From the NCBI GenBank assembly GCA_900548725.1, contig URLV01000001.1, positions 3,591 through 67,590 on the forward strand: a stretch of 64,000 bases of DNA. The letters are read 5' to 3'. The notes under the pieces are model-generated. The model searched no databases. It saw only the letters and a list, made by a program, of their open reading frames with translations, and was not told where the DNA came from. How positions within the stretch are numbered: the first letter of the stretch is position 1; each line of letters begins with the position of its first letter. The position numbers and the translations under genes are program-made. Positions 1 to 64,000 of the stretch are shown here, piece by piece. The DNA is from an uncultured Mycoplasmatota bacterium. Lineage in GTDB: Bacteria > Bacillota_I > Bacilli_A > RF39 > UBA660.

Positions 1-624
1 TCTATCTAATACAACTTCTGTTTTATCAAATATTTCTTTTTTACCTTTATTCATTACTAATATTTTATCCATATATAATAATTCTTCCATATTGCTAGTA
101 ACATTTAATAATGTAATATTCTTTTCTTTAATATAATTTAATATTTTAATCTTTCTATCTAGTTCTAAATAAGTTAATAAATCATCTATACAAAATAAAC
201 TTGGCATAATTATTAACAATGATAATATTTTAATATAAATTCTATCTTCTGTATTTAAATCTATAAAATCTTTATCTATTATATCTTCTAATTTAAAATA
301 ATCTATAAAATCATTTATTCTATTATCTATATCAATTTTATTATTATTTATCTTATTTAAATAATATTTTAGTTCATCTAAAGGATTATTAGTATTATAA
401 ATATTATCATCAAAAACACATACTATATTATTTCTTTTATAATCTAAATTGTATTGATTAATGTCAATATTATCTATACAAATATTATTATTTTTAAATT
501 TACCACATATCATTTTTAAAAGTATTGTTTTCCCACATCCATTAGTTCCTATTACCCCAACTAATTCAGATGAATTTATATTAACATTTAAGTGTTTTAT
601 ATTTATTGTCTTTATACCAATCAC
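1..624 (-). CDS. ABC transporter ATP-binding protein, partial (3' end beyond window); GTG start
   Basis: The reverse-strand translation gives VIGIKTINIKHLNVNINSSELVGVIGTNGCGKT (Walker A) and later IDDLLTYL (Walker B/D-loop-like). An in-frame TAG lies just upstream of the GTG. The frame stays open through position 1. Confidence 0.55.
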   Translation of the reverse strand, partial: MIGIKTINIKHLNVNINSSELVGVIGTNGCGKTILLKMICGKFKNNNICIDNIDINQYNLDYKRNNIVCVFDDNIYNTNNPLDELKYYLNKINNNKIDIDNRINDFIDYFKLEDIIDKDFIDLNTEDRIYIKILSLLIIMPSLFCIDDLLTYLELDRKIKILNYIKEKNITLLNVTSNMEELLYMDKILVMNKGKKEIFDKTEVVLDR

Positions 625-665
625 ACCCTAACTATCTAAATTTTATCAAAAAAAATAGACAATGT

Positions 666-878
666 CTATTTAATAAAATCACACTTTACTCTATTTAATA
701 ATAATTTCGTATATTCTTCATCTTCAATTCTATTAATAGCAAAACACTTATTTCCTAAATTCTTAAAACTTGCTCCAGAATGATATAAAATTTTCTCATC
801 TATCATTAAAAAATCTCTATGATACTTCATAGAGATTTGACGACTTATGGCTTCAAAAGTTTCATAAGTACCAATCAA
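666..878 (-). CDS. hypothetical small protein (70 aa, TTG start); its start region overlaps repeat copy A
   Basis: ORF track only. No recognisable motif. Its 5' end lies inside the 40-bp repeat that also occurs upstream of the Abi gene. Confidence 0.2.
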   Translation of the reverse strand: MIGTYETFEAISRQISMKYHRDFLMIDEKILYHSGASFKNLGNKCFAINRIEDEEYTKLLLNRVKCDFIK

Positions 879-880
879 TT
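838..880. repeat. 40-bp direct repeat copy A (hairpin CTTATG-N13-CATAAG)
   Basis: The sequence acgacttatggcttcaaaagtttcataagtaccaatcaat is 36/40 identical to 1791-1830. Confidence 0.7.
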
Positions 881-901
881 TTAGTATATAACTTTTATAA
901 G

Positions 902-1768
902 TTAAATATTCTTATAAAAGCCCATTATTTTCAAAATATTATCTATTTTGATTGATTTAAGCTTATTATCTAAATCTTTTATTTCATTATTAATTAATTT
1001 AACAAATTCTTTTTTCTTTTCTTTAGGTAATAAACTTTCCATGCATTTCATTACCATATAAATATTAACTGATTTTTCATTATAATTTTTTTCAATATAT
1101 TTAAATGATATTCTAAATTTACTATGGAATGAAAATAATCTATCATTATGAGCACATATATTTCTAATCATTGTCATATTTACGATTATTTGTTTTAACA
1201 CTTTATCTGACAATTTAAAGTATTTACTTATATTTTGTCTATCCGGTTGTTTTAGTATAGCATATAATCTACTTAATTCTCCTAATGTTAGAATTTTAGT
1301 TAATACAAACGGTGGAACAAACCCATACTCACCAATATAATGAGTGACAGCTTCATGTTTTCCATTTTGTTTATCTATTTCTTCTTCTATAACATTAATT
1401 GATTCTGTAATAGTCGCTTCATTAACTGTATTATCAAAATTTTCTTTAATTAAATAACCTTTTATACCATATTTTAAAGATATTGTTTCTGCTAATAAAG
1501 ATTTTAAAATTAGTTCAATTTCTAATGAATATTTAAGAAATATATTTCTTAAATTTTTATCAAATTCAAACAAAGAATATATTTCGTCAAAAGATACATT
1601 ATTTTTATATTCATTATTTATATTTTTAAAAACATCTTTATAGGTATTTATGATTGAATAATAAGAATAAATTTTGATTTTGTTTAAAGCATCTCCTTTA
1701 TTATTAACAGATACACCTTTTGATATTATATAATCTAATAATTCATTAGAATTCTTATATTCTTTCAT
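902..1768 (-). CDS. Abi_2 family abortive infection protein (AbiD/AbiF-like)
   Basis: The C-terminal motif MIRNICAHNDRLFSF matches the Abi_2 signature (R-N-x-x-AH-x-x-RL[WF]). The protein is alpha-helical and 288 aa. It has its own RBS, GGAAGTGAG, before the ATG. Confidence 0.6.
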   Translation of the reverse strand: MKEYKNSNELLDYIISKGVSVNNKGDALNKIKIYSYYSIINTYKDVFKNINNEYKNNVSFDEIYSLFEFDKNLRNIFLKYSLEIELILKSLLAETISLKYGIKGYLIKENFDNTVNEATITESINVIEEEIDKQNGKHEAVTHYIGEYGFVPPFVLTKILTLGELSRLYAILKQPDRQNISKYFKLSDKVLKQIIVNMTMIRNICAHNDRLFSFHSKFRISFKYIEKNYNEKSVNIYMVMKCMESLLPKEKKKEFVKLINNEIKDLDNKLKSIKIDNILKIMGFYKNI

Positions 1769-1789
1769 AACTCACTTCCTTTAATAAAA

Positions 1790-1830
1790 AAACGACTTAG
1801 GGCTTCGAAAGTTTCCTAAGTACCAATCGA
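1790..1830. repeat. 40-bp direct repeat copy B (hairpin CTTAGG-N13-CCTAAG); on the minus strand it is followed by a T-run
   Basis: The sequence is acgacttagggcttcgaaagtttcctaagtaccaatcgat. Both stem halves are changed in a compensatory way relative to copy A. The minus strand reads ACTTAGG...CCTAAGT then cgttttttt, which is terminator/attenuator-like and sits immediately 5' of the Abi RBS. Confidence 0.6.
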
Positions 1831-2371
1831 TATAAATCATATCATAAATTATTATCATCGTCAATAATTTGTACAAAACTTTCTAAATTTCCATAAAAGG
1901 TTATGCATTAAAACATATCCACCTGCTAATTAAATGTTATAATAATTACTTAATAACTTTGATTTTTTTTTCAAGAGAACACTTTATATATCAACTTATA
2001 ACTTATAATTTTATATTAACGTTATTAATACTTTCAAAAGAAATTAAGTCTAATATTATTTGTCATGGCATTTAGTTGCTGATATTTTTCTTCCACTTAT
2101 CTCATACATTTTTTCTTTTATATTCATCCAAAACCCTCCCTTTTTAAAGAACAATACAAAAATAAGATATCTGCATATTTATCTTCATATTATTTCTTTT
2201 ATTTTATATTATAACATTACATACATACAACATCAATATAGAAATATATAAATGATTAATTTTAAATTTTTGTAAAAAAAAAGAAACACATCAACAAGAA
2301 TGTGTCCCTTGAATATTATTCTACAATATTTTTTAATTTAAAACATCAAATTAATTTAATATCGTAAACAA

Positions 2372-2396
2372 TCCGTACTCAAATAATACCCGTGAG
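2372..2396. terminator. stem-loop GTACTCA-N11-TGAGTAC, putative bidirectional terminator
   Basis: A perfect 7-bp inverted repeat lies immediately 3' of the minus-strand YihY gene stop. It is flanked by T-rich sequence on the plus strand. Confidence 0.35.
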
Positions 2397-2410
2397 TACA
2401 TTATTATTAT

Positions 2411-3310
2411 TTATTTTTTTCTTTCTTTTATTATACCAGTTTTTTCCAATTCATGATTTTCTACTTTAACATTCAAGCATAATCCAATAACGAATATATA
2501 ACATAACCAGTAAATCCATAACATCAAAATTGCTAGACCACTTAAACTTCCATAATATTTATCATATGCAGTAAAGTTGTTAATCCAACCACTATATAAA
2601 TAAGTAGCAATCAACCAAAATATTGTTGTAAATATTGCTCCCAAATTTAGTCCTTTAGTATCTACATCTTTGTCAGGTGCAATAACATATATAGATTTAA
2701 TAAAAAAATATATTATAAACCATGTAATTGGTCCTCTAATAATAGTTAATATAGGATCTATTATACTTTTTAAATTAAAGTAATCAAAACTACTAATAAT
2801 TTTATTACCCAATAAAGGAACTATTAAAACAAATATATATAAAATACAAAGTAACATAGTCATAACTATAGCTTTCATTCTTCTTTTTAAATAACTTGTT
2901 TGCTTAATTCCATAAATTTGATCACTAGCAACTATAATACTACTAGCACCATTTGCTGCAATAAAGAATAAAATACAAATTACACTAATATATTTTAAAC
3001 TAATTTCTTGTCCCATAATATTAGGAACAATTACTTCAAAATTAATACTACTAAAAATCCTATTTAAAAATGAACTTAAATCTTCAACTGTTAAACCAAA
3101 TGAACTTGCAATAGCAGTTATTATTGATAAAACCGGAACTACACTTAATATTACTGAGAAAGCTAGATGTCCAGGTAAAAAACACATTTCTGGTTTAAAT
3201 AATATTTCCCAAACTTTACTAAAAAAGTCTTTAAAATATTTTCTATTTTTATTAAATATTTTAGATAATAAATCTAATATTTTATTTATCATCATTATCC
3301 TCAAATGCAT
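2411..3310 (-). CDS. YihY/BrkB family inner-membrane protein
   Basis: The protein is polytopic. Its N-terminus, ...LLSKIF...FFSKVWEILFKPEMCFLPGHLAFSVILSVVPVLSI..., is typical of the YihY/virulence factor BrkB family. It has about 6 TM segments. Confidence 0.6.
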   Translation of the reverse strand: MHLRIMMINKILDLLSKIFNKNRKYFKDFFSKVWEILFKPEMCFLPGHLAFSVILSVVPVLSIITAIASSFGLTVEDLSSFLNRIFSSINFEVIVPNIMGQEISLKYISVICILFFIAANGASSIIVASDQIYGIKQTSYLKRRMKAIVMTMLLCILYIFVLIVPLLGNKIISSFDYFNLKSIIDPILTIIRGPITWFIIYFFIKSIYVIAPDKDVDTKGLNLGAIFTTIFWLIATYLYSGWINNFTAYDKYYGSLSGLAILMLWIYWLCYIFVIGLCLNVKVENHELEKTGIIKERKK

Positions 3311-5312
3311 TCTTATTTTTTCTCATCTGTATAGTTGCTTCATTAAATGCATCTTCTACTAATTTTAAGTCATCATTTATCATACTAAATCCCACTGCAA
3401 CACCATACTCATATGGTAATTTCTTAAATTCTTTTAATAATTTTTTAATATAACTAACAACTTGCTTTTCACTATAACCAACTAAATAAATCATAAATTC
3501 ATTACCATCAGTTCTTAAAAGTTCACTATTTTCTAACTGTGTTTTAAATAAAGCATTAGCGCAAGCTTTAATTTGCTTATCTCCTTCTTCATGTCCAAAA
3601 GTATCATTTAAATATTTTATATTATTTAAATCTAATACTATAACAGCTTGTGGATATACAGTATTTTGATTCCATATTTCCATTCTATCATTCAAATAAT
3701 TTCTATTTTTTAAACTAGTTAACATATCAACATATCTAATTTTTTCATTATTTTTTATTTTAGTATTTAATACAACTTTCTTCTTATTTCTAATAATTAT
3801 AAATATACCTATAACAATAACAATTATTAACATAATTATGTATTTAGCCAGCTTAACCGCTCTACTACCAGCTTCATAAGTTTTATAATATTTTATTAGA
3901 GCTAAATCAGTTACTTCATTAGGATTTAAAGAATTTATATAACTACTAAATAATCTATAAAAAGTATCACTATCATTTTTATAATAGAAATTATAACTAT
4001 CTCCATCAACTGTATCACTTAAAATAATATCTACATTACTAACATTATCAATAATATATGAATCATAAGTTAGCTTATCTACTAATACAACATTATTCTT
4101 CCTTAATAATTTTCTTACATCTTTATTCTTTTTATAAGTTTTAGTAACAACATTTTTATAATTACTTAAATAACTATATAAATTACTATTTTCTAAAACA
4201 TATACATCTCCATTATATGCTTTCAAACTATCAACATTAATCTTTAATTCTTTATTACTTATTAAATAATAATCTATTTTATAATTAGTATTAATTTTCT
4301 TATATTGTCCATTATAATTATTTTGTCCAAAAAATACATCTATTTTCTTCTTATCAATATCAAATTTTAAATCTTTGTATTTTCTAACTCTATTATATGT
4401 AAAATCAACATCACTAAATTTATTAAATAAAGTTAAATATTCACTTGCTATACCGCTAAATTTACCTTTACTTAATAGTTGATAAGGTTGAGAAACTATA
4501 AAATCAAATTTATAATTTTTATCAGTCAATTTATCTTCATCTTGATCACTTATATTTAAATTTTCAATGAACAAATTATAATTATTAGTATTATAACTAT
4601 CTTCATAATTTGCTTCCATCCATTGATTATAATATTTAGTTACAATAGAATTTAATACATCATCATTACCTAAATGTAAATAATAATATACTTTAGCATC
4701 ATTAAAGAAATAACATATGTTATAGCCTTTACTAATTATTTTATCTTCATACTGAATTCTAGGAACTATAATATATGAAACTTCTTTATTTTCAAAGTCC
4801 TTAAACAAATTATCCGTATTATCATAAGATTTAATTGTTCCACTCAAACTATAAAATGAACTTATATAATTTAAATCATCACTAAGGACACCTATAGTAC
4901 TATCTTTTATATCATTAATATTAGTAACGGTACTATCATCTAAACTTAATAGAACATAGTAATCTGTATAAAACAACAAATCTCTCTTATCATATGAATT
5001 ACCAACACTAAATCCAAAAGATTCATTTTTATTAGCAACAGAATACACAGAACTATTTAATTTTAAATCTAAATCTTCATCTAATTTATTTATAAAATCA
5101 AAAAACACACCATTACCATTTTTTCCAAATATATTTATATCATTAACAACGTTTATTGTATAAACACTGTTTTTATTATTACTAATCCAAGTTTTTTCAC
5201 TTATAGTTAAACTATTTTTATCTTTAAAAATTTTATAAACTCCTAATATAATACCACTTATTAGAAGCAGTGAAACAATACTAATTAATATAATCTTTTT
5301 AATTTTTTTCAT
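3282..5312 (-). CDS. membrane-anchored sensor protein with C-terminal GGDEF-type domain carrying degenerate signature (DGNEF)
   Basis: The order is an N-terminal TM, an extracytoplasmic domain of about 430 aa, a second TM (IIMLIIVIVIGIFIII), then a GGDEF fold. The GGDEF fold shows LTSLKNRNYL, VLDLNNIKYLNDTFGHEEGDKQI and RTDGNEFMI where RxGGDEF is expected. Confidence 0.6.
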   Translation of the reverse strand: MKKIKKIILISIVSLLLISGIILGVYKIFKDKNSLTISEKTWISNNKNSVYTINVVNDINIFGKNGNGVFFDFINKLDEDLDLKLNSSVYSVANKNESFGFSVGNSYDKRDLLFYTDYYVLLSLDDSTVTNINDIKDSTIGVLSDDLNYISSFYSLSGTIKSYDNTDNLFKDFENKEVSYIIVPRIQYEDKIISKGYNICYFFNDAKVYYYLHLGNDDVLNSIVTKYYNQWMEANYEDSYNTNNYNLFIENLNISDQDEDKLTDKNYKFDFIVSQPYQLLSKGKFSGIASEYLTLFNKFSDVDFTYNRVRKYKDLKFDIDKKKIDVFFGQNNYNGQYKKINTNYKIDYYLISNKELKINVDSLKAYNGDVYVLENSNLYSYLSNYKNVVTKTYKKNKDVRKLLRKNNVVLVDKLTYDSYIIDNVSNVDIILSDTVDGDSYNFYYKNDSDTFYRLFSSYINSLNPNEVTDLALIKYYKTYEAGSRAVKLAKYIIMLIIVIVIGIFIIIRNKKKVVLNTKIKNNEKIRYVDMLTSLKNRNYLNDRMEIWNQNTVYPQAVIVLDLNNIKYLNDTFGHEEGDKQIKACANALFKTQLENSELLRTDGNEFMIYLVGYSEKQVVSYIKKLLKEFKKLPYEYGVAVGFSMINDDLKLVEDAFNEATIQMRKNKNAFEDNDDK

Positions 5313-5320
5313 AACATCAC

Positions 5321-5794
5321 CTATTGAACATAATTAGTCCATTTTATTACAGAATTACCTGCTTTAATATAACCCATAACTGGAAAGTTTTCTTCTATAC
5401 TAGTATCTTTATTAGTTACTATATATTGTATGTCATAAAATTTCTTTTCATCTTCACTAAAATTTTCTAATGCAGACTGACATATTGCTTCACTATCAGA
5501 ATGTTTTCCAGTTTTTAATTCAATATTAACATAAATCAATTTACCCTTAATATTTATTTTTACACTATCAACTAATTCATTCTCTTTTATTTTATTTTCT
5601 ACTTCACTTTTTTTTGTATCAGTAATTTTTACATTATCTATTCCATCTAATCTATTACCATATTTATCTTTAGTAGTCTGTCCAACAAAATAGACTATAA
5701 CTCCTACTAATATAGATACTATACAAACAAGTGATACTAACATTAAAATAGAATATACTCTATTTCTCTTATAAAATTCTTTAAAATTTTTCAT
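5321..5794 (-). CDS. hypothetical membrane-anchored protein (start moved to ATG with RBS AAAGAGGTGG)
   Basis: There is a single N-terminal TM (SILMLVSLVCIVSILVGVIVYFV) and a strong SD 8 nt upstream of the internal ATG. The ORF-track start is 5830. Confidence 0.4.
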   Translation of the reverse strand: MKNFKEFYKRNRVYSILMLVSLVCIVSILVGVIVYFVGQTTKDKYGNRLDGIDNVKITDTKKSEVENKIKENELVDSVKINIKGKLIYVNIELKTGKHSDSEAICQSALENFSEDEKKFYDIQYIVTNKDTSIEENFPVMGYIKAGNSVIKWTNYVQ

Positions 5795-5855
5795 AATCCA
5801 CCTCTTTAATAAAATAATTATACAATACAATTATTTAATAATCAATCAAAGATAT

Positions 5856-5884
5856 TTGACTATAATCATATTTAATGATAGTAT
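5856..5884 (+). promoter_or_regulatory. putative sigma-A promoter (TTGACT-N17-TAGTAT) for the Fic-like gene
   Basis: The -35 and -10 hexamers have 17-nt spacing. They are followed by RBS AAAGAGGTGG and the ATG at 5911. Confidence 0.35.
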
Positions 5885-5910
5885 AACTTATCAAAAAGAG
5901 GTGGCCAATA

Positions 5911-6804
5911 ATGGGATATGAAGATTATATAGAAACATATGGAATCAATTTAACAGAAAAAGAAGCAACTAACATAATAAAATCTTTATTTGAATTGTAC
6001 GAAATAAAAAAGGAAAAAGGTACACTCTATCATCCTGGTGATGAAATTCCATACAACATAATAAATCTATACATGAATTTTATAAATAAAAAAGATCACA
6101 CAATAATATATGAAAACTATAAGTATAAATTTATTTCTAATGAAAGTATTGTAGAACCAGGTATTACTAAAGAAGAAATTGATGGAATAGAAAATGTATA
6201 TAATTACATAAGCATTTTTCAAAAAAATACACCAATAAACATATTCATTGAGTCATTTAAATTACATGCAAAATTATATGAAAAATGTCCTCACCCAGAA
6301 TTTGGAACAAAGTTAAGAGAAGACACTGCAGTTTTGTATGACACACCATATGAAGTTTTGCCAGGCGATTTATCAACTAAGGAATTTAATAAATACATTA
6401 GCAAAACATACGTTTATCAACCTTCAAATAAATTAATAAATTCATTAAACAACAAAACATGGGTGGATTTAAAGATATATAACACTATTTTCAAATATAT
6501 AAATGATTGTATTATTGATTGTGTAAATTTAATAAAATTACAACCATTTGATGATGGAAACAAAAGAACATTCAGAGCATTATTAAATTTATTATTTAAA
6601 CAAGCCGATATTCCACCAATTTACATAAAAAAAGATGAAAGAGATATTTATAAAAGAGAATTATTAAAAGCCATATGCGATGATAATTATGAAGATATTA
6701 TACAATTTTATTATTACAAAATTGCTGATTCAATAATAAGTTTAGGAATTAATAAAAATAAAGAAGAAAAACCAAAAAAATTAAAAAGAGAAAAAAGATA
6801 CTAA
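5911..6804 (+). CDS. Fic/DOC family protein with degenerate active-site motif
   Basis: The protein carries QPFDDGNKRTFRALLNLLF, which aligns to the Fic motif HPFx(D/E)GNGRxxR with H->Q and G->K substitutions. The rest is helical and has a lysine-rich C-terminal tail. Confidence 0.5.
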   Translation: MGYEDYIETYGINLTEKEATNIIKSLFELYEIKKEKGTLYHPGDEIPYNIINLYMNFINKKDHTIIYENYKYKFISNESIVEPGITKEEIDGIENVYNYISIFQKNTPINIFIESFKLHAKLYEKCPHPEFGTKLREDTAVLYDTPYEVLPGDLSTKEFNKYISKTYVYQPSNKLINSLNNKTWVDLKIYNTIFKYINDCIIDCVNLIKLQPFDDGNKRTFRALLNLLFKQADIPPIYIKKDERDIYKRELLKAICDDNYEDIIQFYYYKIADSIISLGINKNKEEKPKKLKREKRY

Positions 6805-6885
6805 AATTTTTACTTAGTATCTTTTTATATAAAATCTCCCCGTTAAAACATTATCTATTTCTAAAATCGCCAACAGACAATATAT

Positions 6886-8868
<1,983 letters not shown>

Positions 8869-8871
8869 TTA

Positions 8872-9756
8872 TCACCATAAATTCTTACTATATTCACCAT
8901 TATTAATTAATTTATTTATTGCATTTTTAACACTATATTTATCTTCTTTATAAGTAACTCCATACCAAACACTATCTGTTTCAATAACTTTAACACTTAT
9001 ATCGCCAGATTTGATATGTAGATCAACTACTTCAGGAATTAAAAATTCATCTTTTTCTTTATCTTTAATATTATTTAAGAAACTAACAAAATCATTTTCT
9101 AAATAATCAAATATTTTTGGAGTAAACAAAAGCATATTCATACTAACTAATCTATTAAGTTCTACATCATATTCTTTACCATCTACTAAAGACTTACAAT
9201 GTATATGATCATCAACTTTTTCAATACTACTTTCATTTATACCAGTAAGTACTCCATTTTCTATTTCACAAACACCACGTTTAACACTACCATTTTCAGT
9301 TATAGTATTACAAGCTCTATAACCAATCAAACCAAATTCTTTATCACTTATTCCATCACTTAAAAATTGATAAGCCTTAACAAAAGAATTTCTACCATAA
9401 AAATCATCTGCATTTATTATTGCAAAAGGTTCATTAATAGCATTTTTACATTCCAAAATGGCATGTCCAGTTCCCCAAGGTTTAACTCTTTCAAAATCTA
9501 TATTAACTGGAACATCTTCCATTTTTTGAAAAACATATTCTACATCAATCTTATCTTCTACTCTTTTACCAATAGTATTTTTAAAATCTTCATACATTTC
9601 TTTTTTAATAACAAATACTATCTTATTAAATCCTGCCTTCTTAGCATCATATACTGAATAATCAATAATAAATTCTCCGTTAGGACCCATAGGTTCCATT
9701 TGTTTTAAACCACCAAATCTGCTACCCATACCAGCAGCTAATATTAATAATGTCAT
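8872..9756 (-). CDS. sugar-phosphate nucleotidyltransferase family protein
   Basis: The N-terminus is LILAAGMGSRFGGLKQMEP, a G-x-G-x-R nucleotidyltransferase signature. Length is 294 aa. Confidence 0.55.
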   Translation of the reverse strand: MTLLILAAGMGSRFGGLKQMEPMGPNGEFIIDYSVYDAKKAGFNKIVFVIKKEMYEDFKNTIGKRVEDKIDVEYVFQKMEDVPVNIDFERVKPWGTGHAILECKNAINEPFAIINADDFYGRNSFVKAYQFLSDGISDKEFGLIGYRACNTITENGSVKRGVCEIENGVLTGINESSIEKVDDHIHCKSLVDGKEYDVELNRLVSMNMLLFTPKIFDYLENDFVSFLNNIKDKEKDEFLIPEVVDLHIKSGDISVKVIETDSVWYGVTYKEDKYSVKNAINKLINNGEYSKNLW

Positions 9757-9767
9757 AAATCTTCCTC

Positions 9768-11849
9768 CTATAATTTACTAATACTTTTATGATTTTTCAT
9801 TAATTTTTTTACTCCACTTTTAAATGCAACATCTATCAAATCACCATTCATATTTACTACAACACCAGTACCCAAACTTTCATGACTAATGATATCACCT
9901 ATTTTAATTTCTGCATTTTCACTCTTGTTATACATTTTTTTAGTATCAATTTTCTTTTCTACTTTGACACCCGCATCATTTTCTTCAATACAATTGCTAT
10001 CGATTTCATCTATAAATCTACTAGGCATATTCATAGTATCTTTACCATATAACATTCTTCTTTTAGCGTTAGTGATATATAATCTTTCTCTAGCTCTTGT
10101 AATACCAACATAACACAAACGTCTCTCTTCTTCAATACCATTTTCCATCAAACTCATTGTATGTGGAAATAATCCTTCTTCCATACCAATTAAGAAAACA
10201 ACATCAAACTCTAAACCTTTAGCACTATGTATAGTCATCAAAGTAACTTCATCACCATCTTCTTTATGACTAGACATATCACTTATCAAACTTATTTCTT
10301 CCAAGAACTCACCTAAACTAACCATACCAGTTCTCTCTTCAAACGAAGCAGTAATACTTTTAAATTCCATCAAGTTATCAAGTCTTAATTCATTTTCTAA
10401 TGTTTTATCTTCTTCTAATTCACGTCTCAAACCAGTCTTAGTTAAAACACTATCAATTAATTCTGTTAAACTCATATTATTGCTATCATTAACTAAATCA
10501 GTTATTAAATTCTTAAATTCAATTTCTTTATTAGTAGATAAAGCATCAAACATACTTATACCTTCTAACATACTAACATTCTCTAAATTTTTAATAGCAG
10601 CATCTCCTATACCACGTTTAGGAACATTAATGATTCTTCTTAAACTAACTTCATCATTATTATTATATATAAGTCTTAAATAACTAATTAAATCTTTAAT
10701 TTCTTTTCTATTATAAAAGTAATAGCTACCAACAACTTTATAAGGTATTCCTTTAGCAAGCATTCCTTCTTCAACTACACGACTTTGCGCATTTGTTCTA
10801 TAAAGTATTCCAATATCTTTTCTATCATATCCTTCATTTAAAAGCTTGTTTATTTCTTCAATAACTAGTGTTATCTCATGTTTTTCATCATAAGCTCTCA
10901 TATACTTAATCTTAATACCTTCACCCTTTTCACTCCATAATTTCAAATCTTTTCTCTCTTTATTATTTTTTATTACAGAGTTAGCAGCATTAAGTATATT
11001 ATTAGTACTTCTATAATTTTCTTCCAACTTAATAACTTTACAATCTTTATAATCTCTTTCAAAATTTAATATATTTCTATAATCAGCTTGTCTAAAAGCA
11101 TAAATACTTTGATTCATATCACCAACAACAAATATATTTTTATTCTTATTAGCAAGCAACTTAGTTAATTTATACTGTACTGGATTAGTATCCTGATATT
11201 CATCAATTAAAATATATTTATATCTATTCTGATATTGTTCTAATATATCTTTATGTTCACTAAATAATATTACAGGTTTACATAACAAATCATCAAAATC
11301 TATACTATTATTCTTAATCATTTTATCTAAATATATATGATAAACTTCTTTAACAACTAAATCTATATCAGTATTAAAACACTTTTCTATTTCCATATCA
11401 CTTAACATCTGACTTTTAATTAAACTAATTTTATTTCTTATATAATAAGGACTATAATGTTTAGGATCTAAATTCTTATCTTTAAGAATCTTTTTTATTA
11501 TACTTAAAACATCATCACTATCTATTATAGTAAAGTTTTTATCTAATCCTAAATACATATAATTTTCTCTTATTATTCTAAGACCAAACGAATGAAATGT
11601 CCCTATAAAACTAGATATATCATATCCAAATATTTTATTAACTCTTTCTTTCATTTCTTTAGCAGCTTTATTTGTAAATGTTATTGCAAGTATATTATAA
11701 TCTCTTATTCCATTTTCAATTAAATATGCAATTCTAGTAGTAAGTACTTTAGTTTTACCACTACCAGCACCAGCCATTACTAAGCATGGGCCATCTATAT
11801 GTTTAACAGCTTCTATCTGTTGTTTATTTAAATTATTTAATAGTTCCAT
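9768..11849 (-). CDS. pcrA: ATP-dependent DNA helicase PcrA (UvrD family)
   Basis: It has Walker A AGAGSGKT, a DExQD-like IDEYQDTN, and UvrD C-terminal motifs (VTLMTIHSAKGLEFDVVFL, YVGITRA). It sits adjacent to ligA, as in Firmicutes. Confidence 0.92.
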   Translation of the reverse strand: MELLNNLNKQQIEAVKHIDGPCLVMAGAGSGKTKVLTTRIAYLIENGIRDYNILAITFTNKAAKEMKERVNKIFGYDISSFIGTFHSFGLRIIRENYMYLGLDKNFTIIDSDDVLSIIKKILKDKNLDPKHYSPYYIRNKISLIKSQMLSDMEIEKCFNTDIDLVVKEVYHIYLDKMIKNNSIDFDDLLCKPVILFSEHKDILEQYQNRYKYILIDEYQDTNPVQYKLTKLLANKNKNIFVVGDMNQSIYAFRQADYRNILNFERDYKDCKVIKLEENYRSTNNILNAANSVIKNNKERKDLKLWSEKGEGIKIKYMRAYDEKHEITLVIEEINKLLNEGYDRKDIGILYRTNAQSRVVEEGMLAKGIPYKVVGSYYFYNRKEIKDLISYLRLIYNNNDEVSLRRIINVPKRGIGDAAIKNLENVSMLEGISMFDALSTNKEIEFKNLITDLVNDSNNMSLTELIDSVLTKTGLRRELEEDKTLENELRLDNLMEFKSITASFEERTGMVSLGEFLEEISLISDMSSHKEDGDEVTLMTIHSAKGLEFDVVFLIGMEEGLFPHTMSLMENGIEEERRLCYVGITRARERLYITNAKRRMLYGKDTMNMPSRFIDEIDSNCIEENDAGVKVEKKIDTKKMYNKSENAEIKIGDIISHESLGTGVVVNMNGDLIDVAFKSGVKKLMKNHKSISKL

Positions 11850-11964
11850 ATTCTACCTCACATATTAATTATTATATCAAATATCAATCTATTATTAAAT
11901 ACCTTTTTTTATAAAATAAAAACATTTGTTCACAAAAAAACTACAAAGTTGTAGTTCTATTATT

Positions 11965-13137
11965 TTAGTTTTCTAAAGATTTCTTTAATTCTAAAATATA
12001 CTGTATTCTAAGATTTATTTGATAAATTATTTTATCTATTCTTTCTTTTGATATCAATTTATTTTTTGAAAGTATATTTTTGACCTCATCAGTAAAATTT
12101 TCTAATTTAGAAACATCAAACCAATCCAAATTTTTTACTAATCTAATTTGAGTTTTTTCGTAATCATCAAAAGGTTTTGTTAAAAAGAATTCCCCTACAT
12201 ACATATCATTTTCATCATACCACAAAGAACATCCATTATCGAATATTGGAGCAACACCTACAAATTCTAAAGTATTAACATCTCTTATAACACCAAAATT
12301 ATTAAAATGTCTATCTTTATTTGCAATTATAAAATCACATACTATCATTTTATTTATTAAAGTTTCTGCATCTTTAAGTCCTAACTTATTTAAACAATTT
12401 AAATAATGGGTATATTTATTTTCATCATTTATAAATTCAAAAAAATCATTTATTTTCCAAGCAGGAACTAATTCTGTATCCTTTGTAATAAAATTTTTAC
12501 ATTTTGATATAGCTCTCTCATTATCATAAATTACACTATACGAAACATATTCGTTTTTATTCAACAATCTTTCATAAAGTTTAGTAGCAATTAACTCATT
12601 AAAAGGTTCTTGATTATAAATCTTACTTCCAGCTTTCAATAAATATCTATCTCCATCTATTATTTTCCATCTTTTTTCATAATTACCATTACTTGTCATA
12701 TCAGGAGTATTCAAATTCAACTTCAAAGATGTTTTACCACCACTAAATAATATTTTACCTATATCTTCGGAAAACTCATTATCAAAAAAATTAATTTTCT
12801 CCCACTTTATATCTTCATCAATACTCTTTACCCAATATTGGTCTGATAAAGAAAGACAATAAGCTTTTGAATCTAACAAATCAAAATTATCTTTATCATA
12901 AATATAACTATTATGCAAAACTTCTTTTAAACCATTTCTAGACGCTGGAATTTGTCTATTCTTCCACCATTTATTAAATTCTACTTTATTTATTTCATTG
13001 TTTTTTATTAAACCAAATGGTGCATAATCTTCATTTAAAGGATAATTTCTTTCAAAATCAACAATAATATGTTGTTCTTCATCATAAATAAAATCAAATA
13101 TTTTTTTATTTTTATTCATTAACGTAAATTTCGCCAA
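11965..13137 (-). CDS. HipA-like serine/threonine kinase family protein (no adjacent HipB)
   Basis: The C-terminal region IIANKDRHFNNFGV...APIFDNGCSL resembles the HipA_C catalytic and Mg-binding motifs, which in HipA read ..D.H.KNFS.. and ..AP.YD... Confidence 0.45.
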   Translation of the reverse strand: MAKFTLMNKNKKIFDFIYDEEQHIIVDFERNYPLNEDYAPFGLIKNNEINKVEFNKWWKNRQIPASRNGLKEVLHNSYIYDKDNFDLLDSKAYCLSLSDQYWVKSIDEDIKWEKINFFDNEFSEDIGKILFSGGKTSLKLNLNTPDMTSNGNYEKRWKIIDGDRYLLKAGSKIYNQEPFNELIATKLYERLLNKNEYVSYSVIYDNERAISKCKNFITKDTELVPAWKINDFFEFINDENKYTHYLNCLNKLGLKDAETLINKMIVCDFIIANKDRHFNNFGVIRDVNTLEFVGVAPIFDNGCSLWYDENDMYVGEFFLTKPFDDYEKTQIRLVKNLDWFDVSKLENFTDEVKNILSKNKLISKERIDKIIYQINLRIQYILELKKSLEN

Positions 13138-13222
13138 GATTGCACCTCTTTCTAAATTACATCTAACAATATTATATCATACAATCCTAATAAAATAGAC
13201 TTTATAGTTATTTTTATATAAT

Positions 13223-14575
13223 TTATTTAAATTCTTTTTTTATACATCTTTCAATATTCTCCTTTATATTAGACAAATAATATTTTCTCATATCATCTAA
13301 AATATAACCAATAACTTCAAAAGAAACTTCTCTTTGATTTCTATCAGTAGTATCAATTAAATAAAAATTAATATCTTCCTTATTAGCCAATTCTTTCATA
13401 TTTAATAACGATTTATTATACTCATCAACATTCTTTTCATTTAAAAAGTTTCTTTTTTCAATAGATAAATTAGCATTATAATCTCTACTAATTGCAGTAA
13501 AACTATCTGTATAGGTTGCAATAACAATATTTATTTTATCTTTTATTAAAGGAATATATTCTAATTTATAATTATTATAATTTTTTAAATCTAATTCATC
13601 TTTTAAAAATAATCTATCTACCCATATTAATCTATCAAAAAGTGACCTATCAACAATTATAATATCATTATTACATTCAATTGTTTCATTCAACTGTTTC
13701 AAAACATATTTTGGTATTTCAAAATTGACTGTACTAGTATAATAATTTTTTAACTTAGGATATATATTTTTCTTATAATTATCAGAAGTAGTAAACTCCT
13801 CTAAAATATCAACACTAAATTTACCTTTTTTAAAAAAATCTTTCAAATTATTTATTAATGTAGTTTTTCCAGTTCTAGGTGTACCAGTAAACTCTATAAC
13901 ATATGGTTTAAAATTAAATATAGTAGATAATTTTTTAATCTCTTGTTTTTGATAATGTATCTTTTTCAACATTTTAATTTCTTTTTCATTATCTTTAAAC
14001 ACATTATCTAGTATCTCAAAATTATTAACGTCACCAAAAATTTCATCAATTAAATTTTTTAATTTTTTAAACATTTCAAAATTTTCATCTTCATTTAATA
14101 TTAAACTATCATAAAGTGAAGTAAAATACCACTTTTGTTTTTCATATCCTCTATTAAAATTTGAAAAATCATATTTACCATTTTTTTCAAACACTATTTG
14201 TAAGTCTTCTAAATTCGATATTTTATCAGCACAAACAACTGACTTATGTCTAATATCTAATGTTTTAACTTCATCTATTGTATATTGTTTTCTTTCTTCC
14301 CAAGATAATTTTTTATCTGGTTCACTATCACCCATTACAAGTGATAAAATATCTTCTCCAAATTCTTTTAATATATCTTTATCCTCATATTTAGTATCTT
14401 CAACTACATCATGCAAATAACCCGCAGCTATAACATTATCATCAAAATCATATTCACTCAAAATATTTGCAACATTAATCGGATGAATAATCATAGATTT
14501 ATCTCTTTCATTTTTTCTTACTTGTCCATAATGTGCATTTATTGCAAATAATTTTGCCTTTTCTTTTATATCCAT
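13223..14575 (-). CDS. fusion protein: N-terminal SpoT/Rel-type HD (p)ppGpp hydrolase (small alarmone hydrolase) + C-terminal P-loop nucleoside/nucleotide-kinase-like domain
   Basis: The N-terminus reads AINAHYGQVRKNERDKSMIIHPINVANILSEYDFDDNVIAAGYLHDVVEDT...VVCADKISNLEDL, a RelA/SpoT hydrolase HD signature. The C-terminus has Walker A FTGTPRTGKTTLINNL and a DRSLFDRLIW motif resembling the ERS motif of the dNK/thymidylate-kinase family. Confidence 0.6.
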   Translation of the reverse strand: MDIKEKAKLFAINAHYGQVRKNERDKSMIIHPINVANILSEYDFDDNVIAAGYLHDVVEDTKYEDKDILKEFGEDILSLVMGDSEPDKKLSWEERKQYTIDEVKTLDIRHKSVVCADKISNLEDLQIVFEKNGKYDFSNFNRGYEKQKWYFTSLYDSLILNEDENFEMFKKLKNLIDEIFGDVNNFEILDNVFKDNEKEIKMLKKIHYQKQEIKKLSTIFNFKPYVIEFTGTPRTGKTTLINNLKDFFKKGKFSVDILEEFTTSDNYKKNIYPKLKNYYTSTVNFEIPKYVLKQLNETIECNNDIIIVDRSLFDRLIWVDRLFLKDELDLKNYNNYKLEYIPLIKDKINIVIATYTDSFTAISRDYNANLSIEKRNFLNEKNVDEYNKSLLNMKELANKEDINFYLIDTTDRNQREVSFEVIGYILDDMRKYYLSNIKENIERCIKKEFK

Positions 14576-14652
14576 ACTACCACCATCACTATCAAATTAA
14601 TTATACAATATACTTTATAATTATCAAAAAAACAACCACCATAGGCAGTCAT

Positions 14653-14958
14653 CTAAATATTATAATTTATTAAATCATCTATAGAATTATTTAATAAATA
14701 TAAAAGCATGTTTTTATCTAATTTAGTAAAATTTTGCTTAACTAATGATAATGGTAAGAAAAATAAATCTATTCTATTTTTAATAACATTATAAATATCT
14801 TCCACACCAAAATCTTTTAAATATTTTATAATTTCTTTAACGTTTCTCTTAGAAAAATTTAAATTCTTAAGAAGAACATTATCATAAGTATTAATTATAT
14901 CTTTAATCTGATCATCACTTAAATCATATTCTTTGAGATAACTTAACACTTTCCTCAC
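14653..14958 (-). CDS. hypothetical protein (101 aa), operon member
   Basis: ORF track. The gene overlaps its upstream neighbour by 35 nt. No motif was recognised. Confidence 0.35.
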   Translation of the reverse strand: MRKVLSYLKEYDLSDDQIKDIINTYDNVLLKNLNFSKRNVKEIIKYLKDFGVEDIYNVIKNRIDLFFLPLSLVKQNFTKLDKNMLLYLLNNSIDDLINYNI

Positions 14959-15598
14959 CCATTTCTAATAGAGGTCTTACTGCATTAATAACTTCTTCTA
15001 TATTTGCTACATTATTTTTATATTTTAAACAACTAACAAATATATCCAAGTCTTTTTCTTTCCCTCTATAATTACATAAATTACGTAAAACTCTTTCTCT
15101 ACTAACTACATGTACTCCAAAAGAATAAGTTCCTTCTTTATTTAAGTATTTGTTATCAAGCTCTGAAACTATGTTCTTTATTACATTATGGTCATTAAAG
15201 AAATTTTCTAAACGTACTTCATCAAAGTTTTCATTAACAAACATTTTATTAAGTAAAACCTCTTCATCAGACGAAGTACTATCTATTTTACCATAAAGTG
15301 ATTTATCTTTGCAAGTTTTTGCTTCTCCATAAGTTTTTTGTATGTTAAGACCTCTGATAAAATCAATATTATCTAAACTTACTCCATCACTTTTTTTCCA
15401 TAATCCTTTTTCTATTAAATAATCTAATCTATCACTTAAAGATTGCATACCAAGTATCACATAACCATTGTTATTATTATCATTAGTTAAACTAATACCG
15501 TATCTACTTAAAACATGAATGTTGTCAAAAATAACATTAGGTTTAGTTACTAAAACACCACCAACATGTTCTAAAACATTTTTACATATTGCCCCCAC
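14924..15598 (-). CDS. hypothetical protein (224 aa), operon member
   Basis: ORF track. Its start overlaps the stop of the upstream gene. No motif was recognised. Confidence 0.4.
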   Translation of the reverse strand: MGAICKNVLEHVGGVLVTKPNVIFDNIHVLSRYGISLTNDNNNNGYVILGMQSLSDRLDYLIEKGLWKKSDGVSLDNIDFIRGLNIQKTYGEAKTCKDKSLYGKIDSTSSDEEVLLNKMFVNENFDEVRLENFFNDHNVIKNIVSELDNKYLNKEGTYSFGVHVVSRERVLRNLCNYRGKEKDLDIFVSCLKYKNNVANIEEVINAVRPLLEMGEESVKLSQRI

Positions 15599-16512
15599 TA
15601 ATTATCAACCTCCACGCTATTAAGTTTATCAACTAATCCTTTATTAATATTATAATCATTAACAAAGAAAACATCAAAATTAAGCATTTTCTTAAAATCA
15701 ACATTATTTTCTTTTATCAAATTATAATTATTAACAAAATTATCATAATTACACATAACACAATTATATTTACATTTACTATTAACTAAATCTTTAATAA
15801 ATATAGAAGGTATATTACTTACTACTTTATTAATATTTGCATGTTCATTTTCAAATATCTTTATTATATCATTTACATTATCTAAATTAGAATGTAACAT
15901 AATACTAATTAAAACATTTTTATCCTCTAACTTATCAAATAAAACCCTTTTCATTCCATTATCAGTTTTTATATTAATAGCAAAACTTTTAAATTTTTCT
16001 AAATCAACATATTTACTTAAATCATTTAATAAATCTTTATCTATATCATTTTCATTAATTTCCAAATAATCAAGTATATCTTTTAATTTAACATCAATAT
16101 TATCAAAATTAATATCAGAAGAAATAGGTATATCTTGAGATTTAACTTTCTTATTCATCAAATAAATATTATATCTATTTAAATTAAGCATAATATCATA
16201 CATAATAAAATCTATACCCTTATTTATATTATTAACAATGTCTTTTAGATAACCATCAACATTATCTCTAGTTGTATCATATTTTTCTTTTAAATATTCA
16301 TCTAATACACTACCTATATCACATCCAGTAACTATCCTACTAACTTCTTTATAGTTAGTAATATATTGAATTTTTTCTGTACGATTTTTAACACCATTTA
16401 AAATACTAATAATATTTTCTATATCTTTTAATGAATTTTTATCGTGTTCTTTATTTTCTTCACATTTTTTAAACATAGAAAAATATTCTAGTAATACATC
16501 AATAAATTCCAA
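15598..16512 (-). CDS. hypothetical protein (304 aa) with C-terminal CKYNCVMCNYD cysteine cluster, operon member
   Basis: ORF track, with 1-nt overlap to the next gene. The cluster has four Cys within 9 residues near the C-terminus. Confidence 0.4.
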   Translation of the reverse strand: MEFIDVLLEYFSMFKKCEENKEHDKNSLKDIENIISILNGVKNRTEKIQYITNYKEVSRIVTGCDIGSVLDEYLKEKYDTTRDNVDGYLKDIVNNINKGIDFIMYDIMLNLNRYNIYLMNKKVKSQDIPISSDINFDNIDVKLKDILDYLEINENDIDKDLLNDLSKYVDLEKFKSFAINIKTDNGMKRVLFDKLEDKNVLISIMLHSNLDNVNDIIKIFENEHANINKVVSNIPSIFIKDLVNSKCKYNCVMCNYDNFVNNYNLIKENNVDFKKMLNFDVFFVNDYNINKGLVDKLNSVEVDN

Positions 16513-16523
16513 AATATTACCTC

Positions 16524-17486
16524 CTAACTTTCAATTTTTTTAATAACATCATAACTATCTACTAATTCAAGTAAATCTTTTAAATTTTTCTCTATTTTTA
16601 AAGCATCACTATCTTTATCTTCCTTAAGCATTTCTTTAGTTTCTTTATAAATTTTATTCATTGTATCTAAAATAGGAACTTTTTGATATTTAACTAACAT
16701 ATCATTATTTAAATTCATTTTCTCTATTTGTTCATCATCATAATCTAATATTTCTAATGAGGTTTTAATAATCTCATCAGTTATATTATTAATTAAATTT
16801 TTTTCTCTAATCAAAATACTTTCTACAAAAGATAATATTTCTTCATCACTATACTCTATAACATCATTTTTTTTATCGGCTTCACTTTTTCTAGCAAAGT
16901 CAATATTCTTTTCGCCTATATATTCCAATATTTGCCATTTTTCACTAGTAATAATTCCACTTTTTTTAAGAACTTCATTAAATTCTTCTATATCATATAT
17001 AGGTTTAATTAATTTATCATTCTTAAAATAACTTATATACTTTTTATATAAATTATTACTTATCTTCAAACTATTATAATATTCTTTATTATTATTATTA
17101 AAATCTTTAATATACTCTTTAATATATTTTATTTGTTCATCAAGCCAACTAATATATGATTCTATCTGTTCTTTATTGCTAACATTTATTTCTCCATCAC
17201 TTACTAGTTTTTGATTAACTTTTATACTAACTGTTGCATTAAAGAAAATTTTCATTTTTTCTTCTTTGTCATCAAAATTAAATACGTCTAATATTTTCAT
17301 AAAGTCATCTTTATCAAGTAAGGCCAAATCCTCCCCTTTTAAATCATCTATATCCTTTAACGTTTTCAATGTAAGCATATTTTTAACATCAGTTATTCTA
17401 TCCATCTTACTTTGAAAATCTTTTAACTGCTCATCAACAGTATCTATTTTCTTAGATAACTCTGTTATAAAGGAATTGATATACAT
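16524..17486 (-). CDS. hypothetical coiled-coil-rich protein (320 aa), first gene of operon
   Basis: ORF track. The RBS is GGAGG. The promoter TTGTTT-N17-TATACT lies upstream on the minus strand. Confidence 0.45.
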   Translation of the reverse strand: MYINSFITELSKKIDTVDEQLKDFQSKMDRITDVKNMLTLKTLKDIDDLKGEDLALLDKDDFMKILDVFNFDDKEEKMKIFFNATVSIKVNQKLVSDGEINVSNKEQIESYISWLDEQIKYIKEYIKDFNNNNKEYYNSLKISNNLYKKYISYFKNDKLIKPIYDIEEFNEVLKKSGIITSEKWQILEYIGEKNIDFARKSEADKKNDVIEYSDEEILSFVESILIREKNLINNITDEIIKTSLEILDYDDEQIEKMNLNNDMLVKYQKVPILDTMNKIYKETKEMLKEDKDSDALKIEKNLKDLLELVDSYDVIKKIES

Positions 17487-17512
17487 AATATCTAGCCTCC
17501 AATACTATAAAA

Positions 17513-17541
17513 AGTATAACATATTTTTTATATGAAAACAA
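17513..17541 (-). promoter_or_regulatory. putative sigma-A promoter (TTGTTT-N17-TATACT) of the six-gene minus-strand operon
   Basis: Read on the minus strand it is ...TTGTTTtcatataaaaaatatgtTATACT..., followed by GGAGG and the ATG at 17486. Confidence 0.35.
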
Positions 17542-17584
17542 TTGTTTTATCTGATTTTTAATCTATTTTTTATGTTTTATCTTA

Positions 17585-17613
17585 TTGTAAGAATAGTCTA
17601 ATTAAAGTATAAT
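17585..17613 (+). promoter_or_regulatory. putative sigma-A promoter (TTGTAA-N17-TATAAT) for divergent plus-strand small genes
   Basis: The -10 is perfect and the spacing is 17 nt. RBS AGGAAGTGA follows, then the ATG at 17633. Confidence 0.4.
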
Positions 17614-17632
17614 TAAAATAGGAAGTGATTTC

Positions 17633-18049
17633 ATGACAACATTAAAATCAAAAATAAAAATAGTAGACTCATTACCATATGTAGAAAAGAAAAAAACTAA
17701 TCCCTTAAAAATACTCATAATACCAGTAATTATTCTACTAATAACACTTGTTATTTATTTAACATATAACAGATTACTTCCATACATTAATGCGGTAAAC
17801 ATAAATAAAATAGTAGGTAAAAAAACAAATATTACAGAATGTAATACTAAAGATTATATAATAATTAACGACGATAAATCATACACGATGAGTTTAACAG
17901 ACAATAACTGTATAACTAACTATTATGAAGGAAACTTATCAATAAAAAATAATATAATAACATTTACTAAAACAATCAAAGGAACAATAGACAATAATTA
18001 TAATATTATAATAAACAACAACATATTCGAGGATGATAAAAATGAATAA
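17633..18049 (+). CDS. hypothetical membrane-anchored small protein (138 aa)
   Basis: It has an N-terminal TM (LKILIIPVIILLITLVIYL) and a Cys/Asn-rich C-terminal domain. Confidence 0.4.
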   Translation: MTTLKSKIKIVDSLPYVEKKKTNPLKILIIPVIILLITLVIYLTYNRLLPYINAVNINKIVGKKTNITECNTKDYIIINDDKSYTMSLTDNNCITNYYEGNLSIKNNIITFTKTIKGTIDNNYNIIINNNIFEDDKNE

Positions 18050-18305
18050 AGAGATAAATGACATATTAAATAATATAGATTTTGAAAACAATAAACTTAT
18101 TAAAATAAATGAAAATTTATATTTAACCAATAATCAAATAGATATTCTCAAAAGATATAATATTGATTATGAAACATCAAATAGTCTAAGAGATTTAATG
18201 ATTAAAATAGAAGATATTTTAGATTATGAAGAAGATATACCAGAACTAGAAGACCTACTAGATAAATTATCTGAAAGAAATTATTATGAATTTACAAACA
18301 AATAG
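18033..18305 (+). CDS. hypothetical acidic small protein (90 aa)
   Basis: ORF track. Its start overlaps the stop of the upstream gene, which suggests translational coupling. Confidence 0.35.
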   Translation: MIKMNKEINDILNNIDFENNKLIKINENLYLTNNQIDILKRYNIDYETSNSLRDLMIKIEDILDYEEDIPELEDLLDKLSERNYYEFTNK

Positions 18306-18325
18306 AATGTAATATCCCATACATT

Positions 18326-18547
18326 CTATTTTAATTTTTTTACAAATCTAGCTACTAAAACATCATCATAAATTGAAGAAAACGTTTCAGCATCAAAGTT
18401 AACTATATCGCCATTTCTAACATAGTTATATAATATATCTTTTTTCATTAATAAATATTTTTTTATATTTACTTTATTAAAATTATTAAGTTCAATTATA
18501 GTTCCTACATTTCCATCATAATCTTTTATTATTCCTATTTTTTTCAT
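18326..18547 (-). CDS. hypothetical small protein (73 aa), overlaps the 3' end of the 1419-aa gene by 32 nt
   Basis: ORF track. The arrangement is a translationally coupled small ORF after a giant gene. Confidence 0.35.
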   Translation of the reverse strand: MKKIGIIKDYDGNVGTIIELNNFNKVNIKKYLLMKKDILYNYVRNGDIVNFDAETFSSIYDDVLVARFVKKLK

Positions 18548-21500
18548 AACTAACTCCCATTATTTTATTTTTTACTTGATTCATTTCATCACATACAAAT
18601 TCTTTATTAAAACCTCTATCAATTATAAATTCATCTAATATATTACCAAATTCATCAAATACTATATACCAATCTTCTCCTAAATACATAGAAGATATTA
18701 AATTTTTATAACCACAACTCTCATTATAAATTTGTATATCTGAAATATCTTTACCACAAACAATATCGTTAATCATTCTAATTTTATCAATTTCATTTAT
18801 TATTTCATATACATTGTTAATTAATTTAACTGGCTGTCTACTAACATCATATAGTGTTTCTTTATTATCAGTTAGTTTAATAGATGTTAAATTACCACGG
18901 CTTGTTGCTAGTACAATTGCACATGAATTAACATCAGAATAGAAATTTGATGATAATCCTTTCTTTATGTCATCACAATGTATATTAGTTATTTTATCTG
19001 TGTAAGAACGCATTGAAAAACCATCAGAAATAACCACATTATCAATAGGAATTTCATCAACTTTAGTTTTATCGATTAACATTTTTGAAAATTTTTCTAA
19101 AGCATCTATTAAATCAACGGCATCATACTTTGAATCTACACTATATCTAAGTTGATTTAAAAATATAGTATTTCCATTTCTAAATCCACTAACTCTACTA
19201 ACGAAATTACCTGTATCACTCATAAATTTTATATGAAAACCATTAACATCAGTTAAGCAAAATCTAAATAAACTATCAGCATGTCCCTTAATTCTCATAC
19301 AAGCACCTGTTCTTTCACCCATAGTTAGATTTGTCATATCAGTACTATTTGTAATTTGTACATTTATTTTTTTATTATTAATTTCAATATTTTCATTAAG
19401 TGGTGGAACACTTATTTTTTCTCTTTTATACATTTCTTTAATTAGAGCAACAGAATCATTTAATCTAACTTCACTTCTATAAGGAGCCGAATTTGGCCCA
19501 GGATTACTTTTAATTAATTTAAAATCTTCTTTTCCCAACAATTTAGTATATTTATAAGAAGTACTAGCATATATCAAAGCTTCATTTAATAAACTAGTTA
19601 AAGTAATACTTCTTTCAGTTGTTATACCATTCATTTTTCTTTCATCATTCATATGTCGATTCTGTTCAAGTAAATTAGGATAAATTCTATAAAAATTATT
19701 TAAGAATGAACATATAGTATCTTTATCTATATCCAAATCAACTTCATTAGATAAATCACTAAAAGTGTTACCCCAACCAATAAGTTTATATTTTCTCAAC
19801 AAATTTAATAAATCATTATATAAAACATCATTATTTAATAAATTATCTTTCAATAAATTTATATTCATATTGCTCAATACTGAAACTGTATCTTCTTTAG
19901 AGTAAGGTATATTATACAACTTCTTACAATCTATACAAATAAATTTATAACTATTTTTATTTAAATAAAATTTATCCATAAGATTACTAAAAATTTTCAT
20001 CAGCTGTAATACTTCGTTTTTGTTTTCAATCTTTTCACCTTTTTTAAGTAATACTATATTTTTTAATAAATTTTCATTATCTAATAATTCTTTCTCTTCC
20101 AAAGTTAAATTATTTACATCAATTCTCTTTAAGTAATAAATTATAGTTTCAACATCTTTTGTTTTAATCCATTCTCTTATAAATGAATTTTTTTCATAAG
20201 TTTCTTCCAATTTTAAATTTTCTTTACTTTTATTAAAATTATTTTTAACAAATTCATTTCTCTTTTCTAAAATATATTTATTAGTAAATATATTTAAAAT
20301 TTCTAAATTACTATTAATTTTATTTACATCATATAAATCTTTAATAAATTCATCAACTTTTTTATAATTATATTTTTTTAGTGTATTAGAAATATAATTA
20401 GTATCTTCAATCACAATATCTTTTAATTTAGAATCGCATAAATAATAACTTATTTCATCAATTTCTTTAAACAAATCTTTAAAATTACCAGAAATTAAAT
20501 AATTTCTAATTCTATTAAATATTCCTAATATATTTCTATTATTTAGAGTAAATTTTTTCTGTAATAATACACTTAATACATTATCTATATGTTGTTCATT
20601 GGTTAATATCATTTCTTGTACATTAAACATATTCATTATCTTTTTATAATTATTATCATCTAAATTCAATAAATTAATAATATTTTCACTATTTAAAAAT
20701 CTATAAACAACATTACCATATTTACTAATTAAATCAACTAAGTGATTATAAGAACATTTATAATACTCACTATAATATTTAACAACTTCTTCATCTAAAC
20801 TACCATGATTAATAAAATCATCATCATGCATAAAATTATTTATATAATCGATTCCTAAATGATACTTAATAGCATATTTAATTTTTAAATTAACATCTTT
20901 AAATGAATCTATAAATTGTTGTATAGATATATTATCATTTGCACCTAATTCAAAAAATTTATCTAAAAACTCTATTTTATATTCATCACTTATTCCAGTT
21001 ATATTAGTTAGAATTTGTAAAGCTTTTGTTTTAGAATTAACATAAATTTTTTCTATACATTCTTTCTTTTTATCTTCACTATGAATTGAGTTCAAAAACA
21101 TGATATAATCATTTTTCTCTTTAAAATTATATTTATTTAGCAAATATAATTTATAATTATCATATTCTTTATCCTTAAAACAAATCACTAATTTAGGAAA
21201 AAAGCTATCTTCTAAATTATCAACATTATTTTCAATTATTTTTAATAAATCAATTTTAATAGAATAATTTTCAACAGAAATTAAAATATTTTCAAAATAT
21301 TGTACCAATTTAATTGTATCAGGATATAAAAAATTATTAAAGTTATCTACAATAAATTTAGTATTAATTTCATTTATTGATAATGAACTTATTAGTTTAC
21401 TTATTTCTAAATCATCCAAATCAAAACTATTGTTTATAATGTATTTTCTCTTATTATCATCATTAAATTTTTCTAATATTTCCAATAATATTTTATCATC

Positions 21501-22775
21501 TAAAATATATTTAATTTTATTATCATTTCTAACATAATTTATAATTTCAATTTTTAAATCATCGTTACCCAAACTTTTAATTAACTCAATTTTCAGATAA
21601 GGATCAATATCACTGTTTTTAATAATTTTAATTTTATTATCATCACTTAACTTTTCTAAAACAAGCCAATCTTCTGAAAATATTAAGGGTAAAACGTTAC
21701 TTTTTTTTATAGATAAATATATATTAAGCTTAATTTTTTCATCTTTAATAGAATATAATATTTTTTTTCTGAAACTTTCAAACAATTTTTCATTTTTAAC
21801 AATTAAAACTTTTATATCATCAGGCATTTCTAAAAAACTATTACTTTCAATATAACCTTTTTTATTCAATTCTATCATGTAATCAATTAAAGTATTATCT
21901 AAATTATAAGTTTTATAAATATATTTATCATAAAAAATACTAACAACATCATATTTGTTTAAATATTTTTCATAATTAATATTTTTTAATACTTCTAATA
22001 TTTCATCTAAATTTAAATATTCTAATGTATCGCAAATGTCATTCGAATTTAATTTTTCCAATAAAATTTCATTTTTTAGCAGTTGAATTTTATCATTATT
22101 ATTAAAACTTTCCATAGCTTGTCTAATAACACTACTATAAATATTAATATCTTTATCCAAAACAATTTTTTTAAACTTATCCAAATCAGCATTTTGTAAA
22201 ATAATATTAAAACAATTCTTACTAATTTTATTATTTTTTAAATATTTTATTTGATTATCTAAACTCATAGAAGAAATAACTTGAGCTATTACATTAGAAC
22301 TTTTATAATCATTAATCATTTTTTGTTTTTCACCATCAGTCAAAGTATTTAAATATAAAGAAGTATGATTATACTTATTCAAATTTTCTTTTTTCATCTC
22401 TTCATTTTTAAAAGACATAATTAAATATTCTGATAAATCATTATCATATTTCATTAAATGTAAAAAACTATTTTTTTCATCATCAGTTAATCCAAATAAA
22501 GAAATATAATATCTATCAACATCATCAAAATACAAATACTCATTACTTATACTATTTAATATTTTTTTACTTTCTTCACGACTAAAAATATTAGATAAAA
22601 ACATTACTACATCTTTAGTATATTTTAAACGTTCTTCTAAAATATCATTATATTCTATGATATTATCAACAAATTGTAATCTATCAGAAAAAGAATAATT
22701 ATCAATAAAATAATTAGTATTGCTATTGTTTTTAATTTCATTAATTATTTTCTCTAAATCACTTTTCTTTATCAT
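18516..22775 (-). CDS. giant hypothetical protein (1419 aa), cytoplasmic (no signal peptide or TM), N/K/I-rich helical N-terminal 1000 aa and a Cys/His-containing C-terminal domain
   Basis: It is an uninterrupted 4.26-kb ORF. No known motifs were recognised. The C-terminus has ..TMGERTGACMRIKGHADSLFRFCLTDVNGFH.. Confidence 0.5.
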   Translation of the reverse strand: MIKKSDLEKIINEIKNNSNTNYFIDNYSFSDRLQFVDNIIEYNDILEERLKYTKDVVMFLSNIFSREESKKILNSISNEYLYFDDVDRYYISLFGLTDDEKNSFLHLMKYDNDLSEYLIMSFKNEEMKKENLNKYNHTSLYLNTLTDGEKQKMINDYKSSNVIAQVISSMSLDNQIKYLKNNKISKNCFNIILQNADLDKFKKIVLDKDINIYSSVIRQAMESFNNNDKIQLLKNEILLEKLNSNDICDTLEYLNLDEILEVLKNINYEKYLNKYDVVSIFYDKYIYKTYNLDNTLIDYMIELNKKGYIESNSFLEMPDDIKVLIVKNEKLFESFRKKILYSIKDEKIKLNIYLSIKKSNVLPLIFSEDWLVLEKLSDDNKIKIIKNSDIDPYLKIELIKSLGNDDLKIEIINYVRNDNKIKYILDDKILLEILEKFNDDNKRKYIINNSFDLDDLEISKLISSLSINEINTKFIVDNFNNFLYPDTIKLVQYFENILISVENYSIKIDLLKIIENNVDNLEDSFFPKLVICFKDKEYDNYKLYLLNKYNFKEKNDYIMFLNSIHSEDKKKECIEKIYVNSKTKALQILTNITGISDEYKIEFLDKFFELGANDNISIQQFIDSFKDVNLKIKYAIKYHLGIDYINNFMHDDDFINHGSLDEEVVKYYSEYYKCSYNHLVDLISKYGNVVYRFLNSENIINLLNLDDNNYKKIMNMFNVQEMILTNEQHIDNVLSVLLQKKFTLNNRNILGIFNRIRNYLISGNFKDLFKEIDEISYYLCDSKLKDIVIEDTNYISNTLKKYNYKKVDEFIKDLYDVNKINSNLEILNIFTNKYILEKRNEFVKNNFNKSKENLKLEETYEKNSFIREWIKTKDVETIIYYLKRIDVNNLTLEEKELLDNENLLKNIVLLKKGEKIENKNEVLQLMKIFSNLMDKFYLNKNSYKFICIDCKKLYNIPYSKEDTVSVLSNMNINLLKDNLLNNDVLYNDLLNLLRKYKLIGWGNTFSDLSNEVDLDIDKDTICSFLNNFYRIYPNLLEQNRHMNDERKMNGITTERSITLTSLLNEALIYASTSYKYTKLLGKEDFKLIKSNPGPNSAPYRSEVRLNDSVALIKEMYKREKISVPPLNENIEINNKKINVQITNSTDMTNLTMGERTGACMRIKGHADSLFRFCLTDVNGFHIKFMSDTGNFVSRVSGFRNGNTIFLNQLRYSVDSKYDAVDLIDALEKFSKMLIDKTKVDEIPIDNVVISDGFSMRSYTDKITNIHCDDIKKGLSSNFYSDVNSCAIVLATSRGNLTSIKLTDNKETLYDVSRQPVKLINNVYEIINEIDKIRMINDIVCGKDISDIQIYNESCGYKNLISSMYLGEDWYIVFDEFGNILDEFIIDRGFNKEFVCDEMNQVKNKIMGVSYEKNRNNKRL

Positions 22776-22865
22776 ATTTAAACCTCTACTATTATTAGTA
22801 TATCACAAAAATATTGCTAACAAATGCTAAGTTTTCAACTAACACAAACAATTAACAAAAAAATA

Positions 22866-23303
22866 CTAGTAAACACTAATATTTTTATTTTCTCTTTTCA
22901 AATCACGTTCCTTAATACTTTCTCTTTTATCATATAATTTTTTACCCTTACATAATCCAAGAAGTACTTTAGCATAATTTCCTTTAAAATATAATTTAAG
23001 TGGTATCAAACTATATCCATCTTTCATTACTTCACTTTTCAATTTAACAATTTCATTTCTTTTTAATAAAAGTTTTCTTTCTCTTCTTTCAGGAACATTA
23101 TATCTATTCCCCTCTTCATAAGGAGCAATATACATATTTATAATAAATACTTCACTATTTTTAATTCTAGCATATGTGTCTTTTAGATTAGTACTACCTT
23201 TTCTAATTGATTTAATTTCTGTACCAGATAAAACTATACCACATTCAATTTCTCTTTCAATAAAATAATCAAAATATGCTTTTCTATTCTTTATCTCCAT
23301 CAT
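22866..23303 (-). CDS. smpB: SsrA-binding protein SmpB (start at internal ATG with RBS GGTGGGGGA)
   Basis: The sequence KNRKAYFDYFIEREIECGIVLSGTEIKSIRKG...YNVPERRERKLLLKRNEI is canonical SmpB. It overlaps the rnr stop by about 20 nt. Confidence 0.9.
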   Translation of the reverse strand: MMEIKNRKAYFDYFIEREIECGIVLSGTEIKSIRKGSTNLKDTYARIKNSEVFIINMYIAPYEEGNRYNVPERRERKLLLKRNEIVKLKSEVMKDGYSLIPLKLYFKGNYAKVLLGLCKGKKLYDKRESIKERDLKRENKNISVY

Positions 23304-25398
23304 TTTTATCCCCCACCAACTCAAAATCAATAGTTCTAGCTTCTTTGCTAGCACCTACAACCTTTACACGTACTTTATCACCTAAAGTATAACGTTTCTT
23401 AGTATTCTGTCCAATCAAGCATAATAGTTCTTCAACATAATTATAGTAATCCCCCTTTAAACTATTTACATGAACCAAACCTTCAATTAAATTATCTAAT
23501 TCAACAAATAATCCAAAAGATTCTACACCACTTATAACACCATCATACTCTTCTCCAATATGTTTTTCCATATATTCAGCCATTTTCATGTCATCAACTT
23601 CACGTTCTGCATCAACACTAGCTTGTTCTCTTTCACTAGCTTGTCCAGCAATATAATCTAAGTTAGCGTTATAATAATCAATAGTTTCATTATCAATTTT
23701 ATTTTCATATAAATATTTTCTTAACAATCTATGAACTTCTAAATCAGGATAACGTCTAATAGGTGATGTAAAATGAGTATAACATTTGCTGCCCAATCCA
23801 AAGTGTCCTATATTATCTTTTTGATATACAGCCTTTCTCATACTACGTAATAACATACTAGAAAGTATTTTATATTGAGGAACATCTTTTAATTGATTTA
23901 ATAATTTTTGCATACTTACTGGAGTGAAATCTTTAACTTTTCCATTAACTTTATATCCAAGTAAACTAACTAATTTTAAAAATTTATCAATCTTATCAGC
24001 ATTTGGGACATCATGAACTCTATAAATAAATGGTAAATCCATATTATAAATGTGTGTTGCAACTGTTTCATTAGCAGCAATCATAAAATCTTCAATCATA
24101 CGTTCTGCATCTTCTCTAACTCTTTTTTCTATTCCAACAACATTTTTATCTTCATCAACAATAATCTTTGCCTCATCTAAATCAAAATCTATATATCCTC
24201 TTTTGATTTTATTTCTACGTAATATATGAGCTAACTCATTCATTTGTTTTAATACATCACCAAATTTCTCATAACTAGAATCAACAATATTACGCATAAT
24301 AATATCATTAACTTTCTTATAAGTCATTTTCTTTCTAGATTTTATAAATGATGGAAATATATCATAATCTACAACGTTACCTTCGTTATTTATTTTCATA
24401 ACGCAAGATTGTGTAAGTCTAACAACTCCTTCATTCAAAGAACAAATACCATTTGATAATTTATGAGGAAGCATAGGTATAACACTATCTGCCAAATAAG
24501 AACTAGTACCGCGACTTAAAGCATCTTTGTCAAGATAACTATTTTCAGTAACATAGTATGAAACATCTGCAATATGAACTCCTAAAACATGTAACCCATT
24601 TTCAAATTTATAACTAATTGCATCATCTATATCCTTAGTATCATCACCATCAATTGTAAAAATTACTTCATTAGTTAAATCTGTTCTTCCCTTTAATTCA
24701 TTATCACTTACAACATTAGGTATAGCATCTGTTTGTTCCATTGCTTTATTACTAAATTCTTCATAAATATTATATTTATAAGCGACTAACTTAATATCAA
24801 CACCAGGATCATCTTTATGACCAATAACTGTTGTTACTCTACCCATATACTTATTCTTAGACATCTCTTTAGTTATGCTAACAATAACTTTAGTACCTTC
24901 TACTAAACCATTAGTACTCTTAGAATCTAATTTTATATCTAACTTTTTATTCTTATCTTCCAACTTGACAAAAGGTTTGTTATCAACAAAATATATTTCA
25001 CCTATCAAATTACTTAAATCTCTATTTAAAACTCTAAGTACTCTACCTTCAGTTTTACCATGATTATTAATTATTTCAACTAATACTCTATCATCATTAA
25101 CAGCACCATTAATATTATCTTTATCAATATATATATCTTCCCCATCTTTAATAATTAGAAAACCAAATCCTTTTTTATTCAAAGATAATATACCTGCTTT
25201 TAAACTAGGACAATTCTTAAATAAAATATACTTATTCTTTTTAGTTTTATAAACAACACCATCTTTTTCTAATTCACATAAAACATTATTTAATCTACTT
25301 AAATCTTCTGGACTAGTTAATTCCAATAGATCATTAATTTCTATAACATCAAGTGCCTCATATCTATCACTCATTACATTAATTATTTGTTCTTTCAT
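23284..25398 (-). CDS. rnr: ribonuclease R
   Basis: It has an RNB catalytic domain (HFGLGSKCYTHFTSPIRRYPDLEVHR), cold-shock domains, and a C-terminal S1 with a lysine-rich tail. Length is 704 aa. Confidence 0.9.
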   Translation of the reverse strand: MKEQIINVMSDRYEALDVIEINDLLELTSPEDLSRLNNVLCELEKDGVVYKTKKNKYILFKNCPSLKAGILSLNKKGFGFLIIKDGEDIYIDKDNINGAVNDDRVLVEIINNHGKTEGRVLRVLNRDLSNLIGEIYFVDNKPFVKLEDKNKKLDIKLDSKSTNGLVEGTKVIVSITKEMSKNKYMGRVTTVIGHKDDPGVDIKLVAYKYNIYEEFSNKAMEQTDAIPNVVSDNELKGRTDLTNEVIFTIDGDDTKDIDDAISYKFENGLHVLGVHIADVSYYVTENSYLDKDALSRGTSSYLADSVIPMLPHKLSNGICSLNEGVVRLTQSCVMKINNEGNVVDYDIFPSFIKSRKKMTYKKVNDIIMRNIVDSSYEKFGDVLKQMNELAHILRRNKIKRGYIDFDLDEAKIIVDEDKNVVGIEKRVREDAERMIEDFMIAANETVATHIYNMDLPFIYRVHDVPNADKIDKFLKLVSLLGYKVNGKVKDFTPVSMQKLLNQLKDVPQYKILSSMLLRSMRKAVYQKDNIGHFGLGSKCYTHFTSPIRRYPDLEVHRLLRKYLYENKIDNETIDYYNANLDYIAGQASEREQASVDAEREVDDMKMAEYMEKHIGEEYDGVISGVESFGLFVELDNLIEGLVHVNSLKGDYYNYVEELLCLIGQNTKKRYTLGDKVRVKVVGASKEARTIDFELVGDKNDGDKE

Positions 25399-25475
25399 AA
25401 TATCACATACCCTTTAAAAAATTATATCATTAAAAAAGCATAAATACTATAATATTCATGCTTAAAAGTGTAAAC

Positions 25476-25691
25476 TTATTTAATATATAATATAAATGAT
25501 ATTATAAAGAATACAGCACCTAAAACAGCAGTTAATCTAGTAATGAATAATTCTGATCCTCTTTCTTTTTGTTTAGAAAATAAATCAGCATTACCACCAC
25601 TTATTATTTGTGCTCCATTGCTAGCTTTATTACTTTGTAATAAAACTAATACTATTAATAATATCGAAACAACCATTAATACAGTTTCCAT
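25476..25691 (-). CDS. secG: preprotein translocase subunit SecG
   Basis: It is 71 aa with two TM segments and the central LQSNKASNGAQIISGG motif. It lies upstream of rnr-smpB, as in Bacillus/Clostridia. Confidence 0.8.
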   Translation of the reverse strand: METVLMVVSILLIVLVLLQSNKASNGAQIISGGNADLFSKQKERGSELFITRLTAVLGAVFFIISFILYIK

Positions 25692-25854
25692 TTAATCACC
25701 TTCCGTTATATCACTAAATATCAATAATTAATTTATCATAAATTAAGAAGTATTTCAACTAATAAATAATAAATATATAAATTTAATCTATCATACAAAA
25801 ATTAAATTGTCAATAAACTATATATTTGTTATAATTATATATAGGTGAATAAGC

Positions 25855-27099
25855 ATGAGAATGATAGAAATAAGTAAAGAAAAATTTGAGGAATTTGCAA
25901 ATAAAACCCCATATAGTAACTACTGTCAAACAGCAAATTATGGAATGGTAATGTCAGAAACAGGATTTGATTATTCTTTTGTTGCTTACACTACTAACGA
26001 CTTAGAAATACTTGCCGCGGGCATGTTTTTAACAAAAAAAATTGGTAAAAGATACTACTATGCATATTGTCCTAAAGGATTTATTATTGATTACAATGAT
26101 ACTGAATTAGTAAGAAAATTTACAAGAAATTTAATTAAATATTATAAAAGGAAAAAAATAATATTCTTAAAAATTAATCCTGAAATACCTATAGCCACAA
26201 TAGATTATAAAAATAATTTTGAAAGAATAACAAACGAAAACACAAATATATTAGATAACCTAAAAAATCTAGGTTTCAAAAAAAGAAAAGAATTAGTTCC
26301 ATTAGAATTATTACAACCAAAATTAACTGCATTAGTAAATTTGAGAGAATATGATGTAAATAAATTAGAAAAAAAAATTAGGAGTAATATATTAAAAAGT
26401 GAAAATAATGGTTTAGAACTAATTATAGGAGATGGAACAAAAGTAGAAATATTATATGAATTCATTAAAAATATGAAAGATAGAAGTTTAAACTATTATA
26501 GAAACTTTTATAATGCTTTTAAAAGAGAAGAAAAAGCAGATTTACTATTAGTAAAAGTTAACTACGAAACTTATTTAATAAATGCAAAAAAAAGAGTAGA
26601 AGAAGAACAAGTTAAAAATGAAGAATTAAATGCACGTTTAAGAACAGATACTAGTGAAAAAAACTTGAACGAAAAAATGAATTCAGATAAAGCATTAGAA
26701 CAATACAAACAAGATGTTATATTTGCAACAGAAGGAATGAAAAGAAGTGAAGATACTTATATTGCTGGAGCAATTACTGTTAAATATAAGGACAAAGTTA
26801 GTATCTTTATTGCTGGCGTAGATAAAAATTATAATTATCTAAATCCTAATTACTTCTTACATCATAAAATATTTGAAATGTATAAAAATGATTATAATAT
26901 ATGTGACATAAATGGCATTGCTGATGATTTTGAAAACGAATCTAAATTCAAAGGATTAAATAGATTTAAAATAGGTTTTAATCCAGAAATAGTAGAATAT
27001 ATAGGAGAACTAGATTTAGTAATCAACAATTGGGGATTTAAAAGAGTAGAAAAAAACAATTTATTATCAAATGAATTTACAAAGAAAAAAGATGTTTAA
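25855..27099 (+). CDS. FemAB-family peptidoglycan branch aminoacyltransferase
   Basis: Length is 414 aa. The N-terminus MIEISKEKFEEFANKTPYSNYCQTANYGMV..., a central coiled-coil insert and a C-terminal ...FKIGFNPEIVEYIGE... are characteristic of the FemA/FemX/MurM family. Confidence 0.65.
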   Translation: MRMIEISKEKFEEFANKTPYSNYCQTANYGMVMSETGFDYSFVAYTTNDLEILAAGMFLTKKIGKRYYYAYCPKGFIIDYNDTELVRKFTRNLIKYYKRKKIIFLKINPEIPIATIDYKNNFERITNENTNILDNLKNLGFKKRKELVPLELLQPKLTALVNLREYDVNKLEKKIRSNILKSENNGLELIIGDGTKVEILYEFIKNMKDRSLNYYRNFYNAFKREEKADLLLVKVNYETYLINAKKRVEEEQVKNEELNARLRTDTSEKNLNEKMNSDKALEQYKQDVIFATEGMKRSEDTYIAGAITVKYKDKVSIFIAGVDKNYNYLNPNYFLHHKIFEMYKNDYNICDINGIADDFENESKFKGLNRFKIGFNPEIVEYIGELDLVINNWGFKRVEKNNLLSNEFTKKKDV

Positions 27100-27247
27100 A
27101 ACTTAATCGCTTAAACATCTTTTATTATACTCTTTAAACATATTAATTAATTTTCACACTAATTTTTTATAAAATAACAATTTAAATATCAATTATCTTG
27201 TATGTTTTTACATAAAAAAGAGTTCTAAAAACTAGAAACTCATCTTA

Positions 27248-29050
27248 TTATCTATTATTTCTATATCTATCTTTAGGATCTAGTATAGCTTTTCTAATTC
27301 TAATAGCATCAGGTGTAACTTCAACATATTCATCATCTTCAATAAATTCTAAAGCCTCTTCTAATGAGAATGTTTTTGGTGGTACTAATTGAATAGCATC
27401 ATCACTACTTTTACTTCTTGTATTAGACATTTCCTTATTTTTACAAGGATTTACATTTAAATCGTTATCACGATTATTTATACCAACTACCATACCCACA
27501 TAAACATCAGTTGCAGGTCCAACAATCAATGTACCTCTATCTTGTAAATTAAATAAAGAATATCCTAAAGTCTTACCAGTTTCCATTGAAACTAATACAC
27601 CATTTTTACGAGTAGTTAAATCACCAGCATAAGGTTTATATTCATCAAAACTACGTACCATAACACCTTCACCCTTAGTATTAGTTATAAATGCACTTCT
27701 ATAACCAATCAAACCACGTGTAGGAGCACTAAATTCCATATGAGTGTAATTATCATCAGTAGTTTGCATTGATAAAAGTAATCCTTTTCTTTCTTGTAAA
27801 TCACTAATAATTGTACTAGCATAATCACTAGGAGTATTAACAATTACTTTTTCAAATGGTTCACATTTAACACCATCAATTTCCTTAATTAATACTTGAG
27901 GTTTTGAAACAGATAATTCATATCCTTCTCTTCTCATATTTTCTAGAAGTACAGATAAATGCAATTCTCCACGACCACTAACTTTAAAACCATCACTATT
28001 TTCTAATTCTTCTACTTCTAATCCAACATTAGTTTCAAGTTCCTTTTCTAATCTTTCTCTTAAATGTCTATTAGTTAAGAACTTACCACTTTGTCCAGCA
28101 AAAGGACTATTATTAACTAAGAAATTCATAGACAATGTAGGTCTATCAATATGTATTGAAGGTAACGGATTAGGTTTTCCTAAACTACAAACAGTATCAC
28201 CTATACTTATAGTACTACATCCAGCAATAGTAACTATATCACCATAATAAGCTTCTTTCTTCTCTACTCTGTTAATACCTTCATTAACAAACAATTTACT
28301 AATTCTAAAATTAGATTCTTTACCATCATTGCTAATTAAAGTAACGTTTTCTCCAGCTTTAATCATACCTTTATTAACTCTACCAATACCAAGTCTACCA
28401 ATATAATCATCATAATCTAATTGACTTATTTGTAATTGTAAATCATCATTTTCATTACCTTCAAATGGTTTTACTTGTTCTAAAACTGTATCTAAAAGTG
28501 GACTAATAGAATCTTCCATATTATTTAAATCTCTAGTAGATTTACCTTGTTTTGCAATACCATAAACAATTGGAAAATCTAATTGTTCATCATTAGCATT
28601 CAAATCACAAAATAAATCAAATGTCATATTAACAACTTCTTCAGGTCTTGCATCCTTTTTATCAATCTTATTAATAAATAATATAGGTCTTAAATTTTGT
28701 TCTAAAGCTTTATTTAAAACAAATCTAGTTTGAGGCATAGGACCTTCTGCACTATCAACTATTAATATAACAGTATCTACAGTTTTAATAACACGTTCAA
28801 CTTCACTTGAAAAATCAGCATGTCCTGGAGTATCTACAATATTTATTTTATAATCTTTATATCTTATAGCACAATTCTTAGAATAAATTGTAATACCTCT
28901 TTCTCTTTCAAGATCATTAGAGTCCATTACACAATCTACAACTTCTTCATTTTCTCTAAAAACACCATTTTGTTCAAGTAATGCATCTACTAAAGTACTT
29001 TTACCAGCATCTACGTGAGCAACAACAGCAACATTAATTATCTTATCCAT
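27248..29050 (-). CDS. typA: translational GTPase TypA/BipA (start at ATG with RBS AAGGGAAG; track start 29059 is GTG)
   Basis: It carries G1 [21 protein letters not shown], and the EF-G-like domains. Confidence 0.9.
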
Positions 29051-29120
29051 ATAAAACACTTCCCTTTTTTAATAACTAGTTAATCATACAACAAATAATA
29101 TAGTTTTGCAAGAAAAAATG

Positions 29121-29840
29121 CTATTTAACTAGCTTTTTCTCCATTTCTTTAACACTTATTTCTATATCTTGTAAATCTCTAACAAACTTTCTATCAACAA
29201 AATAATCAGCACCAATAACACTATTTAATGTATTAAGCATATTTATAAGTGTATTGATCATACTTTTGTACATATAACCACGATTTTCAAAATCTATTAA
29301 AGATAAATCAAAATCAATTAATTTAATATTATTATTAACTAAAAGAAAATTTTTAGCATGAGCATCACAATAAATAATACCATTTATATATAACTCATTA
29401 ATAATATCAATAATTTTCTTATAATATTTAACAACATTAACATTTTTTGTTCTTTTAGCATAAGAAAAAATTGTTTCACTATTAGGATAATACGGAATTA
29501 TTTGGCCAATAATATTTCCTTCACATGTAACTAGTCCCTTAGGAAAATCAGTTAACTTTACATTATCTTTCCTCTTATTTAATTGATAAACTAATTTTTC
29601 ATCATTATATCCATTAAAACCATAATCAGCGAATTCATCATAAATTCTATATGCTATATCTTCATTTTCTTTATCTTGATAAATATATACTCCATTTTCC
29701 TTACCAAAAACATTTTGTTCTCTATCAGTTTGATTTACAAATTTACCAATATTACATAACTCTTCTTTTTTAAAAGCTTTTTCTATTACTCCATAATACT
29801 TTACGCCTTTTTTATTAACATAATCTTTATTAATATCCAT
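29121..29840 (-). CDS. small protein-kinase-like fold protein (Kdo/RIO/APH-like catalytic loop)
   Basis: The motifs IIYCDAHAKNFLL and KLIDFDLS correspond to the H/D-x-x-x-x-N catalytic loop and the DFD metal-binding motif of the kinase-like superfamily. Length is 239 aa. Confidence 0.4.
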   Translation of the reverse strand: MDINKDYVNKKGVKYYGVIEKAFKKEELCNIGKFVNQTDREQNVFGKENGVYIYQDKENEDIAYRIYDEFADYGFNGYNDEKLVYQLNKRKDNVKLTDFPKGLVTCEGNIIGQIIPYYPNSETIFSYAKRTKNVNVVKYYKKIIDIINELYINGIIYCDAHAKNFLLVNNNIKLIDFDLSLIDFENRGYMYKSMINTLINMLNTLNSVIGADYFVDRKFVRDLQDIEISVKEMEKKLVK

Positions 29841-29869
29841 ACCTAATTCCCCCTCTTATTCAATTTTTA

Positions 29870-31096
29870 TTATATTTTCTTTATTAATGTTTTATTTTTT
29901 TTACTCAATCTAATAGTATCTGATAATATCATACTTTCCTCATCAGTAGGTACAACATATACTGGACATTTTGAATCACTTGTAGTTATTATACCTTCTT
30001 TTATTTCTTTAAAACTAGCAACTTTATCATTCAATTCATTATCTAATTTACTATTAATAATATTAGATATATAATTAACAACTTCTCTTCTAACATAACT
30101 ATTATTTTCACCAACACCAGCAGTAAAAACTATTGCATCAACATTACCTTTTAATAAGAAATAATATTCAGCAATATATTTAATAATTGAATTAATATAA
30201 ATCTTCATGGCAAGTATAGCGTTTTTATCGCCTTTACTAATTAGTTCATCAACGTCTCTTAAATCACTCTTACCGCATAATCCAATCATACCAGATTGTT
30301 TATTTAGTTCATCAGTAATAACATCAACACTTTTACCAGTTTTATTAACTAGATAATCTACAATTGCTGGATCAATTGATCCAGAACGAGTTCCCATCAT
30401 TAATCCATCTAATGGAGTAAGTCCCATACTTGTATCAACACATTGTCCATTTTCTATAGCACAAACACTAGCACCACTACCGATATGACAAACTATTAAA
30501 TTAGGATTATTTATTTCTAATTTATCTTTCATAACATTATTTATATAATTATAACTAGTTCCATGAAAACCATATTTACGAACACCATATTTTTCATAAT
30601 ATTCATATTTTATAGGATATATATATCTCTCACTTTTCATAGTTTGATGAAATGCAGTATCAAATACAGCAACTTGTTTAACATCAGGAAGTATATTTTT
30701 CATACATTCAATAATAGATATTTCACCAGGTAAATGAAGTCCCCCTAAATCAATTATAGATTTTAAATTATTTATTACATCATCATCAATTATAACTGAC
30801 TCATTATAAAATTCAGCACCATGTAAAACTCTATGACCTATTCCACTAATTTCACTTATTTCATTTATAAATTTATTAGCTAATAATTCATTAATCATAA
30901 CATTACAAGCATCAATATGATTCATAATTTCACAATTTTTTTCAACTTTTTTACCATCATATTTCAAAGTATAGAAACTATCTTCTAACCCTATCTTTTG
31001 TATATATCCATTAACCATTTCTTCTTTATTAGTATTATATAAAGAAAACTTTAATGAACTACTACCACCATTAATTACCAAATACTTACTATCCAT
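29870..31096 (-). CDS. ackA: acetate kinase (start at ATG with RBS AGGAGG; track start 31153)
   Basis: The N-terminus is MDSKYLVINGGSSSLKFSLY. It also has VCHIGSGASV and VFTAGVGEN. Confidence 0.9.
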   Translation of the reverse strand: MDSKYLVINGGSSSLKFSLYNTNKEEMVNGYIQKIGLEDSFYTLKYDGKKVEKNCEIMNHIDACNVMINELLANKFINEISEISGIGHRVLHGAEFYNESVIIDDDVINNLKSIIDLGGLHLPGEISIIECMKNILPDVKQVAVFDTAFHQTMKSERYIYPIKYEYYEKYGVRKYGFHGTSYNYINNVMKDKLEINNPNLIVCHIGSGASVCAIENGQCVDTSMGLTPLDGLMMGTRSGSIDPAIVDYLVNKTGKSVDVITDELNKQSGMIGLCGKSDLRDVDELISKGDKNAILAMKIYINSIIKYIAEYYFLLKGNVDAIVFTAGVGENNSYVRREVVNYISNIINSKLDNELNDKVASFKEIKEGIITTSDSKCPVYVVPTDEESMILSDTIRLSKKNKTLIKKI

Positions 31097-31222
31097 AACC
31101 AAACCTCCTAAGTAATTGATATATATAATACAAAAAAATACGTATTTTGTCAAATTCGAAATACGTACATTTATTCTTATCTAGAATTGTCATTTTTGTA
31201 TCGCAACACCTTCACTTTAATG

Positions 31223-31423
31223 TTAGTAGGCATAGCTTTCCATTCCTAATAATAATTTCTTTTTTAAACGTACTATAAAAGATTGTATATTTTTATAATT
31301 AGTTAACTTTAATACAACATCATATATACTTATATAATACTTTTTATCTTCTAATACAATATAAGTTCTAATACTTTCATCATGATGCATTTTATTTATT
31401 ATCTGTAATTTATTTTTCATCAA
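31223..31423 (-). CDS. small BRO-N-like (phage antirepressor N-terminal domain-like) protein, 66 aa
   Basis: The sequence ESIRTYIVLEDKKYYISIYDVVLKLTNYKN matches the core pattern of BRO-N/KilA-N-like DNA-binding domains (IR..v.dge.wF.a.Dva..L). The RBS is GGAGGG. Confidence 0.3.
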   Translation of the reverse strand: MMKNKLQIINKMHHDESIRTYIVLEDKKYYISIYDVVLKLTNYKNIQSFIVRLKKKLLLGMESYAY

Positions 31424-31439
31424 AACCCTCCATTATCAA

Positions 31440-31470
31440 TTGACAACTATATATAATAAATGTTATTATT
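31440..31470 (+). promoter_or_regulatory. sigma-A promoter TTGACA-N18-TATTAT driving the small RNA of repeat copy 1
   Basis: The hexamers are consensus-like. The same TTGACA/TATTAT pair sits at the equivalent position of copy 2. Confidence 0.5.
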
Positions 31471-31476
31471 TAATCA

Positions 31477-31558
31477 AGTAGAACGTCTACCCCCTGTAGG
31501 TTAGATATCTACCTTTGTTGGTCAGACATCCGTCCTAACTGAGTGGCGGATGTTTTTA
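31477..31558 (+). ncRNA. candidate small RNA (~80 nt) ending in an intrinsic terminator; antisense or convergent to the 24-aa peptide ORF (copy 1)
   Basis: The transcription start is inferred 7 nt after the -10. It has a 5' hairpin GTAGAacgTCTAC and a terminator CATCCGtcctaactgagtgGCGGATG followed by TTTTTATTTT. Confidence 0.45.
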
Positions 31559-31569
31559 TTTTAATTTAA

Positions 31570-31644
31570 TTATTCTTTATCTAAGAAGAGTAATATTAAA
31601 ATAACAATGATTCTATTCATAAATTTTTCTAAATTTTTGAACAC
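31570..31644 (-). CDS. 24-aa hydrophobic peptide (V/M)FKNLEKFMNRIIVILILLFLDKE, copy 1 (GTG start), candidate type I toxin
   Basis: The RBS is TAAGGTGGTGAtatt-GTG. The peptide is identical to copy 2 except for the start codon. Its 3' end converges on the sRNA terminator. Confidence 0.45.
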   Translation of the reverse strand: MFKNLEKFMNRIIVILILLFLDKE

Positions 31645-31811
31645 AATATCACCACCTTACTACTTTTACTCTTTATTAATTCGGTTAGTAAGGTAGACAT
31701 CAACCCAGACGTTCGATTTGTTATACTAATACAATATAATAATAAATTAAAGGCTTTCGGCAAAACTTATAAAAACTTACCAAAATATTACAAAAAATGA
31801 CAAATAAAAAA

Positions 31812-31840
31812 TTGAATAAAAATAACCTATATTATATAAT
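31812..31840 (+). promoter_or_regulatory. putative promoter TTGAAT-N17-TATAAT for the YfhO-like gene
   Basis: The hexamers have 17-nt spacing. RBS AGGTGA and the ATG at 31859 follow downstream. Confidence 0.35.
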
Positions 31841-31858
31841 TTTAATTAGGTGATACTT

Positions 31859-34411
31859 ATGAAAAACTTTTTAAAAAAATATGGATATTTAATAGCAGTA
31901 TTTATATTAGGAATATCAATAATATCTACAATATACATTTTACAAAAAGTTGCACCATTTGGTAGAAATTCACTTCTAACAATAGATTTCTTTCATCAGT
32001 ACGGACCCATGCTAGCAGAACTATACGACAGAATAAAAAAAGGGGCAAACATTATTTATAGTTTTAATACAGGATTAGGATTACCATATTTTAGAAACTT
32101 TTTTAATTACTTATCATCACCACTAAATATAATAATGTTTTTATTCAAAAGAAAAAATATTATAATGTCTTATTCAATAATAATAGGTTTAAAAAGTATA
32201 TTATCTTGTATAACATGTTCATACTATATACATAAAAAATTTAATACAAACAAATTATATATGATAGGAATATCACTTCTATACGGATATTCAGCATACT
32301 TTACAGCATATTATTGGAATATAATGTGGTTAGATGGAATGTATATTCTTCCTTTAATAACACTAGGTATAGAAAATATAATTAATAAAGATAATGGGGT
32401 TTTATACACACTATCTCTAACATTAATGTTGTTTACAAATTATTTTATAGGTTATATGACATGTATTTATTCATGTATATATTTCTTATCATATTTAATA
32501 ATAAAAACAAAAAAATTTAACATTAAAAATATATCAAAAAAATGTTTAAAATTTGCACTTTGTTCTTTAACTTCTGGTTTACTATTAGCATTTGAACTAA
32601 TACCAATGTATGAATCTTTAAAAAGTACAAATGCAACTATGGGGACTATTCCAACAGACCAATACTATGCATTTACTATAATTAACTTTTTCAAAAATCA
32701 TTTAACTGGAATAACAAAAACAGTATTTGCATCAGACATATCAAATGCTCCAAACGTATCATGTGGAATACTTTCTATAGGATTATATCTATTATTCTTA
32801 CTTAACAAAAAAATAAACATTAAAAGAAAAATAATATACACATTAATTCTTATATTCTTATTAACTTCATTTTATGTTGCTCCTTTAGATTATATATGGC
32901 ATGCATTCCATGTACCAAATGATTTGCCATACAGATACTCATTTATGTATAGTTTTATACTTATATTAATAAGTGCTTATTCACTCAAAACTATAAAAGA
33001 AATATCATTTATAAAAGTATTAATAACATATGTTATTTGTTTATTATTCATAACATTTGTATACCTAACAAAATATAACAATATAACATCAAATATGATA
33101 ACAATAAATTATTTATTAATATCAACTTATTTCTTAATCTATACTTTATATCATTTTTATCCAAAATTTAAAAACTTAAGTACAATATTATTTATAACAG
33201 TTTGTTCTATAGAATGTGTAATATCTGTAAATCATAATTGGGATATTTTACAATATATAGATGAATTTTATTCAACATACAATAACGTACATAATAGCAT
33301 AAATGAAATTAAAGAAAAAGATAATGAACTATTTTATAGAACAGAAAAAAATACAATACTAACACTTAATGATGGAGCATGGTATAACTATTACGGACAA
33401 AGTACATTTACATCAATGGCATATAATAGCCTAGCAGAATTAAATAATGATTTAGGACAACCAGGTAATAGAATCAATAGTTATTATTATAAACAAAATA
33501 CTCCAGTATACGATTTAATGTTTGATATAAAATATATGATTGGAAAAAATAATGACGATAAAAGATATGATCTAGAGCTAAATAAAAATAACACTTTAAC
33601 ATATAAATTTAATTACACAACAGGATTGATGTTTGGTGTAAATAAATCAATAAAAAAATGGACCAATAATTTTATTAATCCAATAGAATATCAAAATGAT
33701 TTTATAAATTATGGAACAAATATAGAGAATGTATTTCATAGATTAACACTCAACAACAAAGAAATAATATCAAAAGATAAAAAAGAAACAATAATAAAAT
33801 ATAATTACATAAACGAATATGACAATATATACTTATATTCAAATAATTCATCCATTAACTACATTATAATTAATGATAAAATATATTATAAAAATGATAT
33901 AAATATTAGTGATATTCAAATAAAATTAAATAAATCATTTAAAGAATGTAATATATATGATGAAGAATATGTTATAAATACAATATCAAATGATAGCAAT
34001 ATAGAAGTATATGTATCATATAAATCATATTTAAATGAAGAAATAGATATTTATACTATAGATAACAATAAATTTACAAAAGCCTATAACATACTAAATT
34101 CAAATAGAATAAACGTCACTGATTTCAAAGAAAATAACATAAAAGGAAACATTACTCTTTTAAATGATACTTCAATCTATACTTCAATACCATACGATAA
34201 AGGATGGAAAGTATATTCAAATAATAGAGAAATTAAAACTTATAAAATTAATGATAGTCTATTAGGATTTGATTTAAAAAAAGGAGAAAACAACATAGAA
34301 TTAAAATATATTCCTAACAATTTAGATATAGGTATATCTATAAGTATTACAACACTAATAATTACCATAACATATTTAGTAATCAAGAAAAAACAACAAA
34401 TAAAGGCTTAG
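31859..34411 (+). CDS. YfhO-family large polytopic membrane protein (putative glycosyl/glycolipid transferase-type)
   Basis: It has about 13 N-terminal TM segments, a large C-terminal extracytoplasmic domain and a final TM. Length is ~850 aa, typical of Firmicute YfhO. Confidence 0.5.
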   Translation: MKNFLKKYGYLIAVFILGISIISTIYILQKVAPFGRNSLLTIDFFHQYGPMLAELYDRIKKGANIIYSFNTGLGLPYFRNFFNYLSSPLNIIMFLFKRKNIIMSYSIIIGLKSILSCITCSYYIHKKFNTNKLYMIGISLLYGYSAYFTAYYWNIMWLDGMYILPLITLGIENIINKDNGVLYTLSLTLMLFTNYFIGYMTCIYSCIYFLSYLIIKTKKFNIKNISKKCLKFALCSLTSGLLLAFELIPMYESLKSTNATMGTIPTDQYYAFTIINFFKNHLTGITKTVFASDISNAPNVSCGILSIGLYLLFLLNKKINIKRKIIYTLILIFLLTSFYVAPLDYIWHAFHVPNDLPYRYSFMYSFILILISAYSLKTIKEISFIKVLITYVICLLFITFVYLTKYNNITSNMITINYLLISTYFLIYTLYHFYPKFKNLSTILFITVCSIECVISVNHNWDILQYIDEFYSTYNNVHNSINEIKEKDNELFYRTEKNTILTLNDGAWYNYYGQSTFTSMAYNSLAELNNDLGQPGNRINSYYYKQNTPVYDLMFDIKYMIGKNNDDKRYDLELNKNNTLTYKFNYTTGLMFGVNKSIKKWTNNFINPIEYQNDFINYGTNIENVFHRLTLNNKEIISKDKKETIIKYNYINEYDNIYLYSNNSSINYIIINDKIYYKNDINISDIQIKLNKSFKECNIYDEEYVINTISNDSNIEVYVSYKSYLNEEIDIYTIDNNKFTKAYNILNSNRINVTDFKENNIKGNITLLNDTSIYTSIPYDKGWKVYSNNREIKTYKINDSLLGFDLKKGENNIELKYIPNNLDIGISISITTLIITITYLVIKKKQQIKA

Positions 34412-34453
34412 TAAATTAAAACTAAACCTTTTTTTAAATACAATAATCATTTA

Positions 34454-35398
34454 TTAATCATCTAAATTAATATCTCTAATAAATAATTTTTTAACATTCT
34501 TTTTAGGCATCATTACATCAAAATCATTAACTGTACTAAAATTATATTCTAGTACTGCCCTATCTAATTTATCACCATCAATACACCAAGCTTTTTTAGG
34601 ATATTGTAAAAATTTGAAATTTATCTCATTAGTTTTATAAAATTCTATACCACTAATGTTATTAGGATCATGATCTATTAACAATCTTAAAGCTTTTATA
34701 ATACTTCTCCTACTAGGAAAATTACATAACAATACTTCAAATTGATTATCATCTAATTTAACATCTTTATAAAAATTATTTATACCAGCAATCCTATTAG
34801 CGTTACTAACCAATATAAAAGAATAATATCCACTTTTTTTAAGTCCATTAACTTCAAAATCTATATAATAAGATTTTATAGGTCTAAAATAATCTTTAAT
34901 ACCCTCTATTAAATAAGCAAAATAACCATATTTCTTTTTTAAATATCTAGGAGTATCATAAGCAATATTAATAAATTTACCTAATCCAGCAACATAAACA
35001 AATGGTCTTTCATTTACAATACATATATCAATTTTTTTTACTTCACCTTCAAGAAGTAATTTTAAATTTGCTTCAAAGTTTTTTCCATACCCAAACATTG
35101 TACCAACATCATTACATGTTCCAACTGGAATGTTTGCAATTAAAAGTCTATTAGTTCTTAAATAGTTTCCAGTAACTACTTCATTAAATGTTCCATCTCC
35201 ACCAACACTAACAACTAAATCAACATATTCCAAATGACTTACTATTTCTTTAGCATGTCCTGCATATTGTGTTGGAACAATCTTTAAATTATATCCATAC
35301 TCTGGAAATATTTTTTTTGCACTTTTTAAATTCTCCTCATTCATTGTATGTCCGCTATTGGGATTATATATCATAACACATTGTTTCAAATAGATCAC
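34454..35398 (-). CDS. diacylglycerol/lipid kinase catalytic-domain protein (YegS/DagK/BmrU family); GTG start
   Basis: The motifs are MIYNPNSG...VVSVGGDGTFNEVVTG (DAGK_cat GGDG). Confidence 0.7.
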   Translation of the reverse strand: MIYLKQCVMIYNPNSGHTMNEENLKSAKKIFPEYGYNLKIVPTQYAGHAKEIVSHLEYVDLVVSVGGDGTFNEVVTGNYLRTNRLLIANIPVGTCNDVGTMFGYGKNFEANLKLLLEGEVKKIDICIVNERPFVYVAGLGKFINIAYDTPRYLKKKYGYFAYLIEGIKDYFRPIKSYYIDFEVNGLKKSGYYSFILVSNANRIAGINNFYKDVKLDDNQFEVLLCNFPSRRSIIKALRLLIDHDPNNISGIEFYKTNEINFKFLQYPKKAWCIDGDKLDRAVLEYNFSTVNDFDVMMPKKNVKKLFIRDINLDD

Positions 35399-35461
35399 CC
35401 TTTCACAATTAGTATAATATAAAAAATAAAATTTTACAAAACAAAAAGGACAAAAGTGTCC

Positions 35462-35854
35462 TTAATCATTGATTTCAATGACAGTTTTATTATCTTGTTT
35501 TTCTTCTTTAGGAACAGTTATACATAATGTACCATTATTAAATTTAGCATTAATTAAACTAGCATCAACATCTCCAACATAGAATGATCTTGAATATTCA
35601 CCATAACTTCTTTCTTTTCTAATATAGTTTTTATCGTTATCTTCTTCAGTTTCTTCTTTTTTTGCAGTTATAGTTAAATAACCATTTTTACATTCTACAT
35701 TAATGTCTTTCTTATCAAATCCAGGTACATCAACTTCAATATTACATTTACCATCTTTTTCATAAATATCACATTTCATAACTGATCCATCCTTTGAACT
35801 AACAAAATCATCAAAAAAATCATCTAAATAATACTTTCTAGGTATTAAACTCAT
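35462..35854 (-). CDS. Hsp20/alpha-crystallin family small heat-shock protein
   Basis: The C-terminal alpha-crystallin domain reads ...GYLTITAKKEE...FYVGDVDASLINAKFNNGTLCITVPK. Confidence 0.8.
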   Translation of the reverse strand: MSLIPRKYYLDDFFDDFVSSKDGSVMKCDIYEKDGKCNIEVDVPGFDKKDINVECKNGYLTITAKKEETEEDNDKNYIRKERSYGEYSRSFYVGDVDASLINAKFNNGTLCITVPKEEKQDNKTVIEIND

Positions 35855-35894
35855 ATATCTCTCTTCCTTTCACAATTATAATTATACCACTATT

Positions 35895-35921
35895 TTAGCA
35901 CTTGTCAATACTATGTGCTAA
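35895..35921. promoter_or_regulatory. CIRCE-like HrcA operator TTAGCACTT-N9-ATGTGCTAA upstream of hsp20
   Basis: It is close to the CIRCE consensus TTAGCACTC-N9-GAGTGCTAA. It is nearly identical to the 27-mer upstream of htpG. Confidence 0.55.
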
Positions 35922-35950
35922 TTTTTTTTAAAAAATTTAAAAAAAGTACC

Positions 35951-36793
35951 CTATATTAGTATACCTACAACTTCAATAAATATACCAACGAGTACTCCAA
36001 TTAAATATAAAGTTAAACAAATACATAAATTTTCCTTAATATTTTTATTAGATTTAAATAAAACTAACAAAGCAACTCCACTACCAGCTAATAAACCAGC
36101 CATACATGTTCCTAAATTAATTGCTCCCTTTAAAAACATTTCAGTTAAAATAACACTTGCACCACAATTAGGTATTAAACCAACTAATGAACCCAAAAAA
36201 GGTCCAAACAAAGTATCTTTCATAAATATTTTACTAATTAAATCATTACCACAATATAAAAATATAACATTTAATATAAAACTAACACCAATAATAAATA
36301 TTAATATATTAAAAGTGTGTTTTAAACTAGATTTAACAATACCATGATCACAATGACAATGTTCTTCCTCACATATATGATAATCATATTTATTTTTATT
36401 ATTCTTTCTAATAACTAAATCTATAACAAAACCAAATAAAATACCAGAAATAACTTTTATTAAAATTACTATTAATATAGTTTTAAAATTAACATTTTGA
36501 CTTAACATAATAGGAAGCATTTCATCACTGGTAGATAGATAAATAGAAAACAAAGTTCCTAAAGAAATAACACGTGTTATATATAAATTAGTTGCAACAA
36601 CAGAAAAACCACATTGTGGTATTACTCCAAGTAAACTACCAATTATAGGTCCAACTTTACCAGATTTACTTATAACATTTTTAGTTTTATTATTTAATTT
36701 ATGTTCTAAAAGTTCCAATAACAAAAAAGTTATAAAAAGAAATGGTAATATTTTCAAAGCATCAACTAATGTATCAATTATTATATCTTTCAT
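35951..36793 (-). CDS. polytopic membrane permease with central His/Cys-rich loop (putative metal transporter)
   Basis: There are 8-10 TM segments with repeated GVIPQCG / GLIPNCGASV motifs and a loop HICEEEHCHCDHG. The specific family is uncertain. Confidence 0.35.
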   Translation of the reverse strand: MKDIIIDTLVDALKILPFLFITFLLLELLEHKLNNKTKNVISKSGKVGPIIGSLLGVIPQCGFSVVATNLYITRVISLGTLFSIYLSTSDEMLPIMLSQNVNFKTILIVILIKVISGILFGFVIDLVIRKNNKNKYDYHICEEEHCHCDHGIVKSSLKHTFNILIFIIGVSFILNVIFLYCGNDLISKIFMKDTLFGPFLGSLVGLIPNCGASVILTEMFLKGAINLGTCMAGLLAGSGVALLVLFKSNKNIKENLCICLTLYLIGVLVGIFIEVVGILI

Positions 36794-36855
36794 AAAAGTC
36801 CTCCAAACAAATGAGATTATATATTAATATAAAAGAAAAGTCAATTTATTTTAAA

Positions 36856-38439
36856 TTAACTCTCTATTCCAAATCTTTCTATATATTCTTCATAACTAAT
36901 TTCTTTATCTCTTATTGTACCATCTTTTTTTATTTCTATAAGTCTATTACAAACAGTATCAATTATCTCTTCATCAAACGTACTTATTACTAATGAACTT
37001 TTATATCTTTCTAAGCCTTCATTAAGTGCAGTTATACTTTCAATATCTAAATGATTAGTAGGTTCATCTAATAACAAAACATTTCCATGATTTAACATAA
37101 CTTTTGCAAACATACATCTAACTTTTTCTCCACCAGATAATACTTTTACATCTTTAAAAACTTCTTCTCCACTAAATAACATTCTACCTAAGAATCCTCT
37201 AACAAAAGTATCATCAGTACTATCAGTAAATTGTCTTAACCAATCCATCATATTCATACTATTTTGAAAATATTTATCATGATTTTTTTCATAATAAGAC
37301 ATTTTGACTGTTGAACCTAATTTAACACTACCAGAGTCAGGTTCTAATTCCCCACTAATTATATTAAGAAGAGTAGTTTTAGCAATCTCATTATTACCAA
37401 TAAGTGCTATCTTATCACCTTTTCTAATAACAAACTTCACATTATGTAAAATATCTTTATAGCAAACATTATCCACAATAACAACATCATTACCTAATTC
37501 TCTTTCAATATCAAAATTAATATATGGATATTTTCTACTACTAGGTTTAATTTCATCTAATTTTATTTTTTCTAACGCTTTCTTTCTACTAGTAGCTTGT
37601 TTACTTTTACTAGCATTAGCACTAAATCTTCTAATAAAATCCTCTAATTCTTTTATCTTATCTTCTTTTTTCTTATTAGAATCTTTCATTTGTTGTTGTA
37701 TTAATTGACTAGATTTATACCAAAAATCATAATTACCTACAAACATAGTAATCTTTTCATAATCTATATCAACCATATGAGTACAAACTTTATTTAAAAA
37801 AGCTCTATCATGGCTAACAACTAACACAGTATTTTTAAAGTTAATTAAAAATTCTTCTAGCCACATCTTACTTTTTACATCTAAACCATTTGTAGGTTCA
37901 TCTAAAAGAAGAACATCAGGATCACCAAATAAAGCACTAGCAAGTAATACTTTAACTTTATCACTATCTTTTAATTCTTGCATTTCAAGATAAAATAAAT
38001 CTTTACTAACTCCTAAACCATTTAATAATTTTTCGGCATCACTTTCAGCATCCCAACCATTCATGTTTAAAAATTTATCTTCTAACTCTGCAACTCTAAT
38101 TCCATCCTCATCTGTAAAATCAGTTTTACTATATATTTCTTCCTTTTCCTTTATAATTGAATATAACTCCTTATTTCCCATAATAACAGTATCAATTACT
38201 TTATAATTATCATATAAATTATGATTTTGAACCAAAGTAGATATACGTTCACCTTTACCAAGTATTATTTCTCCATTTGTAGGATCTATTCTTCCATCCA
38301 ATATTTTTAAAAAAGTACTTTTACCAGCTCCATTAGCGCCAATTATTCCATAACAATTGTCTTTTAAAAACTCTAAATTTACATTTTTAAATAAAGTCTT
38401 AGTAGTAAATCTTAATTCTAAATCTATAACCTTTAACAT
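36856..38439 (-). CDS. ABC-F family ATPase (two tandem ABC domains, no TM); start at ATG with RBS AGAGGTGA
   Basis: It has Walker A GANGAGKST and GNNEIAKTT, and LSGGEK signatures in both halves. Confidence 0.8.
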   Translation of the reverse strand: MLKVIDLELRFTTKTLFKNVNLEFLKDNCYGIIGANGAGKSTFLKILDGRIDPTNGEIILGKGERISTLVQNHNLYDNYKVIDTVIMGNKELYSIIKEKEEIYSKTDFTDEDGIRVAELEDKFLNMNGWDAESDAEKLLNGLGVSKDLFYLEMQELKDSDKVKVLLASALFGDPDVLLLDEPTNGLDVKSKMWLEEFLINFKNTVLVVSHDRAFLNKVCTHMVDIDYEKITMFVGNYDFWYKSSQLIQQQMKDSNKKKEDKIKELEDFIRRFSANASKSKQATSRKKALEKIKLDEIKPSSRKYPYINFDIERELGNDVVIVDNVCYKDILHNVKFVIRKGDKIALIGNNEIAKTTLLNIISGELEPDSGSVKLGSTVKMSYYEKNHDKYFQNSMNMMDWLRQFTDSTDDTFVRGFLGRMLFSGEEVFKDVKVLSGGEKVRCMFAKVMLNHGNVLLLDEPTNHLDIESITALNEGLERYKSSLVISTFDEEIIDTVCNRLIEIKKDGTIRDKEISYEEYIERFGIES

Positions 38440-38561
38440 AATTTCACCTCTAAAAACGATTATATTATATTTTACCACAGTGTGAAACTATTTTCTCATA
38501 TTTTATTAAAAAAGTTTCACACCACAAAAAAACAAACATCAAAAAAAATAGACCATAAAGT

Positions 38562-40433
38562 CTATTTTGAAATCAAATCACATATTAAATTACTTATCTC
38601 AGTAGGATTATTTATTCCAAGTCCTTCTATAAGTCTTGCTTCACTATATAAAACTTTACTATATTTCTTTAATTCTTCTTTATCAGTTTCATATAATGAT
38701 TTTAATTTGTTAGCAATAGGATGATTTTCATTAATTTCTAGTACTATTTCTGCATTAACACTTTCATCTCCTGGCATAGAATTAATTACTTTTTGCATTT
38801 CAACAGAAACATTACCTTTACTTGTTAAACATACAGGATGATTTTTTAACTTACCAGTAAATCTAACACCACTAATACCAATAGTATCTTTCATTAAAGT
38901 TAATAAATCTTTATTATCAGTATTTAATTTTTCAATATCTTCCTTTTTATCTTCCAAATCTAAATCAGCATCACTAACATTTTTAAAGCTTTTACCATCA
39001 TATTCTCTTAATGCTTGTAATGTAAATTCATCTACATAATCAGTTAAATATAATATTTCATAATCTTTATCTTTAACTTGTTCTATTTGAGGAAGTAAAT
39101 CTATCTTATCAACACTTTCACCACTAGCATAATAAATATCTTTTTGGTCTTCTTTCATATTAGAAACATATTCTTTTAAAGTAATTAGATCTTTAGTCTT
39201 ACTAGAATTAAACATTATTAAATCTTGTAACTTATCTTTATCCATTCCATAATTATTATAAATACCAAATTTAATATTAGTTCCAAATACCTTAAACATC
39301 TTTACATAATTTTCTCTGTCATTTTCTAACATATCTTTAAATTCTTTAATTATCTTATTTTCAATATTTTTAGCAATTAAATTAACTGCTTTTGTTTTTT
39401 GAAGCATCTCACGGCTTATATTTAAAGATACGTCCTCAGTATCAATTACACCTTTTATAAAACTAAAATAATCAGGTAATAATTCACTACATTTATCCAT
39501 AATTAATACACCATTAGAATATAAACTTAATCCTTTTTCATATTCTTTAGTATAAAAATCATAAGGTGCATGGCTTGGTACAAACAATAATCCTTTATAA
39601 CTAACAGCACCTTCTACACTAGTACTTATAACTTTTAAAGGTTTCTCATAATCATAATAAGTATCAGTATAATAATGTTCATATTCTTCGTCACTAACAT
39701 CTTTTTTATTCTTTTTCCAAATAGGAATCATACTATTAATAGTTTCAATTTCTTTAACGGTTTCATATTCATCACTATCATCTTTTTTATGACTATGACT
39801 TACTTCCATCTTAATTGGATATCTAATATAATCACTATATTTTTTAATCAAATCTTTTAATTTGAACTCAGTTAAATAATCATCATAATTATCATCATCT
39901 GTATTATCTTTAATATGTAAAATTATATCAGTACCAACACTACTTTTATCACATTTTTCTAACGTATAACCCTCTAATCCCTTAGAATTCCATCTATAAG
40001 CATCCTCACTATCATAAGATTTACTTATAACAGTAATTTCATCTGCTACCATAAATGCACTATAAAAACCTACACCAAATTGACCTATTATATCAATATC
40101 TTTATTCTTTACTTCATTCATTTCTTTAAAAGCTAAAGAACCACTTTTAGCAATAGTACCTAAATTATTCTCTAAGTCACTTTCACTCATACCACAACCA
40201 TTATCACTAACAGTTATAGTTCTTAAATCTTTATCAAAATTAATATTAATTTCTAAATCATCTTTATTAACTTTAATAGATTTATCAGTTAAACTTTTAT
40301 AATATAATTTATCTATTGCATCACTAGCATTACTAATTAATTCTCTTAAAAATATATCTTTATTAGTATATATAGAATTAATCATTAAATCTAACAACCT
40401 TTTTGATTCACTTTTAAATTCTCTTTTTTTCAT
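38562..40433 (-). CDS. htpG: molecular chaperone HtpG (Hsp90)
   Basis: It has the GHKL ATPase N-terminus (FLRELISNASDA, GQFGVGFYSAFMVAD). Length is 623 aa. Confidence 0.9.
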   Translation of the reverse strand: MKKREFKSESKRLLDLMINSIYTNKDIFLRELISNASDAIDKLYYKSLTDKSIKVNKDDLEININFDKDLRTITVSDNGCGMSESDLENNLGTIAKSGSLAFKEMNEVKNKDIDIIGQFGVGFYSAFMVADEITVISKSYDSEDAYRWNSKGLEGYTLEKCDKSSVGTDIILHIKDNTDDDNYDDYLTEFKLKDLIKKYSDYIRYPIKMEVSHSHKKDDSDEYETVKEIETINSMIPIWKKNKKDVSDEEYEHYYTDTYYDYEKPLKVISTSVEGAVSYKGLLFVPSHAPYDFYTKEYEKGLSLYSNGVLIMDKCSELLPDYFSFIKGVIDTEDVSLNISREMLQKTKAVNLIAKNIENKIIKEFKDMLENDRENYVKMFKVFGTNIKFGIYNNYGMDKDKLQDLIMFNSSKTKDLITLKEYVSNMKEDQKDIYYASGESVDKIDLLPQIEQVKDKDYEILYLTDYVDEFTLQALREYDGKSFKNVSDADLDLEDKKEDIEKLNTDNKDLLTLMKDTIGISGVRFTGKLKNHPVCLTSKGNVSVEMQKVINSMPGDESVNAEIVLEINENHPIANKLKSLYETDKEELKKYSKVLYSEARLIEGLGINNPTEISNLICDLISK

Positions 40434-40470
40434 TCATAACATCTCCCATAACTAAGTTATATAATATATT

Positions 40471-40497
40471 TTAGCACTTGTCAATAGTTTGTGCTAA
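40471..40497. promoter_or_regulatory. CIRCE-like HrcA operator TTAGCACTT-N9-TTGTGCTAA upstream of htpG
   Basis: It is the same 27-mer (25/27) as upstream of hsp20. A TATAAT-like hexamer is adjacent. Confidence 0.55.
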
Positions 40498-40530
40498 TTA
40501 ATTTTAAGAAAAAAAGTAGTTAACAAACTA

Positions 40531-41070
40531 CTAATAATTTTCTTTCTTTATTTCAAAATAACTTTGTGGGTGACTACATACAGGACAAACTTCTGGAGCA
40601 TTTTTTCCTATACAAATATGTCCACAATTTCTACATTGCCAAATTTTATCCCCATCTTTAGAGAATACTAATTCATTATCAACATTACTTAATAATGCTC
40701 TATATCTTTCTTCATGATGCTTTTCAATTTCAGCTACACCTTCAAATAAATTAGCAATTCTATCAAATCCTTCTTCACGTGCAGTTTCTGCAAACTCTTT
40801 ATACATATCAGTCCATTCAAAATTTTCTCCATTTGCAGCATCTAATAAATTTTCACTAGTACTAGGAACTTCTCCACCATGCAATTCTTTAAACCACATT
40901 TTAGCATGTTCCTTTTCGTTATCAGCAGTTTCTAAAAATATTTCTGCTATTTGTTCAAACCCATCTTTTTTAGCTTTACTAGCATAATAAGTATATTTGT
41001 TTCTTGCTTGACTTTCTCCTGCAAAAGCAGCCATTAAATTAGCTTCTGTTTTACTTCCTTTTAATTCCAT
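40531..41070 (-). CDS. rbr: rubrerythrin
   Basis: It has an N-terminal ferritin-like diiron domain (E..EH motifs) and a C-terminal rubredoxin-like CRNCGH...CPVCSHP. Confidence 0.85.
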
Positions 41071-41074
41071 TTTT

Positions 41075-41443
41075 TCATTTCTCCTTCTCTAAACATTCTT
41101 TACATTTTCCAATAAAACTTAAATCGTAATTCATTACTTCATAATCTTTTATATTAGGTAATTTTTTTATATAATCATACATAACATCATCTATTTTACC
41201 ACAAATACTACATACAACATGAGCATGAATTATATTTTTATCAAATCTATCAACACCATCACTCATTTTTAATCTAATAATTTTATTCTCATCAACCAAA
41301 TTATTTAGATTTCTATATACAGTACCTAAACTAATATTAGGAATTACTTTTCTTGCTTCCAAATAAACTCCATTTGCATTTAGATGATTAAAACTATTAT
41401 TTATTATATTAAGTATTACTTCTTTTTGTTTAGTATTTCTCAA
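41075..41443 (-). CDS. Fur-family transcriptional regulator (PerR-like by context); TTG start
   Basis: It has a winged HTH and C-terminal [13 protein letters not shown]...CKEC. It lies 4 bp upstream of rbr. Its RBS is AGAGGTGA. Confidence 0.75.
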
Positions 41444-41454
41444 ACAATCACCTC

Positions 41455-41477
41455 TTATTAGTAATGATTACTAATAA
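41455..41477. promoter_or_regulatory. perfect 23-bp palindrome TTATTAGTAAT-g-ATTACTAATAA, candidate Fur/PerR box
   Basis: It lies 12 bp upstream of the fur-family start, abutting the RBS. It resembles the Per box 7-1-7 TTATAATnATTATAA extended to 11-1-11. Confidence 0.45.
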
Positions 41478-41672
41478 AACTATACTACATTTTAAACTAC
41501 AATGCAATAAAAAAAGACAATATTTGTCACAATTTGATAAGTTTTTAGAAGTTTTGTCGAAAGTCTTTAAATTAAAATTAATTTATATTAATATAACTAA
41601 TCGAACGTCTGGGTTGATGTCTACCTTACTAACTGAATTATTAAAGAGTATAAGCAGTAAGGTGGTGATATT

Positions 41673-41747
41673 ATGTTCAAAAATTTAGAAAAATTTATGA
41701 ATAGAATCATTGTTATTTTAATATTACTCTTCTTAGATAAAGAATAA
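41673..41747 (+). CDS. 24-aa hydrophobic peptide MFKNLEKFMNRIIVILILLFLDKE, copy 2 (ATG start), candidate type I toxin
   Basis: The RBS is GTAAGGTGGTGAtatt-ATG, close to the Firmicute consensus AAGGAGGTGA. The TAA stop lies 10 nt before the shared terminator stem. Confidence 0.45.
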   Translation: MFKNLEKFMNRIIVILILLFLDKE

Positions 41748-41757
41748 TTAAATTAAA

Positions 41758-41840
41758 ATAAAAACATCCGCCACTCAGTTAGGACGGATTTCTACTCTCA
41801 AGGTAGACAATCTAACCTACAGGGGGTAGACGTTCTACTT
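41758..41840 (-). ncRNA. candidate small RNA copy 2 (convergent to the peptide ORF), with minus-strand intrinsic terminator
   Basis: The minus-strand promoter TTGACA-N17-TATTAT lies at 41847-41875. The terminator stem is CATCCGCC..GGACGGAT followed by TTTTTATTTT on the minus strand. Confidence 0.45.
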
Positions 41841-41846
41841 AATCAA

Positions 41847-41875
41847 ATAATAGCATTTGATATTAGTTTTGTCAA
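41847..41875 (-). promoter_or_regulatory. sigma-A promoter TTGACA-N17-TATTAT for sRNA copy 2
   Basis: It sits at the same position and carries the same hexamers as the copy-1 promoter. Confidence 0.5.
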
Positions 41876-42026
41876 ATGCTTTTTTATTATGATTATGTAT
41901 GTTTATTTTCCATAAATTCTAATTTTACATTTTTTTACATCAATTTAACTATGAATAATACGTTTTTTTGTTGATAATGTTATACTATAAATAGAATAAC
42001 TTTGTAAATATTATAGGAGAATTTAT

Positions 42027-44960
42027 ATGTTTGAAAAAATTAAATTAAAAAACATTATAGGTAAGATAAAGAAAAATAGTGATTCAAAAAAAATAGAAAT
42101 ATTATATAGTAATTTAGGAGCTAAATTAAAAAATAATATAGAGTTATGTGACTTAATATTTCAGAAAGATAAAACTTTATTAAAAATCTTACCATTTGAA
42201 TATCAATTAGATAAATTAAACACTAATAAAGATAATTATAATTATAAAAATATTATAAAACTTGTTTCTAACGACGTAAATCATGAATATTTAAAAAATA
42301 ATATTTCTGATACATATGTATTATCCAATTATATAGACAATAATCCAGATTTTTTAAAAGAATATTTATTAAATAACTTAGAGTTATTGAATGATATTAC
42401 AATTAAGAAGTATGCAAGAGAGACTATGTTAAACTTTTTAGCAACAACTAATTTGTTAGATAAAATTATAAATAATGAAGAAATATTAAAAAATAATGAG
42501 TTAGTATTTGATATTTTAAAGAAGGATAATAATTTAATGAATTTAGTTTCTAGCGAAATTAGATTAAATTTTTTCTTATCTGAAACAAATCATATTTACA
42601 CTGATGATGTAAGCGATTTAAAGTTATTTCAATATTTAACTTCAAAAGAAAAAGAGCTAGCATTTATAGAAACAATAAATAGAAAAGGAAGTAGAATAAG
42701 TAATAATGAACTAGAATTTTTAATTAGTAAAATGGATGCTGAATTGCAAAAAAAGGTTGCATTAATTAATTTGGATTTTATTAAATATTGTAATAAAGAA
42801 GTTCAATTAGATTTATTTTATACTGATAATACATTAATTAAATATTTAGATGAAAACACTAGAATTGAAGCCTTAAATGAAATTCCTAATGCAATATATA
42901 ATATGAGAGAAGAGATCACAAACTATTCATATGAGAAATTTAATAACTTAAATGTGAATAATTTAAATATAAATGATTTAATTAAATCTTCTATATTTAA
43001 TGCAAAAGGTTCAACATTGGATATTGCTTCAACCAACGGAAATTATGATATGTTTTATGGTATAAATCAGTATACTAAGTCACAATATGATTTTTATCAA
43101 AGAATGAGTGACGAACAAATTGCAAGATTATGTATGTATGATACAAATTATATTCTTCCCATCGCTAATGTAAATCAAGAAAATTTATTAAATGCAAAAT
43201 CTAGAATTAAAAATATTTTTAAATTAATTTATGGTGAAGAAATTCAAAAAAAATATTCTGAACTAATAGATGTTATAATGGATAATTATCATTTTGATTG
43301 TATAGACAATCCTAATTGCATAATAGATTCTTTTAAAATTATTTTTAACAAAGATATTATAAAAAGTAATGATGTAGATTTAATAAATAAATACATTATA
43401 AGTAATATAAATAATAATACAAATAAGGATTTATTTAATAATATAATGGAAAATGCATATGGAAATAATGCAAAGGAAATATTAAATTCTAGAATTAATT
43501 TAAATGAACATAATATCAATAGTTTAGAAATTTTTAATCCCATTATAGTTGAAAAATTCGGTATTGGTTTAATTCATGATTTAATAAGCTATAATATATC
43601 AAATATGTCATATTTTTTAAGTTTAGTAAAAGATAATAAAAAATTATCTAATTTGTCTGATTTATATGAATTAGAATCAAATATATATGGCAAAAACATT
43701 TCGACTTTTCAAAGAACACTAAATGACTACGATAAAATGGAAAGTTTACTAAATGATATTGGAGAAAATGAATTAAGCGATGTTGAATTAAATAATTTAT
43801 ATAGTTTAATTATTAATAGAAATTATGGTGAAATTATAAAAAAAGATGATTTAATAAACTATGAAAACATCGTTAAAGATAAACTATTAAAGGAAATAAG
43901 TAATATAACTAATCTAGACTATATCAAAGAAAAGATATGTTTAGGAATATTTGGAAACAATTATAAAAATAATACTGAAAAAAATGATGAAAATGTCTTT
44001 TCATATTTAAAAATGTATAATGCTTCTAATGCATATAATAATGATTTATTAACCCTCAATGAAAAAATTATGTTAGATTTCATAGATGTAATCAGTAAAG
44101 AAAATAATAAAAATATTATTATTGAGTTAATAACTAATTTATTTCAGGAAAAAAATGTGCTAGGTAATATAGATTTTATAACTGCTTTTAAAAAGATTGA
44201 AAATAATCAAGAAAAATTATTAAATGATAATTTAGTTAGTGTAGAAAAATTAGAAAATGAATTATCAAAAGATAATGGTAATGTAATAAAAATATTTAAA
44301 AATGGAGTTCCAATTTATATTTTAAATGGAATTGATTTTGGGATACTACGTCATAATATTGGAGGAACTAATAATGGTTATATATATAATGCTATTAATA
44401 ATGGTAATTCATTAGATAATATTGAAAAGTTTGAGGAACAATTTGGGAGTTCTACTATTTCAATGTCGTATAGCTCTAATAACAGAAATTATATTACTTA
44501 TGATCATGATATATTGAAGACTTTTCTTGGATTCGGTTATTCAAAAATTCCAGATAACGCTATTGTAGGAATGGATGCAGGTAAAGGAACAAGAGATATC
44601 AGTACGGAACACGCTCCAAAATTAACTACTTCTTTTGCCAAAAATGGTTCAATAAATTTTGATGAAGTACATAATTCAAATAGAAGTGAAGAAGTTTCTA
44701 TGTATAGAAGATTAAGAAATCAAGAATTAATAACAAATGAAAATCTAGGTGGTAGATATGATTTTGATTATTTTAGTGGATTTATTAATGTTAGTAATTT
44801 AGAAAATTTGGAAAATCTTAGTTTGCACATTGATAGAGTTAATGTTTATGAAGAAGCAAAAAAAAGAAATATACCTATTATTTTAGTTAACTGCTATGCT
44901 TATGCAAAAAATAAAGATAACGAAGAAAAAATTGAAATAGAGAAAGGAATTTCTAAATGA
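42027..44960 (+). CDS. giant hypothetical protein (977 aa), cytoplasmic, N/K/I-rich helical body with a G/N/S-rich C-terminal domain
   Basis: It is an uninterrupted 2.9-kb ORF with no signal peptide and no recognised motif. The RBS is TAGGAGAA. Confidence 0.5.
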   Translation: MFEKIKLKNIIGKIKKNSDSKKIEILYSNLGAKLKNNIELCDLIFQKDKTLLKILPFEYQLDKLNTNKDNYNYKNIIKLVSNDVNHEYLKNNISDTYVLSNYIDNNPDFLKEYLLNNLELLNDITIKKYARETMLNFLATTNLLDKIINNEEILKNNELVFDILKKDNNLMNLVSSEIRLNFFLSETNHIYTDDVSDLKLFQYLTSKEKELAFIETINRKGSRISNNELEFLISKMDAELQKKVALINLDFIKYCNKEVQLDLFYTDNTLIKYLDENTRIEALNEIPNAIYNMREEITNYSYEKFNNLNVNNLNINDLIKSSIFNAKGSTLDIASTNGNYDMFYGINQYTKSQYDFYQRMSDEQIARLCMYDTNYILPIANVNQENLLNAKSRIKNIFKLIYGEEIQKKYSELIDVIMDNYHFDCIDNPNCIIDSFKIIFNKDIIKSNDVDLINKYIISNINNNTNKDLFNNIMENAYGNNAKEILNSRINLNEHNINSLEIFNPIIVEKFGIGLIHDLISYNISNMSYFLSLVKDNKKLSNLSDLYELESNIYGKNISTFQRTLNDYDKMESLLNDIGENELSDVELNNLYSLIINRNYGEIIKKDDLINYENIVKDKLLKEISNITNLDYIKEKICLGIFGNNYKNNTEKNDENVFSYLKMYNASNAYNNDLLTLNEKIMLDFIDVISKENNKNIIIELITNLFQEKNVLGNIDFITAFKKIENNQEKLLNDNLVSVEKLENELSKDNGNVIKIFKNGVPIYILNGIDFGILRHNIGGTNNGYIYNAINNGNSLDNIEKFEEQFGSSTISMSYSSNNRNYITYDHDILKTFLGFGYSKIPDNAIVGMDAGKGTRDISTEHAPKLTTSFAKNGSINFDEVHNSNRSEEVSMYRRLRNQELITNENLGGRYDFDYFSGFINVSNLENLENLSLHIDRVNVYEEAKKRNIPIILVNCYAYAKNKDNEEKIEIEKGISK

Positions 44961-45127
44961 AAAAAGAGTATTTAAAAACAAAAATGAATACAGATAATAG
45001 TAAAACCTTAAAATATTTAAAAGCAGTGTATAAAGTTGTAGATAATAACAGTGATATGCGTAATAGCAAAACGATTAAAAGAATGTTAAAATATGATAAA
45101 AATAAGAATAAAGATTTAAATGATTAA
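44957..45127 (+). CDS. small lysine-rich protein (56 aa), start overlaps stop of the 977-aa gene (ATGA)
   Basis: I translated it by hand: MKKEYLKTKMNTDNSKTLKYLKAVYKVVDNNSDMRNSKTIKRMLKYDKNKNKDLND. The arrangement suggests translational coupling. Confidence 0.3.
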   Translation: MKKEYLKTKMNTDNSKTLKYLKAVYKVVDNNSDMRNSKTIKRMLKYDKNKNKDLND

Positions 45128-45365
45128 TTTTAGATAAAAAAATTAACACAACAAATAATTATAAGAGTAATTTATAAAATTGAAAAAATTTTACTACATA
45201 ATAAAAAAAAATGTTGTTTCACTTGTTTGTGAAATAGAAAAAGAATTAAAACATATAAAAGAGCAAAAAAATAAAAAGAACTTTATATTAAATTCTTTTT
45301 TATTTTTTCATTAATTAGTTCAGTCGAAATCAAAATATTATTTATTAGCATAAACTAACTACTTA

Positions 45366-45995
45366 TTACAATATTATATCTTGTATACCAACTTCTAAAA
45401 TTTCATCATTTGCCCAAACAACAGCAAGTCCGTTTTCAATATCTTCTTTAAAATTGTACAATATAGCAAACTTGCAATATTCTTTATCTTTACTTTCTCT
45501 TTTTATATAAATTTGCTTTGGAATAATATATTTATAAAAATTTGTATCATCTAATTCTATATTATATTTTTTTTGACAATAATCTTTTAATACACTATAT
45601 GATTTAAAAAATATTTCTTTTATATTATCCATAAATTTATTAAATGTTCTATTTTGTAATATAGTTATTTCTTCATTATCAAAAACGTCAAATTTAATTT
45701 TTAAATTAATATATCTATTTAAAAAATTATAATTTAAAATATATTCGTTTTTTTTAGATTTCATTTCTTCTTTTATTCTAATTTTATTTAATTTAATATA
45801 ATAATATTCACAAGCACTTTCTTCATCATTAAATTCTTTTAATGCACAACGAGTTCCTCTCTCGTAAAAAAAGACTAGCCATTTATCACTTTCTTCCATA
45901 ATACAATATTTATTATCACTTGCTCTACCAAAAAACATTTTATTTTCAAGTTCTTTGTAAGGCTCTAATTTTTCTTTTAATTCATTTAATTTCAT
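45366..45995 (-). CDS. hypothetical protein (209 aa)
   Basis: ORF track. No motif was recognised. Confidence 0.4.
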   Translation of the reverse strand: MKLNELKEKLEPYKELENKMFFGRASDNKYCIMEESDKWLVFFYERGTRCALKEFNDEESACEYYYIKLNKIRIKEEMKSKKNEYILNYNFLNRYINLKIKFDVFDNEEITILQNRTFNKFMDNIKEIFFKSYSVLKDYCQKKYNIELDDTNFYKYIIPKQIYIKRESKDKEYCKFAILYNFKEDIENGLAVVWANDEILEVGIQDIIL

Positions 45996-46121
45996 AAGCC
46001 CTCCCTTTCTAAATTGATAATTTAATTAAAATATTAAAACAAAATATAAATTAAACCTCATATTATCAACCTTATTCTTTATTTGATTATATCATTTTTA
46101 ATTATTTTAAACAAACATAAA

Positions 46122-47027
46122 CTATTCAGTCATTTTTCCTTTTCTATACATAACTAAAAACTCATCTAATGGTTTAACTAAACTATTATCTCGTACACCA
46201 ACAATACATTCTATGTTATCAGATAAATAAGATTTAAATAACTTAGTAAATTCTTCAGTATTCATTATGCTATCATAGTTATCTAATACTACTACATATT
46301 CATCTTTGCTATCAATCATTTCATTTATAATATTAATTAAAGCATTCTCTATAATAATATTAAATATAGTCTTTTGACTAAAATTAGTTAATAATATAAC
46401 TTGATTTTTACTCTTTAATTCAATACCTCTATCAACACTAATTTTATCTAATAAATTAGGTCTATGAGCAAAATATCCTAAATATTGTTTTAAAACAGAC
46501 ATTATTCCACCTTTAGTTTCTACTGGTGCATTTATTACACTTGATGTAATTATATTTATGTAATTCAAAACATCTAAATTATTAATATATTTAGTCATCT
46601 CATCCATTTCATCTATACTTACTTTTATTATTTCTTTTAAATTTAAACTTCTATTATTATTTAAAATATATAAACATATTCCAGTAAACATACTTCTAGC
46701 AGCATTATCCCAATAAGGATCAACACTATCTTCAGTGTGAATTAATAATTTTCCAAAATTTACTATCTTTTCTATTGCGTCATCTATATTTCCATTTTTA
46801 AATAATTTTTCTGCATCGTATAAAGGATTATAAGCAATATTGCTATTTAAATCACTTATATCTAATTTAATTATTTCATAATTAGTATTTTTAAATAATT
46901 CTTCATACTCTTTCTTAGTATCAAGTATTAGCATACTCTTATTTTTATTTATTAACTCATTAACTCTTTTCTTTATTGCATTTGTTTTACCAGTACTTTC
47001 AAAATCTTCATATAATTTTTTTCTCAT
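46122..47027 (-). CDS. TraG/TraD/VirD4-like type IV coupling protein fragment (301 aa, degenerate P-loop, lacks N-terminal TM region)
   Basis: The motifs FESTGKT....MLILDTKKEY, YNPLYD and DPYWDNAARSMFTGICLYIL match the T4CP pattern G.GKS/T...vlDPKGE...NPL...dpFW..aA..Ll..l. The size is about half of a full T4CP. Confidence 0.45.
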   Translation of the reverse strand: MRKKLYEDFESTGKTNAIKKRVNELINKNKSMLILDTKKEYEELFKNTNYEIIKLDISDLNSNIAYNPLYDAEKLFKNGNIDDAIEKIVNFGKLLIHTEDSVDPYWDNAARSMFTGICLYILNNNRSLNLKEIIKVSIDEMDEMTKYINNLDVLNYINIITSSVINAPVETKGGIMSVLKQYLGYFAHRPNLLDKISVDRGIELKSKNQVILLTNFSQKTIFNIIIENALINIINEMIDSKDEYVVVLDNYDSIMNTEEFTKLFKSYLSDNIECIVGVRDNSLVKPLDEFLVMYRKGKMTE

Positions 47028-47086
47028 TTTTATATCTCCTTTTTTCTAGTATTTATATTACTTATTTCATAATCAAAATTATCTAA

Positions 47087-47431
47087 TTATATTTTACCAT
47101 TAACAATATTACTTCTTGTTTTATCTATCATTTTTATTGTATTTTTCATTTCAATTATATTATTTAATAATTTTTCTCTTTGTTTTAAAAATATATCATC
47201 ACTTAAATCATCTTTATATATTTTTATTTCTTCTAAACTAAAACCCATTTGTTTTAATAATATAATTGCATAATATTCACTAACATTATCTTCATCATAG
47301 TATCTATATGAAGTAAACTTATCTATAATTTTAGGTTTTAATAAATCTATTTCATCATAATATCTAATTGTTTTAATATTAGATTTAACTACATTTGCAA
47401 ATTCTCCTATCTTATACATATTAACCAACAC
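47087..47431 (-). CDS. MerR-family transcriptional regulator
   Basis: The N-terminal HTH is MYKIGEFANVVKSNIKTIRYYDEIDLLKP. Confidence 0.75.
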   Translation of the reverse strand: MLVNMYKIGEFANVVKSNIKTIRYYDEIDLLKPKIIDKFTSYRYYDEDNVSEYYAIILLKQMGFSLEEIKIYKDDLSDDIFLKQREKLLNNIIEMKNTIKMIDKTRSNIVNGKI

Positions 47432-47458
47432 TCTCTAAATTAAGTATATCATAATAAG

Positions 47459-47647
47459 TTAATACTTTAATATTTTCTTTCTAATTCCACCATTAACTTT
47501 ACTATATTCTAAATCACTTTTTAGTTGTTCATTTTTATACATTAATTCATCTATTATTCTTTGTTGCTCTTGATTAATAGAAGCTAACATCTTATTTTTG
47601 TAAATTAATGAGCTTATAGTATTCTTAATTTCTTTCAAATCTTGCAT
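47459..47647 (-). CDS. small coiled-coil protein (62 aa from ATG with RBS AAGGGAGGAA)
   Basis: A strong SD lies upstream of an internal ATG. The track start is 47701. Confidence 0.35.
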   Translation of the reverse strand: MQDLKEIKNTISSLIYKNKMLASINQEQQRIIDELMYKNEQLKSDLEYSKVNGGIRKKILKY

Positions 47648-47839
47648 ATCATTTCCTCCCTTCGTTAAGTAATATAACATTACATCTAACTGGAGAGTCA
47701 AGTAAATAATATTGACATTAAGTTCAAGAATTTATAAAAATAATTCTCACTTTAAAATTATTGTTGATAGATAAAGAATAATCTAAGCAAAATGAAATAA
47801 AAAGAATATACTAAAACATAGCATACTCTCTTTTCAAGT

Positions 47840-48790
47840 TTATCTTGACATACCTCGGGATTGTGAAATACCTTCACTGATAAAATATTTATCTTCAGCC
47901 GAATCATATGAATAAGTATTTCTACCAATTGCATATTCTCTTAATCCTTCTGCTACTTTAGGATTACTTTCCCTTTGAATCATTGCTTCAATTTCTTCTT
48001 GAGATAATGGAGGAATAACCACATTTTGTGGATATGGGTCATAACCACCTAATAGTATCATATCACTTAAACCATGTTCTTGATTTAAAGGAGTAATCGC
48101 ACTATATCTAATTCCTCTTTTTTTATCTTCACTAAGAATTCTTGCAGTATCTAATTTATCCCTTACTAATAAAGTCCTTGATTCATATTTATCATTCCAA
48201 AACCCAGAATCAAATGCTTGTCTTGGAATATAAAGCATTGAATCAATACTAGCTCTATCAAAAGTTTCAGATAATTTTCCTTTAGTAAAACTCTTATATT
48301 CTCTGTCTCTCATAACACCATTAGATGTATAATATTTTTTTTCAGACCAAGTAGAATTATTGCATTCATCCATTTTGCAGTCTATATTATTCACCCTAGA
48401 ACCATTAGTAGTTAAAGTAATAAATCCGTATTCATCAATTGTTGCCACTTCTTCAATGACATCTTTTTCTCTAATACTTTGTCCATTTAAACCAATAAAC
48501 GGTTTTTCTTCTTCTGTTCTAACACATCTAAATGTTTCAGGATTCGAACTCGAAATACTCATTGAATATTTTTTACCATCAGAAGAAATCCAATCAAACG
48601 ATATATTTCTGTTTTCTTCTTTAACAGTTGTGGTTTTAACAGATTCAGACATTCCCATTTGGCTTATTAAACCATCAATTTGCGAGATGACAGAACCAAA
48701 TGCAGGATTCTCTAAAAAGCTCTTGTCAATGCCTAAACCTATAATACGTTGACTAAGTTTATCTCTTAATTCTTTCACAGTATAATACAT
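47840..48790 (-). CDS. hypothetical protein (316 aa), visibly higher GC than surroundings
   Basis: ORF track. The composition is G/C-richer (many GGN/CCN codons) and the protein is Ser/Gly/Glu-rich. It is divergent from the XRE regulator. Confidence 0.45.
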   Translation of the reverse strand: MYYTVKELRDKLSQRIIGLGIDKSFLENPAFGSVISQIDGLISQMGMSESVKTTTVKEENRNISFDWISSDGKKYSMSISSSNPETFRCVRTEEEKPFIGLNGQSIREKDVIEEVATIDEYGFITLTTNGSRVNNIDCKMDECNNSTWSEKKYYTSNGVMRDREYKSFTKGKLSETFDRASIDSMLYIPRQAFDSGFWNDKYESRTLLVRDKLDTARILSEDKKRGIRYSAITPLNQEHGLSDMILLGGYDPYPQNVVIPPLSQEEIEAMIQRESNPKVAEGLREYAIGRNTYSYDSAEDKYFISEGISQSRGMSR

Positions 48791-48993
48791 TAATATAACA
48801 CCTCTTCTAAATTCATAATTTTTCCTTCTTTCCTATAATTTAATAAATCATTCACACTAAACAACCTAAAAACATAATACTCTCCACAACCACTCCTATC
48901 GTTACAATTAAATTATAGCAAAATATTTTGTCGTATGCTAGGGGCAAGTGAATAAAAATGTAAAAATAATGGGACAATTTAATTGGTGATTAC

Positions 48994-49428
48994 ATGTCTT
49001 TAAATAAACTAATTGAAATAAGAGAAAAGAAAAACCTATCACAAAGAGCAATGGCAAACGAATTAAATGTAAGTAAATCAACATACGCTAGATGGGAAAC
49101 ATTAGAACAATATATTCCACTAACAAAATTAAATACTATATGTAATAAATATAAAATAAGTATGGATTACTTAATGGGATTAACTAAACAAAATAAAAAA
49201 TATCCAATTGTAAAAGAATTAGATAAAAAATTAATAGGAAGTAATTTAAAAAAAATAAGAAAAGATAATAATGTAAATCAAGAATATATAGCAAGTATTT
49301 TTAATACTACTCATTCAACTATAAGCGCATACGAAAATGGAAAAACATTAATATTAACAATATTTTTAGTAGAATTTTGTAAGCAATTCAACGTATCTAT
49401 GGATGAAATATGTAAAACAAAATTATAA
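48994..49428 (+). CDS. XRE-family transcriptional regulator with two tandem HTH (Cro/C1-type) domains
   Basis: The first HTH is LSQRAMANELNVSKSTYARWE. The second is IRKDNNVNQEYIASIFNTTHSTISAYENGK. Confidence 0.7.
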   Translation: MSLNKLIEIREKKNLSQRAMANELNVSKSTYARWETLEQYIPLTKLNTICNKYKISMDYLMGLTKQNKKYPIVKELDKKLIGSNLKKIRKDNNVNQEYIASIFNTTHSTISAYENGKTLILTIFLVEFCKQFNVSMDEICKTKL

Positions 49429-49487
49429 AATTATTTCACTACAAAAAAATAATTGCAAAAACTATAAACATACTTTGCAATTATTTT

Positions 49488-50195
49488 TTAATCTCTATCA
49501 TCCTCATCTTCATTATTTATATCTTTATAATTAAAATGAGCCCATTTAATACTTATAATATTTACATTAGAACTAAGAACATTAACAACACTTTCTACTC
49601 TATTAGGTTCATTAGTAATAATATTAGCACGTAATTTAACCTCATCTTTAGTTATTTCATTTTTTTCTAAACTTTCTAAAGTTAATCTATTATTTTCTAA
49701 AGAATTATATAAAATATTTCTAATATCCATTTCTGCATCTTTTTTGCATTCAATTCTTATACTACATAATTCTAAATTATTTTTCTTAATAACATCCATA
49801 ATTTTAATAGATACAATTCTTAAAACAACATTTGATATCAATACAAATAATGTTCCAATACTAGCTTCAAAAAGCATTCCAGTAGAACACAAAACACCTA
49901 TAGCAGCAACACACCATAAAGTAGCAGCGGTGTTAAGACCTTTTATCTTTGAACCATCCCTTAAAATAACACCAGCACCTAAAAAACCTATACCACTAAC
50001 AACTTGAGCTGCAATTCTAGCATGATCATTTACTCCAATACCAAAAGACACAGTAACAAACATAAATGCCCCCAAACAAACTAACACATTAGTTCTCAAA
50101 CCTACCATTCTATGTCTATATTGTCTTTCTAATCCAACTAATAAACTCAATATAAAACAAACACTAATTCTAATTAAAAAAGTTGTATAACTCAT
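49488..50195 (-). CDS. MgtC/SapB family membrane protein (start at ATG with RBS AAGGGGA)
   Basis: It has LVGLERQYRHRMVGLRTNVLVCLGA and GIGFLGAGVILRDG motifs, plus the C-terminal ACT-like soluble domain. Confidence 0.75.
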   Translation of the reverse strand: MSYTTFLIRISVCFILSLLVGLERQYRHRMVGLRTNVLVCLGAFMFVTVSFGIGVNDHARIAAQVVSGIGFLGAGVILRDGSKIKGLNTAATLWCVAAIGVLCSTGMLFEASIGTLFVLISNVVLRIVSIKIMDVIKKNNLELCSIRIECKKDAEMDIRNILYNSLENNRLTLESLEKNEITKDEVKLRANIITNEPNRVESVVNVLSSNVNIISIKWAHFNYKDINNEDEDDRD

Positions 50196-50280
50196 AAATA
50201 ATCCCCTTTCAGAACCATCGATTATACTACAATATATTATAAAAATAAAGTATAAATTCAAAAAAATAGCACATAACGTA

Positions 50281-51012
50281 CTACTTTTTACCAAACAACA
50301 AAAATCCTTTTTTATTATTAACTTTTTTCTTCTTATACAAATTTAAATATTCACCTAAAGCTTTACTTTGTTTAAAAGGAAACAAGAACGAATATTTTTC
50401 TCTATTTTTATCTTGTATATCCTTAATATGTTTTTTTAATTCTTCATATTTTACTATTAAATCATTATCCTTAGCAAAACGTCTTATCTTAACCAATACT
50501 TTAGTAGAATAAATATAATCTAGTACAATTATTCCAAAGAATATTCCTAAAATAAATGAGAATGATTGATTAACTTTAAACCAATCTAAAGCATTCATAA
50601 TTTTATCAGCAATAAAGTAATAATATACAGCTCCTAACAAAGTCCATATAAGTGTAAATTGAGGACATATAATTCCTTTAAAATTACCAGGCATATCACT
50701 ATAATCCCATAATTTAACTCCACTAGCTTCAATAAATATTAATCCACCAATTAATTCAATCAAAGTCATAGATAACCCCATTAATATAATTATCAAAAAA
50801 GGATTAACAACCAACTTAGAAAATATTAAATATATAACGGTTAAAGTACAAAGCCCAAAACCATATATAGGCAAATAAGGTCCAACTAAAAAACCTGGAT
50901 TAACCCATTTTTTATGAACTATTCTTCTAAAAAACAATTCTAATACATATCCAAATGTACTTCCTATAAAAAATATAAATACAAAATATAAAAACCAAGA
51001 CATCATAACCAC
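50281..51012 (-). CDS. membrane protein of the 'putative ABC-transporter type IV' (PF06541/DUF1113-like) family
   Basis: It has 5-6 TM segments and the motif GPYLPIYGFG. Its start overlaps the upstream paralog. Confidence 0.5.
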   Translation of the reverse strand: MVMMSWFLYFVFIFFIGSTFGYVLELFFRRIVHKKWVNPGFLVGPYLPIYGFGLCTLTVIYLIFSKLVVNPFLIIILMGLSMTLIELIGGLIFIEASGVKLWDYSDMPGNFKGIICPQFTLIWTLLGAVYYYFIADKIMNALDWFKVNQSFSFILGIFFGIIVLDYIYSTKVLVKIRRFAKDNDLIVKYEELKKHIKDIQDKNREKYSFLFPFKQSKALGEYLNLYKKKKVNNKKGFLLFGKK

Positions 51013-52541
51013 TCCTTTAACATTATATAAAACGTTATACCTTCTCCACTATTGGGTCTTATTTTAGTAAAACATAAATCTATTAAATATAATACTACCA
51101 ATATAATAACAATTATTTTCTTAGATTTCAAATTAATTTTTCTATATATATTATTTAATAAAGGCGCTAGAAAATATGTAAATACCATACATCCAAGGCC
51201 AAATACTAATAATCCCTCTAAGCAAACTCTACCTTGTATATTTAAAAAGAATCCATCATAATCCCAATATCTATTATGTAAAAATGTTTCTAAATAAACA
51301 GCAGTAAAATATTCAATCAATCCACATAAAATAGTCGAATACAAAAATATTTTCCAAGGTTTGTTTCTATATTTTTTAAATAAAACTATAACACAAGTTG
51401 CACCATAACCATATATTGGAAGCCAAGGTCCATACATCGTACCTTTATTAACAAATTTTCCTTGAACAAATAAATTTAAAAGTACTTCCCAACACCAACC
51501 AATCATAGCACACGTAAAGAAAAACATTATTATAGTCCAAACATCATAATCAGCCTTATAATCTAACTTTAAAAAATTAAACATTTTCTTTTCTGGTATA
51601 AAATACTTATCATTAGGGTAATAACCATCATTATATTTATTACCATCTAACATTTCATCTTTAAAATATTTTCTATATTTTTTCTTATTCTTTTTTAAAA
51701 ACTCATTTCTTATATTAAAATAAAATTCTGAATAAATACTTTCTCTATAAACATCAAAATAAAATATATTACTAATATTAAATGTTAAAGAACCTAAAAT
51801 AATATATCCAATAAAACTAAATTGTATTTTAAACAAATTAAATTTATTACCGTTCATCATTTCATTACTCAATATAAAAGCATCTTTCCTACTTATAGTA
51901 GGATTTTCACTTACAATATAATCTATCATAAAATATGAATAATACTTAATAATTCCACCAATAATAGTTAAAAACCACAAAAACAAATAAATTGTTTTAC
52001 ATAACATTATATAAGCAATATTAATAGTCTTTTTAACTTTATAAACAAACATTATTCTATCAACATTAACTTTTTTATATCTACTATGTTCCAAATAATA
52101 TCTATTTTTACCAACTAATATAATATTCTGTATAAATATATAAATTAAAATAAATAACAAAAATCCAAAAATTTTTATAAAGAATTTAGGTATAGATTTA
52201 ATAGTAATAAATTCTAATATCGCATCAACAAAACCTAATACTAAAGAACTACTACCATTCATCTTATTAAAGAAAACAGATAATACTCCTCTAGTAGGTT
52301 TATAACTTTTAGTAATATCAATTACTTTTTTAGCAGAATTCACTATATTATTATATATATATAAATTATTCTTACTTATAACATTATTACCAATATTACT
52401 GAAACTATCAGATATAAAACTATTATATTTATATCCACCACTAACAATAATTACAAAAAGAAAACTAATTATTATACTATGCCAATAATTATATTTAACT
52501 TTTTTCTTCGCTCTTTCTTTAATACTTCTATTACTGCTCAT
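51003..52541 (-). CDS. large membrane protein whose C-terminal half is a second PF06541-like domain (GPWLPIYGYG)
   Basis: The N-terminal domain of about 300 aa has multiple TM segments. The C-terminal domain is paralogous to the downstream gene. Confidence 0.45.
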   Translation of the reverse strand: MSSNRSIKERAKKKVKYNYWHSIIISFLFVIIVSGGYKYNSFISDSFSNIGNNVISKNNLYIYNNIVNSAKKVIDITKSYKPTRGVLSVFFNKMNGSSSLVLGFVDAILEFITIKSIPKFFIKIFGFLLFILIYIFIQNIILVGKNRYYLEHSRYKKVNVDRIMFVYKVKKTINIAYIMLCKTIYLFLWFLTIIGGIIKYYSYFMIDYIVSENPTISRKDAFILSNEMMNGNKFNLFKIQFSFIGYIILGSLTFNISNIFYFDVYRESIYSEFYFNIRNEFLKKNKKKYRKYFKDEMLDGNKYNDGYYPNDKYFIPEKKMFNFLKLDYKADYDVWTIIMFFFTCAMIGWCWEVLLNLFVQGKFVNKGTMYGPWLPIYGYGATCVIVLFKKYRNKPWKIFLYSTILCGLIEYFTAVYLETFLHNRYWDYDGFFLNIQGRVCLEGLLVFGLGCMVFTYFLAPLLNNIYRKINLKSKKIIVIILVVLYLIDLCFTKIRPNSGEGITFYIMLKEWL

Positions 52542-52691
52542 AACAACCTCTTTTATATAATAATAATATATTATATTTTTTTAATATATTCAACCTCATA
52601 AGATAAATAACATATGTTATTTAAACCAAGGCAAAAGCATATAAACAATTTTACTTATTTCATATGATATATTAGAAAAGGAATGATTTTT

Positions 52692-53063
52692 ATGAATAAC
52701 TTTTCTATAGATTTTATAATTGGCGGATGCGATATATTATTTAAAACATTATTAGTGTTTATAATAATAGATTATATTACAGGTCTTCTAAGAGCTATAT
52801 ACACAAAAAAATTAAGTAGTAAAATAGGTGCAAAAGGTATTATAAAAAAAGTAGGATATATATTTATAGTAATACTTGCAGCATTATTAGATAAATTATT
52901 AAATAGTACTGGCAATATTAGAAATATTGTAATATATATGTTTATCGCAAACGAAGGTATATCTATATTAGAAAATTGGACTAGTATGGGTATAAAAATA
53001 CCTAAAATTTTAAAAGACAAATTTAATGACATCAATAAAGATATTGATGATAAGAATAAATAA
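52692..53063 (+). CDS. TcdE/UviB-type holin (toxin-secretion/phage-lysis holin family)
   Basis: The sequences LLVFIIIDYITGLLRAI...SSKIGAKGIIKKVGYIFIVILAALLD...IYMFIANEGISILENWTSMGIKIPKILKDKFNDIN follow the holin_tox_secr pattern. They align to the TcdE region ILYESVSILKNMCLCGLPVPKRLKEKI. An alternative upstream ATG is at 52683. Confidence 0.7.
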   Translation: MNNFSIDFIIGGCDILFKTLLVFIIIDYITGLLRAIYTKKLSSKIGAKGIIKKVGYIFIVILAALLDKLLNSTGNIRNIVIYMFIANEGISILENWTSMGIKIPKILKDKFNDINKDIDDKNK

Positions 53064-53231
53064 ACTTAATTACACATGTATATTAACTTGATTTAAATAA
53101 TTTTTCCTAAACTAATACACTAACCTCCTCAAACTTTTATAGACTACATTATTGTAGTCTTTTAAAATGCTTTAGTATTATTTTTCATAAATATTTTTCA
53201 ATTATTTATAATTTAATTTTTATGCAAATAA

Positions 53232-53252
53232 AAAGCCCTATAAAATAGGGAA
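53232..53252 (-). terminator. intrinsic terminator after tRNA-Cys (CCCTATtttATAGGG + TTTTT on minus strand)
   Basis: A stem-loop is followed by a T-run 10 nt past the tRNA 3' end. Confidence 0.45.
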
Positions 53253-53261
53253 TAATTCAAT

Positions 53262-53335
53262 TGGAGGACCCAGTCGGATTTGAACCAACGATCAGGGAGT
53301 TGCAGTCCCATGCCTTACCACTTGGCTATGGATCC
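53262..53335 (-). tRNA. tRNA-Cys (GCA), CCA encoded
   Basis: The hand-folded cloverleaf has acceptor GGATCCA/TGGGTCC with one GU, D-arm AGCCAAGTGGTAAGGC, anticodon loop CTGCAAC, T-arm GGTTCAAATCC and a 3' TCCA. Confidence 0.8.
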
Positions 53336-53477
53336 ATATCAAAAATTAACAAATAAATTTATCAATTCATGTAAATTATTTTACACTAAGATATATCTTT
53401 TGTCAATTCAAATACTAAAATTTATATAAAATATTCTAATATATTATATGTAAAAATTATACATATATTAGTTTATA

Positions 53478-54797
53478 CTATTCTTTAGTTACTAATTCTT
53501 TATATCTTTTTCCTTTTTCTTCAAAGTTTCTAAATTGATTATAACTAGGCGCAGCAGGAGACAAAAGACAAGCACATTTAGTTTCCTTTTTTGCTATCAA
53601 AACTGCTTCTTCTAAAGTATTTACTAAATATATTTTTCCTCTAGTTAATCTAGTTGCCAACTTATGCCCAGTTTCTGGCATACATATAAAATTACTTATA
53701 TTAGAATTATTTAAATAATTTATTAAATTATCATAATTTATACCCCTATCTTGACCTCCAAAAATTAAAGTATCAACATCAGTATAAGCTTTTAAACAAT
53801 TTATAGTTGCTTCAGGAATTGTAGCAATAGTATCATTATAATATTTTATATTATTATATGTGCCTACCATTTCCATTCTATGTTCTAGTGGTTTAAAATT
53901 ATTAATAGTATTAACCGCTTTATTTAAATCCAAACCTAATAAAATTGAAATTCTAATCACAAACATTATATTAGATAAATTATGTTCTCCCAATAAATAT
54001 CTCTTTTCATTAACACTGTAAACTTTTATATTATTAAAATATATTTCATTATCAACAATTTTAAATTCATTTTCTATATCTAAAATATGTGCTTTATAAT
54101 TAAATTTACTAATATAATTATTAATATTAGGAGATGTAGAAGTATACAAAGCATAATCATTTTCATTTTGAAATTTAAAAATATTTAATTTAGATAAATG
54201 ATATTTTTCTATTGAACCATGATAGTTTAAGTGATCTTCATACAAATTTAATATAACTGAAATATGTGGTGAATATTTAACTAATTCAAGTTGATAGCTA
54301 GACATTTCAATAACTAACTTAGTATCATTTGTTATATCATCTAAATAATCTAATACTGGATTCCCAACATTACCTATCAACATACATTTAACATTTTGTT
54401 CTTTTAAAACATTATACAATAGTGTTGAAGTAGTACTCTTACCCTTTGTACCTGTTATGCCAATCACATTATCTCTAAAATTTTCTAAAACAATTTCTAT
54501 TTGTGAGGTAACCTTATCTATTATGTCATCAATATTTTCTATTTTAATTCCAGGTGATTTTATTATTAAATCATAAATCGACAAATTATTTAAATAAGAA
54601 TCACCCAATACAAATTCTAAATTGTTATCATATTTTACAATTAAATTATTACATATATTTTCATTTCTATCTACTATAGTCAATTTTTTATTAGGCAAAT
54701 GCTTCCTAATATATCTATAAGTAGATATTCCTTCTTTACCAAAACCTAATATTGCTATATTTTTATTTTCTATTTCTGAAATAATTCTATTTAACAT
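53478..54797 (-). CDS. murD: UDP-N-acetylmuramoyl-L-alanine--glutamate ligase (MurD; possibly MurD2-type)
   Basis: It has the Mur ligase P-loop GITGTKGKSTTSTLL and the Mur ligase middle and C-terminal domains. Length is 439 aa. Confidence 0.8.
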   Translation of the reverse strand: MLNRIISEIENKNIAILGFGKEGISTYRYIRKHLPNKKLTIVDRNENICNNLIVKYDNNLEFVLGDSYLNNLSIYDLIIKSPGIKIENIDDIIDKVTSQIEIVLENFRDNVIGITGTKGKSTTSTLLYNVLKEQNVKCMLIGNVGNPVLDYLDDITNDTKLVIEMSSYQLELVKYSPHISVILNLYEDHLNYHGSIEKYHLSKLNIFKFQNENDYALYTSTSPNINNYISKFNYKAHILDIENEFKIVDNEIYFNNIKVYSVNEKRYLLGEHNLSNIMFVIRISILLGLDLNKAVNTINNFKPLEHRMEMVGTYNNIKYYNDTIATIPEATINCLKAYTDVDTLIFGGQDRGINYDNLINYLNNSNISNFICMPETGHKLATRLTRGKIYLVNTLEEAVLIAKKETKCACLLSPAAPSYNQFRNFEEKGKRYKELVTKE

Positions 54798-56136
54798 ATT
54801 TATCTAATTCTCCTTTTAATAGATTAACAAATTCAAAATCTAAATTATTTTCATTATTCCATCTTTTCTCAAATTTTATAGAATCATTTTTCATCTCAAA
54901 ATTATCTTTATAATACTTTAACAAAAATGGTAAATTTTCTGTTTTATTAATAACATTTTTTAAAGCATAATTAACCTCATCATAAGTACCTACACATTCA
55001 AATGGTTTTACCTCCCCATTCCCAGTTAATTCTATAAAAGTTTTTAATAATTCTTCATTTTCAAATAATTCTTCTTTAAATATATTTACTAACTCATCTT
55101 TATATAAAAATGGACTTAAAATTATATATACAAAAAGACATTTAGGACAATTACAACACCATACCCATGGCTTTTGTTTGCTACCAACATTACAGCTCTT
55201 AAACACTTGATGATATTTTTTATAATTTGAAAATAGTAGAGCAATCTGATATTCAGATAAAGGTCTCAACAAACTAAAATACTTAATATCAATTTTAAAG
55301 TATTTTTTTGTATAATTATTAAAATCATTTTCAAATTCAAATGTTTTAGAATATTGATGATTTATTTTTGTTCCTTCAACATTCGATTCATTTGCACTAG
55401 ATTCATTTGATAAAACAATATATTTCTTCTTATATACAAATGCACTCAAAAAAGATGTAAATGCAACCAAAGCACTAAATGGTGTATGTCCATTAATAAA
55501 ACCTTGACTATTTAATTCAATAAGCTTTTTATCAATACTTCTTTTAACTACAATTATCTCATCATCATTATATCCAGCAATTTTTGTACAATCTAAATTT
55601 ACCTCTTTAGGATTAATAATAAATGGAGTATTTATATTTCTTTGAGATTTTAATACTTCTAAAGTCACATTCGAGTCTTTACCACCACCTACTGGTATAA
55701 GGTTACCTACACCAACAAATTCAGGATAAGTTATTTTATTCTCATCAACAACACAACTTATATTCATAAAATCGTCATAATTCACATTTATATTATTAGT
55801 ATAAAACAGTTCACCTAATCCATAAAAATATAATTTTTTAAAAAAATTTATCTGTTCTTCATTTAAATATCCAGCTTTAATAATAACATTTTTACTACAA
55901 GTACATTTCCAATAACTGATTAATTCCACTAAACCTATATGGAAAATTAAATAATCAGTAAAAGAATTTCGTTCAAATTTTTTTAATTCTAAAGTAGGAT
56001 AAAAATGAGTTAAATCAGGTATATTAAAATCATAAGTTATTAACATTTTATCATCTTTAGTTTGTACATTAAATCCTTCATAAATAAAAGTATCATATTT
56101 ATTTCTCAATAAATTGTAAACATCCATTAATACCAC
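54787..56136 (-). CDS. PP-loop (SGGxDS-type) adenine-nucleotide alpha-hydrolase family protein with CCNCPKC cluster; candidate MurL-like epimerase partner of murD
   Basis: The motif LIPVGGGKDSNV is a PP-loop ATP pyrophosphatase signature. The cysteine cluster is WVWCCNCPKC. Its stop overlaps the murD start by 11 nt. Confidence 0.4.
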   Translation of the reverse strand: MVLMDVYNLLRNKYDTFIYEGFNVQTKDDKMLITYDFNIPDLTHFYPTLELKKFERNSFTDYLIFHIGLVELISYWKCTCSKNVIIKAGYLNEEQINFFKKLYFYGLGELFYTNNINVNYDDFMNISCVVDENKITYPEFVGVGNLIPVGGGKDSNVTLEVLKSQRNINTPFIINPKEVNLDCTKIAGYNDDEIIVVKRSIDKKLIELNSQGFINGHTPFSALVAFTSFLSAFVYKKKYIVLSNESSANESNVEGTKINHQYSKTFEFENDFNNYTKKYFKIDIKYFSLLRPLSEYQIALLFSNYKKYHQVFKSCNVGSKQKPWVWCCNCPKCLFVYIILSPFLYKDELVNIFKEELFENEELLKTFIELTGNGEVKPFECVGTYDEVNYALKNVINKTENLPFLLKYYKDNFEMKNDSIKFEKRWNNENNLDFEFVNLLKGELDKYVK

Positions 56137-56252
56137 CTAATAACATTATACTATAAAATACGTTTTTTTATAATTTACTAATGATTTAATTTACACAAAT
56201 TATATAAAAAAAAGAAAAAAACCTAATAAAATATAAAATTTATATTAGGATT

Positions 56253-57815
56253 TTATTTTAATTCATAAACAAGTTTAACATCTCTAAACTCAATATTTAC
56301 TCTTATATCACTTGCATTCATAACTTCATATGGAACAGATAGCATTACTTTACCATCTACATTTCCAACAGCATTAACATCTTTATAATTTTTATTTTTA
56401 TCATTATACTTGTAACTAACAGTTATAAACTTATCAAAAAATTCCTTATCATCTTTAAAATATTTACTAATATCTTTCTTACTATCTAATTCTAATTTAT
56501 AATCTAAAATAAGTAAAACATTATCAATATTTTTATCTCTTATAACAACACTCTTGTCATTATCTTTATAAACATAACTAGATTTAATATCAAAATCACT
56601 TATGGTAATATTACTACTACCATAACTTCTTTTATCAAACACAGAATTCTCATTTAATTTTAAAAACAATTCATTTCTTTCTTCATTTATTCTTTTAGCA
56701 CTAACTTTAACTTCTTTATAAGAACCTTTACTTCCTTCTTTACTATATTGAATCTTATCATAAAATTTTATAGTATATTTGTTTGATTTGTAAGTGTTAG
56801 GTACCTCAAAAATTAAAATATATTTATACACATTACCATATTTTATAACACAATTATTATATGGAGTACCTAAATCATAAAAATATTTATTAAAATAATT
56901 AGTAGCGTAAACATATTCCTTACCATACATTAATCTTATTCTTTTAAAATCAACACTATTTGATTCTTGAATATTATTTTTAACACTAACATTTGCTACA
57001 ACATATTTTTTATCTTTTTTAATAATATTATAATTTAAATCATATTTTGTTTCATAAACATTACCAACTTTATAATTAAATGTACCGGCATTAAAACTTC
57101 TACCAACACTAACTCTATTAGAGTTAAACAGATTAACACTAAATACACTTATAAAAATAACACCAACTACTACACATAATATTATATTTATCAAAAATTT
57201 ATTTTCTAAATAATAATATCTAAACTCTCTAAACCATCTTCTTATACCTCTTTTATATTTATAAGTATTCTTATCAAATATTACCTCTACTTCTTCATTA
57301 TCCTTTTCATCTTGTTTAAGTTCAATAATATCTTTACTAAAATTAAATTTTTTTAAGTTAAAACCGATAACAATCATAACATATTTAATTAAAAAATATA
57401 TCATTGGAATCATTATAAGAAAAGATATATCTTTATAAAGTTTCAAAGTAGTTATCTCTACTATACTTTCATCTAAAGTTAAAAATAAATTACTAACACT
57501 TATTAAATATATAAAAACAAACACTAAATATATAACACAATATAAATAATCATATAACGGTTTCTTTTTCCTAATAAATAATAATATTATACTTACTAAT
57601 ATAGCTATTACTATAAATAATAACAAATACATTCTAAAGCCAATATTATCACTTTGTAACGTACTATAATTAACTACTTTACCTAAATATATATTATTAA
57701 CTACTTGTCTTAATAAATTTAATTTATAAGTTATAAAAATAAGCAATAAACTTAATATTAAATTAATTAATCTAAAATATTTAATAAAAAATGCATAAGG
57801 TTTCTTAAATACCAT
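56253..57815 (-). CDS. hypothetical membrane protein (5-6 N-terminal TM segments, beta-rich extracytoplasmic C-terminal domain)
   Basis: ORF track plus hydrophobic segments. No motif was recognised. Confidence 0.4.
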   Translation of the reverse strand: MVFKKPYAFFIKYFRLINLILSLLLIFITYKLNLLRQVVNNIYLGKVVNYSTLQSDNIGFRMYLLLFIVIAILVSIILLFIRKKKPLYDYLYCVIYLVFVFIYLISVSNLFLTLDESIVEITTLKLYKDISFLIMIPMIYFLIKYVMIVIGFNLKKFNFSKDIIELKQDEKDNEEVEVIFDKNTYKYKRGIRRWFREFRYYYLENKFLINIILCVVVGVIFISVFSVNLFNSNRVSVGRSFNAGTFNYKVGNVYETKYDLNYNIIKKDKKYVVANVSVKNNIQESNSVDFKRIRLMYGKEYVYATNYFNKYFYDLGTPYNNCVIKYGNVYKYILIFEVPNTYKSNKYTIKFYDKIQYSKEGSKGSYKEVKVSAKRINEERNELFLKLNENSVFDKRSYGSSNITISDFDIKSSYVYKDNDKSVVIRDKNIDNVLLILDYKLELDSKKDISKYFKDDKEFFDKFITVSYKYNDKNKNYKDVNAVGNVDGKVMLSVPYEVMNASDIRVNIEFRDVKLVYELK

Positions 57816-57867
57816 ATAATCACCTATCCTATACTAAATAAAGTATAACAAAAAAAAAGATATAATT

Positions 57868-58170
57868 CTATCTTTTATATGCAAATAATTGTCCTTCTTC
57901 TAATAATATTCTATTATTTACTTTATTAAATTCTCTATAATCAACATTAAATAAATCTAATATATCATTTAAATTATCTCCACTTTTAGTTAAATAATAA
58001 CTATATCCTGATTTAGGTATCATTATTTCTTGATTTTCATATATGTAATCTTCCATCTTTAACCCATTTACTAAACTCAATAATTCTGGATTTATATTAT
58101 ATTTTTTACCAATACCATATAATGTATCTCCCTTTTTTATAATATAAGTATCATATAATTCATTATTCAT
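57868..58170 (-). CDS. LysM domain protein
   Basis: The LysM domain reads YIIKKGDTLYGIGKKYNINPELLSLVNGLK...IMIP. Confidence 0.7.
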   Translation of the reverse strand: MNNELYDTYIIKKGDTLYGIGKKYNINPELLSLVNGLKMEDYIYENQEIMIPKSGYSYYLTKSGDNLNDILDLFNVDYREFNKVNNRILLEEGQLFAYKR

Positions 58171-58215
58171 AATTTATTCACCTATAATAATATATTACAA
58201 AACATAAAAAAAGTT

Positions 58216-58686
58216 CTACTTACTAGAACTATTTTTATCTTTATCAGGATACATTTTTTTTGCTTCCATCATATACATAGATATTACGCTTTGTACCTCC
58301 GGTAAAGATTTTTTAGAAAAGTTTGAAAAATACATCACTTCTTTAACTGTATCTATACATATTTTACCCCAAAATATTCCAGAAAAAATTTGCATGTCAT
58401 TATACATTTCAGGAGTAATTGAATTTAATGTATAGCCATATAATATTTGATCTTGCGCTATTAATATTCTATCACTAGTAACACATAATACTGCTGTATC
58501 AAATATTTGTGTTGCACTATCATTTTTTTGTGCTGCAAAAGCATACAAGATTCTTTCTCCAGGATTTAAATGTTTTTCTATAACAGCACAATGTTTTCTA
58601 ACTCTCCACATTATAGTACTAGGATATCTTTTCTTAAATTCTAATACACATTGTAATACAGTTTTTTCTTTAGACATATTTATCAC
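58216..58686 (-). CDS. bacterial PH-domain-like protein
   Basis: The core GERILYAFAA....TAVLCVTSDRILIAQDQ..Y..L..I is typical of the bPH/YdbT-like family. Confidence 0.35.
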   Translation of the reverse strand: MINMSKEKTVLQCVLEFKKRYPSTIMWRVRKHCAVIEKHLNPGERILYAFAAQKNDSATQIFDTAVLCVTSDRILIAQDQILYGYTLNSITPEMYNDMQIFSGIFWGKICIDTVKEVMYFSNFSKKSLPEVQSVISMYMMEAKKMYPDKDKNSSSK

Positions 58687-59495
58687 TCACTTATCATATT
58701 ATTTGTTTTTAATTTATCTATTAATGAACTTCTATTAACATATCCGCTTATACAATCAACAACTTTTCCATCTTTAGTAAATAACGTTAATGGAGTACCA
58801 AATCCATCTGATAATTTAAATTCCTTACCTTCACTACTACATTTAGCAGGAACAGTTAAGTCCATATTAGTTATTTTTTCATATTCAGTTTCATCATAAC
58901 TTAATGAATTAAAGAAATAAATATCTACTTTATATTTTTCACTAACAGCATTATATACTGGTTTAAATTTGTTACAATAGAAACAATTATCTCTACCAAA
59001 TACAGCCATAGTAGTTTTATCACTTTTTACTAATTTTTTATATGATTTAAAATTCTCTGCAACTTTATAAGCTCTATTTTTATCAGTAATATTTCCTAAA
59101 TAGTAAATATTTGCATCATTAGTAATATTTTTTTCATCATATTTAGCATAAGTTTTTTGAATATCACCTTCAACAATTACAGCAACTTCTACTTTATCTC
59201 CTAAAGTTTTTTTAACATCATCACTAGATTTAACAGTATAAACACTATAATCTGTTGCATAATCTGTCTTAGTTAAATCTCTAACGCCTCTTAAACCACT
59301 CTTTGTTGATTTATCAGCATCACCTACATAAACTATAAATGATTCTTTAGCATTCATTTTTTCAGTAATATCTTTACTAGATAAAACACTAATATTTTGT
59401 TTACCAACATAATCTACTATGATAGGTATAAATAATACAACAACTATTGCTATAAATATAATTAAACCATAATTAACTTTTTTCTTTTCTTCCAT
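58683..59495 (-). CDS. membrane-anchored thioredoxin-like (CxxC) protein
   Basis: It has an N-terminal TM. The C-terminal thioredoxin fold carries GRDNCFYCNKFKPV. Confidence 0.5.
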   Translation of the reverse strand: MEEKKKVNYGLIIFIAIVVVLFIPIIVDYVGKQNISVLSSKDITEKMNAKESFIVYVGDADKSTKSGLRGVRDLTKTDYATDYSVYTVKSSDDVKKTLGDKVEVAVIVEGDIQKTYAKYDEKNITNDANIYYLGNITDKNRAYKVAENFKSYKKLVKSDKTTMAVFGRDNCFYCNKFKPVYNAVSEKYKVDIYFFNSLSYDETEYEKITNMDLTVPAKCSSEGKEFKLSDGFGTPLTLFTKDGKVVDCISGYVNRSSLIDKLKTNNMISE

Positions 59496-59578
59496 CTCAA
59501 TAACCTCCTAAATAAATTGTACCATTATTTAAAAATAATGTAAATTATTGTAAGAAAAAAAGACGTTATTTTTTTAAA

Positions 59579-61063
59579 TTATAACACTTTCATATCACTT
59601 TCTTCTATTAAATTTTTATCAATTTCAGCATAATAATATTTAATAGCATCCATAAAATCAGCAAAAACCATATACACATCATTATTAATTTGTACATTAT
59701 ATTTATTTTTTATAAAAATAGAATAATTAATAATATCATCTATACTAAAAGTAAATATTCTAAAAAAACTTACAATATTTTTAATATATTCATCATTAAC
59801 AACATTACCACCAATTTTACTAGGATAATATATTCTATTTACGTCATAGCATAATTTTAAAATATAATCAATTTCATTTACATCACAACATTTTACTAAG
59901 TTATAAAACGTACTATTACTAACTTCTCTCAAAATACCTTTACAATTATTCATATTTACAAAAGATATTTTATCTTCAACATCTTTATCATTTTTGACCA
60001 ATTCTATCAATTCTTGTGAAAGTAATTTTAAATCAAAAGAGAAAAATTTCTGTAACTCATTTGGCATTGATATAAATTCATCTTCACTTAAATTAATATA
60101 AGTTACTTCTCTAACTTTGTCATAATTTAAAGAATTAGTAACATCTTGTTGTAATTTTACTAATATTTTTCCAATATCAAATTCCCCTTGTTTAATTAAT
60201 AAATCTCCATCAACAACAATATTAAAATCTTGTGTAAGTGTTGGATTTATTTTAAACTGAGCAACACTTTTTATTTGCGTAGCTAAATGAAATAAGAATT
60301 CTAAATTAACATTAGATACATTTTGACCAGAATATCTAGCTTCTTCAAAAGTTTTTTTATGTTTATCAACCCAATCTAAATACTCAGTTTGATACATTTT
60401 TCTTCTAGGAAAAATAATATTACATATCTTTAAGACATCAAATAATGATACTTGATTATAAAGCTCTGTGTTTTCCATAGGTATCGTACACATTCTCATC
60501 TCTAATAACATTTTAGTATCACTAGACAATAAATCTATCAATCTATCTAATTGATGACCATTCATTTTTATTTTCCTGCCTTGTTTACCTTCTTTGTAAA
60601 TATTTCCTTTATCATCAACATATATATTATTATCACTTAAATCAGTTTCTTTATTACCATTATTATCAACTTTTATATAAGTGTATTTTCTAGTTCCATT
60701 TTCTTCTAAAAAATAAATAGGATTACCATTTTTATCTACTTTAAAAGAAGAGTTTTTTAAAACATTCCAAATATCTTTTACACTATTATAGTTTAATTTA
60801 TTTTCATATATATACAAAGCTTTTAAATACATTTCACAACACTTAGCCAAATCAGAAGCTACTGCACTGCAAGAATCATATATTTGTTCAGGAAGAAGAT
60901 TATTTATTTTAGTACTTAAATTATTTAAATAGAGAACTATTTCATCATAAAATTCATTAGCCTCTCCATAAGTACGTTTATAGGATTCTCTTTTATCATC
61001 TAGGTTAGGATTATACGTATTTTTTATATCTATTTCTCTAAGATTTAGCACTTTAATCACCAC
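59579..61063 (-). CDS. hypothetical protein (494 aa)
   Basis: ORF track. No motif was recognised. Confidence 0.4.
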   Translation of the reverse strand: MVIKVLNLREIDIKNTYNPNLDDKRESYKRTYGEANEFYDEIVLYLNNLSTKINNLLPEQIYDSCSAVASDLAKCCEMYLKALYIYENKLNYNSVKDIWNVLKNSSFKVDKNGNPIYFLEENGTRKYTYIKVDNNGNKETDLSDNNIYVDDKGNIYKEGKQGRKIKMNGHQLDRLIDLLSSDTKMLLEMRMCTIPMENTELYNQVSLFDVLKICNIIFPRRKMYQTEYLDWVDKHKKTFEEARYSGQNVSNVNLEFLFHLATQIKSVAQFKINPTLTQDFNIVVDGDLLIKQGEFDIGKILVKLQQDVTNSLNYDKVREVTYINLSEDEFISMPNELQKFFSFDLKLLSQELIELVKNDKDVEDKISFVNMNNCKGILREVSNSTFYNLVKCCDVNEIDYILKLCYDVNRIYYPSKIGGNVVNDEYIKNIVSFFRIFTFSIDDIINYSIFIKNKYNVQINNDVYMVFADFMDAIKYYYAEIDKNLIEESDMKVL

Positions 61064-61233
61064 TTCTAAAATAAAATATATAATATTTTTTCATTGAATT
61101 TCACAATTAAATTATATTATAACTCAAAGTATAAATACAACAAAAAAAATTTTTTTATTAAATTTAAAAACAAAAAAACCAACATCTCTGTTAGATAATA
61201 TATCACACTCATAAAATGAGTTTATTTATTAAT

Positions 61234-61590
61234 TGGTGGAGCCGGTGAGAATTGAACTCACGTCCAAAATACTTTCTTATCCAACATCTACAAGTTTAGT
61301 TAGAACAAATTATTCATTAATAAAAAAGAGTCTAACAATCCTATTTATTAATATAGTTTATAAATATTCATCAATTATCCTAAACAAAACAATTGATATA
61401 TCTTATATATATGAACCCTAATCAAATCTATAAGCAAATAAGATTAAAGTGCTTTATTGCCAAATTAGGCAAATGCTAAAGCGTTATTATTAAATGTTTT
61501 GTCAGTTAATTTAAACTGGTTGCTAATTAAGGGATAGCACACCACTTGCAGTTAGATAGAAACATATCCTGTCGAAACCATTACGACCCC
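61234..61590 (-). ncRNA. ssrA: tmRNA (ssrA), tag (A)DKTFNNNALAFA
   Basis: The 5' end is GGGGTCGTAATGGTTTCGACAGGA. The 3' tRNA-like end is GGACGTGAGTTCAATTCTCACCGGCTCCACCA. The tag reading frame is UAACU-GAC AAA ACA UUU AAU AAU AAC GCU UUA GCA UUU GCC UAA, which parallels the B. subtilis layout. Confidence 0.85.
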
Positions 61591-61613
61591 ATGAATATAA
61601 TATACCACATTTA

Positions 61614-61913
61614 TTAATCATTATCAACTATCTTAATAATAAGTTCTCCATCTTTACTATATAAATATTTTTCTCTAGCATATTTAGCAACATAATCTGG
61701 ATCCTGTAACTTTTTCACATCAGTTTCAAGTACTTCTTTATCAGATAATAATTTACTATACTTAGTTTCTAAATCTTTCTTTTCCCTCTTATTTTTCATA
61801 ATCTCTTTCCAATACGTAATTGTAGTATAAGACATATAAGATATCAATAAAACAAAAATAGAAAACCATAAAAACATTCTTCTTTTAGCACCTTTATTAA
61901 CTTTTCTTTTCAT
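61614..61913 (-). CDS. divIC: septum formation initiator DivIC/FtsB family (start at ATG with RBS GGTGGAGAG)
   Basis: It has a single TM followed by a coiled coil (KKDLETKYSKLLSDKEVLETDVKKLQDPDYVAKYAREK). Its position after yabP-yabQ fits. Confidence 0.65.
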   Translation of the reverse strand: MKRKVNKGAKRRMFLWFSIFVLLISYMSYTTITYWKEIMKNKREKKDLETKYSKLLSDKEVLETDVKKLQDPDYVAKYAREKYLYSKDGELIIKIVDND

Positions 61914-61961
61914 ATACTCTCCACCATAATAATAATACCACAAAATTAAAAAATAATTAAA

Positions 61962-62183
61962 TTATTTATATATAAACATGTAAACAAATGTAAATATAAT
62001 AATAATATAATTATAAATATTATAACTACCATCATAATAAAAATAATATAAAGTTATATAACCAGCAAAAGATAAAATCAATAAAATATATTTCAACACT
62101 TTGCTAAACTTTATCTTTTTTATTAAATAAAACAATAAAAACCAATATAAAAACGTAATTAAAATATTAATAAATATTTTCAT
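61962..62183 (-). CDS. small membrane protein, YabQ-like by synteny
   Basis: It has two TM segments and overlaps the yabP stop. The order yabP-yabQ-divIC is conserved in spore formers. Confidence 0.35.
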   Translation of the reverse strand: MKIFINILITFLYWFLLFYLIKKIKFSKVLKYILLILSFAGYITLYYFYYDGSYNIYNYIIIIFTFVYMFIYK

Positions 62184-62476
62184 TTAAATAATTTGCTAAA
62201 GAATCCGTCTTCTTTTTCTCCATCGATACCATCTAAATAATTAACACTATTAATTTTACCTTTTATACATATATTACCATCATTAGTATCTAATTTTATT
62301 AATTCTAAATTACTACCTTTAATGACTAAATTACCCATAACAGTATTAATATGAAATTCATTTTCATTAAAATTATGTACTTTCTTAGTACCATTAATAA
62401 ATATATTACTACGTTCTAATATTTTAATACTATGACTAATTACATTACTATCAAAACTATTTTCCATTAATATCAC
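62180..62476 (-). CDS. yabP: sporulation protein YabP
   Basis: The sequence HSIKILERSNIFINGTKKVHNFNENEFHINTVMGNLVIKGSNLELIKLDTNDGNICIKGKINSVNY fits the YabP beta-repeat pattern. Confidence 0.6.
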   Translation of the reverse strand: MILMENSFDSNVISHSIKILERSNIFINGTKKVHNFNENEFHINTVMGNLVIKGSNLELIKLDTNDGNICIKGKINSVNYLDGIDGEKEDGFFSKLFK

Positions 62477-62530
62477 CTAATTAAATATATAAAATTATAT
62501 AAAAAAAAGACCAATTATAGGTCAATTTTA

Positions 62531-62788
62531 TTATTCAGCTTTATTATAAGCATCAATTATAGCATCTTCAAACATTTTTCTAGCATCAGAGTTGATTGGA
62601 TGAGCTATATCTTTATATTCACCAGTAGCAGTTTTTCTACTAGGCATAGCTATAAATAAACCGTTATCTCCTTCTATTATTCTAATATCATGAACAGCAA
62701 ATGAGTCATCTAATAAAATAGATGCTTTACCTTTCATTCTAGAGCCTTCTTTTTCAACTTTTTTTACATTTACAGATGTTATTTTCAT
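62531..62788 (-). CDS. spoVG: septation/sporulation regulator SpoVG
   Basis: The sequence MKITSVNVKKV...GKASILLDDSFAVHDIRIIEGDNGLFIAMPSRKTATGEYKDIAHPINSDARK is near-identical in pattern to B. subtilis SpoVG. Confidence 0.85.
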   Translation of the reverse strand: MKITSVNVKKVEKEGSRMKGKASILLDDSFAVHDIRIIEGDNGLFIAMPSRKTATGEYKDIAHPINSDARKMFEDAIIDAYNKAE

Positions 62789-62885
62789 AATTAACATGCA
62801 CTCCTTTCAAGTTTTATAAACTCTAACTACATTTTATTATAAATATTTCCTAATTGCAAGCATTTTGTCTAGCATTTCTATTATT

Positions 62886-63659
62886 TTATCTAGGATAACC
62901 TACATACATCATACCTTTTGATTTTAACCCACCAATTCCATCTTTACCATATTTAGTTTTGGATAATAAATCAATTAAATTAATATCCTTATCTTTTTCA
63001 GTAAGAGCTAAATTAATTGCAATAATAGCAGGGTCTAAAGCATGAATATTGATACGCTTAGGACTAGATGCAAAATTAGCGCCAGCCTTAATAAGAGCTT
63101 CATAATCACTTTGACAAGCACCAGCAATAATAACTAACTTTTCATGACTTTTCTCAAAATCTCTTGCCTTATATACAGCATTAACAAAATTTTTAGAATT
63201 TTTATAATTATTTATATCATTTACATCCTTTGATTTATTTATTGAATCATGGCCAGTAACAATTAAAATATCTGGTTTATATTTTTTTAATAACTTTAAT
63301 GTAATATTACCTATATCATTCTCATTAATATATTCACCAACTGCAAATACATTTGCTTTTTTATAAAATTCTAAACAACGATTTAAATAATCTCTATCTC
63401 CATCAATATGTAATATTTTAGCAGGCAAATAAAAATACTCACTTCTATCCATATTATCTCTAACAATAATATTTCTTACAAATTCTTCATCTTTATTTTG
63501 ATAATCACATTTAACTAAATCATCAACTTTAGCATCCGCAAACAATCTAATATCTACACCTTTTAATATAACTAAATCATCTTTAAAATCAACTATTTCA
63601 AAAATAGTATCATTGTTGTAGCTGTTTCTAGTAACATAGTCACCAACATTAAACTCCAT
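62886..63659 (-). CDS. yabG: sporulation-specific protease YabG (peptidase U57)
   Basis: Conserved motifs are DILIVTGHD and IIAGACQSDYEALIKAGANFASSP. It sits between ksgA and spoVG, as in Bacillus. Confidence 0.55.
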   Translation of the reverse strand: MEFNVGDYVTRNSYNNDTIFEIVDFKDDLVILKGVDIRLFADAKVDDLVKCDYQNKDEEFVRNIIVRDNMDRSEYFYLPAKILHIDGDRDYLNRCLEFYKKANVFAVGEYINENDIGNITLKLLKKYKPDILIVTGHDSINKSKDVNDINNYKNSKNFVNAVYKARDFEKSHEKLVIIAGACQSDYEALIKAGANFASSPKRINIHALDPAIIAINLALTEKDKDINLIDLLSKTKYGKDGIGGLKSKGMMYVGYPR

Positions 63660-63715
63660 TATATCACCTAATTAAATATATAAAAAATAAGAAAAAAAAG
63701 AACAAATAATATTAA

Positions 63716-64000
63716 TTATAAATTGTTTACAATCTCAACAAATATTTTATAATCAACATCTTCTGCTCTATTAGTTAAATTTAAATTATATTTTTTTAAT
63801 ATAGACTCTATTTTTTCCAAATCATAATTCTTTAAATTATTTTTTAAGTTTTTTCTTTTTTGCATAAAAGCATCATTAATAAACTTTTTATATTTAGAAA
63901 AACTGACTATATCTAACAAATCTTTTCTTTTATTAAATCTTATAACAGCACTATCTACGTTAGGAACTGGATAAAAATTATTTCTATCAACAGTAAATAA
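63716..64000 (-). CDS. rsmA: 16S rRNA (adenine1518/1519-N6)-dimethyltransferase RsmA/KsgA, C-terminal part (5' end beyond window)
   Basis: The minus-strand frame is open to the window edge, giving ...FYPVPNVDSAVIRFNKRK...FMQKRKNLKNNLK...LTNRAEDVDYKIFVEIVNNL. Confidence 0.7.
   Translation of the reverse strand, partial: LFTVDRNNFYPVPNVDSAVIRFNKRKDLLDIVSFSKYKKFINDAFMQKRKNLKNNLKNYDLEKIESILKKYNLNLTNRAEDVDYKIFVEIVNNL

Follow-up and report, generated by a model that had tools for sequence, protein, structure and literature searches.

AbiF proteins are toxins of type III toxin-antitoxin systems in which an upstream non-coding RNA blocks the HEPN site of the protein (PMC13064643, PMC12737573). In a pair from Prevotellaceae that is attributed to Zilberzwige-Tal et al. 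(Cell 2025) by the articles citing it (PMC12737573, PMC13064643, PMC12373285), PbAbiF (PDB 8VZ6) and the RNA AbiFr form such a type III toxin-antitoxin; in these citing accounts, the complex contains two protein and two RNA molecules, and the combination of AbiF with a small RNA, a type III system of 2025, is presented as a likely ancestor of Cas13 and its crRNA. The RCd22 of the C. difficile phi027 prophage (Saunier et al. 2025) is transcribed from a sigA promoter and comprises two hairpin motifs and a terminator ahead of abiF, with read-through; it acts in cis and in trans, and its stems tolerate compensatory mutations (PMC12373285). MAPS recovered AbiF as the main partner of RCd22. The RNA acts in trans too, through protein binding, in both AbiF systems tested (PMC12373285). 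The lactococcal AbiD1, AbiD and AbiF are summarised as having a conserved upstream non-coding region that is needed for the gene to be tolerated, and very low expression (PMC13064643; Anba 1995, Bidnenko 2009, Grafakou 2024). The sole RNA motif catalogued for AbiF is RF03085.

The window, that is, the whole 64-kb stretch of DNA that was analysed, carries an Abi_2 gene between two 40-nt direct repeats. Analogy with the systems above suggests, with a probability of roughly three in four, that this locus is an AbiD/F-type type III toxin-antitoxin or abortive-infection module and that its repeats are two copies of the RNA antitoxin.

The abi gene and its flanking repeats

The putative toxin gene of the AbiD/F type (902-1768, minus strand) encodes a 288-aa protein with features of an Abi_2/HEPN RNase. 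Its assignment to Abi_2 in a preliminary description of this DNA is borne out by a match to Pfam PF07751 (Abi_2) over residues 31-212 (E = 2.9e-41), and the PADLOC AbiD model matches the full length of the protein (E = 1.6e-51). The HEPN motif (R-phi-x-x-x-H) reads RNICAH at residues 202-207; in a phmmer search of the PDB, it is aligned to RNSCCH of 8VZ6_A, an 'Abi family protein' matched over residues 2-217 (E = 9.9e-12). A tblastn comparison with the AbiF of phiC2 gives 28.6% identity (E = 2e-14). The protein has 1336 homologues, and all of the 120 listed are at least 86% identical.

Copy A of the repeat lies at 840-879 and copy B at 1792-1831 (plus-strand coordinates), where the preliminary description had placed them around the Abi_2 gene. 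Copy A overlaps the TTG start of an ORF at 666-878, and copy B lies 5' of the Abi RBS. The two are identical at 36 of 40 positions, with a start-to-start distance of 952 nt and a longest identical run of 12 bases. Copies A and B were the only matches to a degenerate 40-mer (up to three mismatches) in the 64-kb window, where none was expected from 100 shuffles. The covariance model R1 also identified two sites in the window, again copies A and B, both at abi.

Promoter, leader and terminator

The module has a sigma-70 promoter (TTGACG, 17 nt, TG-n-TATGAT) at 1836-1864 on the minus strand; it scores 10/12 in a promoter scan and has an extended -10 TG. A promoter of the form TTGAC[AG]-17-TAxxxT is found at equal distance in 14 of the 14 upstream copies compared. 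Copy B begins 5 nt past the promoter. Transcription is predicted to start at about 1827-1829, and the RNA would therefore begin with the conserved (C)GAUUGGUA.

Hairpin unit B (1790-1833, minus strand) contains a stem-loop at 1795-1821 (A-CUUAGG / AAA / CUU-UCG-AAG / C / CCUAAG-U) and scores 71.1 bits with R1 (E = 1e-16). It is predicted to serve both as a 5' leader and as an antitoxin sRNA of about 42 nt. Directly 3' of the hairpin is a U7 tract (UCG-UUUUUUU; 1786-1792, minus strand), a predicted leaky intrinsic terminator or attenuator between the RNA and the toxin ORF; a U-run is kept after every one of the 14 upstream copies compared. A simple terminator scan passes over hairpin B and U7, the 13-nt apical region exceeding the loop limit of the scan. 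The efficiency of termination at hairpin B is uncertain because the stem is weak and the scan makes no call. The RBS GGAAGUGAG (1771-1779, minus strand) stands two bases before the ATG at 1768, and the AAGGA-GUGA of the RBS region is kept in related loci. The earlier observation that copy B sits directly 5' of the Abi RBS and is followed by a T-run is thus correct, and this attenuator-like leader lies right behind the promoter.

On the other side of the gene, hairpin unit A (838-881, minus strand; stem-loop 843-869, A-CUUAUG / AAA / CUU-UUG-AAG / C / CAUAAG-U) starts 22 nt past the Abi stop codon and scores 68.7 bits with R1. A -10-like hexamer, TATACT, is found 6 nt 5' of its GAUUGG, and every downstream copy compared has a -10-like element. 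The module is closed by a strong intrinsic terminator (808-838, minus strand) with a 12-bp stem (AAAUCUCUAUGA / UCAUAGAGAUUU), an AGUA loop and a U-run; the fold of 795-900 has an energy of -24.1 kcal/mol (z = -3.3) that none of 200 shuffles equalled. Equivalent terminators follow the downstream hairpin in eight related loci (L010, L012, L015, L020, L028, L033, L035 and L036) and the sole hairpin of four Abi-less loci (L009, L025, L030 and L031).

An RNA hairpin maintained by covariation

On the RNA (minus) strand, both copies form the hairpin A-CUUA[U/G]G ... C[A/C]UAAG-U, which comprises a 7-bp stem, a 3-nt 5' internal loop (AAA), a 3-bp stem, a 3-nt loop and a 1-nt 3' bulge (C). The T->G and A->C differences between the copies are a compensatory pair in the 7-bp stem, as had been proposed. 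Single hairpins fold with energies of -4.7 and -6.9 kcal/mol, values that do not surpass those of shuffled sequences; because they are thermodynamically weak, the case for the structure rests on covariation.

This covariation was seen in three sample sets. Among 40 distinct sequences from genome loci, 99.8% of the cells are paired and double changes occur at five of the seven outer pairs; with the phage copies added (47 distinct sequences), they occur at six of seven. An independent metagenome sample of 49 distinct sequences, in which the stems were left unconstrained, gave 99.0% pairing and double changes at six of seven outer pairs, a score reached by none of 500 shuffles. The signal collapses once the pairing partner is slid. 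Overall, about 100 distinct copies of the hairpin are available from other genomes, metagenomes and phages, and 99-99.8% of their pairs are standard. These results agree with the earlier view that the hairpin is a selected structure, as opposed to a scar left by duplication.

G·U or U·G cells number 11 among the genome loci and 20 in the metagenome sample. Such pairs would be A·C mismatches on the opposite strand, which indicates that the selected structure is RNA of the Abi strand. The preliminary description had left a choice between an RNA hairpin and a protein-binding palindrome: the RNA is retained, and the DNA palindrome or operator is ruled out by the G·U pairs, which fit the Abi-coding strand alone. 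The stems vary at six of seven pairs; the 13-nt apical region with AAACUUUNGAAGC and the 5' flank GAUUGGUA are nearly invariant, the invariance of the apex being partly imposed by the search patterns. Copies found by the model alone show rare apical changes (A21->U/G, C32->U).

Distribution of the hairpin

A search with the hairpin core yielded 35 genome loci, each with one or two exact core matches and up to five matches to R1; in 24 of them, an Abi_2 gene adjoins the hairpin. Among 50 assessable hairpins from metagenomes, 38 directly flank Abi_2 (22 upstream, 16 downstream), which differs from what would be expected of a 40-mer that is common without any gene association. A REP- or MITE-like dispersed palindrome is likewise rejected, given two copies in 64 kb and 76% of assessable metagenomic copies flanking Abi_2. 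The layout of the window, with a hairpin before and after abi, is found at 16 genome loci and 15 metagenome loci, and the Abi proteins of the bracketed loci are 47-90% identical to one another.

Hairpins without a nearby Abi_2 gene comprise 12 of the 50 assessable metagenomic copies, about 11 of the 35 genome loci and seven phage copies; a further partner or function of the RNA, besides the Abi toxin, is therefore conceivable. Self-contained promoter-hairpin-terminator units exist, and tandem arrays of two to four occur beside abi genes; in the arrays of L008 and L021, the units are separate genes about 140-145 nt apart. Intact hairpins also stand beside abi genes that are frameshifted or truncated (L018, L032 and L039). 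Such hairpins and the self-contained units speak for an RNA that acts in trans. Orphan hairpins precede efp in L040, ileS in L011 and a sporulation-like operon in L006 and L016; the last two loci share flanks with the Abi-bearing L017. Seven viral contigs carry the hairpin, with no Abi_2 found in the surrounding phage DNA. These copies include two located just after tRNA genes (L046, L052) and three between major-tail and chaperone genes (L047, L056, L062); three of the seven resemble a terminator in their position behind a tail gene. A BLAST search with the 51-nt hairpin retrieved nothing from GenBank phages or plasmids.

Relation to RF03085

RF03085 was not detected in the window at the Rfam gathering threshold (37 bits for this family), nor in slices of 1851, 81 and 111 nt searched at E <= 10, in which the hairpins gave noise only; the RF03085 model had no match in 18 related Abi loci. 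Hairpin B matched no other Rfam family either. Positive controls were recovered in phiC2 (37.6 bits), a Phocaeicola plasmid (59.1 and 44 bits) and a B. fragilis plasmid (40.1 bits). In the reciprocal search, R1 had no match at the motif sites of RF03085-type loci. RF03085 consists of a 6-bp stem, a 1-nt 5' bulge, a 3-bp stem, a loop of about 11 nt and a 6-nt 3' internal loop (CAAAUC), so the asymmetry of the internal loop is mirrored: 3 nt on the 5' side in the window hairpin versus 6 nt on the 3' side in RF03085. Since the models do not cross-detect and this asymmetry is mirrored, homology of the two hairpins is unproven. The window hairpin, distinct from RF03085 by these models, may be the same as an AbiFr variant of Zilberzwige-Tal 2025. 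The Phocaeicola plasmid (L043), which encodes a close relative of PbAbiF, has an RF03085 hairpin before abiF, then the same CGUUUUUUU as behind hairpin B, and again a hairpin after abiF. The bracket layout is therefore not confined to the RNA type of the window.

Boundaries of the module

The conserved module extends over 805-2091 (minus strand) and consists of a left-end segment, a spacer of about 190 nt, promoter, hairpin, abi, hairpin and terminator. In blastn comparisons, it is about 90% identical to L010, L012, L033 and L036 over 805/808-2087/2091, where homology ends; the shared part starts about 260 nt 5' of copy B and stops where the terminator ends. No synteny of neighbouring genes was found among the related loci compared. 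The neighbours in the window encode YihY/BrkB, GGDEF and ABC ATPase proteins, with no integrase. None of the related loci compared shares these neighbours, and no 'empty site' between the YihY and ABC genes was found among them.

Both ends of the module lie in remnants of an ORF6N-family gene. The fossil C-terminus of this gene (666-824, minus strand), which is outside the system, corresponds to residues 19-70 of the 70-aa ORF at 666-878. Residues 19-64 of that ORF are 59% identical (27/46; BLASTP, E = 2e-17) to C-terminal residues 247-292 of a 296-aa protein of L036 that matches Pfam ORF6N at 1.5e-28. Codons 1-18 are the hairpin and the stem of the terminator. Copy A does overlap the TTG start of the 70-aa ORF, as described before; the ORF itself is spurious, being made up of hairpin, terminator and ORF6N fossil, and copy B has an in-frame stop, which rules out the repeat as a protein-coding start. 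At the left junction (2056-2127, minus strand), a degraded N-terminal fragment of the same gene reads MNIKEKMYEISGRK, followed by ISATKCHDK and a stop. Sequence inspection, to which no statistic is attached, identified a parallel junction, IYEIRSKQVMLD followed by REISATK and a stop, in six loci (L010, L012, L013, L022, L033 and L036); the intact form contains IYEIRGKQVMLDSDLAKLY. A possible terminal inverted repeat with an 8-nt perfect core (ACCAAATG / CATTTGGT) is located at unequal distances from the junctions and is not counted as established.

The preliminary description had also considered a cassette with the repeats as its insertion junctions. The junctions are elsewhere, in that shared homology extends beyond both repeats; no recombinase was seen adjoining the module, and every hairpin unit comes with a promoter or terminator of its own. 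Another part of the idea fares better: Abi-less alleles do exist, in other contexts, in which a single hairpin stands between this promoter and this terminator (L009, L025, L030 and L031). To judge from these arrangements, a crossover between the two hairpin copies is probably able to remove the toxin gene or bring it back. No Abi-less allele was found in the same species, as look-ups with the exact protein returned the same assembly and one Logan contig. This contig, encoding the identical protein, ends inside hairpin B.

Proposed mechanism and alternative explanations

The following scheme takes termination and read-through, binding, neutralisation, toxicity and phage triggering by analogy from RCd22/AbiFCd and AbiFr/PbAbiF. 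The constitutive sigma-70 promoter (1864-1836, minus strand) would start transcription at about 1828. The first 42 nt or so would fold into the hairpin at 1795-1821 and be followed by U7, where most transcripts would end, producing an abundant small RNA. A minority would read through the RBS and abi, past the hairpin at 843-869, to the terminator at 808-838. The hairpin would bind an AbiD/F dimer and block its HEPN active site; contacts would be made by the apical AAACUUUNGAAGC and the 5' GAUUGGUA, the stem being needed only as a helix. A phage that cuts off or degrades the labile RNA would free the RNase, which would arrest the cell. With a hairpin at each end of the mRNA, every toxin message would carry two antitoxin units, matching the 2:2 complex of PbAbiF. 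The earlier suggestion of a repeated regulatory hairpin that controls Abi and the downstream ORF comes near to this scheme as regards Abi; its other target is not a gene.

The hairpins could instead act purely in cis, copy B with U7 as an attenuator that holds down expression of a toxic gene, as reported for lactococcal abiD1, and copy A as a 3' stabiliser or terminator, with no antitoxin function. The U-run after every upstream copy and the lack of a separate promoter for the gene fit such a role, as do the very weak transcription of abiD1 and the 17-fold de-repression of abiFCd on deletion of RCd22 (PMC13064643, PMC12373285). However, a terminator needs a stable stem rather than a near-invariant 13-nt apex and 5' flank over stems that differ at six of seven pairs, and copy A is not needed for termination because its own, much stronger terminator follows. 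An element confined to action in cis would have no use for stand-alone promoter-hairpin-terminator genes, for tandem arrays or for copies in phages, and the RNA acts in trans by protein binding in the two AbiF systems tested (PMC12373285). A purely cis-acting role is thus improbable. Decidedly improbable is a general RNA element, such as a signal for processing, stability or termination, that is recognised by a host or phage factor other than AbiD/F and merely used by abi. The copies upstream of efp, ileS and the sporulation-like operon, and those of phages after tRNA genes or between major-tail and chaperone genes, would be expected of such an element; three quarters of the assessable copies nonetheless directly flank Abi_2, and the two in the 64-kb window are both at abi. 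Some solitary copies, moreover, look like remnants of rearranged modules, as in L006 and L016 with their flanks shared with L017, and the flanks of the orphans cover 4-15 kb each, so that a cognate abi gene may sit elsewhere in the genome.

A role of the repeats as recombination sites, or their origin as an insertion scar, is highly improbable, whether Abi is seen as a mobile cassette between att- or attC-like palindromes or as lying within a target duplication. Such a history would account for the Abi-less alleles with one hairpin, which look like a crossover product, for the differing genomic contexts of the module between species, and for the assembly break of the Logan contig inside hairpin B, which indicates a branch in the graph. 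The conserved unit nevertheless reaches well past the repeats to real junctions in a split ORF6N gene, and inspection of the ORFs, in the window and in the loci examined, showed no recombinase gene adjoining the module. The G·U pairs and the strand-specific covariation reflect selection on RNA and not on a DNA palindrome. Furthermore, both copy types are conserved across Abi clades that are 47-90% identical, which makes the duplication old and maintained, and copies whose longest identical stretch is 12 bases are a poor substrate for recombination.

Implications

The antitoxin reading leads to a wider and rather doubtful proposal, namely that the hairpin, defined by GAUUGGUA, the 7-bp stem and AAACUUUNGAAGC, represents a second class of antitoxin RNA for AbiD/F, uncatalogued and with a biology of its own, in which the toxin is lost and regained by recombination that leaves one expressed antitoxin, and phages carry antitoxin mimics. 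If so, the flanking of the toxin gene by two copies would account for the orphan units of promoter, hairpin and terminator, and the phage copies without abi, two of them right behind tRNA genes, would disarm host AbiD/F as pseudo-ToxI reportedly does ToxIN. The same protein family would then have a second RNA solution, abundant in uncultured low-GC gut Bacilli, which would enlarge the range of sequences and structures that could have given rise to guide-like RNAs. R1 is a ready covariance model for annotating such loci. The bracket layout, the orphan and arrayed RNA genes and the phage copies provide leads on antitoxin dosage, safe toxin loss and phage counter-defence by RNA mimicry.

Comparison with known systems

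Like integron attC sites, the repeats are short imperfect palindromes that flank a single defence gene in direct orientation. Unlike attC, they are accompanied by neither an integrase nor R''/L''/L'/R' boxes, and selection acts on RNA pairing that includes G·U. An attC gene cassette was rejected because the promoter and terminators belong to the unit itself, the boundaries lie outside the repeats and the neighbours include no integrase.

In ToxIN, AbiQ-antiQ and CptIN, an RNA antitoxin made of repeated units lies 5' of the endoRNase toxin, an intervening terminator sets the RNA:protein ratio, and the outcome is abortive infection; the window locus resembles them in its repeated units, and the other features are predicted for it by analogy. 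The toxins of those systems have the ToxN/AbiQ fold, whereas that of the window is Abi_2/HEPN; their repeats are tandem units of 34-36 nt cut out by the toxin, whereas those found here are about 950 nt apart or belong to separate genes. A ToxIN-type assignment is ruled out by the Abi_2/HEPN toxin and by repeats 952 nt apart. The phage pseudo-ToxI, a subject of Blower et al. in 2012, reportedly mimics a host type III antitoxin RNA in the absence of the toxin. The hairpins of the seven viral contigs are similar in that no Abi_2 was found in the DNA around them; in contrast to pseudo-ToxI, they are at most candidate mimics that may be expressed and may protect against AbiD/F, and three of the seven are terminator-like in position.

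The window protein shares with the lactococcal group a PADLOC AbiD match; no Lactococcus record occurs among the 75 of 118 plasmid matches listed. As in AbiF-AbiFr, an Abi_2/HEPN protein with an RxxxxH motif is preceded, just upstream and on the same strand, by a short conserved hairpin RNA. The proteins themselves are distant, the 8VZ6 chain being found by profile search alone (E = 1e-11), and phiC2 AbiF, a second RF03085-type homologue, is 29% identical to the window protein.

AbiFCd-RCd22 also invites comparison. Hairpin motif sequence and topology differ, and the window locus lies in a chromosomal island, whereas RCd22 belongs to a prophage lysis module. Both motifs of RCd22 are in tandem upstream, with a separate terminator hairpin; in the window, one hairpin is upstream and doubles as the predicted terminator stem, and the other is downstream. 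Nevertheless, both loci have a SigA-type promoter, one or more hairpins, a U-run or terminator, an RBS and the gene, in that order, with two hairpin motifs per transcript (a prediction in the case of the window). Like AbiFCd, the window protein has its RNase motif at R202/H207, and as in RCd22, the pairing of the stem is kept while its sequence is free to vary.

Hairpins flanking the Abi_2 gene

The 40-nt direct repeats on either side of the Abi_2 gene are best explained, by analogy with published AbiF systems, as the RNA antitoxin or leader of a putative AbiD/F type III toxin-antitoxin module. Copies A (840-879) and B (1792-1831) match at 36 of 40 positions on the plus strand, are spaced 952 nt apart, and enclose a minus-strand Abi_2 ORF (902-1768; 288 aa; Pfam Abi_2, E=2.9e-41). 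No further copy with up to three mismatches was found in the 64 kb, and shuffles gave zero. The window has a G+C content of 22.7%, and an identical sequence is present in a human-gut MAG contig (GCA_900771845.1). On the minus strand copy B reads AUCGAUUGGU-ACUUAGG-AAA-CUU-UCG-AAG-C-CCUAAGU-CGU and copy A reads AUUGAUUGGU-ACUUAUG-AAA-CUU-UUG-AAG-C-CAUAAGU-CGU, bearing out the compensatory G-C versus U-A pair claimed in the preliminary description. The single-hairpin folds are weak (-6.9 kcal/mol for B and -4.7 kcal/mol for A; z about -0.3 to -0.5).

Copy B begins 5 nt beyond a minus-strand sigma-70 promoter (1864-1836; TTGACG, 17 nt, TG-n-TATGAT); next on that strand come a U7 tract (1786-1792), the RBS GGAAGUGAG and the start codon (ATG, 1768). 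The start of copy A is 22 nt past the Abi stop codon, and copy A leads straight into a minus-strand terminator consisting of a 12-bp hairpin and U-run (808-838); the fold of 795-900 has z=-3.3, with 0 of 200 shuffles as good. The downstream 70-aa ORF proposed earlier (666-878) is not a gene but a fossil made up of the hairpin, the terminator and an ORF6N-like C-terminal remnant: its residues 19-64 are 59% identical (E=2e-17) to the final 46 residues of the intact ORF6N-family protein of comparison locus L036. Another terminator-like hairpin with a U-run (2281-2310, minus strand) lies about 100 nt beyond the 3' end of the YihY/BrkB gene, which confirms that the Abi module is a transcription unit of its own. 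The sole Rfam matches in the window at the gathering threshold are a tmRNA (61234-61590, minus strand; 129.5 bits) and a tRNA (53265-53335, minus strand).

Covariation of the stem

Among 40 distinct sequences from genome loci, 99.8% of stem cells are paired and five of the seven outer-stem pairs are changed on both sides; adding the phage copies (47 sequences) leaves pairing at 99.8% and raises the changed pairs to six of seven, as in the metagenome set (49 sequences; 99.0% paired). The covariation score was matched by 0 of 500 shuffles in each of the three sets, and shifting the 3' partner out of register (one to three columns) lowers pairing to 14-55%. The inner 3-bp helix and apical AAACUUUNGAAGC are invariant among pattern-selected copies, an invariance partly imposed by the search patterns; in copies found only by R1, a covariance model of the hairpin, A21 is occasionally replaced by U or G, and C32 by U. 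A real structured RNA is thus strongly supported. A DNA palindrome as the selected object is ruled out by the wobble pairs (G·U or U·G; 11 and 20 cells), which read from the other strand are A·C; selection therefore acts on an RNA read in the Abi direction.

Distribution of the hairpin

Searching 185,579 species genomes for a 25-nt core, with its three variable positions left free, returned 35 loci, all from MAGs of uncultured low-GC gut Bacilli or 'Tenericutes'. On the RNA strand the motif occurs in three settings: (i) promoter, hairpin, U-run, RBS and Abi_2 gene; (ii) Abi_2 gene end, hairpin and terminator; and (iii) promoter, hairpin and terminator without an Abi gene. R1, built from 27 distinct copies, detected 60 copies in these loci; 16 loci have a second copy across the Abi gene, and L008 has as many as five. 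In a metagenome scan with all six stem positions per side left free, 51 of the 80 loci listed contain a well-formed hairpin. The 70 hairpins in the listed loci lie just upstream (22) or just downstream (16) of an Abi_2 homolog, at contig edges (20), or in contig interiors without a nearby Abi gene (12); the full bracket is present in 15 of the listed loci, with Abi proteins 47-84% identical to that of the window.

Tandem arrays of two to four self-contained hairpin units adjoin one or two abi genes in L008 (2989-4693) and L021 (7722-7904). The units recur about every 140-145 nt, each with its own GC-rich terminator and a promoter of consensus sequence (TTGACA-17-TATAAT); no hairpin was detected 5' of the first L008 abi gene (4800-5663). 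Solitary hairpins in L006 (3644-3687) and L016 (1266-1309) are followed by a gene tail (..ELFPNREEEKIITFAKKI*) and a gene MKQIVTLEKEIAFK..., and the same tail and gene flank a complete Abi module in L017. These shared flanks indicate that at least some orphan hairpins probably derive from rearranged Abi modules.

Borders and mobility of the module

The window neighbors (YihY/BrkB, GGDEF and ABC ATPase genes) are absent from the other loci compared. At the DNA level the closest modules match the window (about 90%) from 805/808 to 2087/2091 and no further, so the conserved unit exceeds the 950 bp between the repeats, and the earlier reading of that segment as a cassette is not supported. The left junction falls within an ORF6N-family gene, after codons ..VMLD; in L007 and L029 this gene resumes (SDLAKLY..) about 110 nt past the terminator. 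The window keeps a degraded ORF6N N-terminal fragment (2056-2127) and a C-terminal fossil (666-824), both on the minus strand. Among the loci bearing on this insertion (the window, L007, L029, L010, L012, L013, L022, L033, L036 and L038), the whole module sits at one fixed site in the ORF6N family (Pfam PF10543, PLD-like C-terminal part), and several Abi clades share the break between ..VMLD and SDLAKLY.. in that gene. The opening ~70 nt of the module (GA[AG]ATATC[AT]GCAACCAAATG..ACTAGACTTAATT.CTTTTGA) are conserved between clades, and short sequences that match in inverted orientation (ACCAAATG / CATTTGGT) are found close to its two ends.

In four Abi-less alleles (L009, L025, L030 and L031) a single hairpin stands between the same promoter, with its upstream region, and the same terminator; such alleles are what would be left by a crossover between the two hairpins. 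L031 carries hairpins at 4522-4565 and 6764-6807, 2.2 kb apart with no Abi homolog between them. A ~60-nt segment (TTTGATATCACATT.ATATAAAAA..AAAAGTACGATAGACAAAG) is duplicated there, one copy following each hairpin, ahead of a copper-ATPase-like gene. Intact hairpins accompany decayed abi genes, truncated (98-aa ORF) or split into three to four frames, in L018 (5869-6147), L032 (5938-6795) and L039 (6021-6810), which fits toxin decay with retention of the antitoxin. In the Logan assembly SRR1761699 the sequence breaks inside hairpin B, between the end of L069 and the start of L002, with an overlap of ~31 nt ending at ..GGAAACTTTCGAA. Many homolog-bearing contigs are only about 1.0-1.5 kb long; together with the break, this suggests that one sample holds several contexts sharing the hairpin, for example Abi-plus and Abi-less alleles.

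Hairpins in phage contigs

A scan of IMG/VR viral contigs in which the stem sequence was left free gave 23 pattern matches, seven of which have perfectly compensated stems (CCCCGG/CCGGGG, CCACGG/CCGUGG, GUUAGA/UCUAAC and others) completely different in sequence. No Abi_2 homolog was found near these seven in the fetched DNA. The hairpins of L046 (11429-11472) and L052 (9272-9315) lie 18 and 47 nt past phage tRNA genes (tRNA-Cys and tRNA-Met), that of L048 (2654-2697) is followed by a terminator, and another is at L050 8-51. Such hairpins could be antitoxin mimics; for those of L047 (4288-4331), L056 (677-719) and L062 (1726-1768), which have a major-tail-like gene on one side and tail-chaperone-like genes on the other, a role as terminators is equally possible.

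Comparison with known AbiF systems

The window Abi protein carries a HEPN motif (RNICAH, residues 202-207), is matched from end to end by the PADLOC model for AbiD (E=1.6e-51) and aligns, HEPN motif included, with the PDB 8VZ6 chain named 'Abi family protein' (E=9.9e-12), a Prevotellaceae AbiF in complex with its ncRNA AbiFr (PMC12737573, PMC13064643). AbiF systems are type III toxin-antitoxin systems, the HEPN site being blocked by an ncRNA encoded upstream (PMC12737573, PMC13064643). The C. difficile ncRNA RCd22 is transcribed from a sigA promoter and has two hairpins of the 'abiF motif' type (RF03085 in Rfam); it mostly terminates ahead of abiF, with occasional read-through, and neutralizes the toxin by direct binding in cis and in trans; compensatory stem mutations are tolerated and stem disruption is not (PMC12373285). 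The order promoter-hairpin-U7-RBS-abi in the window is the same design.

The bracket is not special to the window hairpin, since a Phocaeicola massiliensis plasmid (L043, OY726013.1) has RF03085 on both sides of abiF (827-863 and 1854-1913): the upstream copy lies 14 nt ahead of the start codon and is followed by CGUUUUUUU, as in the window, and the downstream copy, with a 25-nt insertion in its loop, comes right after the gene. One hairpin before and one after may thus be a general AbiF trait. Upstream-type copies have a G-C/G-C stem top and then a U-run; downstream-type copies have U-A/G-C (the window's clade) or G-C/A-U (the L007 clade) and then a separate terminator. Both types are conserved across Abi clades, which argues that the duplication is old and maintained. 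A -10-like hexamer lies 6-7 nt 5' of GAUUGG in every downstream copy compared, and these copies may also give rise to separate transcripts.

RF03085 did not match copies A and B even at E<=10 (81- and 111-nt slices), nor was it found in 18 related Abi loci; the positive controls scored 37.6 bits (phiC2), 59.1 and 44 bits (a Phocaeicola plasmid encoding an AbiF with 54% identity to the fragment in 8VZ6) and 40.1 bits (a B. fragilis plasmid), and R1 did not match the RF03085 sites of these three. The two motifs are similar in size and both built of two helices, but their asymmetry is opposite (CCCGCC-A-AGC-loop-GCU-CAAAUC-GGCGGG in RF03085, ACUUAGG-AAA-CUU-UNG-AAG-C-CCUAAGU in the window type), and the window Abi protein is 29% identical to phiC2 AbiF. 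Given this asymmetry and the reciprocal non-detection, the window hairpin is taken to be a separate RNA motif, one that serves a distant clade within the same family of toxins. The AbiD/F type III toxin-antitoxin kind is already known, and the window hairpin is a variant RNA motif of it that is absent from Rfam.

Follow-up and report, generated by a model that had tools for sequence, protein, structure and literature searches.

The window, a 64-kb stretch of DNA, carries an ATG-initiated open reading frame of 450 codons plus stop, with a GGTGGT ribosome-binding site 5' of the ATG. The gene lies on the minus strand, which the earlier note did not state. Its product matches two Pfam families, HD_4 and AAA_28, far beyond chance. 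Together with the fold matches of both halves, this bears out the earlier note's reading of the frame as a single polypeptide that combines a small alarmone hydrolase (SAH) with a nucleoside-kinase-like P-loop domain. The AlphaFold2 model of the 450-residue protein (pLDDT 91.4, pTM 0.90) indicates a fixed, rigid arrangement of the two predicted domains. The gene and its flanking signals are as follows.

13223..14575, minus strand: whole ORF, SAH-kinase fusion (ORF list, Pfam, AlphaFold2 model)
14600..14627, minus strand: promoter-like TTGATA-16-TATAAT, ~25 nt 5' of the ATG
14630..14654, minus strand: terminator-like hairpin and T-run at the end of the upstream gene (sequence scan against shuffles)

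The promoter-like site, with 11/12 matches, scores highest of its kind in the region and is weak evidence, because the regional total of such sites is not above that of shuffles. The hairpin and T-run form the sole terminator-like site in 11800..15100, for which shuffles expect 0.2.

The N-terminal alarmone hydrolase half

SAHs are usually treated as single-domain enzymes that clear (p)ppGpp or (p)ppApp. Here the corresponding domain and its central motif occupy the 5' part of the gene.

14021..14575, minus strand: SAH domain, RelH/MixSpo type, aa 1–185 (phmmer against the PDB, Foldseek)
14393..14413, minus strand: HDVVEDT, aa 55–61, with H55 and D56 as predicted HD metal ligands and E59 and D60 as predicted catalytic residues (read from the sequence)

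Residues 10–126 match HD_4 (PF13328) with an E-value of 1.7e-14 (54.3 bits against a cutoff of 27.2). The top solved relative of the N-terminal half in a phmmer search of the PDB is Lmo0812 (4yf1; E 6.9e-35 over aa 4–171), which Foldseek superimposes on the modelled domain with a TMt of 0.87–0.91, an rmsd of 1.5 Å and 38–39% identity. RelH (7qod, 7qoc and 7qoe; TMt of 0.87 for 7qoc) and Mesh1 match as well. Fold, sequence family and the conserved His, Asp and Glu-Asp hydrolase residues are common to the fusion protein and the RelH/MixSpo SAHs (Corynebacterium glutamicum RelH, 7qod; L. levettii, 7qoe; L. monocytogenes Lmo0812, 4yf1). Those enzymes stand alone at ~180–200 aa, whereas the fusion protein adds a 255-aa kinase module, rigidly attached in the model. 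Lmo0812 and RelH have been assigned to the MixSpo family (PMC10434055).

We aligned 95 fusion proteins spanning identities down to ~40% (alignment A4). The hydrolase motif set named in the earlier note, including LHDVVEDT, is present (GYLHDVVEDT, aa 52–61); the HDVVEDT residues are at least 90% conserved in the alignment, and H31 (HP motif), D117 and N121 (ADKISNL) are likewise conserved. By analogy with Rel and Mesh1, we take the latter three residues to be metal ligands or substrate contacts. The SAH set H...HD...D is complete together with the catalytic ED pair (motifs HD2–HD5), and on the evidence of sequence and model the N-terminal half is a predicted small alarmone hydrolase of the RelH/MixSpo type.

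The hydrolase domain is also homologous to that of long RSH enzymes (Rel/SpoT; E 1e-13 to 1e-9), in which it is likewise joined to a nucleotide-handling catalytic domain. The partner in long RSH is a (p)ppGpp synthetase of the nucleotidyltransferase fold, whereas the partner here is a P-loop kinase. The fusion protein scores 71.5 against TIGR00691 (long RSH), for which the cutoff is 499; it contains no synthetase domain and is therefore not a long RSH either.

Structures of Mesh1 with NADPH and with PAPS are found among the fold matches of the SAH half. They favor an unlikely alternative, that the protein is an NAD(P) salvage enzyme in which HD_4 would be an NADP(H) 2'-phosphatase like metazoan Mesh1 and AAA_28 a NadR/Nrk1-like ribosylnicotinamide kinase. 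The N-terminal half is, however, far closer to RelH and Lmo0812 (E 7e-35) than to Mesh1 (E ~1e-9 to 1e-16).

The C-terminal kinase half

The remainder of the protein comprises a linker, a long helix and a P-loop kinase core, with the following motifs.

13910..14020, minus strand: linker and long N-terminal helix of the kinase module, aa 186–222 (helix 197–217; DSSP on the model)
13226..13909, minus strand: P-loop kinase core, dNK/TMPK-superfamily fold, AAA_28, aa 223–450 (profile, Foldseek, BFVD)
13862..13885, minus strand: Walker A GTPRTGKT, aa 231–238 (read from the sequence)
13796..13798, minus strand: E260, the Glu after strand 2, invariant in the kinase-family alignment A3 and in A4
13622..13651, minus strand: DRSLFDRLIW, aa 309–318, with DRS (predicted Walker B-like Asp and catalytic Arg), D314 and W318
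13451..13486, minus strand: LID-like segment RDYNANLSIEKR, aa 364–375, with R364 and R375 (alignments)

AAA_28 matches aa 227–325 marginally (E 1.7e-6, 28.8 bits against a cutoff of 27) and is the sole kinase-type Pfam family above cutoff for the fusion protein; neither dNK (PF01712) nor Thymidylate_kin (PF02223) matches at E ≤ 1. AAA_28 matches 23 of 25 members of the kinase family (lowest E 3e-15), and Pfam dNK matches four of the 25 (top E 1e-7). Searched against the PDB, a profile of the family aligns from the P-loop through to the LID with the Mycoplasma mycoides deoxyadenosine/deoxyguanosine kinase (E 4e-8; 2jas/2jaq), followed by the TMPKs 2pbr and 5xbh (~2e-6). Fold matches of the kinase half include 8puu, 2jat/2jas, 2v54, 3hjn and dCK; the highest TMt is that of 3hjn (0.75), and 8puu, 2jat and 2jas give 0.60–0.66 with a Foldseek probability of 1.00. 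BFVD matches are viral dNKs and dTMP kinases. The likeness to dNKs and dTMP kinases that the earlier note had recognized is thus upheld by profile and fold, and the C-terminal half is a predicted dNK/TMPK-like P-loop kinase. With those of the N-terminal half, these matches establish the identities of both domains.

The profile alignment places the P-loop of the kinase in register with that of 2jas, and likewise its DRS motif, its LID Arg and the Glu that follows strand 2. Within the Walker A motif (GTPRTGKTT, aa 231–239), G231, G236 and K237 are invariant among 25 diverse kinase-family members, and the whole motif is invariant in the 95 fusion proteins. E260 aligns with the Glu of the dNK 'EP' motif ('kEPve' of 2jas in the HMM alignment); the equivalent Glu of dNKs is presumably a candidate general base. 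The DRS motif (aa 309–311), which together with the Walker A motif the earlier note had picked out, is also invariant in the fusion clade. DRSLFDRLIW aligns to 'DRTLLED' of 2jas, and D309, R310, D314 and W318 are invariant across the 25 diverse family members, as is R364, which aligns with the 2jas LID Arg. Within the fusion clade R364, D365, Y366, E373 and R375 do not vary, nor do K210 and E212 in the N-terminal helix of the kinase module; this helix is also found in stand-alone members of the family (alignment A3).

The fusion kinase shares its fold with dNKs (M. mycoides dAK/dGK, 2jas/2jaq/2jat; Giardia dAK, 8puu; human dCK; Drosophila dNK), to which it is only 16–22% identical. Unlike dNKs, which carry ERS or DRT in place of DRS, it has a Walker A motif GTPR(T/A)GKT with a P-loop Arg, a lid of the form RDY...E.R, an additional helix at the N-terminus of the module and, downstream of DRS, a Trp that does not vary; it gives no Pfam dNK match. 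TMPKs (T. maritima, 3hjn; vaccinia, 2v54; A. aeolicus, 2pbr) also have the same fold and a DR-x motif, and the P-loop Arg of the fusion kinase resembles that of type I TMPKs. The TMPK P-loop consensus carries an Asp (GxDGxGKT-type), whereas the fusion kinase has Pro there (GTPRTGKT) and does not match PF02223. Because Pro replaces the TMPK Asp and the motif set is its own, the acceptor of the kinase cannot be read from homology. The kinase half belongs to a minor branch within the dNK/TMPK superfamily that had not been described before and counts only 428 clusters among 1.84 billion representatives.

Two of the alternatives concern the kinase half as well. For NAD(P) salvage speak AAA_28 itself, which we take to be a NadR ribosylnicotinamide-kinase-type domain and which the C-terminal ribosylnicotinamide kinase of NadR shares, and BFVD matches that include Nrk1 and a NadR-like protein. 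Against it, the best 60 profile matches and best 50 fold matches of the kinase half contain dNKs and TMPKs and no NadR structure, and the fusion protein lacks the NMN adenylyltransferase domain of NadR. In the second alternative, which is very unlikely, the kinase would phosphorylate a ribose hydroxyl of a nucleotide, creating a signal or cofactor that bears a phosphate at the 3'(2') position, and HD_4 would remove the phosphate, as a Rel-like pair of writer and eraser. A kinase and a phosphohydrolase that are linked by fusion or operon typically oppose each other, SAH-fold enzymes cleave single 2'/3'-phosphates (the same Mesh1–NADPH and Mesh1–PAPS entries), and there are weak matches to APS kinase. 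The APS kinase similarity is limited to the P-loop region, however, while the likeness over the whole domain is to 5'-OH/5'-phosphate kinases (dNK/TMPK), and a search for a literature precedent found none.

Spread of the fusion and split gene pairs

An identical protein is present in public collections, within a 113-member 90% cluster, and more than 1000 homologues retain both the SAH and the kinase half. These come from gut "Bacilli/Tenericutes" MAGs; the clade is presumably order RF39 (GTDB), a prevalent, genome-reduced order. The earlier note could not place the domain pairing in a family, and this has held: the fusion homologues carry the automatic name "HD domain-containing protein" alone, and we found no paper on the SAH plus P-loop kinase architecture, which has generic automatic names alone and no functional literature that we could find. 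A homologue occurs in 1 of 2.9 million viral contigs, and we rejected a phage origin of the gene on that count.

The 95 aligned fusion proteins show no variation at the kinase motif residues and at least 90% conservation at those of the hydrolase, and the HD set and the Walker A lysine, whose loss the earlier note had named as grounds for doubt, are intact here. Retention of both catalytic sets argues for two working active sites in this protein, and against a fairly unlikely alternative in which one half would mainly sense nucleotides or act as a scaffold and switch the other half. The 'alarmone-regulated kinase' of the earlier note falls under this alternative, which draws on 17 divergent fusion clusters. 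At least six of the 17 keep the HD site intact while their Walker A or DR motif has degenerated, so that the kinase domain is able to persist without catalysis, and one has lost the ED pair with the kinase motifs kept. The fixed inter-domain arrangement suggested by the pTM of 0.90 would also suit such switching.

In three unrelated lineages (loci L079/80, L082 and L085-87), the gene of a stand-alone family kinase is immediately preceded by an SAH gene, and these SAHs are 43–46% identical to the N-terminal half here. One of these split junctions, read directly, runs TGA, GGAGGTGA RBS, ATG. By comparison, no kinase of the family lies within 8 kb at any of 18 control loci, which carry the stand-alone SAHs closest to this one (Halobacillus, Oceanobacillus, Halanaerobiales and others). 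The pairing of SAH and kinase thus recurs, either fused or in neighboring genes, and is no accident, and the split operons of other lineages support a functional link between the halves.

Kinase-family members also keep company with other nucleotide enzymes, with deoxynucleotides as a common theme that fits the function proposed below. One (P0210) is fused to a SAMHD1/EF1143-like dNTPase, an HD+HD_assoc dGTPase-type gene adjoins another family gene, and a dCTP deaminase gene and HAD genes with weak NT5C-like matches are found as neighbors as well; YfbR-like and Ham1 genes lie close to some fusion loci. A CYTH (triphosphate tunnel) gene adjoins a kinase-family gene in one operon. The HD partners of the family release PPi (SAH) or PPPi (dNTPase). 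This, the CYTH gene and weak PPK2 matches would fit a PPK2/PPK3-like kinase whose substrate is the PPi, PPPi or polyphosphate set free by its HD partner, a reading to which we give scarcely any weight. The PPK2 matches are marginal (E 0.01–0.014), and the conserved Asn284 and D314 align with dNK positions that we take to be nucleoside contacts, suggesting an organic acceptor. Polyphosphate kinases have nevertheless been exapted from the TMPK superfamily (PMC12995831), which favors oligophosphate handling and counts against the acceptor assignment.

Two observations on relatives stand apart. A CYTH identity for the N-terminal domain of P0163 and P0179, which has an ExExK-like start, was unconfirmed by Pfam or the PDB (top pairwise E 0.008) and was set aside. 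The ~220-aa C-terminal domain of P0176 and other kinase relatives has no Pfam or PDB match and matches only phrog_8902 (function unknown).

Two NrtR-type regulators (Nudix plus NrtR winged helix), orthologous and 46% identical to each other, adjoin kinase-family genes in two unrelated contexts, a further point for NAD(P) salvage. Some regulons of NrtR-family regulators are non-NAD, however, and no NAD genes were seen near the fusion loci. Pathways for several vitamins are described as missing from RF39 (PMC6784871), which would favor NAD(P) salvage if the clade is RF39.

The domain order recalls HD-Pnk of Runella slithyformis, which (Munir & Shuman 2017, as summarized in PMC6097658) joins an HD 2',3'-phosphoesterase to a 5'-OH polynucleotide kinase in a single polypeptide and is clustered with a polynucleotide ligase. 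A comparable role here is highly improbable: nucleic-acid end healing, as by HD-Pnk or T4 Pnkp, with the HD half cleaning the 3' end and the kinase half phosphorylating the 5'-OH, or the mending of tRNAs whose 3'-CCA ends toxic alarmone synthetases have pyrophosphorylated. Besides the shared order of domains, small HAD genes adjoining some kinase-family members match PNKP-type phosphatase models weakly, and 13 of the 25 family members have KTI12-type matches. Those matches are restricted to the P-loop, however; the HD domain is RSH-type HD_4 and not of the 2',3'-phosphoesterase type; the best fold and profile matches include dNK/TMPK-like enzymes and no polynucleotide kinase; and the fusion loci have no conserved ligase, Hen1 or toxSAS neighbor. 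On these grounds, and by the definition given in PMC6097658, we rejected membership of that class. The nearby LigA gene encodes a housekeeping NAD-dependent ligase, its synteny limited to two close genomes.

A conserved operon in the fusion clade was rejected, as synteny is confined to the two closest genomes (L001 and L002) and no neighbor family occurs in more than nine of 52 fusion loci. A link to the downstream HipA_C-like gene (11965..13137) was likewise rejected; this gene, a match to the PADLOC candidate PDC-M03A, is absent from L001 and a mere remnant in L002, and is thus a variable insertion. The fusion protein itself has no PADLOC match, and a toxin-antitoxin or defence role was rejected for it. 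The 64-kb window contains no alarmone synthetase, RSH-like gene or second HD_4 gene. A toxSAS-SAH toxin-antitoxin pair was rejected given the lack of an RSH-like neighbor, of a PADLOC match and of a conserved neighbor across the 52 loci.

Proposed function

Our preferred reading, held tentatively at a little short of an even chance, is that the fusion is one soluble bifunctional nucleotide-pool enzyme, an SAH joined to a dNK/TMPK-type kinase as a conserved module. The N-terminal domain would be a metal-dependent hydrolase, using Mn2+ by analogy with characterized SAHs, that takes the 3'-pyrophosphate off (pp)pGpp, and possibly (p)ppApp, to yield GMP, GDP or GTP and PPi. The kinase domain would be ATP-dependent and most likely phosphorylate (d)NMPs or the 5'-OH of (deoxy)nucleosides. 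The earlier note had likewise suggested that 3'-pyrophosphate removal might be coupled to 5'-phosphorylation. Fused in low-GC gut Bacilli and encoded by adjacent genes elsewhere, the two would form a conserved functional module that clears the alarmone while driving salvaged nucleosides or nucleotides toward (d)NTP pools. We infer the substrates, both activities and their physiological coupling. A nucleoside kinase would not obviously accept the SAH products GDP and GTP, so 'coupling' may mean co-regulation alone. The variable neighborhood of the fusion genes, the lack of a synthetase in the window, the sole and generic AAA_28 match and the degenerate kinase motifs of some divergent clusters also weigh against this reading.

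The gene places an SAH, hard-wired to a nucleoside/nucleotide-type kinase, in uncultured gut bacteria, with operon partners of the same two kinds in other lineages. If both halves are active, shut-off of the stringent response would be tied directly to nucleotide salvage, and the unannotated dNK/TMPK branch, which is habitually paired with HD phosphohydrolases (SAH, dNTPase), would gain its first functional context. A functional result would give a better annotation to more than 1000 entries named "HD domain-containing protein" or "AAA family ATPase".

A wider proposal, which we consider quite unlikely, is that SAH plus AAA_28-type kinase constitutes a previously unrecognized nucleotide-signalling or pool-control module. 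In its boldest form the kinase would be the writer and HD_4 the eraser of a phosphorylated nucleotide, independent of Rel-type synthetases; alternatively, alarmone hydrolysis would be mechanically coupled to deoxynucleoside salvage. Such a module would be widespread in an uncultured low-GC gut Bacilli clade, probably order RF39, and would exemplify a broader rule, an HD phosphohydrolase with a kinase of this family, in which the HD partner is an SAH, a dNTPase or a generic HD protein.

Hydrolase and kinase halves of the fusion protein

The protein that joins a small alarmone hydrolase (SAH; residues 1–185) to a P-loop kinase (residues ~195–450) is encoded by one reading frame:

13223..14575, minus strand: SAH-kinase fusion, 450 aa, single ORF with ATG start and GGTGGT Shine-Dalgarno

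The earlier note had read this fusion from the sequence alone, and every motif it quoted is found in the protein (GYLHDVVEDT, residues 52–61; GTPRTGKTT, 231–239; DRS, 309–311). The N-terminal half matches Pfam HD_4 (E 1.7e-14). A long Rel/SpoT superfamily (RSH) enzyme was ruled out, since the NCBIfam Rel/SpoT models match partially and far under their cutoffs; the hydrolase domain is present alone. The closest solved relative is Listeria Lmo0812 (4yf1; E 6.9e-35 across residues 4–171), followed by Mesh1, RelH and Rel/SpoT hydrolase domains. PMC10434055 assigns both Lmo0812 and RelH to the MixSpo (RelH) family of small alarmone hydrolases. The hydrolase-motif residues H31, H55, D56, D117, the E59-D60 pair, R20/K21 and N121 are all present, each at least 90% conserved among 95 homologues. 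By analogy with Rel and Mesh1, we take them to include the metal ligands, the catalytic pair and substrate contacts.

For the C-terminal half, Pfam returned AAA_28, barely over its cutoff, and weak generic P-loop matches. Residues 195–450 alone match 428 clusters at E ≤ 1e-3 among the 1.84 billion cluster representatives searched, so the kinase family is small. In a profile built from 25 diverse members, the invariant residues are G231, G236 and K237 (Walker A), F247, E260, D309, R310, D314, W318 and R364. Against PDB sequences, this profile matches the Mycoplasma mycoides deoxyadenosine/deoxyguanosine kinase (2jas/2jaq; E 4e-8) from the P-loop through the LID, placing E260 on the 'EP' glutamate of deoxynucleoside kinases (dNKs), DRS on DRT and R364 on the LID arginine. 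Thymidylate kinases (TMPKs) come second (~2e-6), and similarity to SRP GTPases is confined to the surroundings of the P-loop. TMPKs carry a P-loop Asp, whereas the kinase family has Pro in its place; the P-loop Arg of type I TMPKs is common to both. Because the family has a motif set of its own [GTPR(T/A)GKT, EE(F/P), DR(S/G)xxDxxxW and RDY...E.R], the phosphate acceptor is not readable from homology.

An AlphaFold2 model built from a 95-sequence alignment (39–88% identity) has a mean pLDDT of 91.4 and a pTM of 0.90, indicating two well-defined domains in a predicted fixed mutual arrangement. Foldseek searches of the PDB matched the N-terminal half to Lmo0812 (TM 0.87–0.91), RelH, Mesh1, a P. 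aeruginosa SAH and Rel/SpoT hydrolase domains, and the C-terminal half to the Giardia and M. mycoides deoxyadenosine kinases, dCK, Drosophila dNK, and the vaccinia and T. maritima thymidylate kinases (TM up to 0.75). Among predicted structures of viral proteins, matches fell into the same SAH-side and kinase-side groups, and none of these proteins spanned both halves.

Recurrence of the SAH-kinase pairing

The number of 90%-identity clusters matching the full-length fusion exceeds 1395, and the best 120 keep both domains without exception. A profile of the kinase half collected 1075 proteins, almost all SAH-kinase fusions. The homologues come from Bacilli bacterium MAGs and bear two names only, "HD domain-containing protein" and, for stand-alone kinases, "AAA family ATPase". 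Of the species-representative genomes, at least 50 uncultured gut "Bacilli"/"Tenericutes" MAGs carry the fusion, among them Clostridium sp. CAG:302 and Candidatus (Allo)scybalousia (Bacilli incertae sedis at NCBI); this clade is presumably GTDB order RF39. A homologue was found on one viral contig only. RF39 genomes are reduced, with many auxotrophies (PMC6784871).

Outside this clade, the SAH and the kinase are encoded by separate, adjoining genes. At two loci of 41% GC (L079/L080), a 181-aa HD_4 gene, 43% identical to the N-terminal half of the fusion, ends in TGA and is followed by a ribosome-binding site, GGAGGTGA, and the ATG of a 285-aa kinase-family gene. At L085–L087 (32% GC; GCA_001797235.1) the HD_4 gene comes first, the kinase gene second and a gene for an NrtR-like regulator third, and a CYTH gene is divergently oriented; at L082 (29% GC), on a contig that looks frameshift-rich, the HD_4 gene overlaps the kinase gene and a dCTP deaminase gene follows. 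The closest SAHs encoded on their own (Halobacillus, Oceanobacillus, Priestia and Halanaerobiales) served as a control: the 18 loci around them contain no kinase-family gene. The pairing is therefore a recurrent module spanning lineages and no gene-calling artefact. A conserved neighbourhood was sought in the fusion clade and not found: each neighbour family is limited to 9 or fewer of the 52 loci, and synteny around the fusion gene extends to two near-identical genomes only.

Partners of the kinase family and possible functions

Other members of the kinase family are fused to a generic HD domain (P0140), to HD and HD_4 domains (P0126) or to a SAMHD1/EF1143-type dNTP triphosphohydrolase (P0210; E 2.7e-18 to 2o6i), and one stand-alone kinase gene (P0143) is directly followed by a dGTPase-type HD+HD_assoc gene. 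Small HAD genes (~150 aa, 51% identical to each other, with weak NT5C and PNKP-phosphatase matches) lie directly 3' of two kinase-family genes (L074 and L075). YfbR-like 5'-deoxynucleotidase, Ham1/RdgB and UDG-superfamily genes are close to some fusion loci. In two unrelated contexts, kinase-family genes have a Nudix regulator of the NrtR type beside them, and these regulators are orthologues with 46% identity:

L085–L087, 1968..4990 (GCA_001797235.1, MGOV01000066.1): NrtR-type regulator context
L074, 2195..6145: NrtR-type regulator context

The shared theme is nucleotide, above all deoxynucleotide, turnover, with the kinase partnered with an HD-superfamily phosphohydrolase. The NrtR neighbours and the AAA_28 match also lend support to an alternative centred on NAD(P), in which a Mesh1-like NADPH phosphatase would be joined to a NadR-like riboside kinase.

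Our tentative reading, a little short of an even call, is a bifunctional nucleotide-pool enzyme with candidate substrates on both sides. The N-terminal half would strip alarmones of their 3'-pyrophosphate, and the C-terminal half would transfer phosphate from ATP to a (deoxy)nucleoside or (d)NMP. The halves would be kept joined because both serve one physiological switch, the exit from starvation, with salvage refilling (d)NTP pools. Alternatively, the two domains might form a writer/eraser pair acting on a 3'(2')-phosphorylated nucleotide. Handling of PPi, PPPi or polyP is a further alternative, in keeping with the exaptation of TMPK-superfamily kinases for polyP (PMC12995831).

Catalytic residues were compared in 17 full-length fusions, one per 50% identity cluster. 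About eight keep both catalytic sets; in at least six the HD site is kept but the Walker A or DR motif has degenerated; one retains the kinase motifs without the ED pair, and one has lost both sets. Judging from these motifs, the kinase domain can persist as a non-catalytic partner, which keeps a regulatory or scaffolding role alive. The fusion could then be a regulated enzyme or pseudoenzyme, as the degenerate motifs would suggest, but in the window protein's own clade all catalytic residues are conserved (95-sequence alignment).

No curated NCBIfam model covers the fusion protein, and a full-text literature search found no paper on an SAH plus P-loop kinase architecture. HD-Pnk is the nearest published analogue in layout, and nucleic-acid end healing of the HD-Pnk kind is another possible role; both domain subfamilies and the gene context of HD-Pnk differ from those of the fusion. 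Each domain belongs to a known superfamily; the combination and the kinase subfamily are uncharacterised.

In a further subgroup (P0176, P0178, P0182, P0184, P0188; L076 6001..7407), the kinase domain is N-terminal and ~220 aa follow. This C-terminal part has no Pfam or PDB match; its sole match is phrog_8902, a phage family of unknown function.

Genomic setting

The window (G+C ~22%, strongly negative GC skew, majority of genes on the minus strand) is ordinary chromosomal DNA and carries ligA, pcrA, smpB, bipA, ackA, htpG, murD and the RNase R, tRNA-Cys and tmRNA genes. The fusion gene looks like a transcription unit of its own: a promoter-like TTGATA-16-TATAAT, the top-scoring such site of the region, lies ~25 nt 5' of its start, and a terminator-like hairpin ends the upstream gene. 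The promoter part is weakly supported, because such sites are no commoner in this AT-rich region than in shuffles.

Between the fusion gene and pcrA, downstream of the former, lies a gene for a 390-aa HipA_C-like protein (11965..13137, minus; weak Pfam match, E 3e-5) that matches the PADLOC candidate defence family PDC-M03A (E 1.3e-18). The near-identical genome L001 lacks this gene and L002 (92% identical) has only a remnant of it; it is thus a strain-variable insertion. Four successive ORFs 5' of the fusion gene (14653..17486, minus; 101, 224, 304 and 320 aa) have no Pfam family, the 101-aa ORF giving an mTERF match below threshold, and are conserved in L001 and L002 alone. In L002, the fusion gene is preceded at a distance of 13 nt by a Ham1/RdgB non-canonical NTP pyrophosphatase gene (7003..7596), which is not at the corresponding window position.

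A 1419-aa ORF (18516..22775, minus) has no Pfam family and no counterpart in the syntenic L001 and L002, where smpB and a lipocalin-like gene are merely ~300 nt apart; it resembles a 4.3-kb insertion specific to the strain. Between 42 and 46 kb the GC skew becomes positive; the region 42027..47027 contains a fragment of a TrwB-like coupling protein (46122..47027) and, on the plus strand, a 977-aa ORF of no Pfam family, and may be what is left of an integrated mobile element. The window also encodes an Abi_2 abortive-infection-like protein (902..1768, minus; E 3e-41). With a 676-aa GGDEF diguanylate cyclase (3282..5312, minus), the organism probably uses c-di-GMP signalling, and murD and femAB indicate a cell wall. 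A homologue of the sporulation protease YabG (peptidase U57; 62886..63659, minus), together with YabP and YqfD genes on the related low-GC contig L078 (10561..11279), hints that these reduced-genome gut Bacilli retain sporulation genes. For the tmRNA gene (61234..61590, minus), the tag peptide is predicted to be DKTFNNNALAFA; the partner gene, smpB (22866..23354, minus), lies 38 kb away, adjoining RNase R.

Follow-up and report, generated by a model that had tools for sequence, protein, structure and literature searches.

The GNAT fold serves housekeeping enzymes and toxins alike. Type II GNAT toxins, as found in the pairs TacT-TacA, AtaT-AtaR, KacT-KacA and ItaT-ItaR, are proteins of ~170 aa that retain the canonical acetyl-CoA motif, and their antitoxin, a DNA-binding protein of the RHH/DUF1778 type, is encoded upstream. 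In polymorphic toxins, the N-terminal part, which serves trafficking, is conserved, and the toxin domains at the C terminus vary. In E. coli, Pka acetylates RNase R, and acetylation of Lys544 makes the enzyme unstable (PMC4797298); according to work cited in that article, tmRNA-SmpB regulate RNase R stability. The giant and the small gene considered here (Table 1) lie in a window of 64 kb, the whole stretch of DNA that was analysed; together they make up a two-gene unit that is conserved among uncultured gut Bacilli and carries no annotation.

Table 1. Coordinates of the gene pair and of the regions of the giant protein
Feature	Position	Strand	Basis
Giant gene, 1419 aa	18516..22775	(-)	uninterrupted ORF, translation
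Variable N-terminal region, aa 1-640	20856..22775	(-)	composition, motif scan, alignment
Family-conserved middle region, aa 641-1040	19656..20855	(-)	most tblastn and HMM matches cover query aa ~650-1400
Conserved C-terminal domain, aa 1041-1419	18519..19655	(-)	helical cap, GNAT-fold core (aa ~1127-1291) and C-terminal beta/alpha subdomain in the model
Core motif NLTxGERTGACMRIxG ... GFHI ... SRVSGFRNGNTIFLNQLRxS, aa 1143-1212	19140..19349	(-)	77-sequence alignment
Small gene, 73 aa	18326..18547	(-)	ORF translation; 32-nt overlap with giant gene
Hairpin GAATGTA...TACATTC, then T-rich run	18290..18325	(-)	read off the sequence, directly past the small ORF stop

Both ORFs and their overlap are as the initial annotation had described them. 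The giant gene carries a ribosome-binding site (AGAGG) 8 nt 5' of its ATG, and at ~22% GC, where by simple arithmetic ~9% of random codons are stops, its 1419 open codons are beyond chance. A bare 73-codon ORF could arise by chance alone; we judge this one to be real because it has its own ribosome-binding site (GGGAG, 7 nt 5' of the ATG), runs into the hairpin and T-run, has homologues adjoining 68 of 96 family genes, evolves with a dN/dS of 0.14 and yields a confident fold model. The hairpin, too poor in G+C to pass the cut-off of the terminator scan, is the probable end of the operon. Translational coupling of the small gene to the giant gene, as proposed earlier, is probable, and the partner itself proves genuine and conserved.

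The giant family comprises 609 representatives at 50% identity (E<=1e-3), and its named sources are all gut Bacilli/Erysipelotrichaceae-type MAGs. Several copies per genome are common, some of them in tandem arrays (four at locus L038, three at L059). Small-gene homologues lie downstream of 57 of the 96 family genes, and 11 genes have one upstream only; in 55 of the 57 downstream cases the two genes overlap, by 1-65 nt, and one natural case among the 96 is an in-frame fusion. Absence of the small ORF from homologous loci, named beforehand as an outcome that would speak against the pair, is thus not what is seen. A detectable partner is missing from 25 of the 96 genes, including the whole of a divergent subgroup (L073-L081) that has only the C-terminal domain in common with the giant. 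The small gene is the sole widely recurring neighbour of family members (55 loci), and no mobile-element neighbours recur around them. The two proteins co-diverge (r = 0.67, a value reached by 0 of 500 permutations), and each paralogue of the L059 array has a small gene to itself, as do two of the four at L038.

The dN/dS of the giant is 0.33 overall, eight-fold above that of the neighbouring RNase R gene (0.04); it rises to 0.8-0.9 in two 100-codon windows and exceeds 1 in none. In the window, the pair has rnr and smpB as its neighbours on the upstream side, and in relatives 51-90% identical the pair sits beside secG-rnr-smpB at a stable locus. It is still found beside rnr/smpB in more distant lineages (L084/L058) and at L044, each time in a different arrangement, and most family members sit at unrelated loci. 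The stable locus, together with a search of IMG/VR viral contigs that found no relatives of the giant family, supports vertical inheritance of the pair.

The giant protein is acidic (pI 5.4) and, judged by its sequence, cytoplasmic. In line with the initial annotation, it has no TM segment (maximal Kyte-Doolittle 19-residue mean 0.94), no signal-peptide-like N terminus and no Walker A motif; across the family, likewise predicted to be free of signal peptides and TM segments, a marginal hydrophobic stretch occurs in 5 of 164 proteins, each stretch with charged residues. The giant matches nothing in Pfam, NCBIfam, PADLOC or PHROGs. The view of it as a multidomain protein with a distinct C-terminal domain holds: a variable N terminus precedes a conserved middle region and a separately modelled C-terminal domain, and the conserved part of the family is confined to the last ~750 aa. 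The low-complexity helical region noted before is seen as long helical N/K/I/L-rich stretches; aa 1-640 are rich in I, K, L and N, carry degenerate L-[ST]-D-D-x-K motifs and contain no internal repeat detectable by BLAST, and no coiled-coil architecture was detected in the giant. This region, with a dN/dS of 0.36, aligns poorly or is missing in homologues, in which its typical length is ~340 aa; both length and sequence of the helical arm vary across the family. Five of 16 family members show a weak match to the MgtE_N helical repeat (E 0.008).

The C-terminal domain gives a confident AF2 model (aa 1040-1419; pLDDT 85.3, pTM 0.83), and the Foldseek search suggested for it returned overwhelmingly GNATs. 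These make up nearly all of the top 50 PDB matches (probability 1.0), with E down to 2.8e-5 for NatD, target-normalised TM-scores of 0.5-0.6 to Gcn5, RimI and SpeG, and viral GNATs also among the matches; normalised to target length, agreement with GNATs as a whole is moderate (TM 0.4-0.6). By DSSP, the elements follow the order beta1-alpha1-alpha2-beta2-beta3-beta4-alpha3-beta5-alpha4-beta6, as in the GNAT core fold, and the model agrees with the reference order, which includes beta7 after beta6. On this model the domain is a GNAT fold of a divergent, acetyltransferase-like kind. The likeness is one of fold alone, with ~10% identity and no Pfam, NCBIfam or PDB profile match: neither the giant nor 16 family members hit the Pfam clan Acetyltrans or NCBIfam even at E <= 5, and a PDB profile search gave nothing relevant. 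Whether the domain matches a housekeeping fold, which had been put forward as a test of the toxin proposal, thus receives an ambiguous answer, the GNAT fold being at home on both sides.

Motif A, the Q/R-x-x-G-x-G/A loop between beta4 and alpha3 that holds the acetyl-CoA pyrophosphate, is absent from the domain. The loop after beta4 (aa 1207-1218) instead reads N-Q-L-R-Y-S-V-D-S-K-Y-D, without Gly, and N1207, L1209, R1210 and S1212 are conserved in it. Among 77 sequences, G1153, C1159, R1161, G1164, F1180, R1194, G1201, N1202, N1207 and L1209 are invariant within the core motif, as are R1104 and R1313 outside it; these twelve, and ~27 further residues that are nearly invariant, are for the most part polar or Gly and are concentrated in one 70-aa stretch. 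In the GNAT topology the core motif falls on the alpha1-alpha2 loop and the region of the beta3-beta4 loop, and the invariant polar residues C1159, R1161, R1194, N1202 and N1207 cluster in the alpha1-alpha2 and beta4-alpha3 regions. Very strong purifying selection acts on this Cys/Arg-rich motif (dN/dS 0.04 for aa 1101-1200 versus 0.33 for the whole protein). Because the invariant polar residues cluster and are so constrained, they likely mark a functional site. The Cys/His feature pointed out earlier, GACMRIKGHADSLFRFC, lies at aa 1157-1173; its Cys1159 is invariant in the 77 homologues, whereas His1166 is not conserved.

The 73-aa protein is basic (pI 9.4), and its AF2 model (pLDDT 87.6) is a five-stranded antiparallel barrel of the OB type, ~70 aa in size. 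Cold-shock domains top the Foldseek list (TM 0.63-0.75), the second structural check that had been proposed, and the protein is accordingly modelled as a cold-shock-domain-like OB-fold barrel. A profile of the small family, for which the fetched loci contain 64 distinct homologues, matched five cold-shock proteins in the PDB (E 0.004-0.19), hhalign against CspA/CspB gave a probability of 30%, and one of 40 members matched a CSDE1 model (E 0.1); none of the 40 matched Pfam CSD (PF00313). RNP1 (K/R-G-F/Y-G-F-I) and RNP2 (V-F-V-H-F) are not conserved in the family, which has (Y/F)DGxxGxI and YL(F/L)L at these positions, with only Y10 and Y31 broadly kept. The invariant residues are Gly, Val, Phe and Ala only, and it is therefore unlikely that the small protein is a modified substrate of the giant.

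How might the two proteins work together? Our preferred reading, held tentatively and quite possibly wrong, is that the operon encodes a two-subunit cytoplasmic enzyme: a GNAT-like transferase whose variable arm provides targeting, together with a partner that binds single-stranded nucleic acid. We envision the C-terminal domain as an active group-transfer enzyme, for acyl or aminoacyl groups, with an unusual donor or acceptor; a Cys-, Arg- and Asn-rich set of invariant residues, found in place of the acetyl-CoA loop, occupies the two loops with which GNAT enzymes bind donor and acceptor. The barrel, whose synthesis is probably coupled to that of the giant, would bind it and add a surface for single-stranded RNA or DNA, and the nucleic acid might be substrate, guide or activating signal. 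The variable helical arm would probably select the target. In its favour count the recurrent pairing and co-divergence, the two fold models, the likely functional site, the sequence signs of a cytoplasmic location, the complementary charges of the two proteins and the support for vertical inheritance. Against it count the lack of a sequence link to any GNAT family, the moderate TM-scores and the genes without a partner. Moreover, since the acetyl-CoA loop is missing, the fold could be non-catalytic or serve another ligand, and since RNP1 and RNP2 are not conserved, the barrel could be purely a protein-protein adaptor.

Lineage-specific expansion, tandem arrays and the elevated dN/dS are no less compatible with a conflict system than with an ordinary enzyme. 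Conceivably, then, though we consider it somewhat unlikely, the pair is a toxin-antitoxin or abortive-infection-like module, whereby a GNAT-fold effector would arrest growth, for example by modifying aminoacyl-tRNA or other RNA like TacT/AtaT, the small protein would neutralise it or sense foreign single-stranded nucleic acid, the N-terminal arm would be a sensor and paralogue expansion an arms race. Type II GNAT pairs likewise combine a GNAT-fold protein with a small partner that is translated along with it; the variable N termini, the multiple copies, the fast-evolving stretches, the Abi_2, Fic and HipA_C-like genes elsewhere in the window and a partner whose invariant residues are only structural, as for a co-evolving binder, are all consistent with such a module. 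Membership among the type II GNAT systems was rejected: the protein is a giant of 1419 aa rather than ~170, has no acetyl-CoA motif, and is followed in most cases by a cold-shock-like partner in place of an upstream RHH/DUF1778 antitoxin, and there is no PADLOC or Pfam match. Stable synteny beside housekeeping genes in relatives 51-90% identical (rearranged in the more distant L084/L058), absence from IMG/VR contigs, the lack of recurrent mobile-element neighbours and a dN/dS that never passes 1 also argue against a module of this kind, and the natural in-frame fusion would be surprising if the small protein were a labile antitoxin.

A more far-reaching idea, which we regard as unlikely, is that gut Bacilli have a cytoplasmic system for surveillance or modification that is new and specific to their lineage, with this pair as its founding case. 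The cold-shock-like subunit would capture ssRNA or ssDNA, foreign or damaged, and thereby license the effector, a non-canonical GNAT-fold protein whose catalytic site is made of Cys and Arg. If true, the effector would modify RNA, tRNA or a translation or RNA-decay factor, and specificity would differ between paralogues, of which a genome can have up to seven or more, through their diversified N-terminal arms.

It is distinctly improbable, in our view, that the giant is a non-catalytic scaffold of cytoskeletal, nucleoid-associated or sporulation-associated type, in which the GNAT-like fold has degenerated to a binding module and the small barrel serves as adaptor. Such a role would accommodate the missing cofactor motif, the lack of a match to any enzyme family, the long helical N/K/I/L-rich regions and hosts that seem to form spores (YabG is encoded in the window, and spoIIGA-sigE lies beside one homologue). 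However, invariant residues packed into 70 aa at a dN/dS of 0.04 are typical of an active or ligand-binding site, and neither coiled-coil nor internal-repeat architecture was detected. The initial annotation had also entertained a large cytoskeletal protein; no evidence supporting this, or an SMC-like or spore-coat identity, was found for the giant.

The neighbourhood brings to mind a Pka/PatZ-like protein lysine acetyltransferase that acts on RNase R or SmpB to regulate RNA quality control, which we hold to be very unlikely. Like Pat/PatZ/Pka, the giant combines a large N-terminal region with a C-terminal GNAT fold, rnr and smpB are adjacent here and, rearranged, at L084, L058 and L044, RNase R itself contains cold-shock domains, and acetylation of E. 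coli RNase R is a precedent (PMC4797298). Yet secG-rnr-smpB is a common housekeeping block, so that adjacency may reflect only ancestry, most family members lie elsewhere, and several paralogues per genome are unexpected for a single regulator. Membership in Pat/Pka was also rejected: sequence similarity and an acetyl-CoA motif are lacking, and the N-terminal 1040 aa contain neither an NDP-forming acyl-CoA-synthetase-like domain nor any Pfam domain.

The initial proposal, in which a secreted polymorphic toxin is followed by its immunity protein, is hardly credible: the large gene with its small overlapping gene directly downstream and the tandem copies in some genomes recall LXG/T7SS, Rhs and CDI cassettes, but conservation is reversed (the C-terminal ~750 aa are conserved, the C-terminal domain most of all, and the N terminus is the variable part), a signal peptide is lacking, the giant and 15 homologues give no Pfam match of any kind and hence none to LXG, WXG, Rhs or another trafficking domain, the search for export systems found no T7SS/ESX genes among the scanned ORFs of the window (most ORFs >=100 aa), and the partners all belong to one conserved cold-shock-like family whose gene in some cases lies upstream and in one case is fused to the large gene. 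The 977-aa protein at 42027 does share the layout, as had been noted, with a 56-aa ORF (44957-45127) overlapping it by 4 nt; both are unrelated to the giant and to the 73-aa protein.

With the GNATs NatD/Naa40, Gcn5, RimI and SpeG, the C-terminal domain has in common a core of ~165 residues in GNAT strand/helix order and a consistent Foldseek match, whereas N-Q-L-R-x-S takes the place of the pyrophosphate loop, the alpha1-alpha2 loop holds invariant Cys and Arg, and extra N- and C-terminal subdomains surround a core that ends proteins of 1000-1900 aa. With CspA, CspB, the Unr CSDs, Lin28 and YBX1, the small protein shares size, a five-stranded beta-barrel, a basic character, the aromatics Y10 and Y31 and a weak in-register profile similarity (PDB Csp chains, E 0.004-0.05); it differs in its lack of a Pfam CSD match and of conserved RNP1 (KGFGFI) and RNP2 (VFVHF), and in that its gene is tied to one partner gene, whereas theirs are free-standing.

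The best-supported reading of the gene pair, which we hold tentatively, is that it encodes a two-subunit cytoplasmic enzyme, in which a GNAT-fold (acetyltransferase-fold) transferase and a helical arm, both part of the 1419-aa giant protein, are joined by a cold-shock-like subunit, the 73-aa small protein. The C-terminal domain of the giant would act as a transferase with an unusual Cys/Arg site, its variable helical arm would choose the target, and the co-translated small protein would probably supply single-strand nucleic-acid binding. The family to which the giant belongs is real, sizeable and well-defined; its function we infer from two things, the predicted folds and the linkage of the genes.

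The initial annotation described the giant and its overlapping ORF accurately in coordinates, overlap and the absence of transmembrane segments and signal peptide (see table). An AGAGG ribosome-binding site lies 8 nt upstream of the ATG of the giant gene, which is separated from smpB by 90 nt, and GGGAG lies 7 nt upstream of the ATG of the small ORF, within the 3' end of the giant gene. The small ORF's stop codon is followed by a hairpin (GAATGTA...TACATTC) and then a T-rich run. Promoter and terminator scans of the AT-rich window were uninformative (71 promoter-like sites against 64 expected; no terminator passed the G+C rule). The giant contains no transmembrane segment (highest 19-residue Kyte-Doolittle mean, 0.94), signal-peptide-like N-terminus, Walker A or metal motif. 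It is acidic (pI 5.4), with Ile, Lys, Leu and Asn making up about 50% of aa 1-1040, and the small protein is basic (pI 9.4).

Coordinates of the gene pair and of other features discussed in the text
Feature	Coordinates	Strand	Remarks
Conflict-type genes Abi_2, Fic, HipA_C-like	902-1768, 5911-6804, 11965-13137		
Four ORFs (320, 304, 224 and 101 aa)	14653-17486	-	co-oriented, downstream of the pair
Small gene	18326-18547	-	73 aa; 32-nt overlap with 3' end of giant ORF
Giant gene	18516-22775	-	single open ORF, 1419 aa
smpB ORF	22866-23354	-	GTG start as listed; 71-nt overlap with RNase R gene end
RNase R gene	23284-25398	-	upstream of smpB
977-aa ORF	starts 42027	+	no match in Pfam, NCBIfam, PADLOC or PHROGs
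56-aa ORF	44957-45127	+	4-nt overlap with 977-aa ORF
tmRNA	61234-61590		38 kb from smpB

What might the C-terminal domain of the giant do? Residues 1040-1419 were modelled with AlphaFold2 from a 16-sequence alignment (pLDDT 85.3, pTM 0.83), and the model matched almost exclusively GNAT acetyltransferases when compared with the PDB by Foldseek, among them NatD (E 2.8e-5) and, by target-normalised TM score, Gcn5 (1m1d; 0.60), RimI (0.56) and SpeG (about 0.5). A viral structure library likewise yielded GNATs, and the modelled order of secondary structure over aa 1127-1291 is that of the GNAT topology. As modelled, membership of this superfamily is limited to the fold, since no profile method linked the giant to any GNAT by sequence, and the superfamily's defining beta4-alpha3 loop motif, Q/R-x-x-G-x-G/A, is replaced in the giant by N-Q-L-R-x-S. 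A PcfJ-like domain, considered on account of a Cys-containing motif, was rejected: it returned weak viral Foldseek matches only (probability 0.8 and 0.23, TM about 0.2) and no Pfam match, and the literature offered nothing useful.

Across 77 homologues, twelve positions of this domain are invariant (R1104, G1153, C1159, R1161, G1164, F1180, R1194, G1201, N1202, N1207, L1209 and R1313) and about 27 more nearly so. Most of the invariants fall in the alpha1-alpha2 loop (NLTxGERTGACMRIxG) and in the beta3/beta4/post-beta4 segment (SRVSGFRNGNTIFLNQLRxS), the regions that in GNAT structures form the acceptor and donor sites. When the giant was compared in 100-codon windows with a 90%-identical orthologue (L087 3001-7260), dN/dS was 0.04 over aa 1101-1200, as low as in the neighbouring RNase R (0.04), against 0.33 for the whole giant, 0.94 for aa 701-800 and 0.79 for aa 1201-1300. 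The last of these windows spans alpha3-beta5-alpha4 of the GNAT-like core. The pattern indicates a candidate functional pocket held under constraint within a fast-evolving giant, and we infer a putative active site for group transfer, with a donor or an acceptor that departs from the canonical one.

The small protein is predicted, from a shallow alignment, to form a five-stranded barrel (pLDDT 87.6), whose closest PDB folds are cold-shock domains (TM 0.63-0.75), among them Unr CSDs, Thermus and Bacillus Csp, CRHSP-24, Lin28 and YBX1. At the sequence level, a 40-member family profile matched five PDB cold-shock proteins in register (E 0.004-0.19), and hhalign against CspA/CspB gave a probability of 30% only; the RNP1/RNP2 motifs of cold-shock proteins are not conserved. 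Because the only invariants are G5, G15, V49, F51 and A66, their pattern argues against a site-specifically modified substrate, and it fits a binder whose fold is preserved. For the small ORF, dN/dS is 0.14.

The two genes are closely associated. A tblastn and jackhmmer survey of 96 family ORFs in all 86 fetched loci placed a small-gene homologue (66-101 aa) directly downstream of 57, overlapping the big gene in 55 of these by 1-65 nt (most often 4, 11 or 32 nt), and only directly upstream of a further 11. Three ORFs are cut by a contig end, and at the remaining 25 no small gene was detected, nine of these belonging to a divergent subgroup and several others being fragments. The small gene recurs at 55 loci, any other neighbour family at no more than 14. 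Pairwise identity in the small protein rises and falls with that in the C-terminal domain (r = 0.67, reached in none of 500 permutations), so the two genes are passed on and duplicated as a unit. At one locus, L030 (5772-10340), a canonical 154-aa GNAT ORF with a QRKGIG motif (6040-6504) stands between the small gene (5772-6038) and the big gene (6513-10340); this was seen there alone.

The giant and the small ORF have no match in Pfam, NCBIfam, PADLOC or PHROGs, and no source names the giant. Sixteen family members searched against sequence libraries at E <= 5 gave only weak MgtE_N matches in five, and three PDB profile searches, one of them with the single small sequence, gave spurious ones only (NtrC, FabH, SufE). 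A HMMER scan of 1.84 billion representatives of 50%-identity clusters with a profile of the C-terminal 780 aa retrieved 609 proteins at E <= 1e-3, of which 324 reached E <= 1e-30. The median length of 164 family proteins is 1110 aa, and 101 stretches of GTDB contigs, one genome per species, encode relatives. Most come from metagenome-assembled genomes (MAGs) labelled uncultured Bacilli, Erysipelotrichaceae, 'Tenericutes', Candidatus Coprovivens or Candidatus Onthocola, and a few from bins labelled Muribaculaceae, Bacteroidaceae, Lachnospiraceae, Roseburia or Clostridium; record titles name human, rabbit and ruminant samples. Conservation centres on aa 650-1400 or so of the giant, and the divergent subgroup (L073-L081; 1260-1290 aa) has only the last 340 or so residues in common with it. 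The gene of a distant homologue without a small partner, P0009 (L083 6397-10967), directly follows spoIIGA (Peptidase_U4) and a sigma factor gene, in the slot usually held by sigG, which in spore-formers normally comes next after sigE.

Alternatively, the pair may be a toxin-antitoxin or defence-like module, the main rival and in our view an unlikely one. Many genomes carry several copies (at least seven in one MAG), some in tandem arrays (four in L038, 1092-17213; three in L059, 2962-14199; two each in L034, L041 and L064), with one overlapping small gene per copy in L059 and with the first two copies only in L038. Such paralogue expansion, N-termini so variable that aa 1-640 are poorly aligned or replaced in relatives, and the raised dN/dS all suit a conflict module. 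However, synteny is stable next to housekeeping genes, no relative was found in the IMG/VR viral contigs, PADLOC gives no match, and the likeness to known GNAT-RHH systems is poor. A natural in-frame fusion of both proteins also speaks against it: in L060 (5001-9356) the big protein carries the cold-shock-like domain at its C-terminal end (aa 1369-1443 of 1451), with a Leu codon where the start Met usually stands, although this could be real or a MAG assembly error. That the giant is a non-catalytic scaffold is less probable still, being disfavoured by the constrained polar motif.

Less likely again is that the pair regulates RNase R or trans-translation in the manner of Pka. The rnr-smpB genes adjoin the pair in several lineages, in differing arrangements, and there is a precedent in E. 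coli, where acetylation of RNase R at Lys544 governs its stability (PMC4797298), but most paralogues reside at unrelated loci. The initial proposal of a polymorphic secreted toxin with its immunity protein is very improbable, because only the gene layout fits and the other three of four defining features fail. Among the window ORFs scanned there was no T7SS/ESX gene, nor any other gene dedicated to protein export.

The window's G+C content is about 22%, its GC skew is strongly negative, and the minus strand carries most of its genes. On that strand, upstream of the pair, come secG and the RNase R and smpB genes, with FemAB divergent from these; the true smpB start is probably further downstream than listed, because relatives' SmpB is called as 144-145 aa. 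The window also encodes LigA, a UvrD-type helicase, BipA, acetate kinase, Hsp90, rubrerythrin/Fur, a Mur ligase, the sporulation protease YabG, tRNA-Cys and a tmRNA (tag peptide DKTFNNNALAFA), and in its first 13 kb the conflict-type genes are interspersed with those for LigA and the helicase. The four ORFs downstream of the pair have no Pfam or NCBIfam match (nor, for the three largest, a PADLOC or PHROGs match), and purifying selection on them is strong (dN/dS about 0.01-0.1); they were rejected as module members because they are conserved in the closest relatives only (L001, L086 and L087). The 977-aa ORF, thought to share the layout of the pair, does have a small overlapping follower, but both proteins are unrelated to the two families. 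These two genes lie within a roughly 4-kb stretch of reversed GC skew, whose neighbours (to 47027) are DUF6985 and a gene resembling that of TrwB, a T4SS coupling protein, and the region may be an inserted element.

Returning to the two-subunit enzyme, both proteins belong to unnamed families, and the folds themselves are known. If correct, our analysis defines a large family (609 clusters at 50% identity, about 1100 aa typically, several copies per genome) in uncultured yet abundant gut Bacilli, and annotators would have two new domain families to name. It would suggest a new acyl-transfer chemistry on nucleic acids or on the translation/RNA-decay machinery, or else a new two-gene conflict module. 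The searched libraries and literature describe no counterpart of a loop-less GNAT fold that ends proteins of 1000-1900 aa and is linked to such a partner; compared with its known members, the GNAT fold would gain a version that dispenses with the acetyl-CoA loop, carries an invariant Cys/Arg site and works with a cold-shock-like protein.
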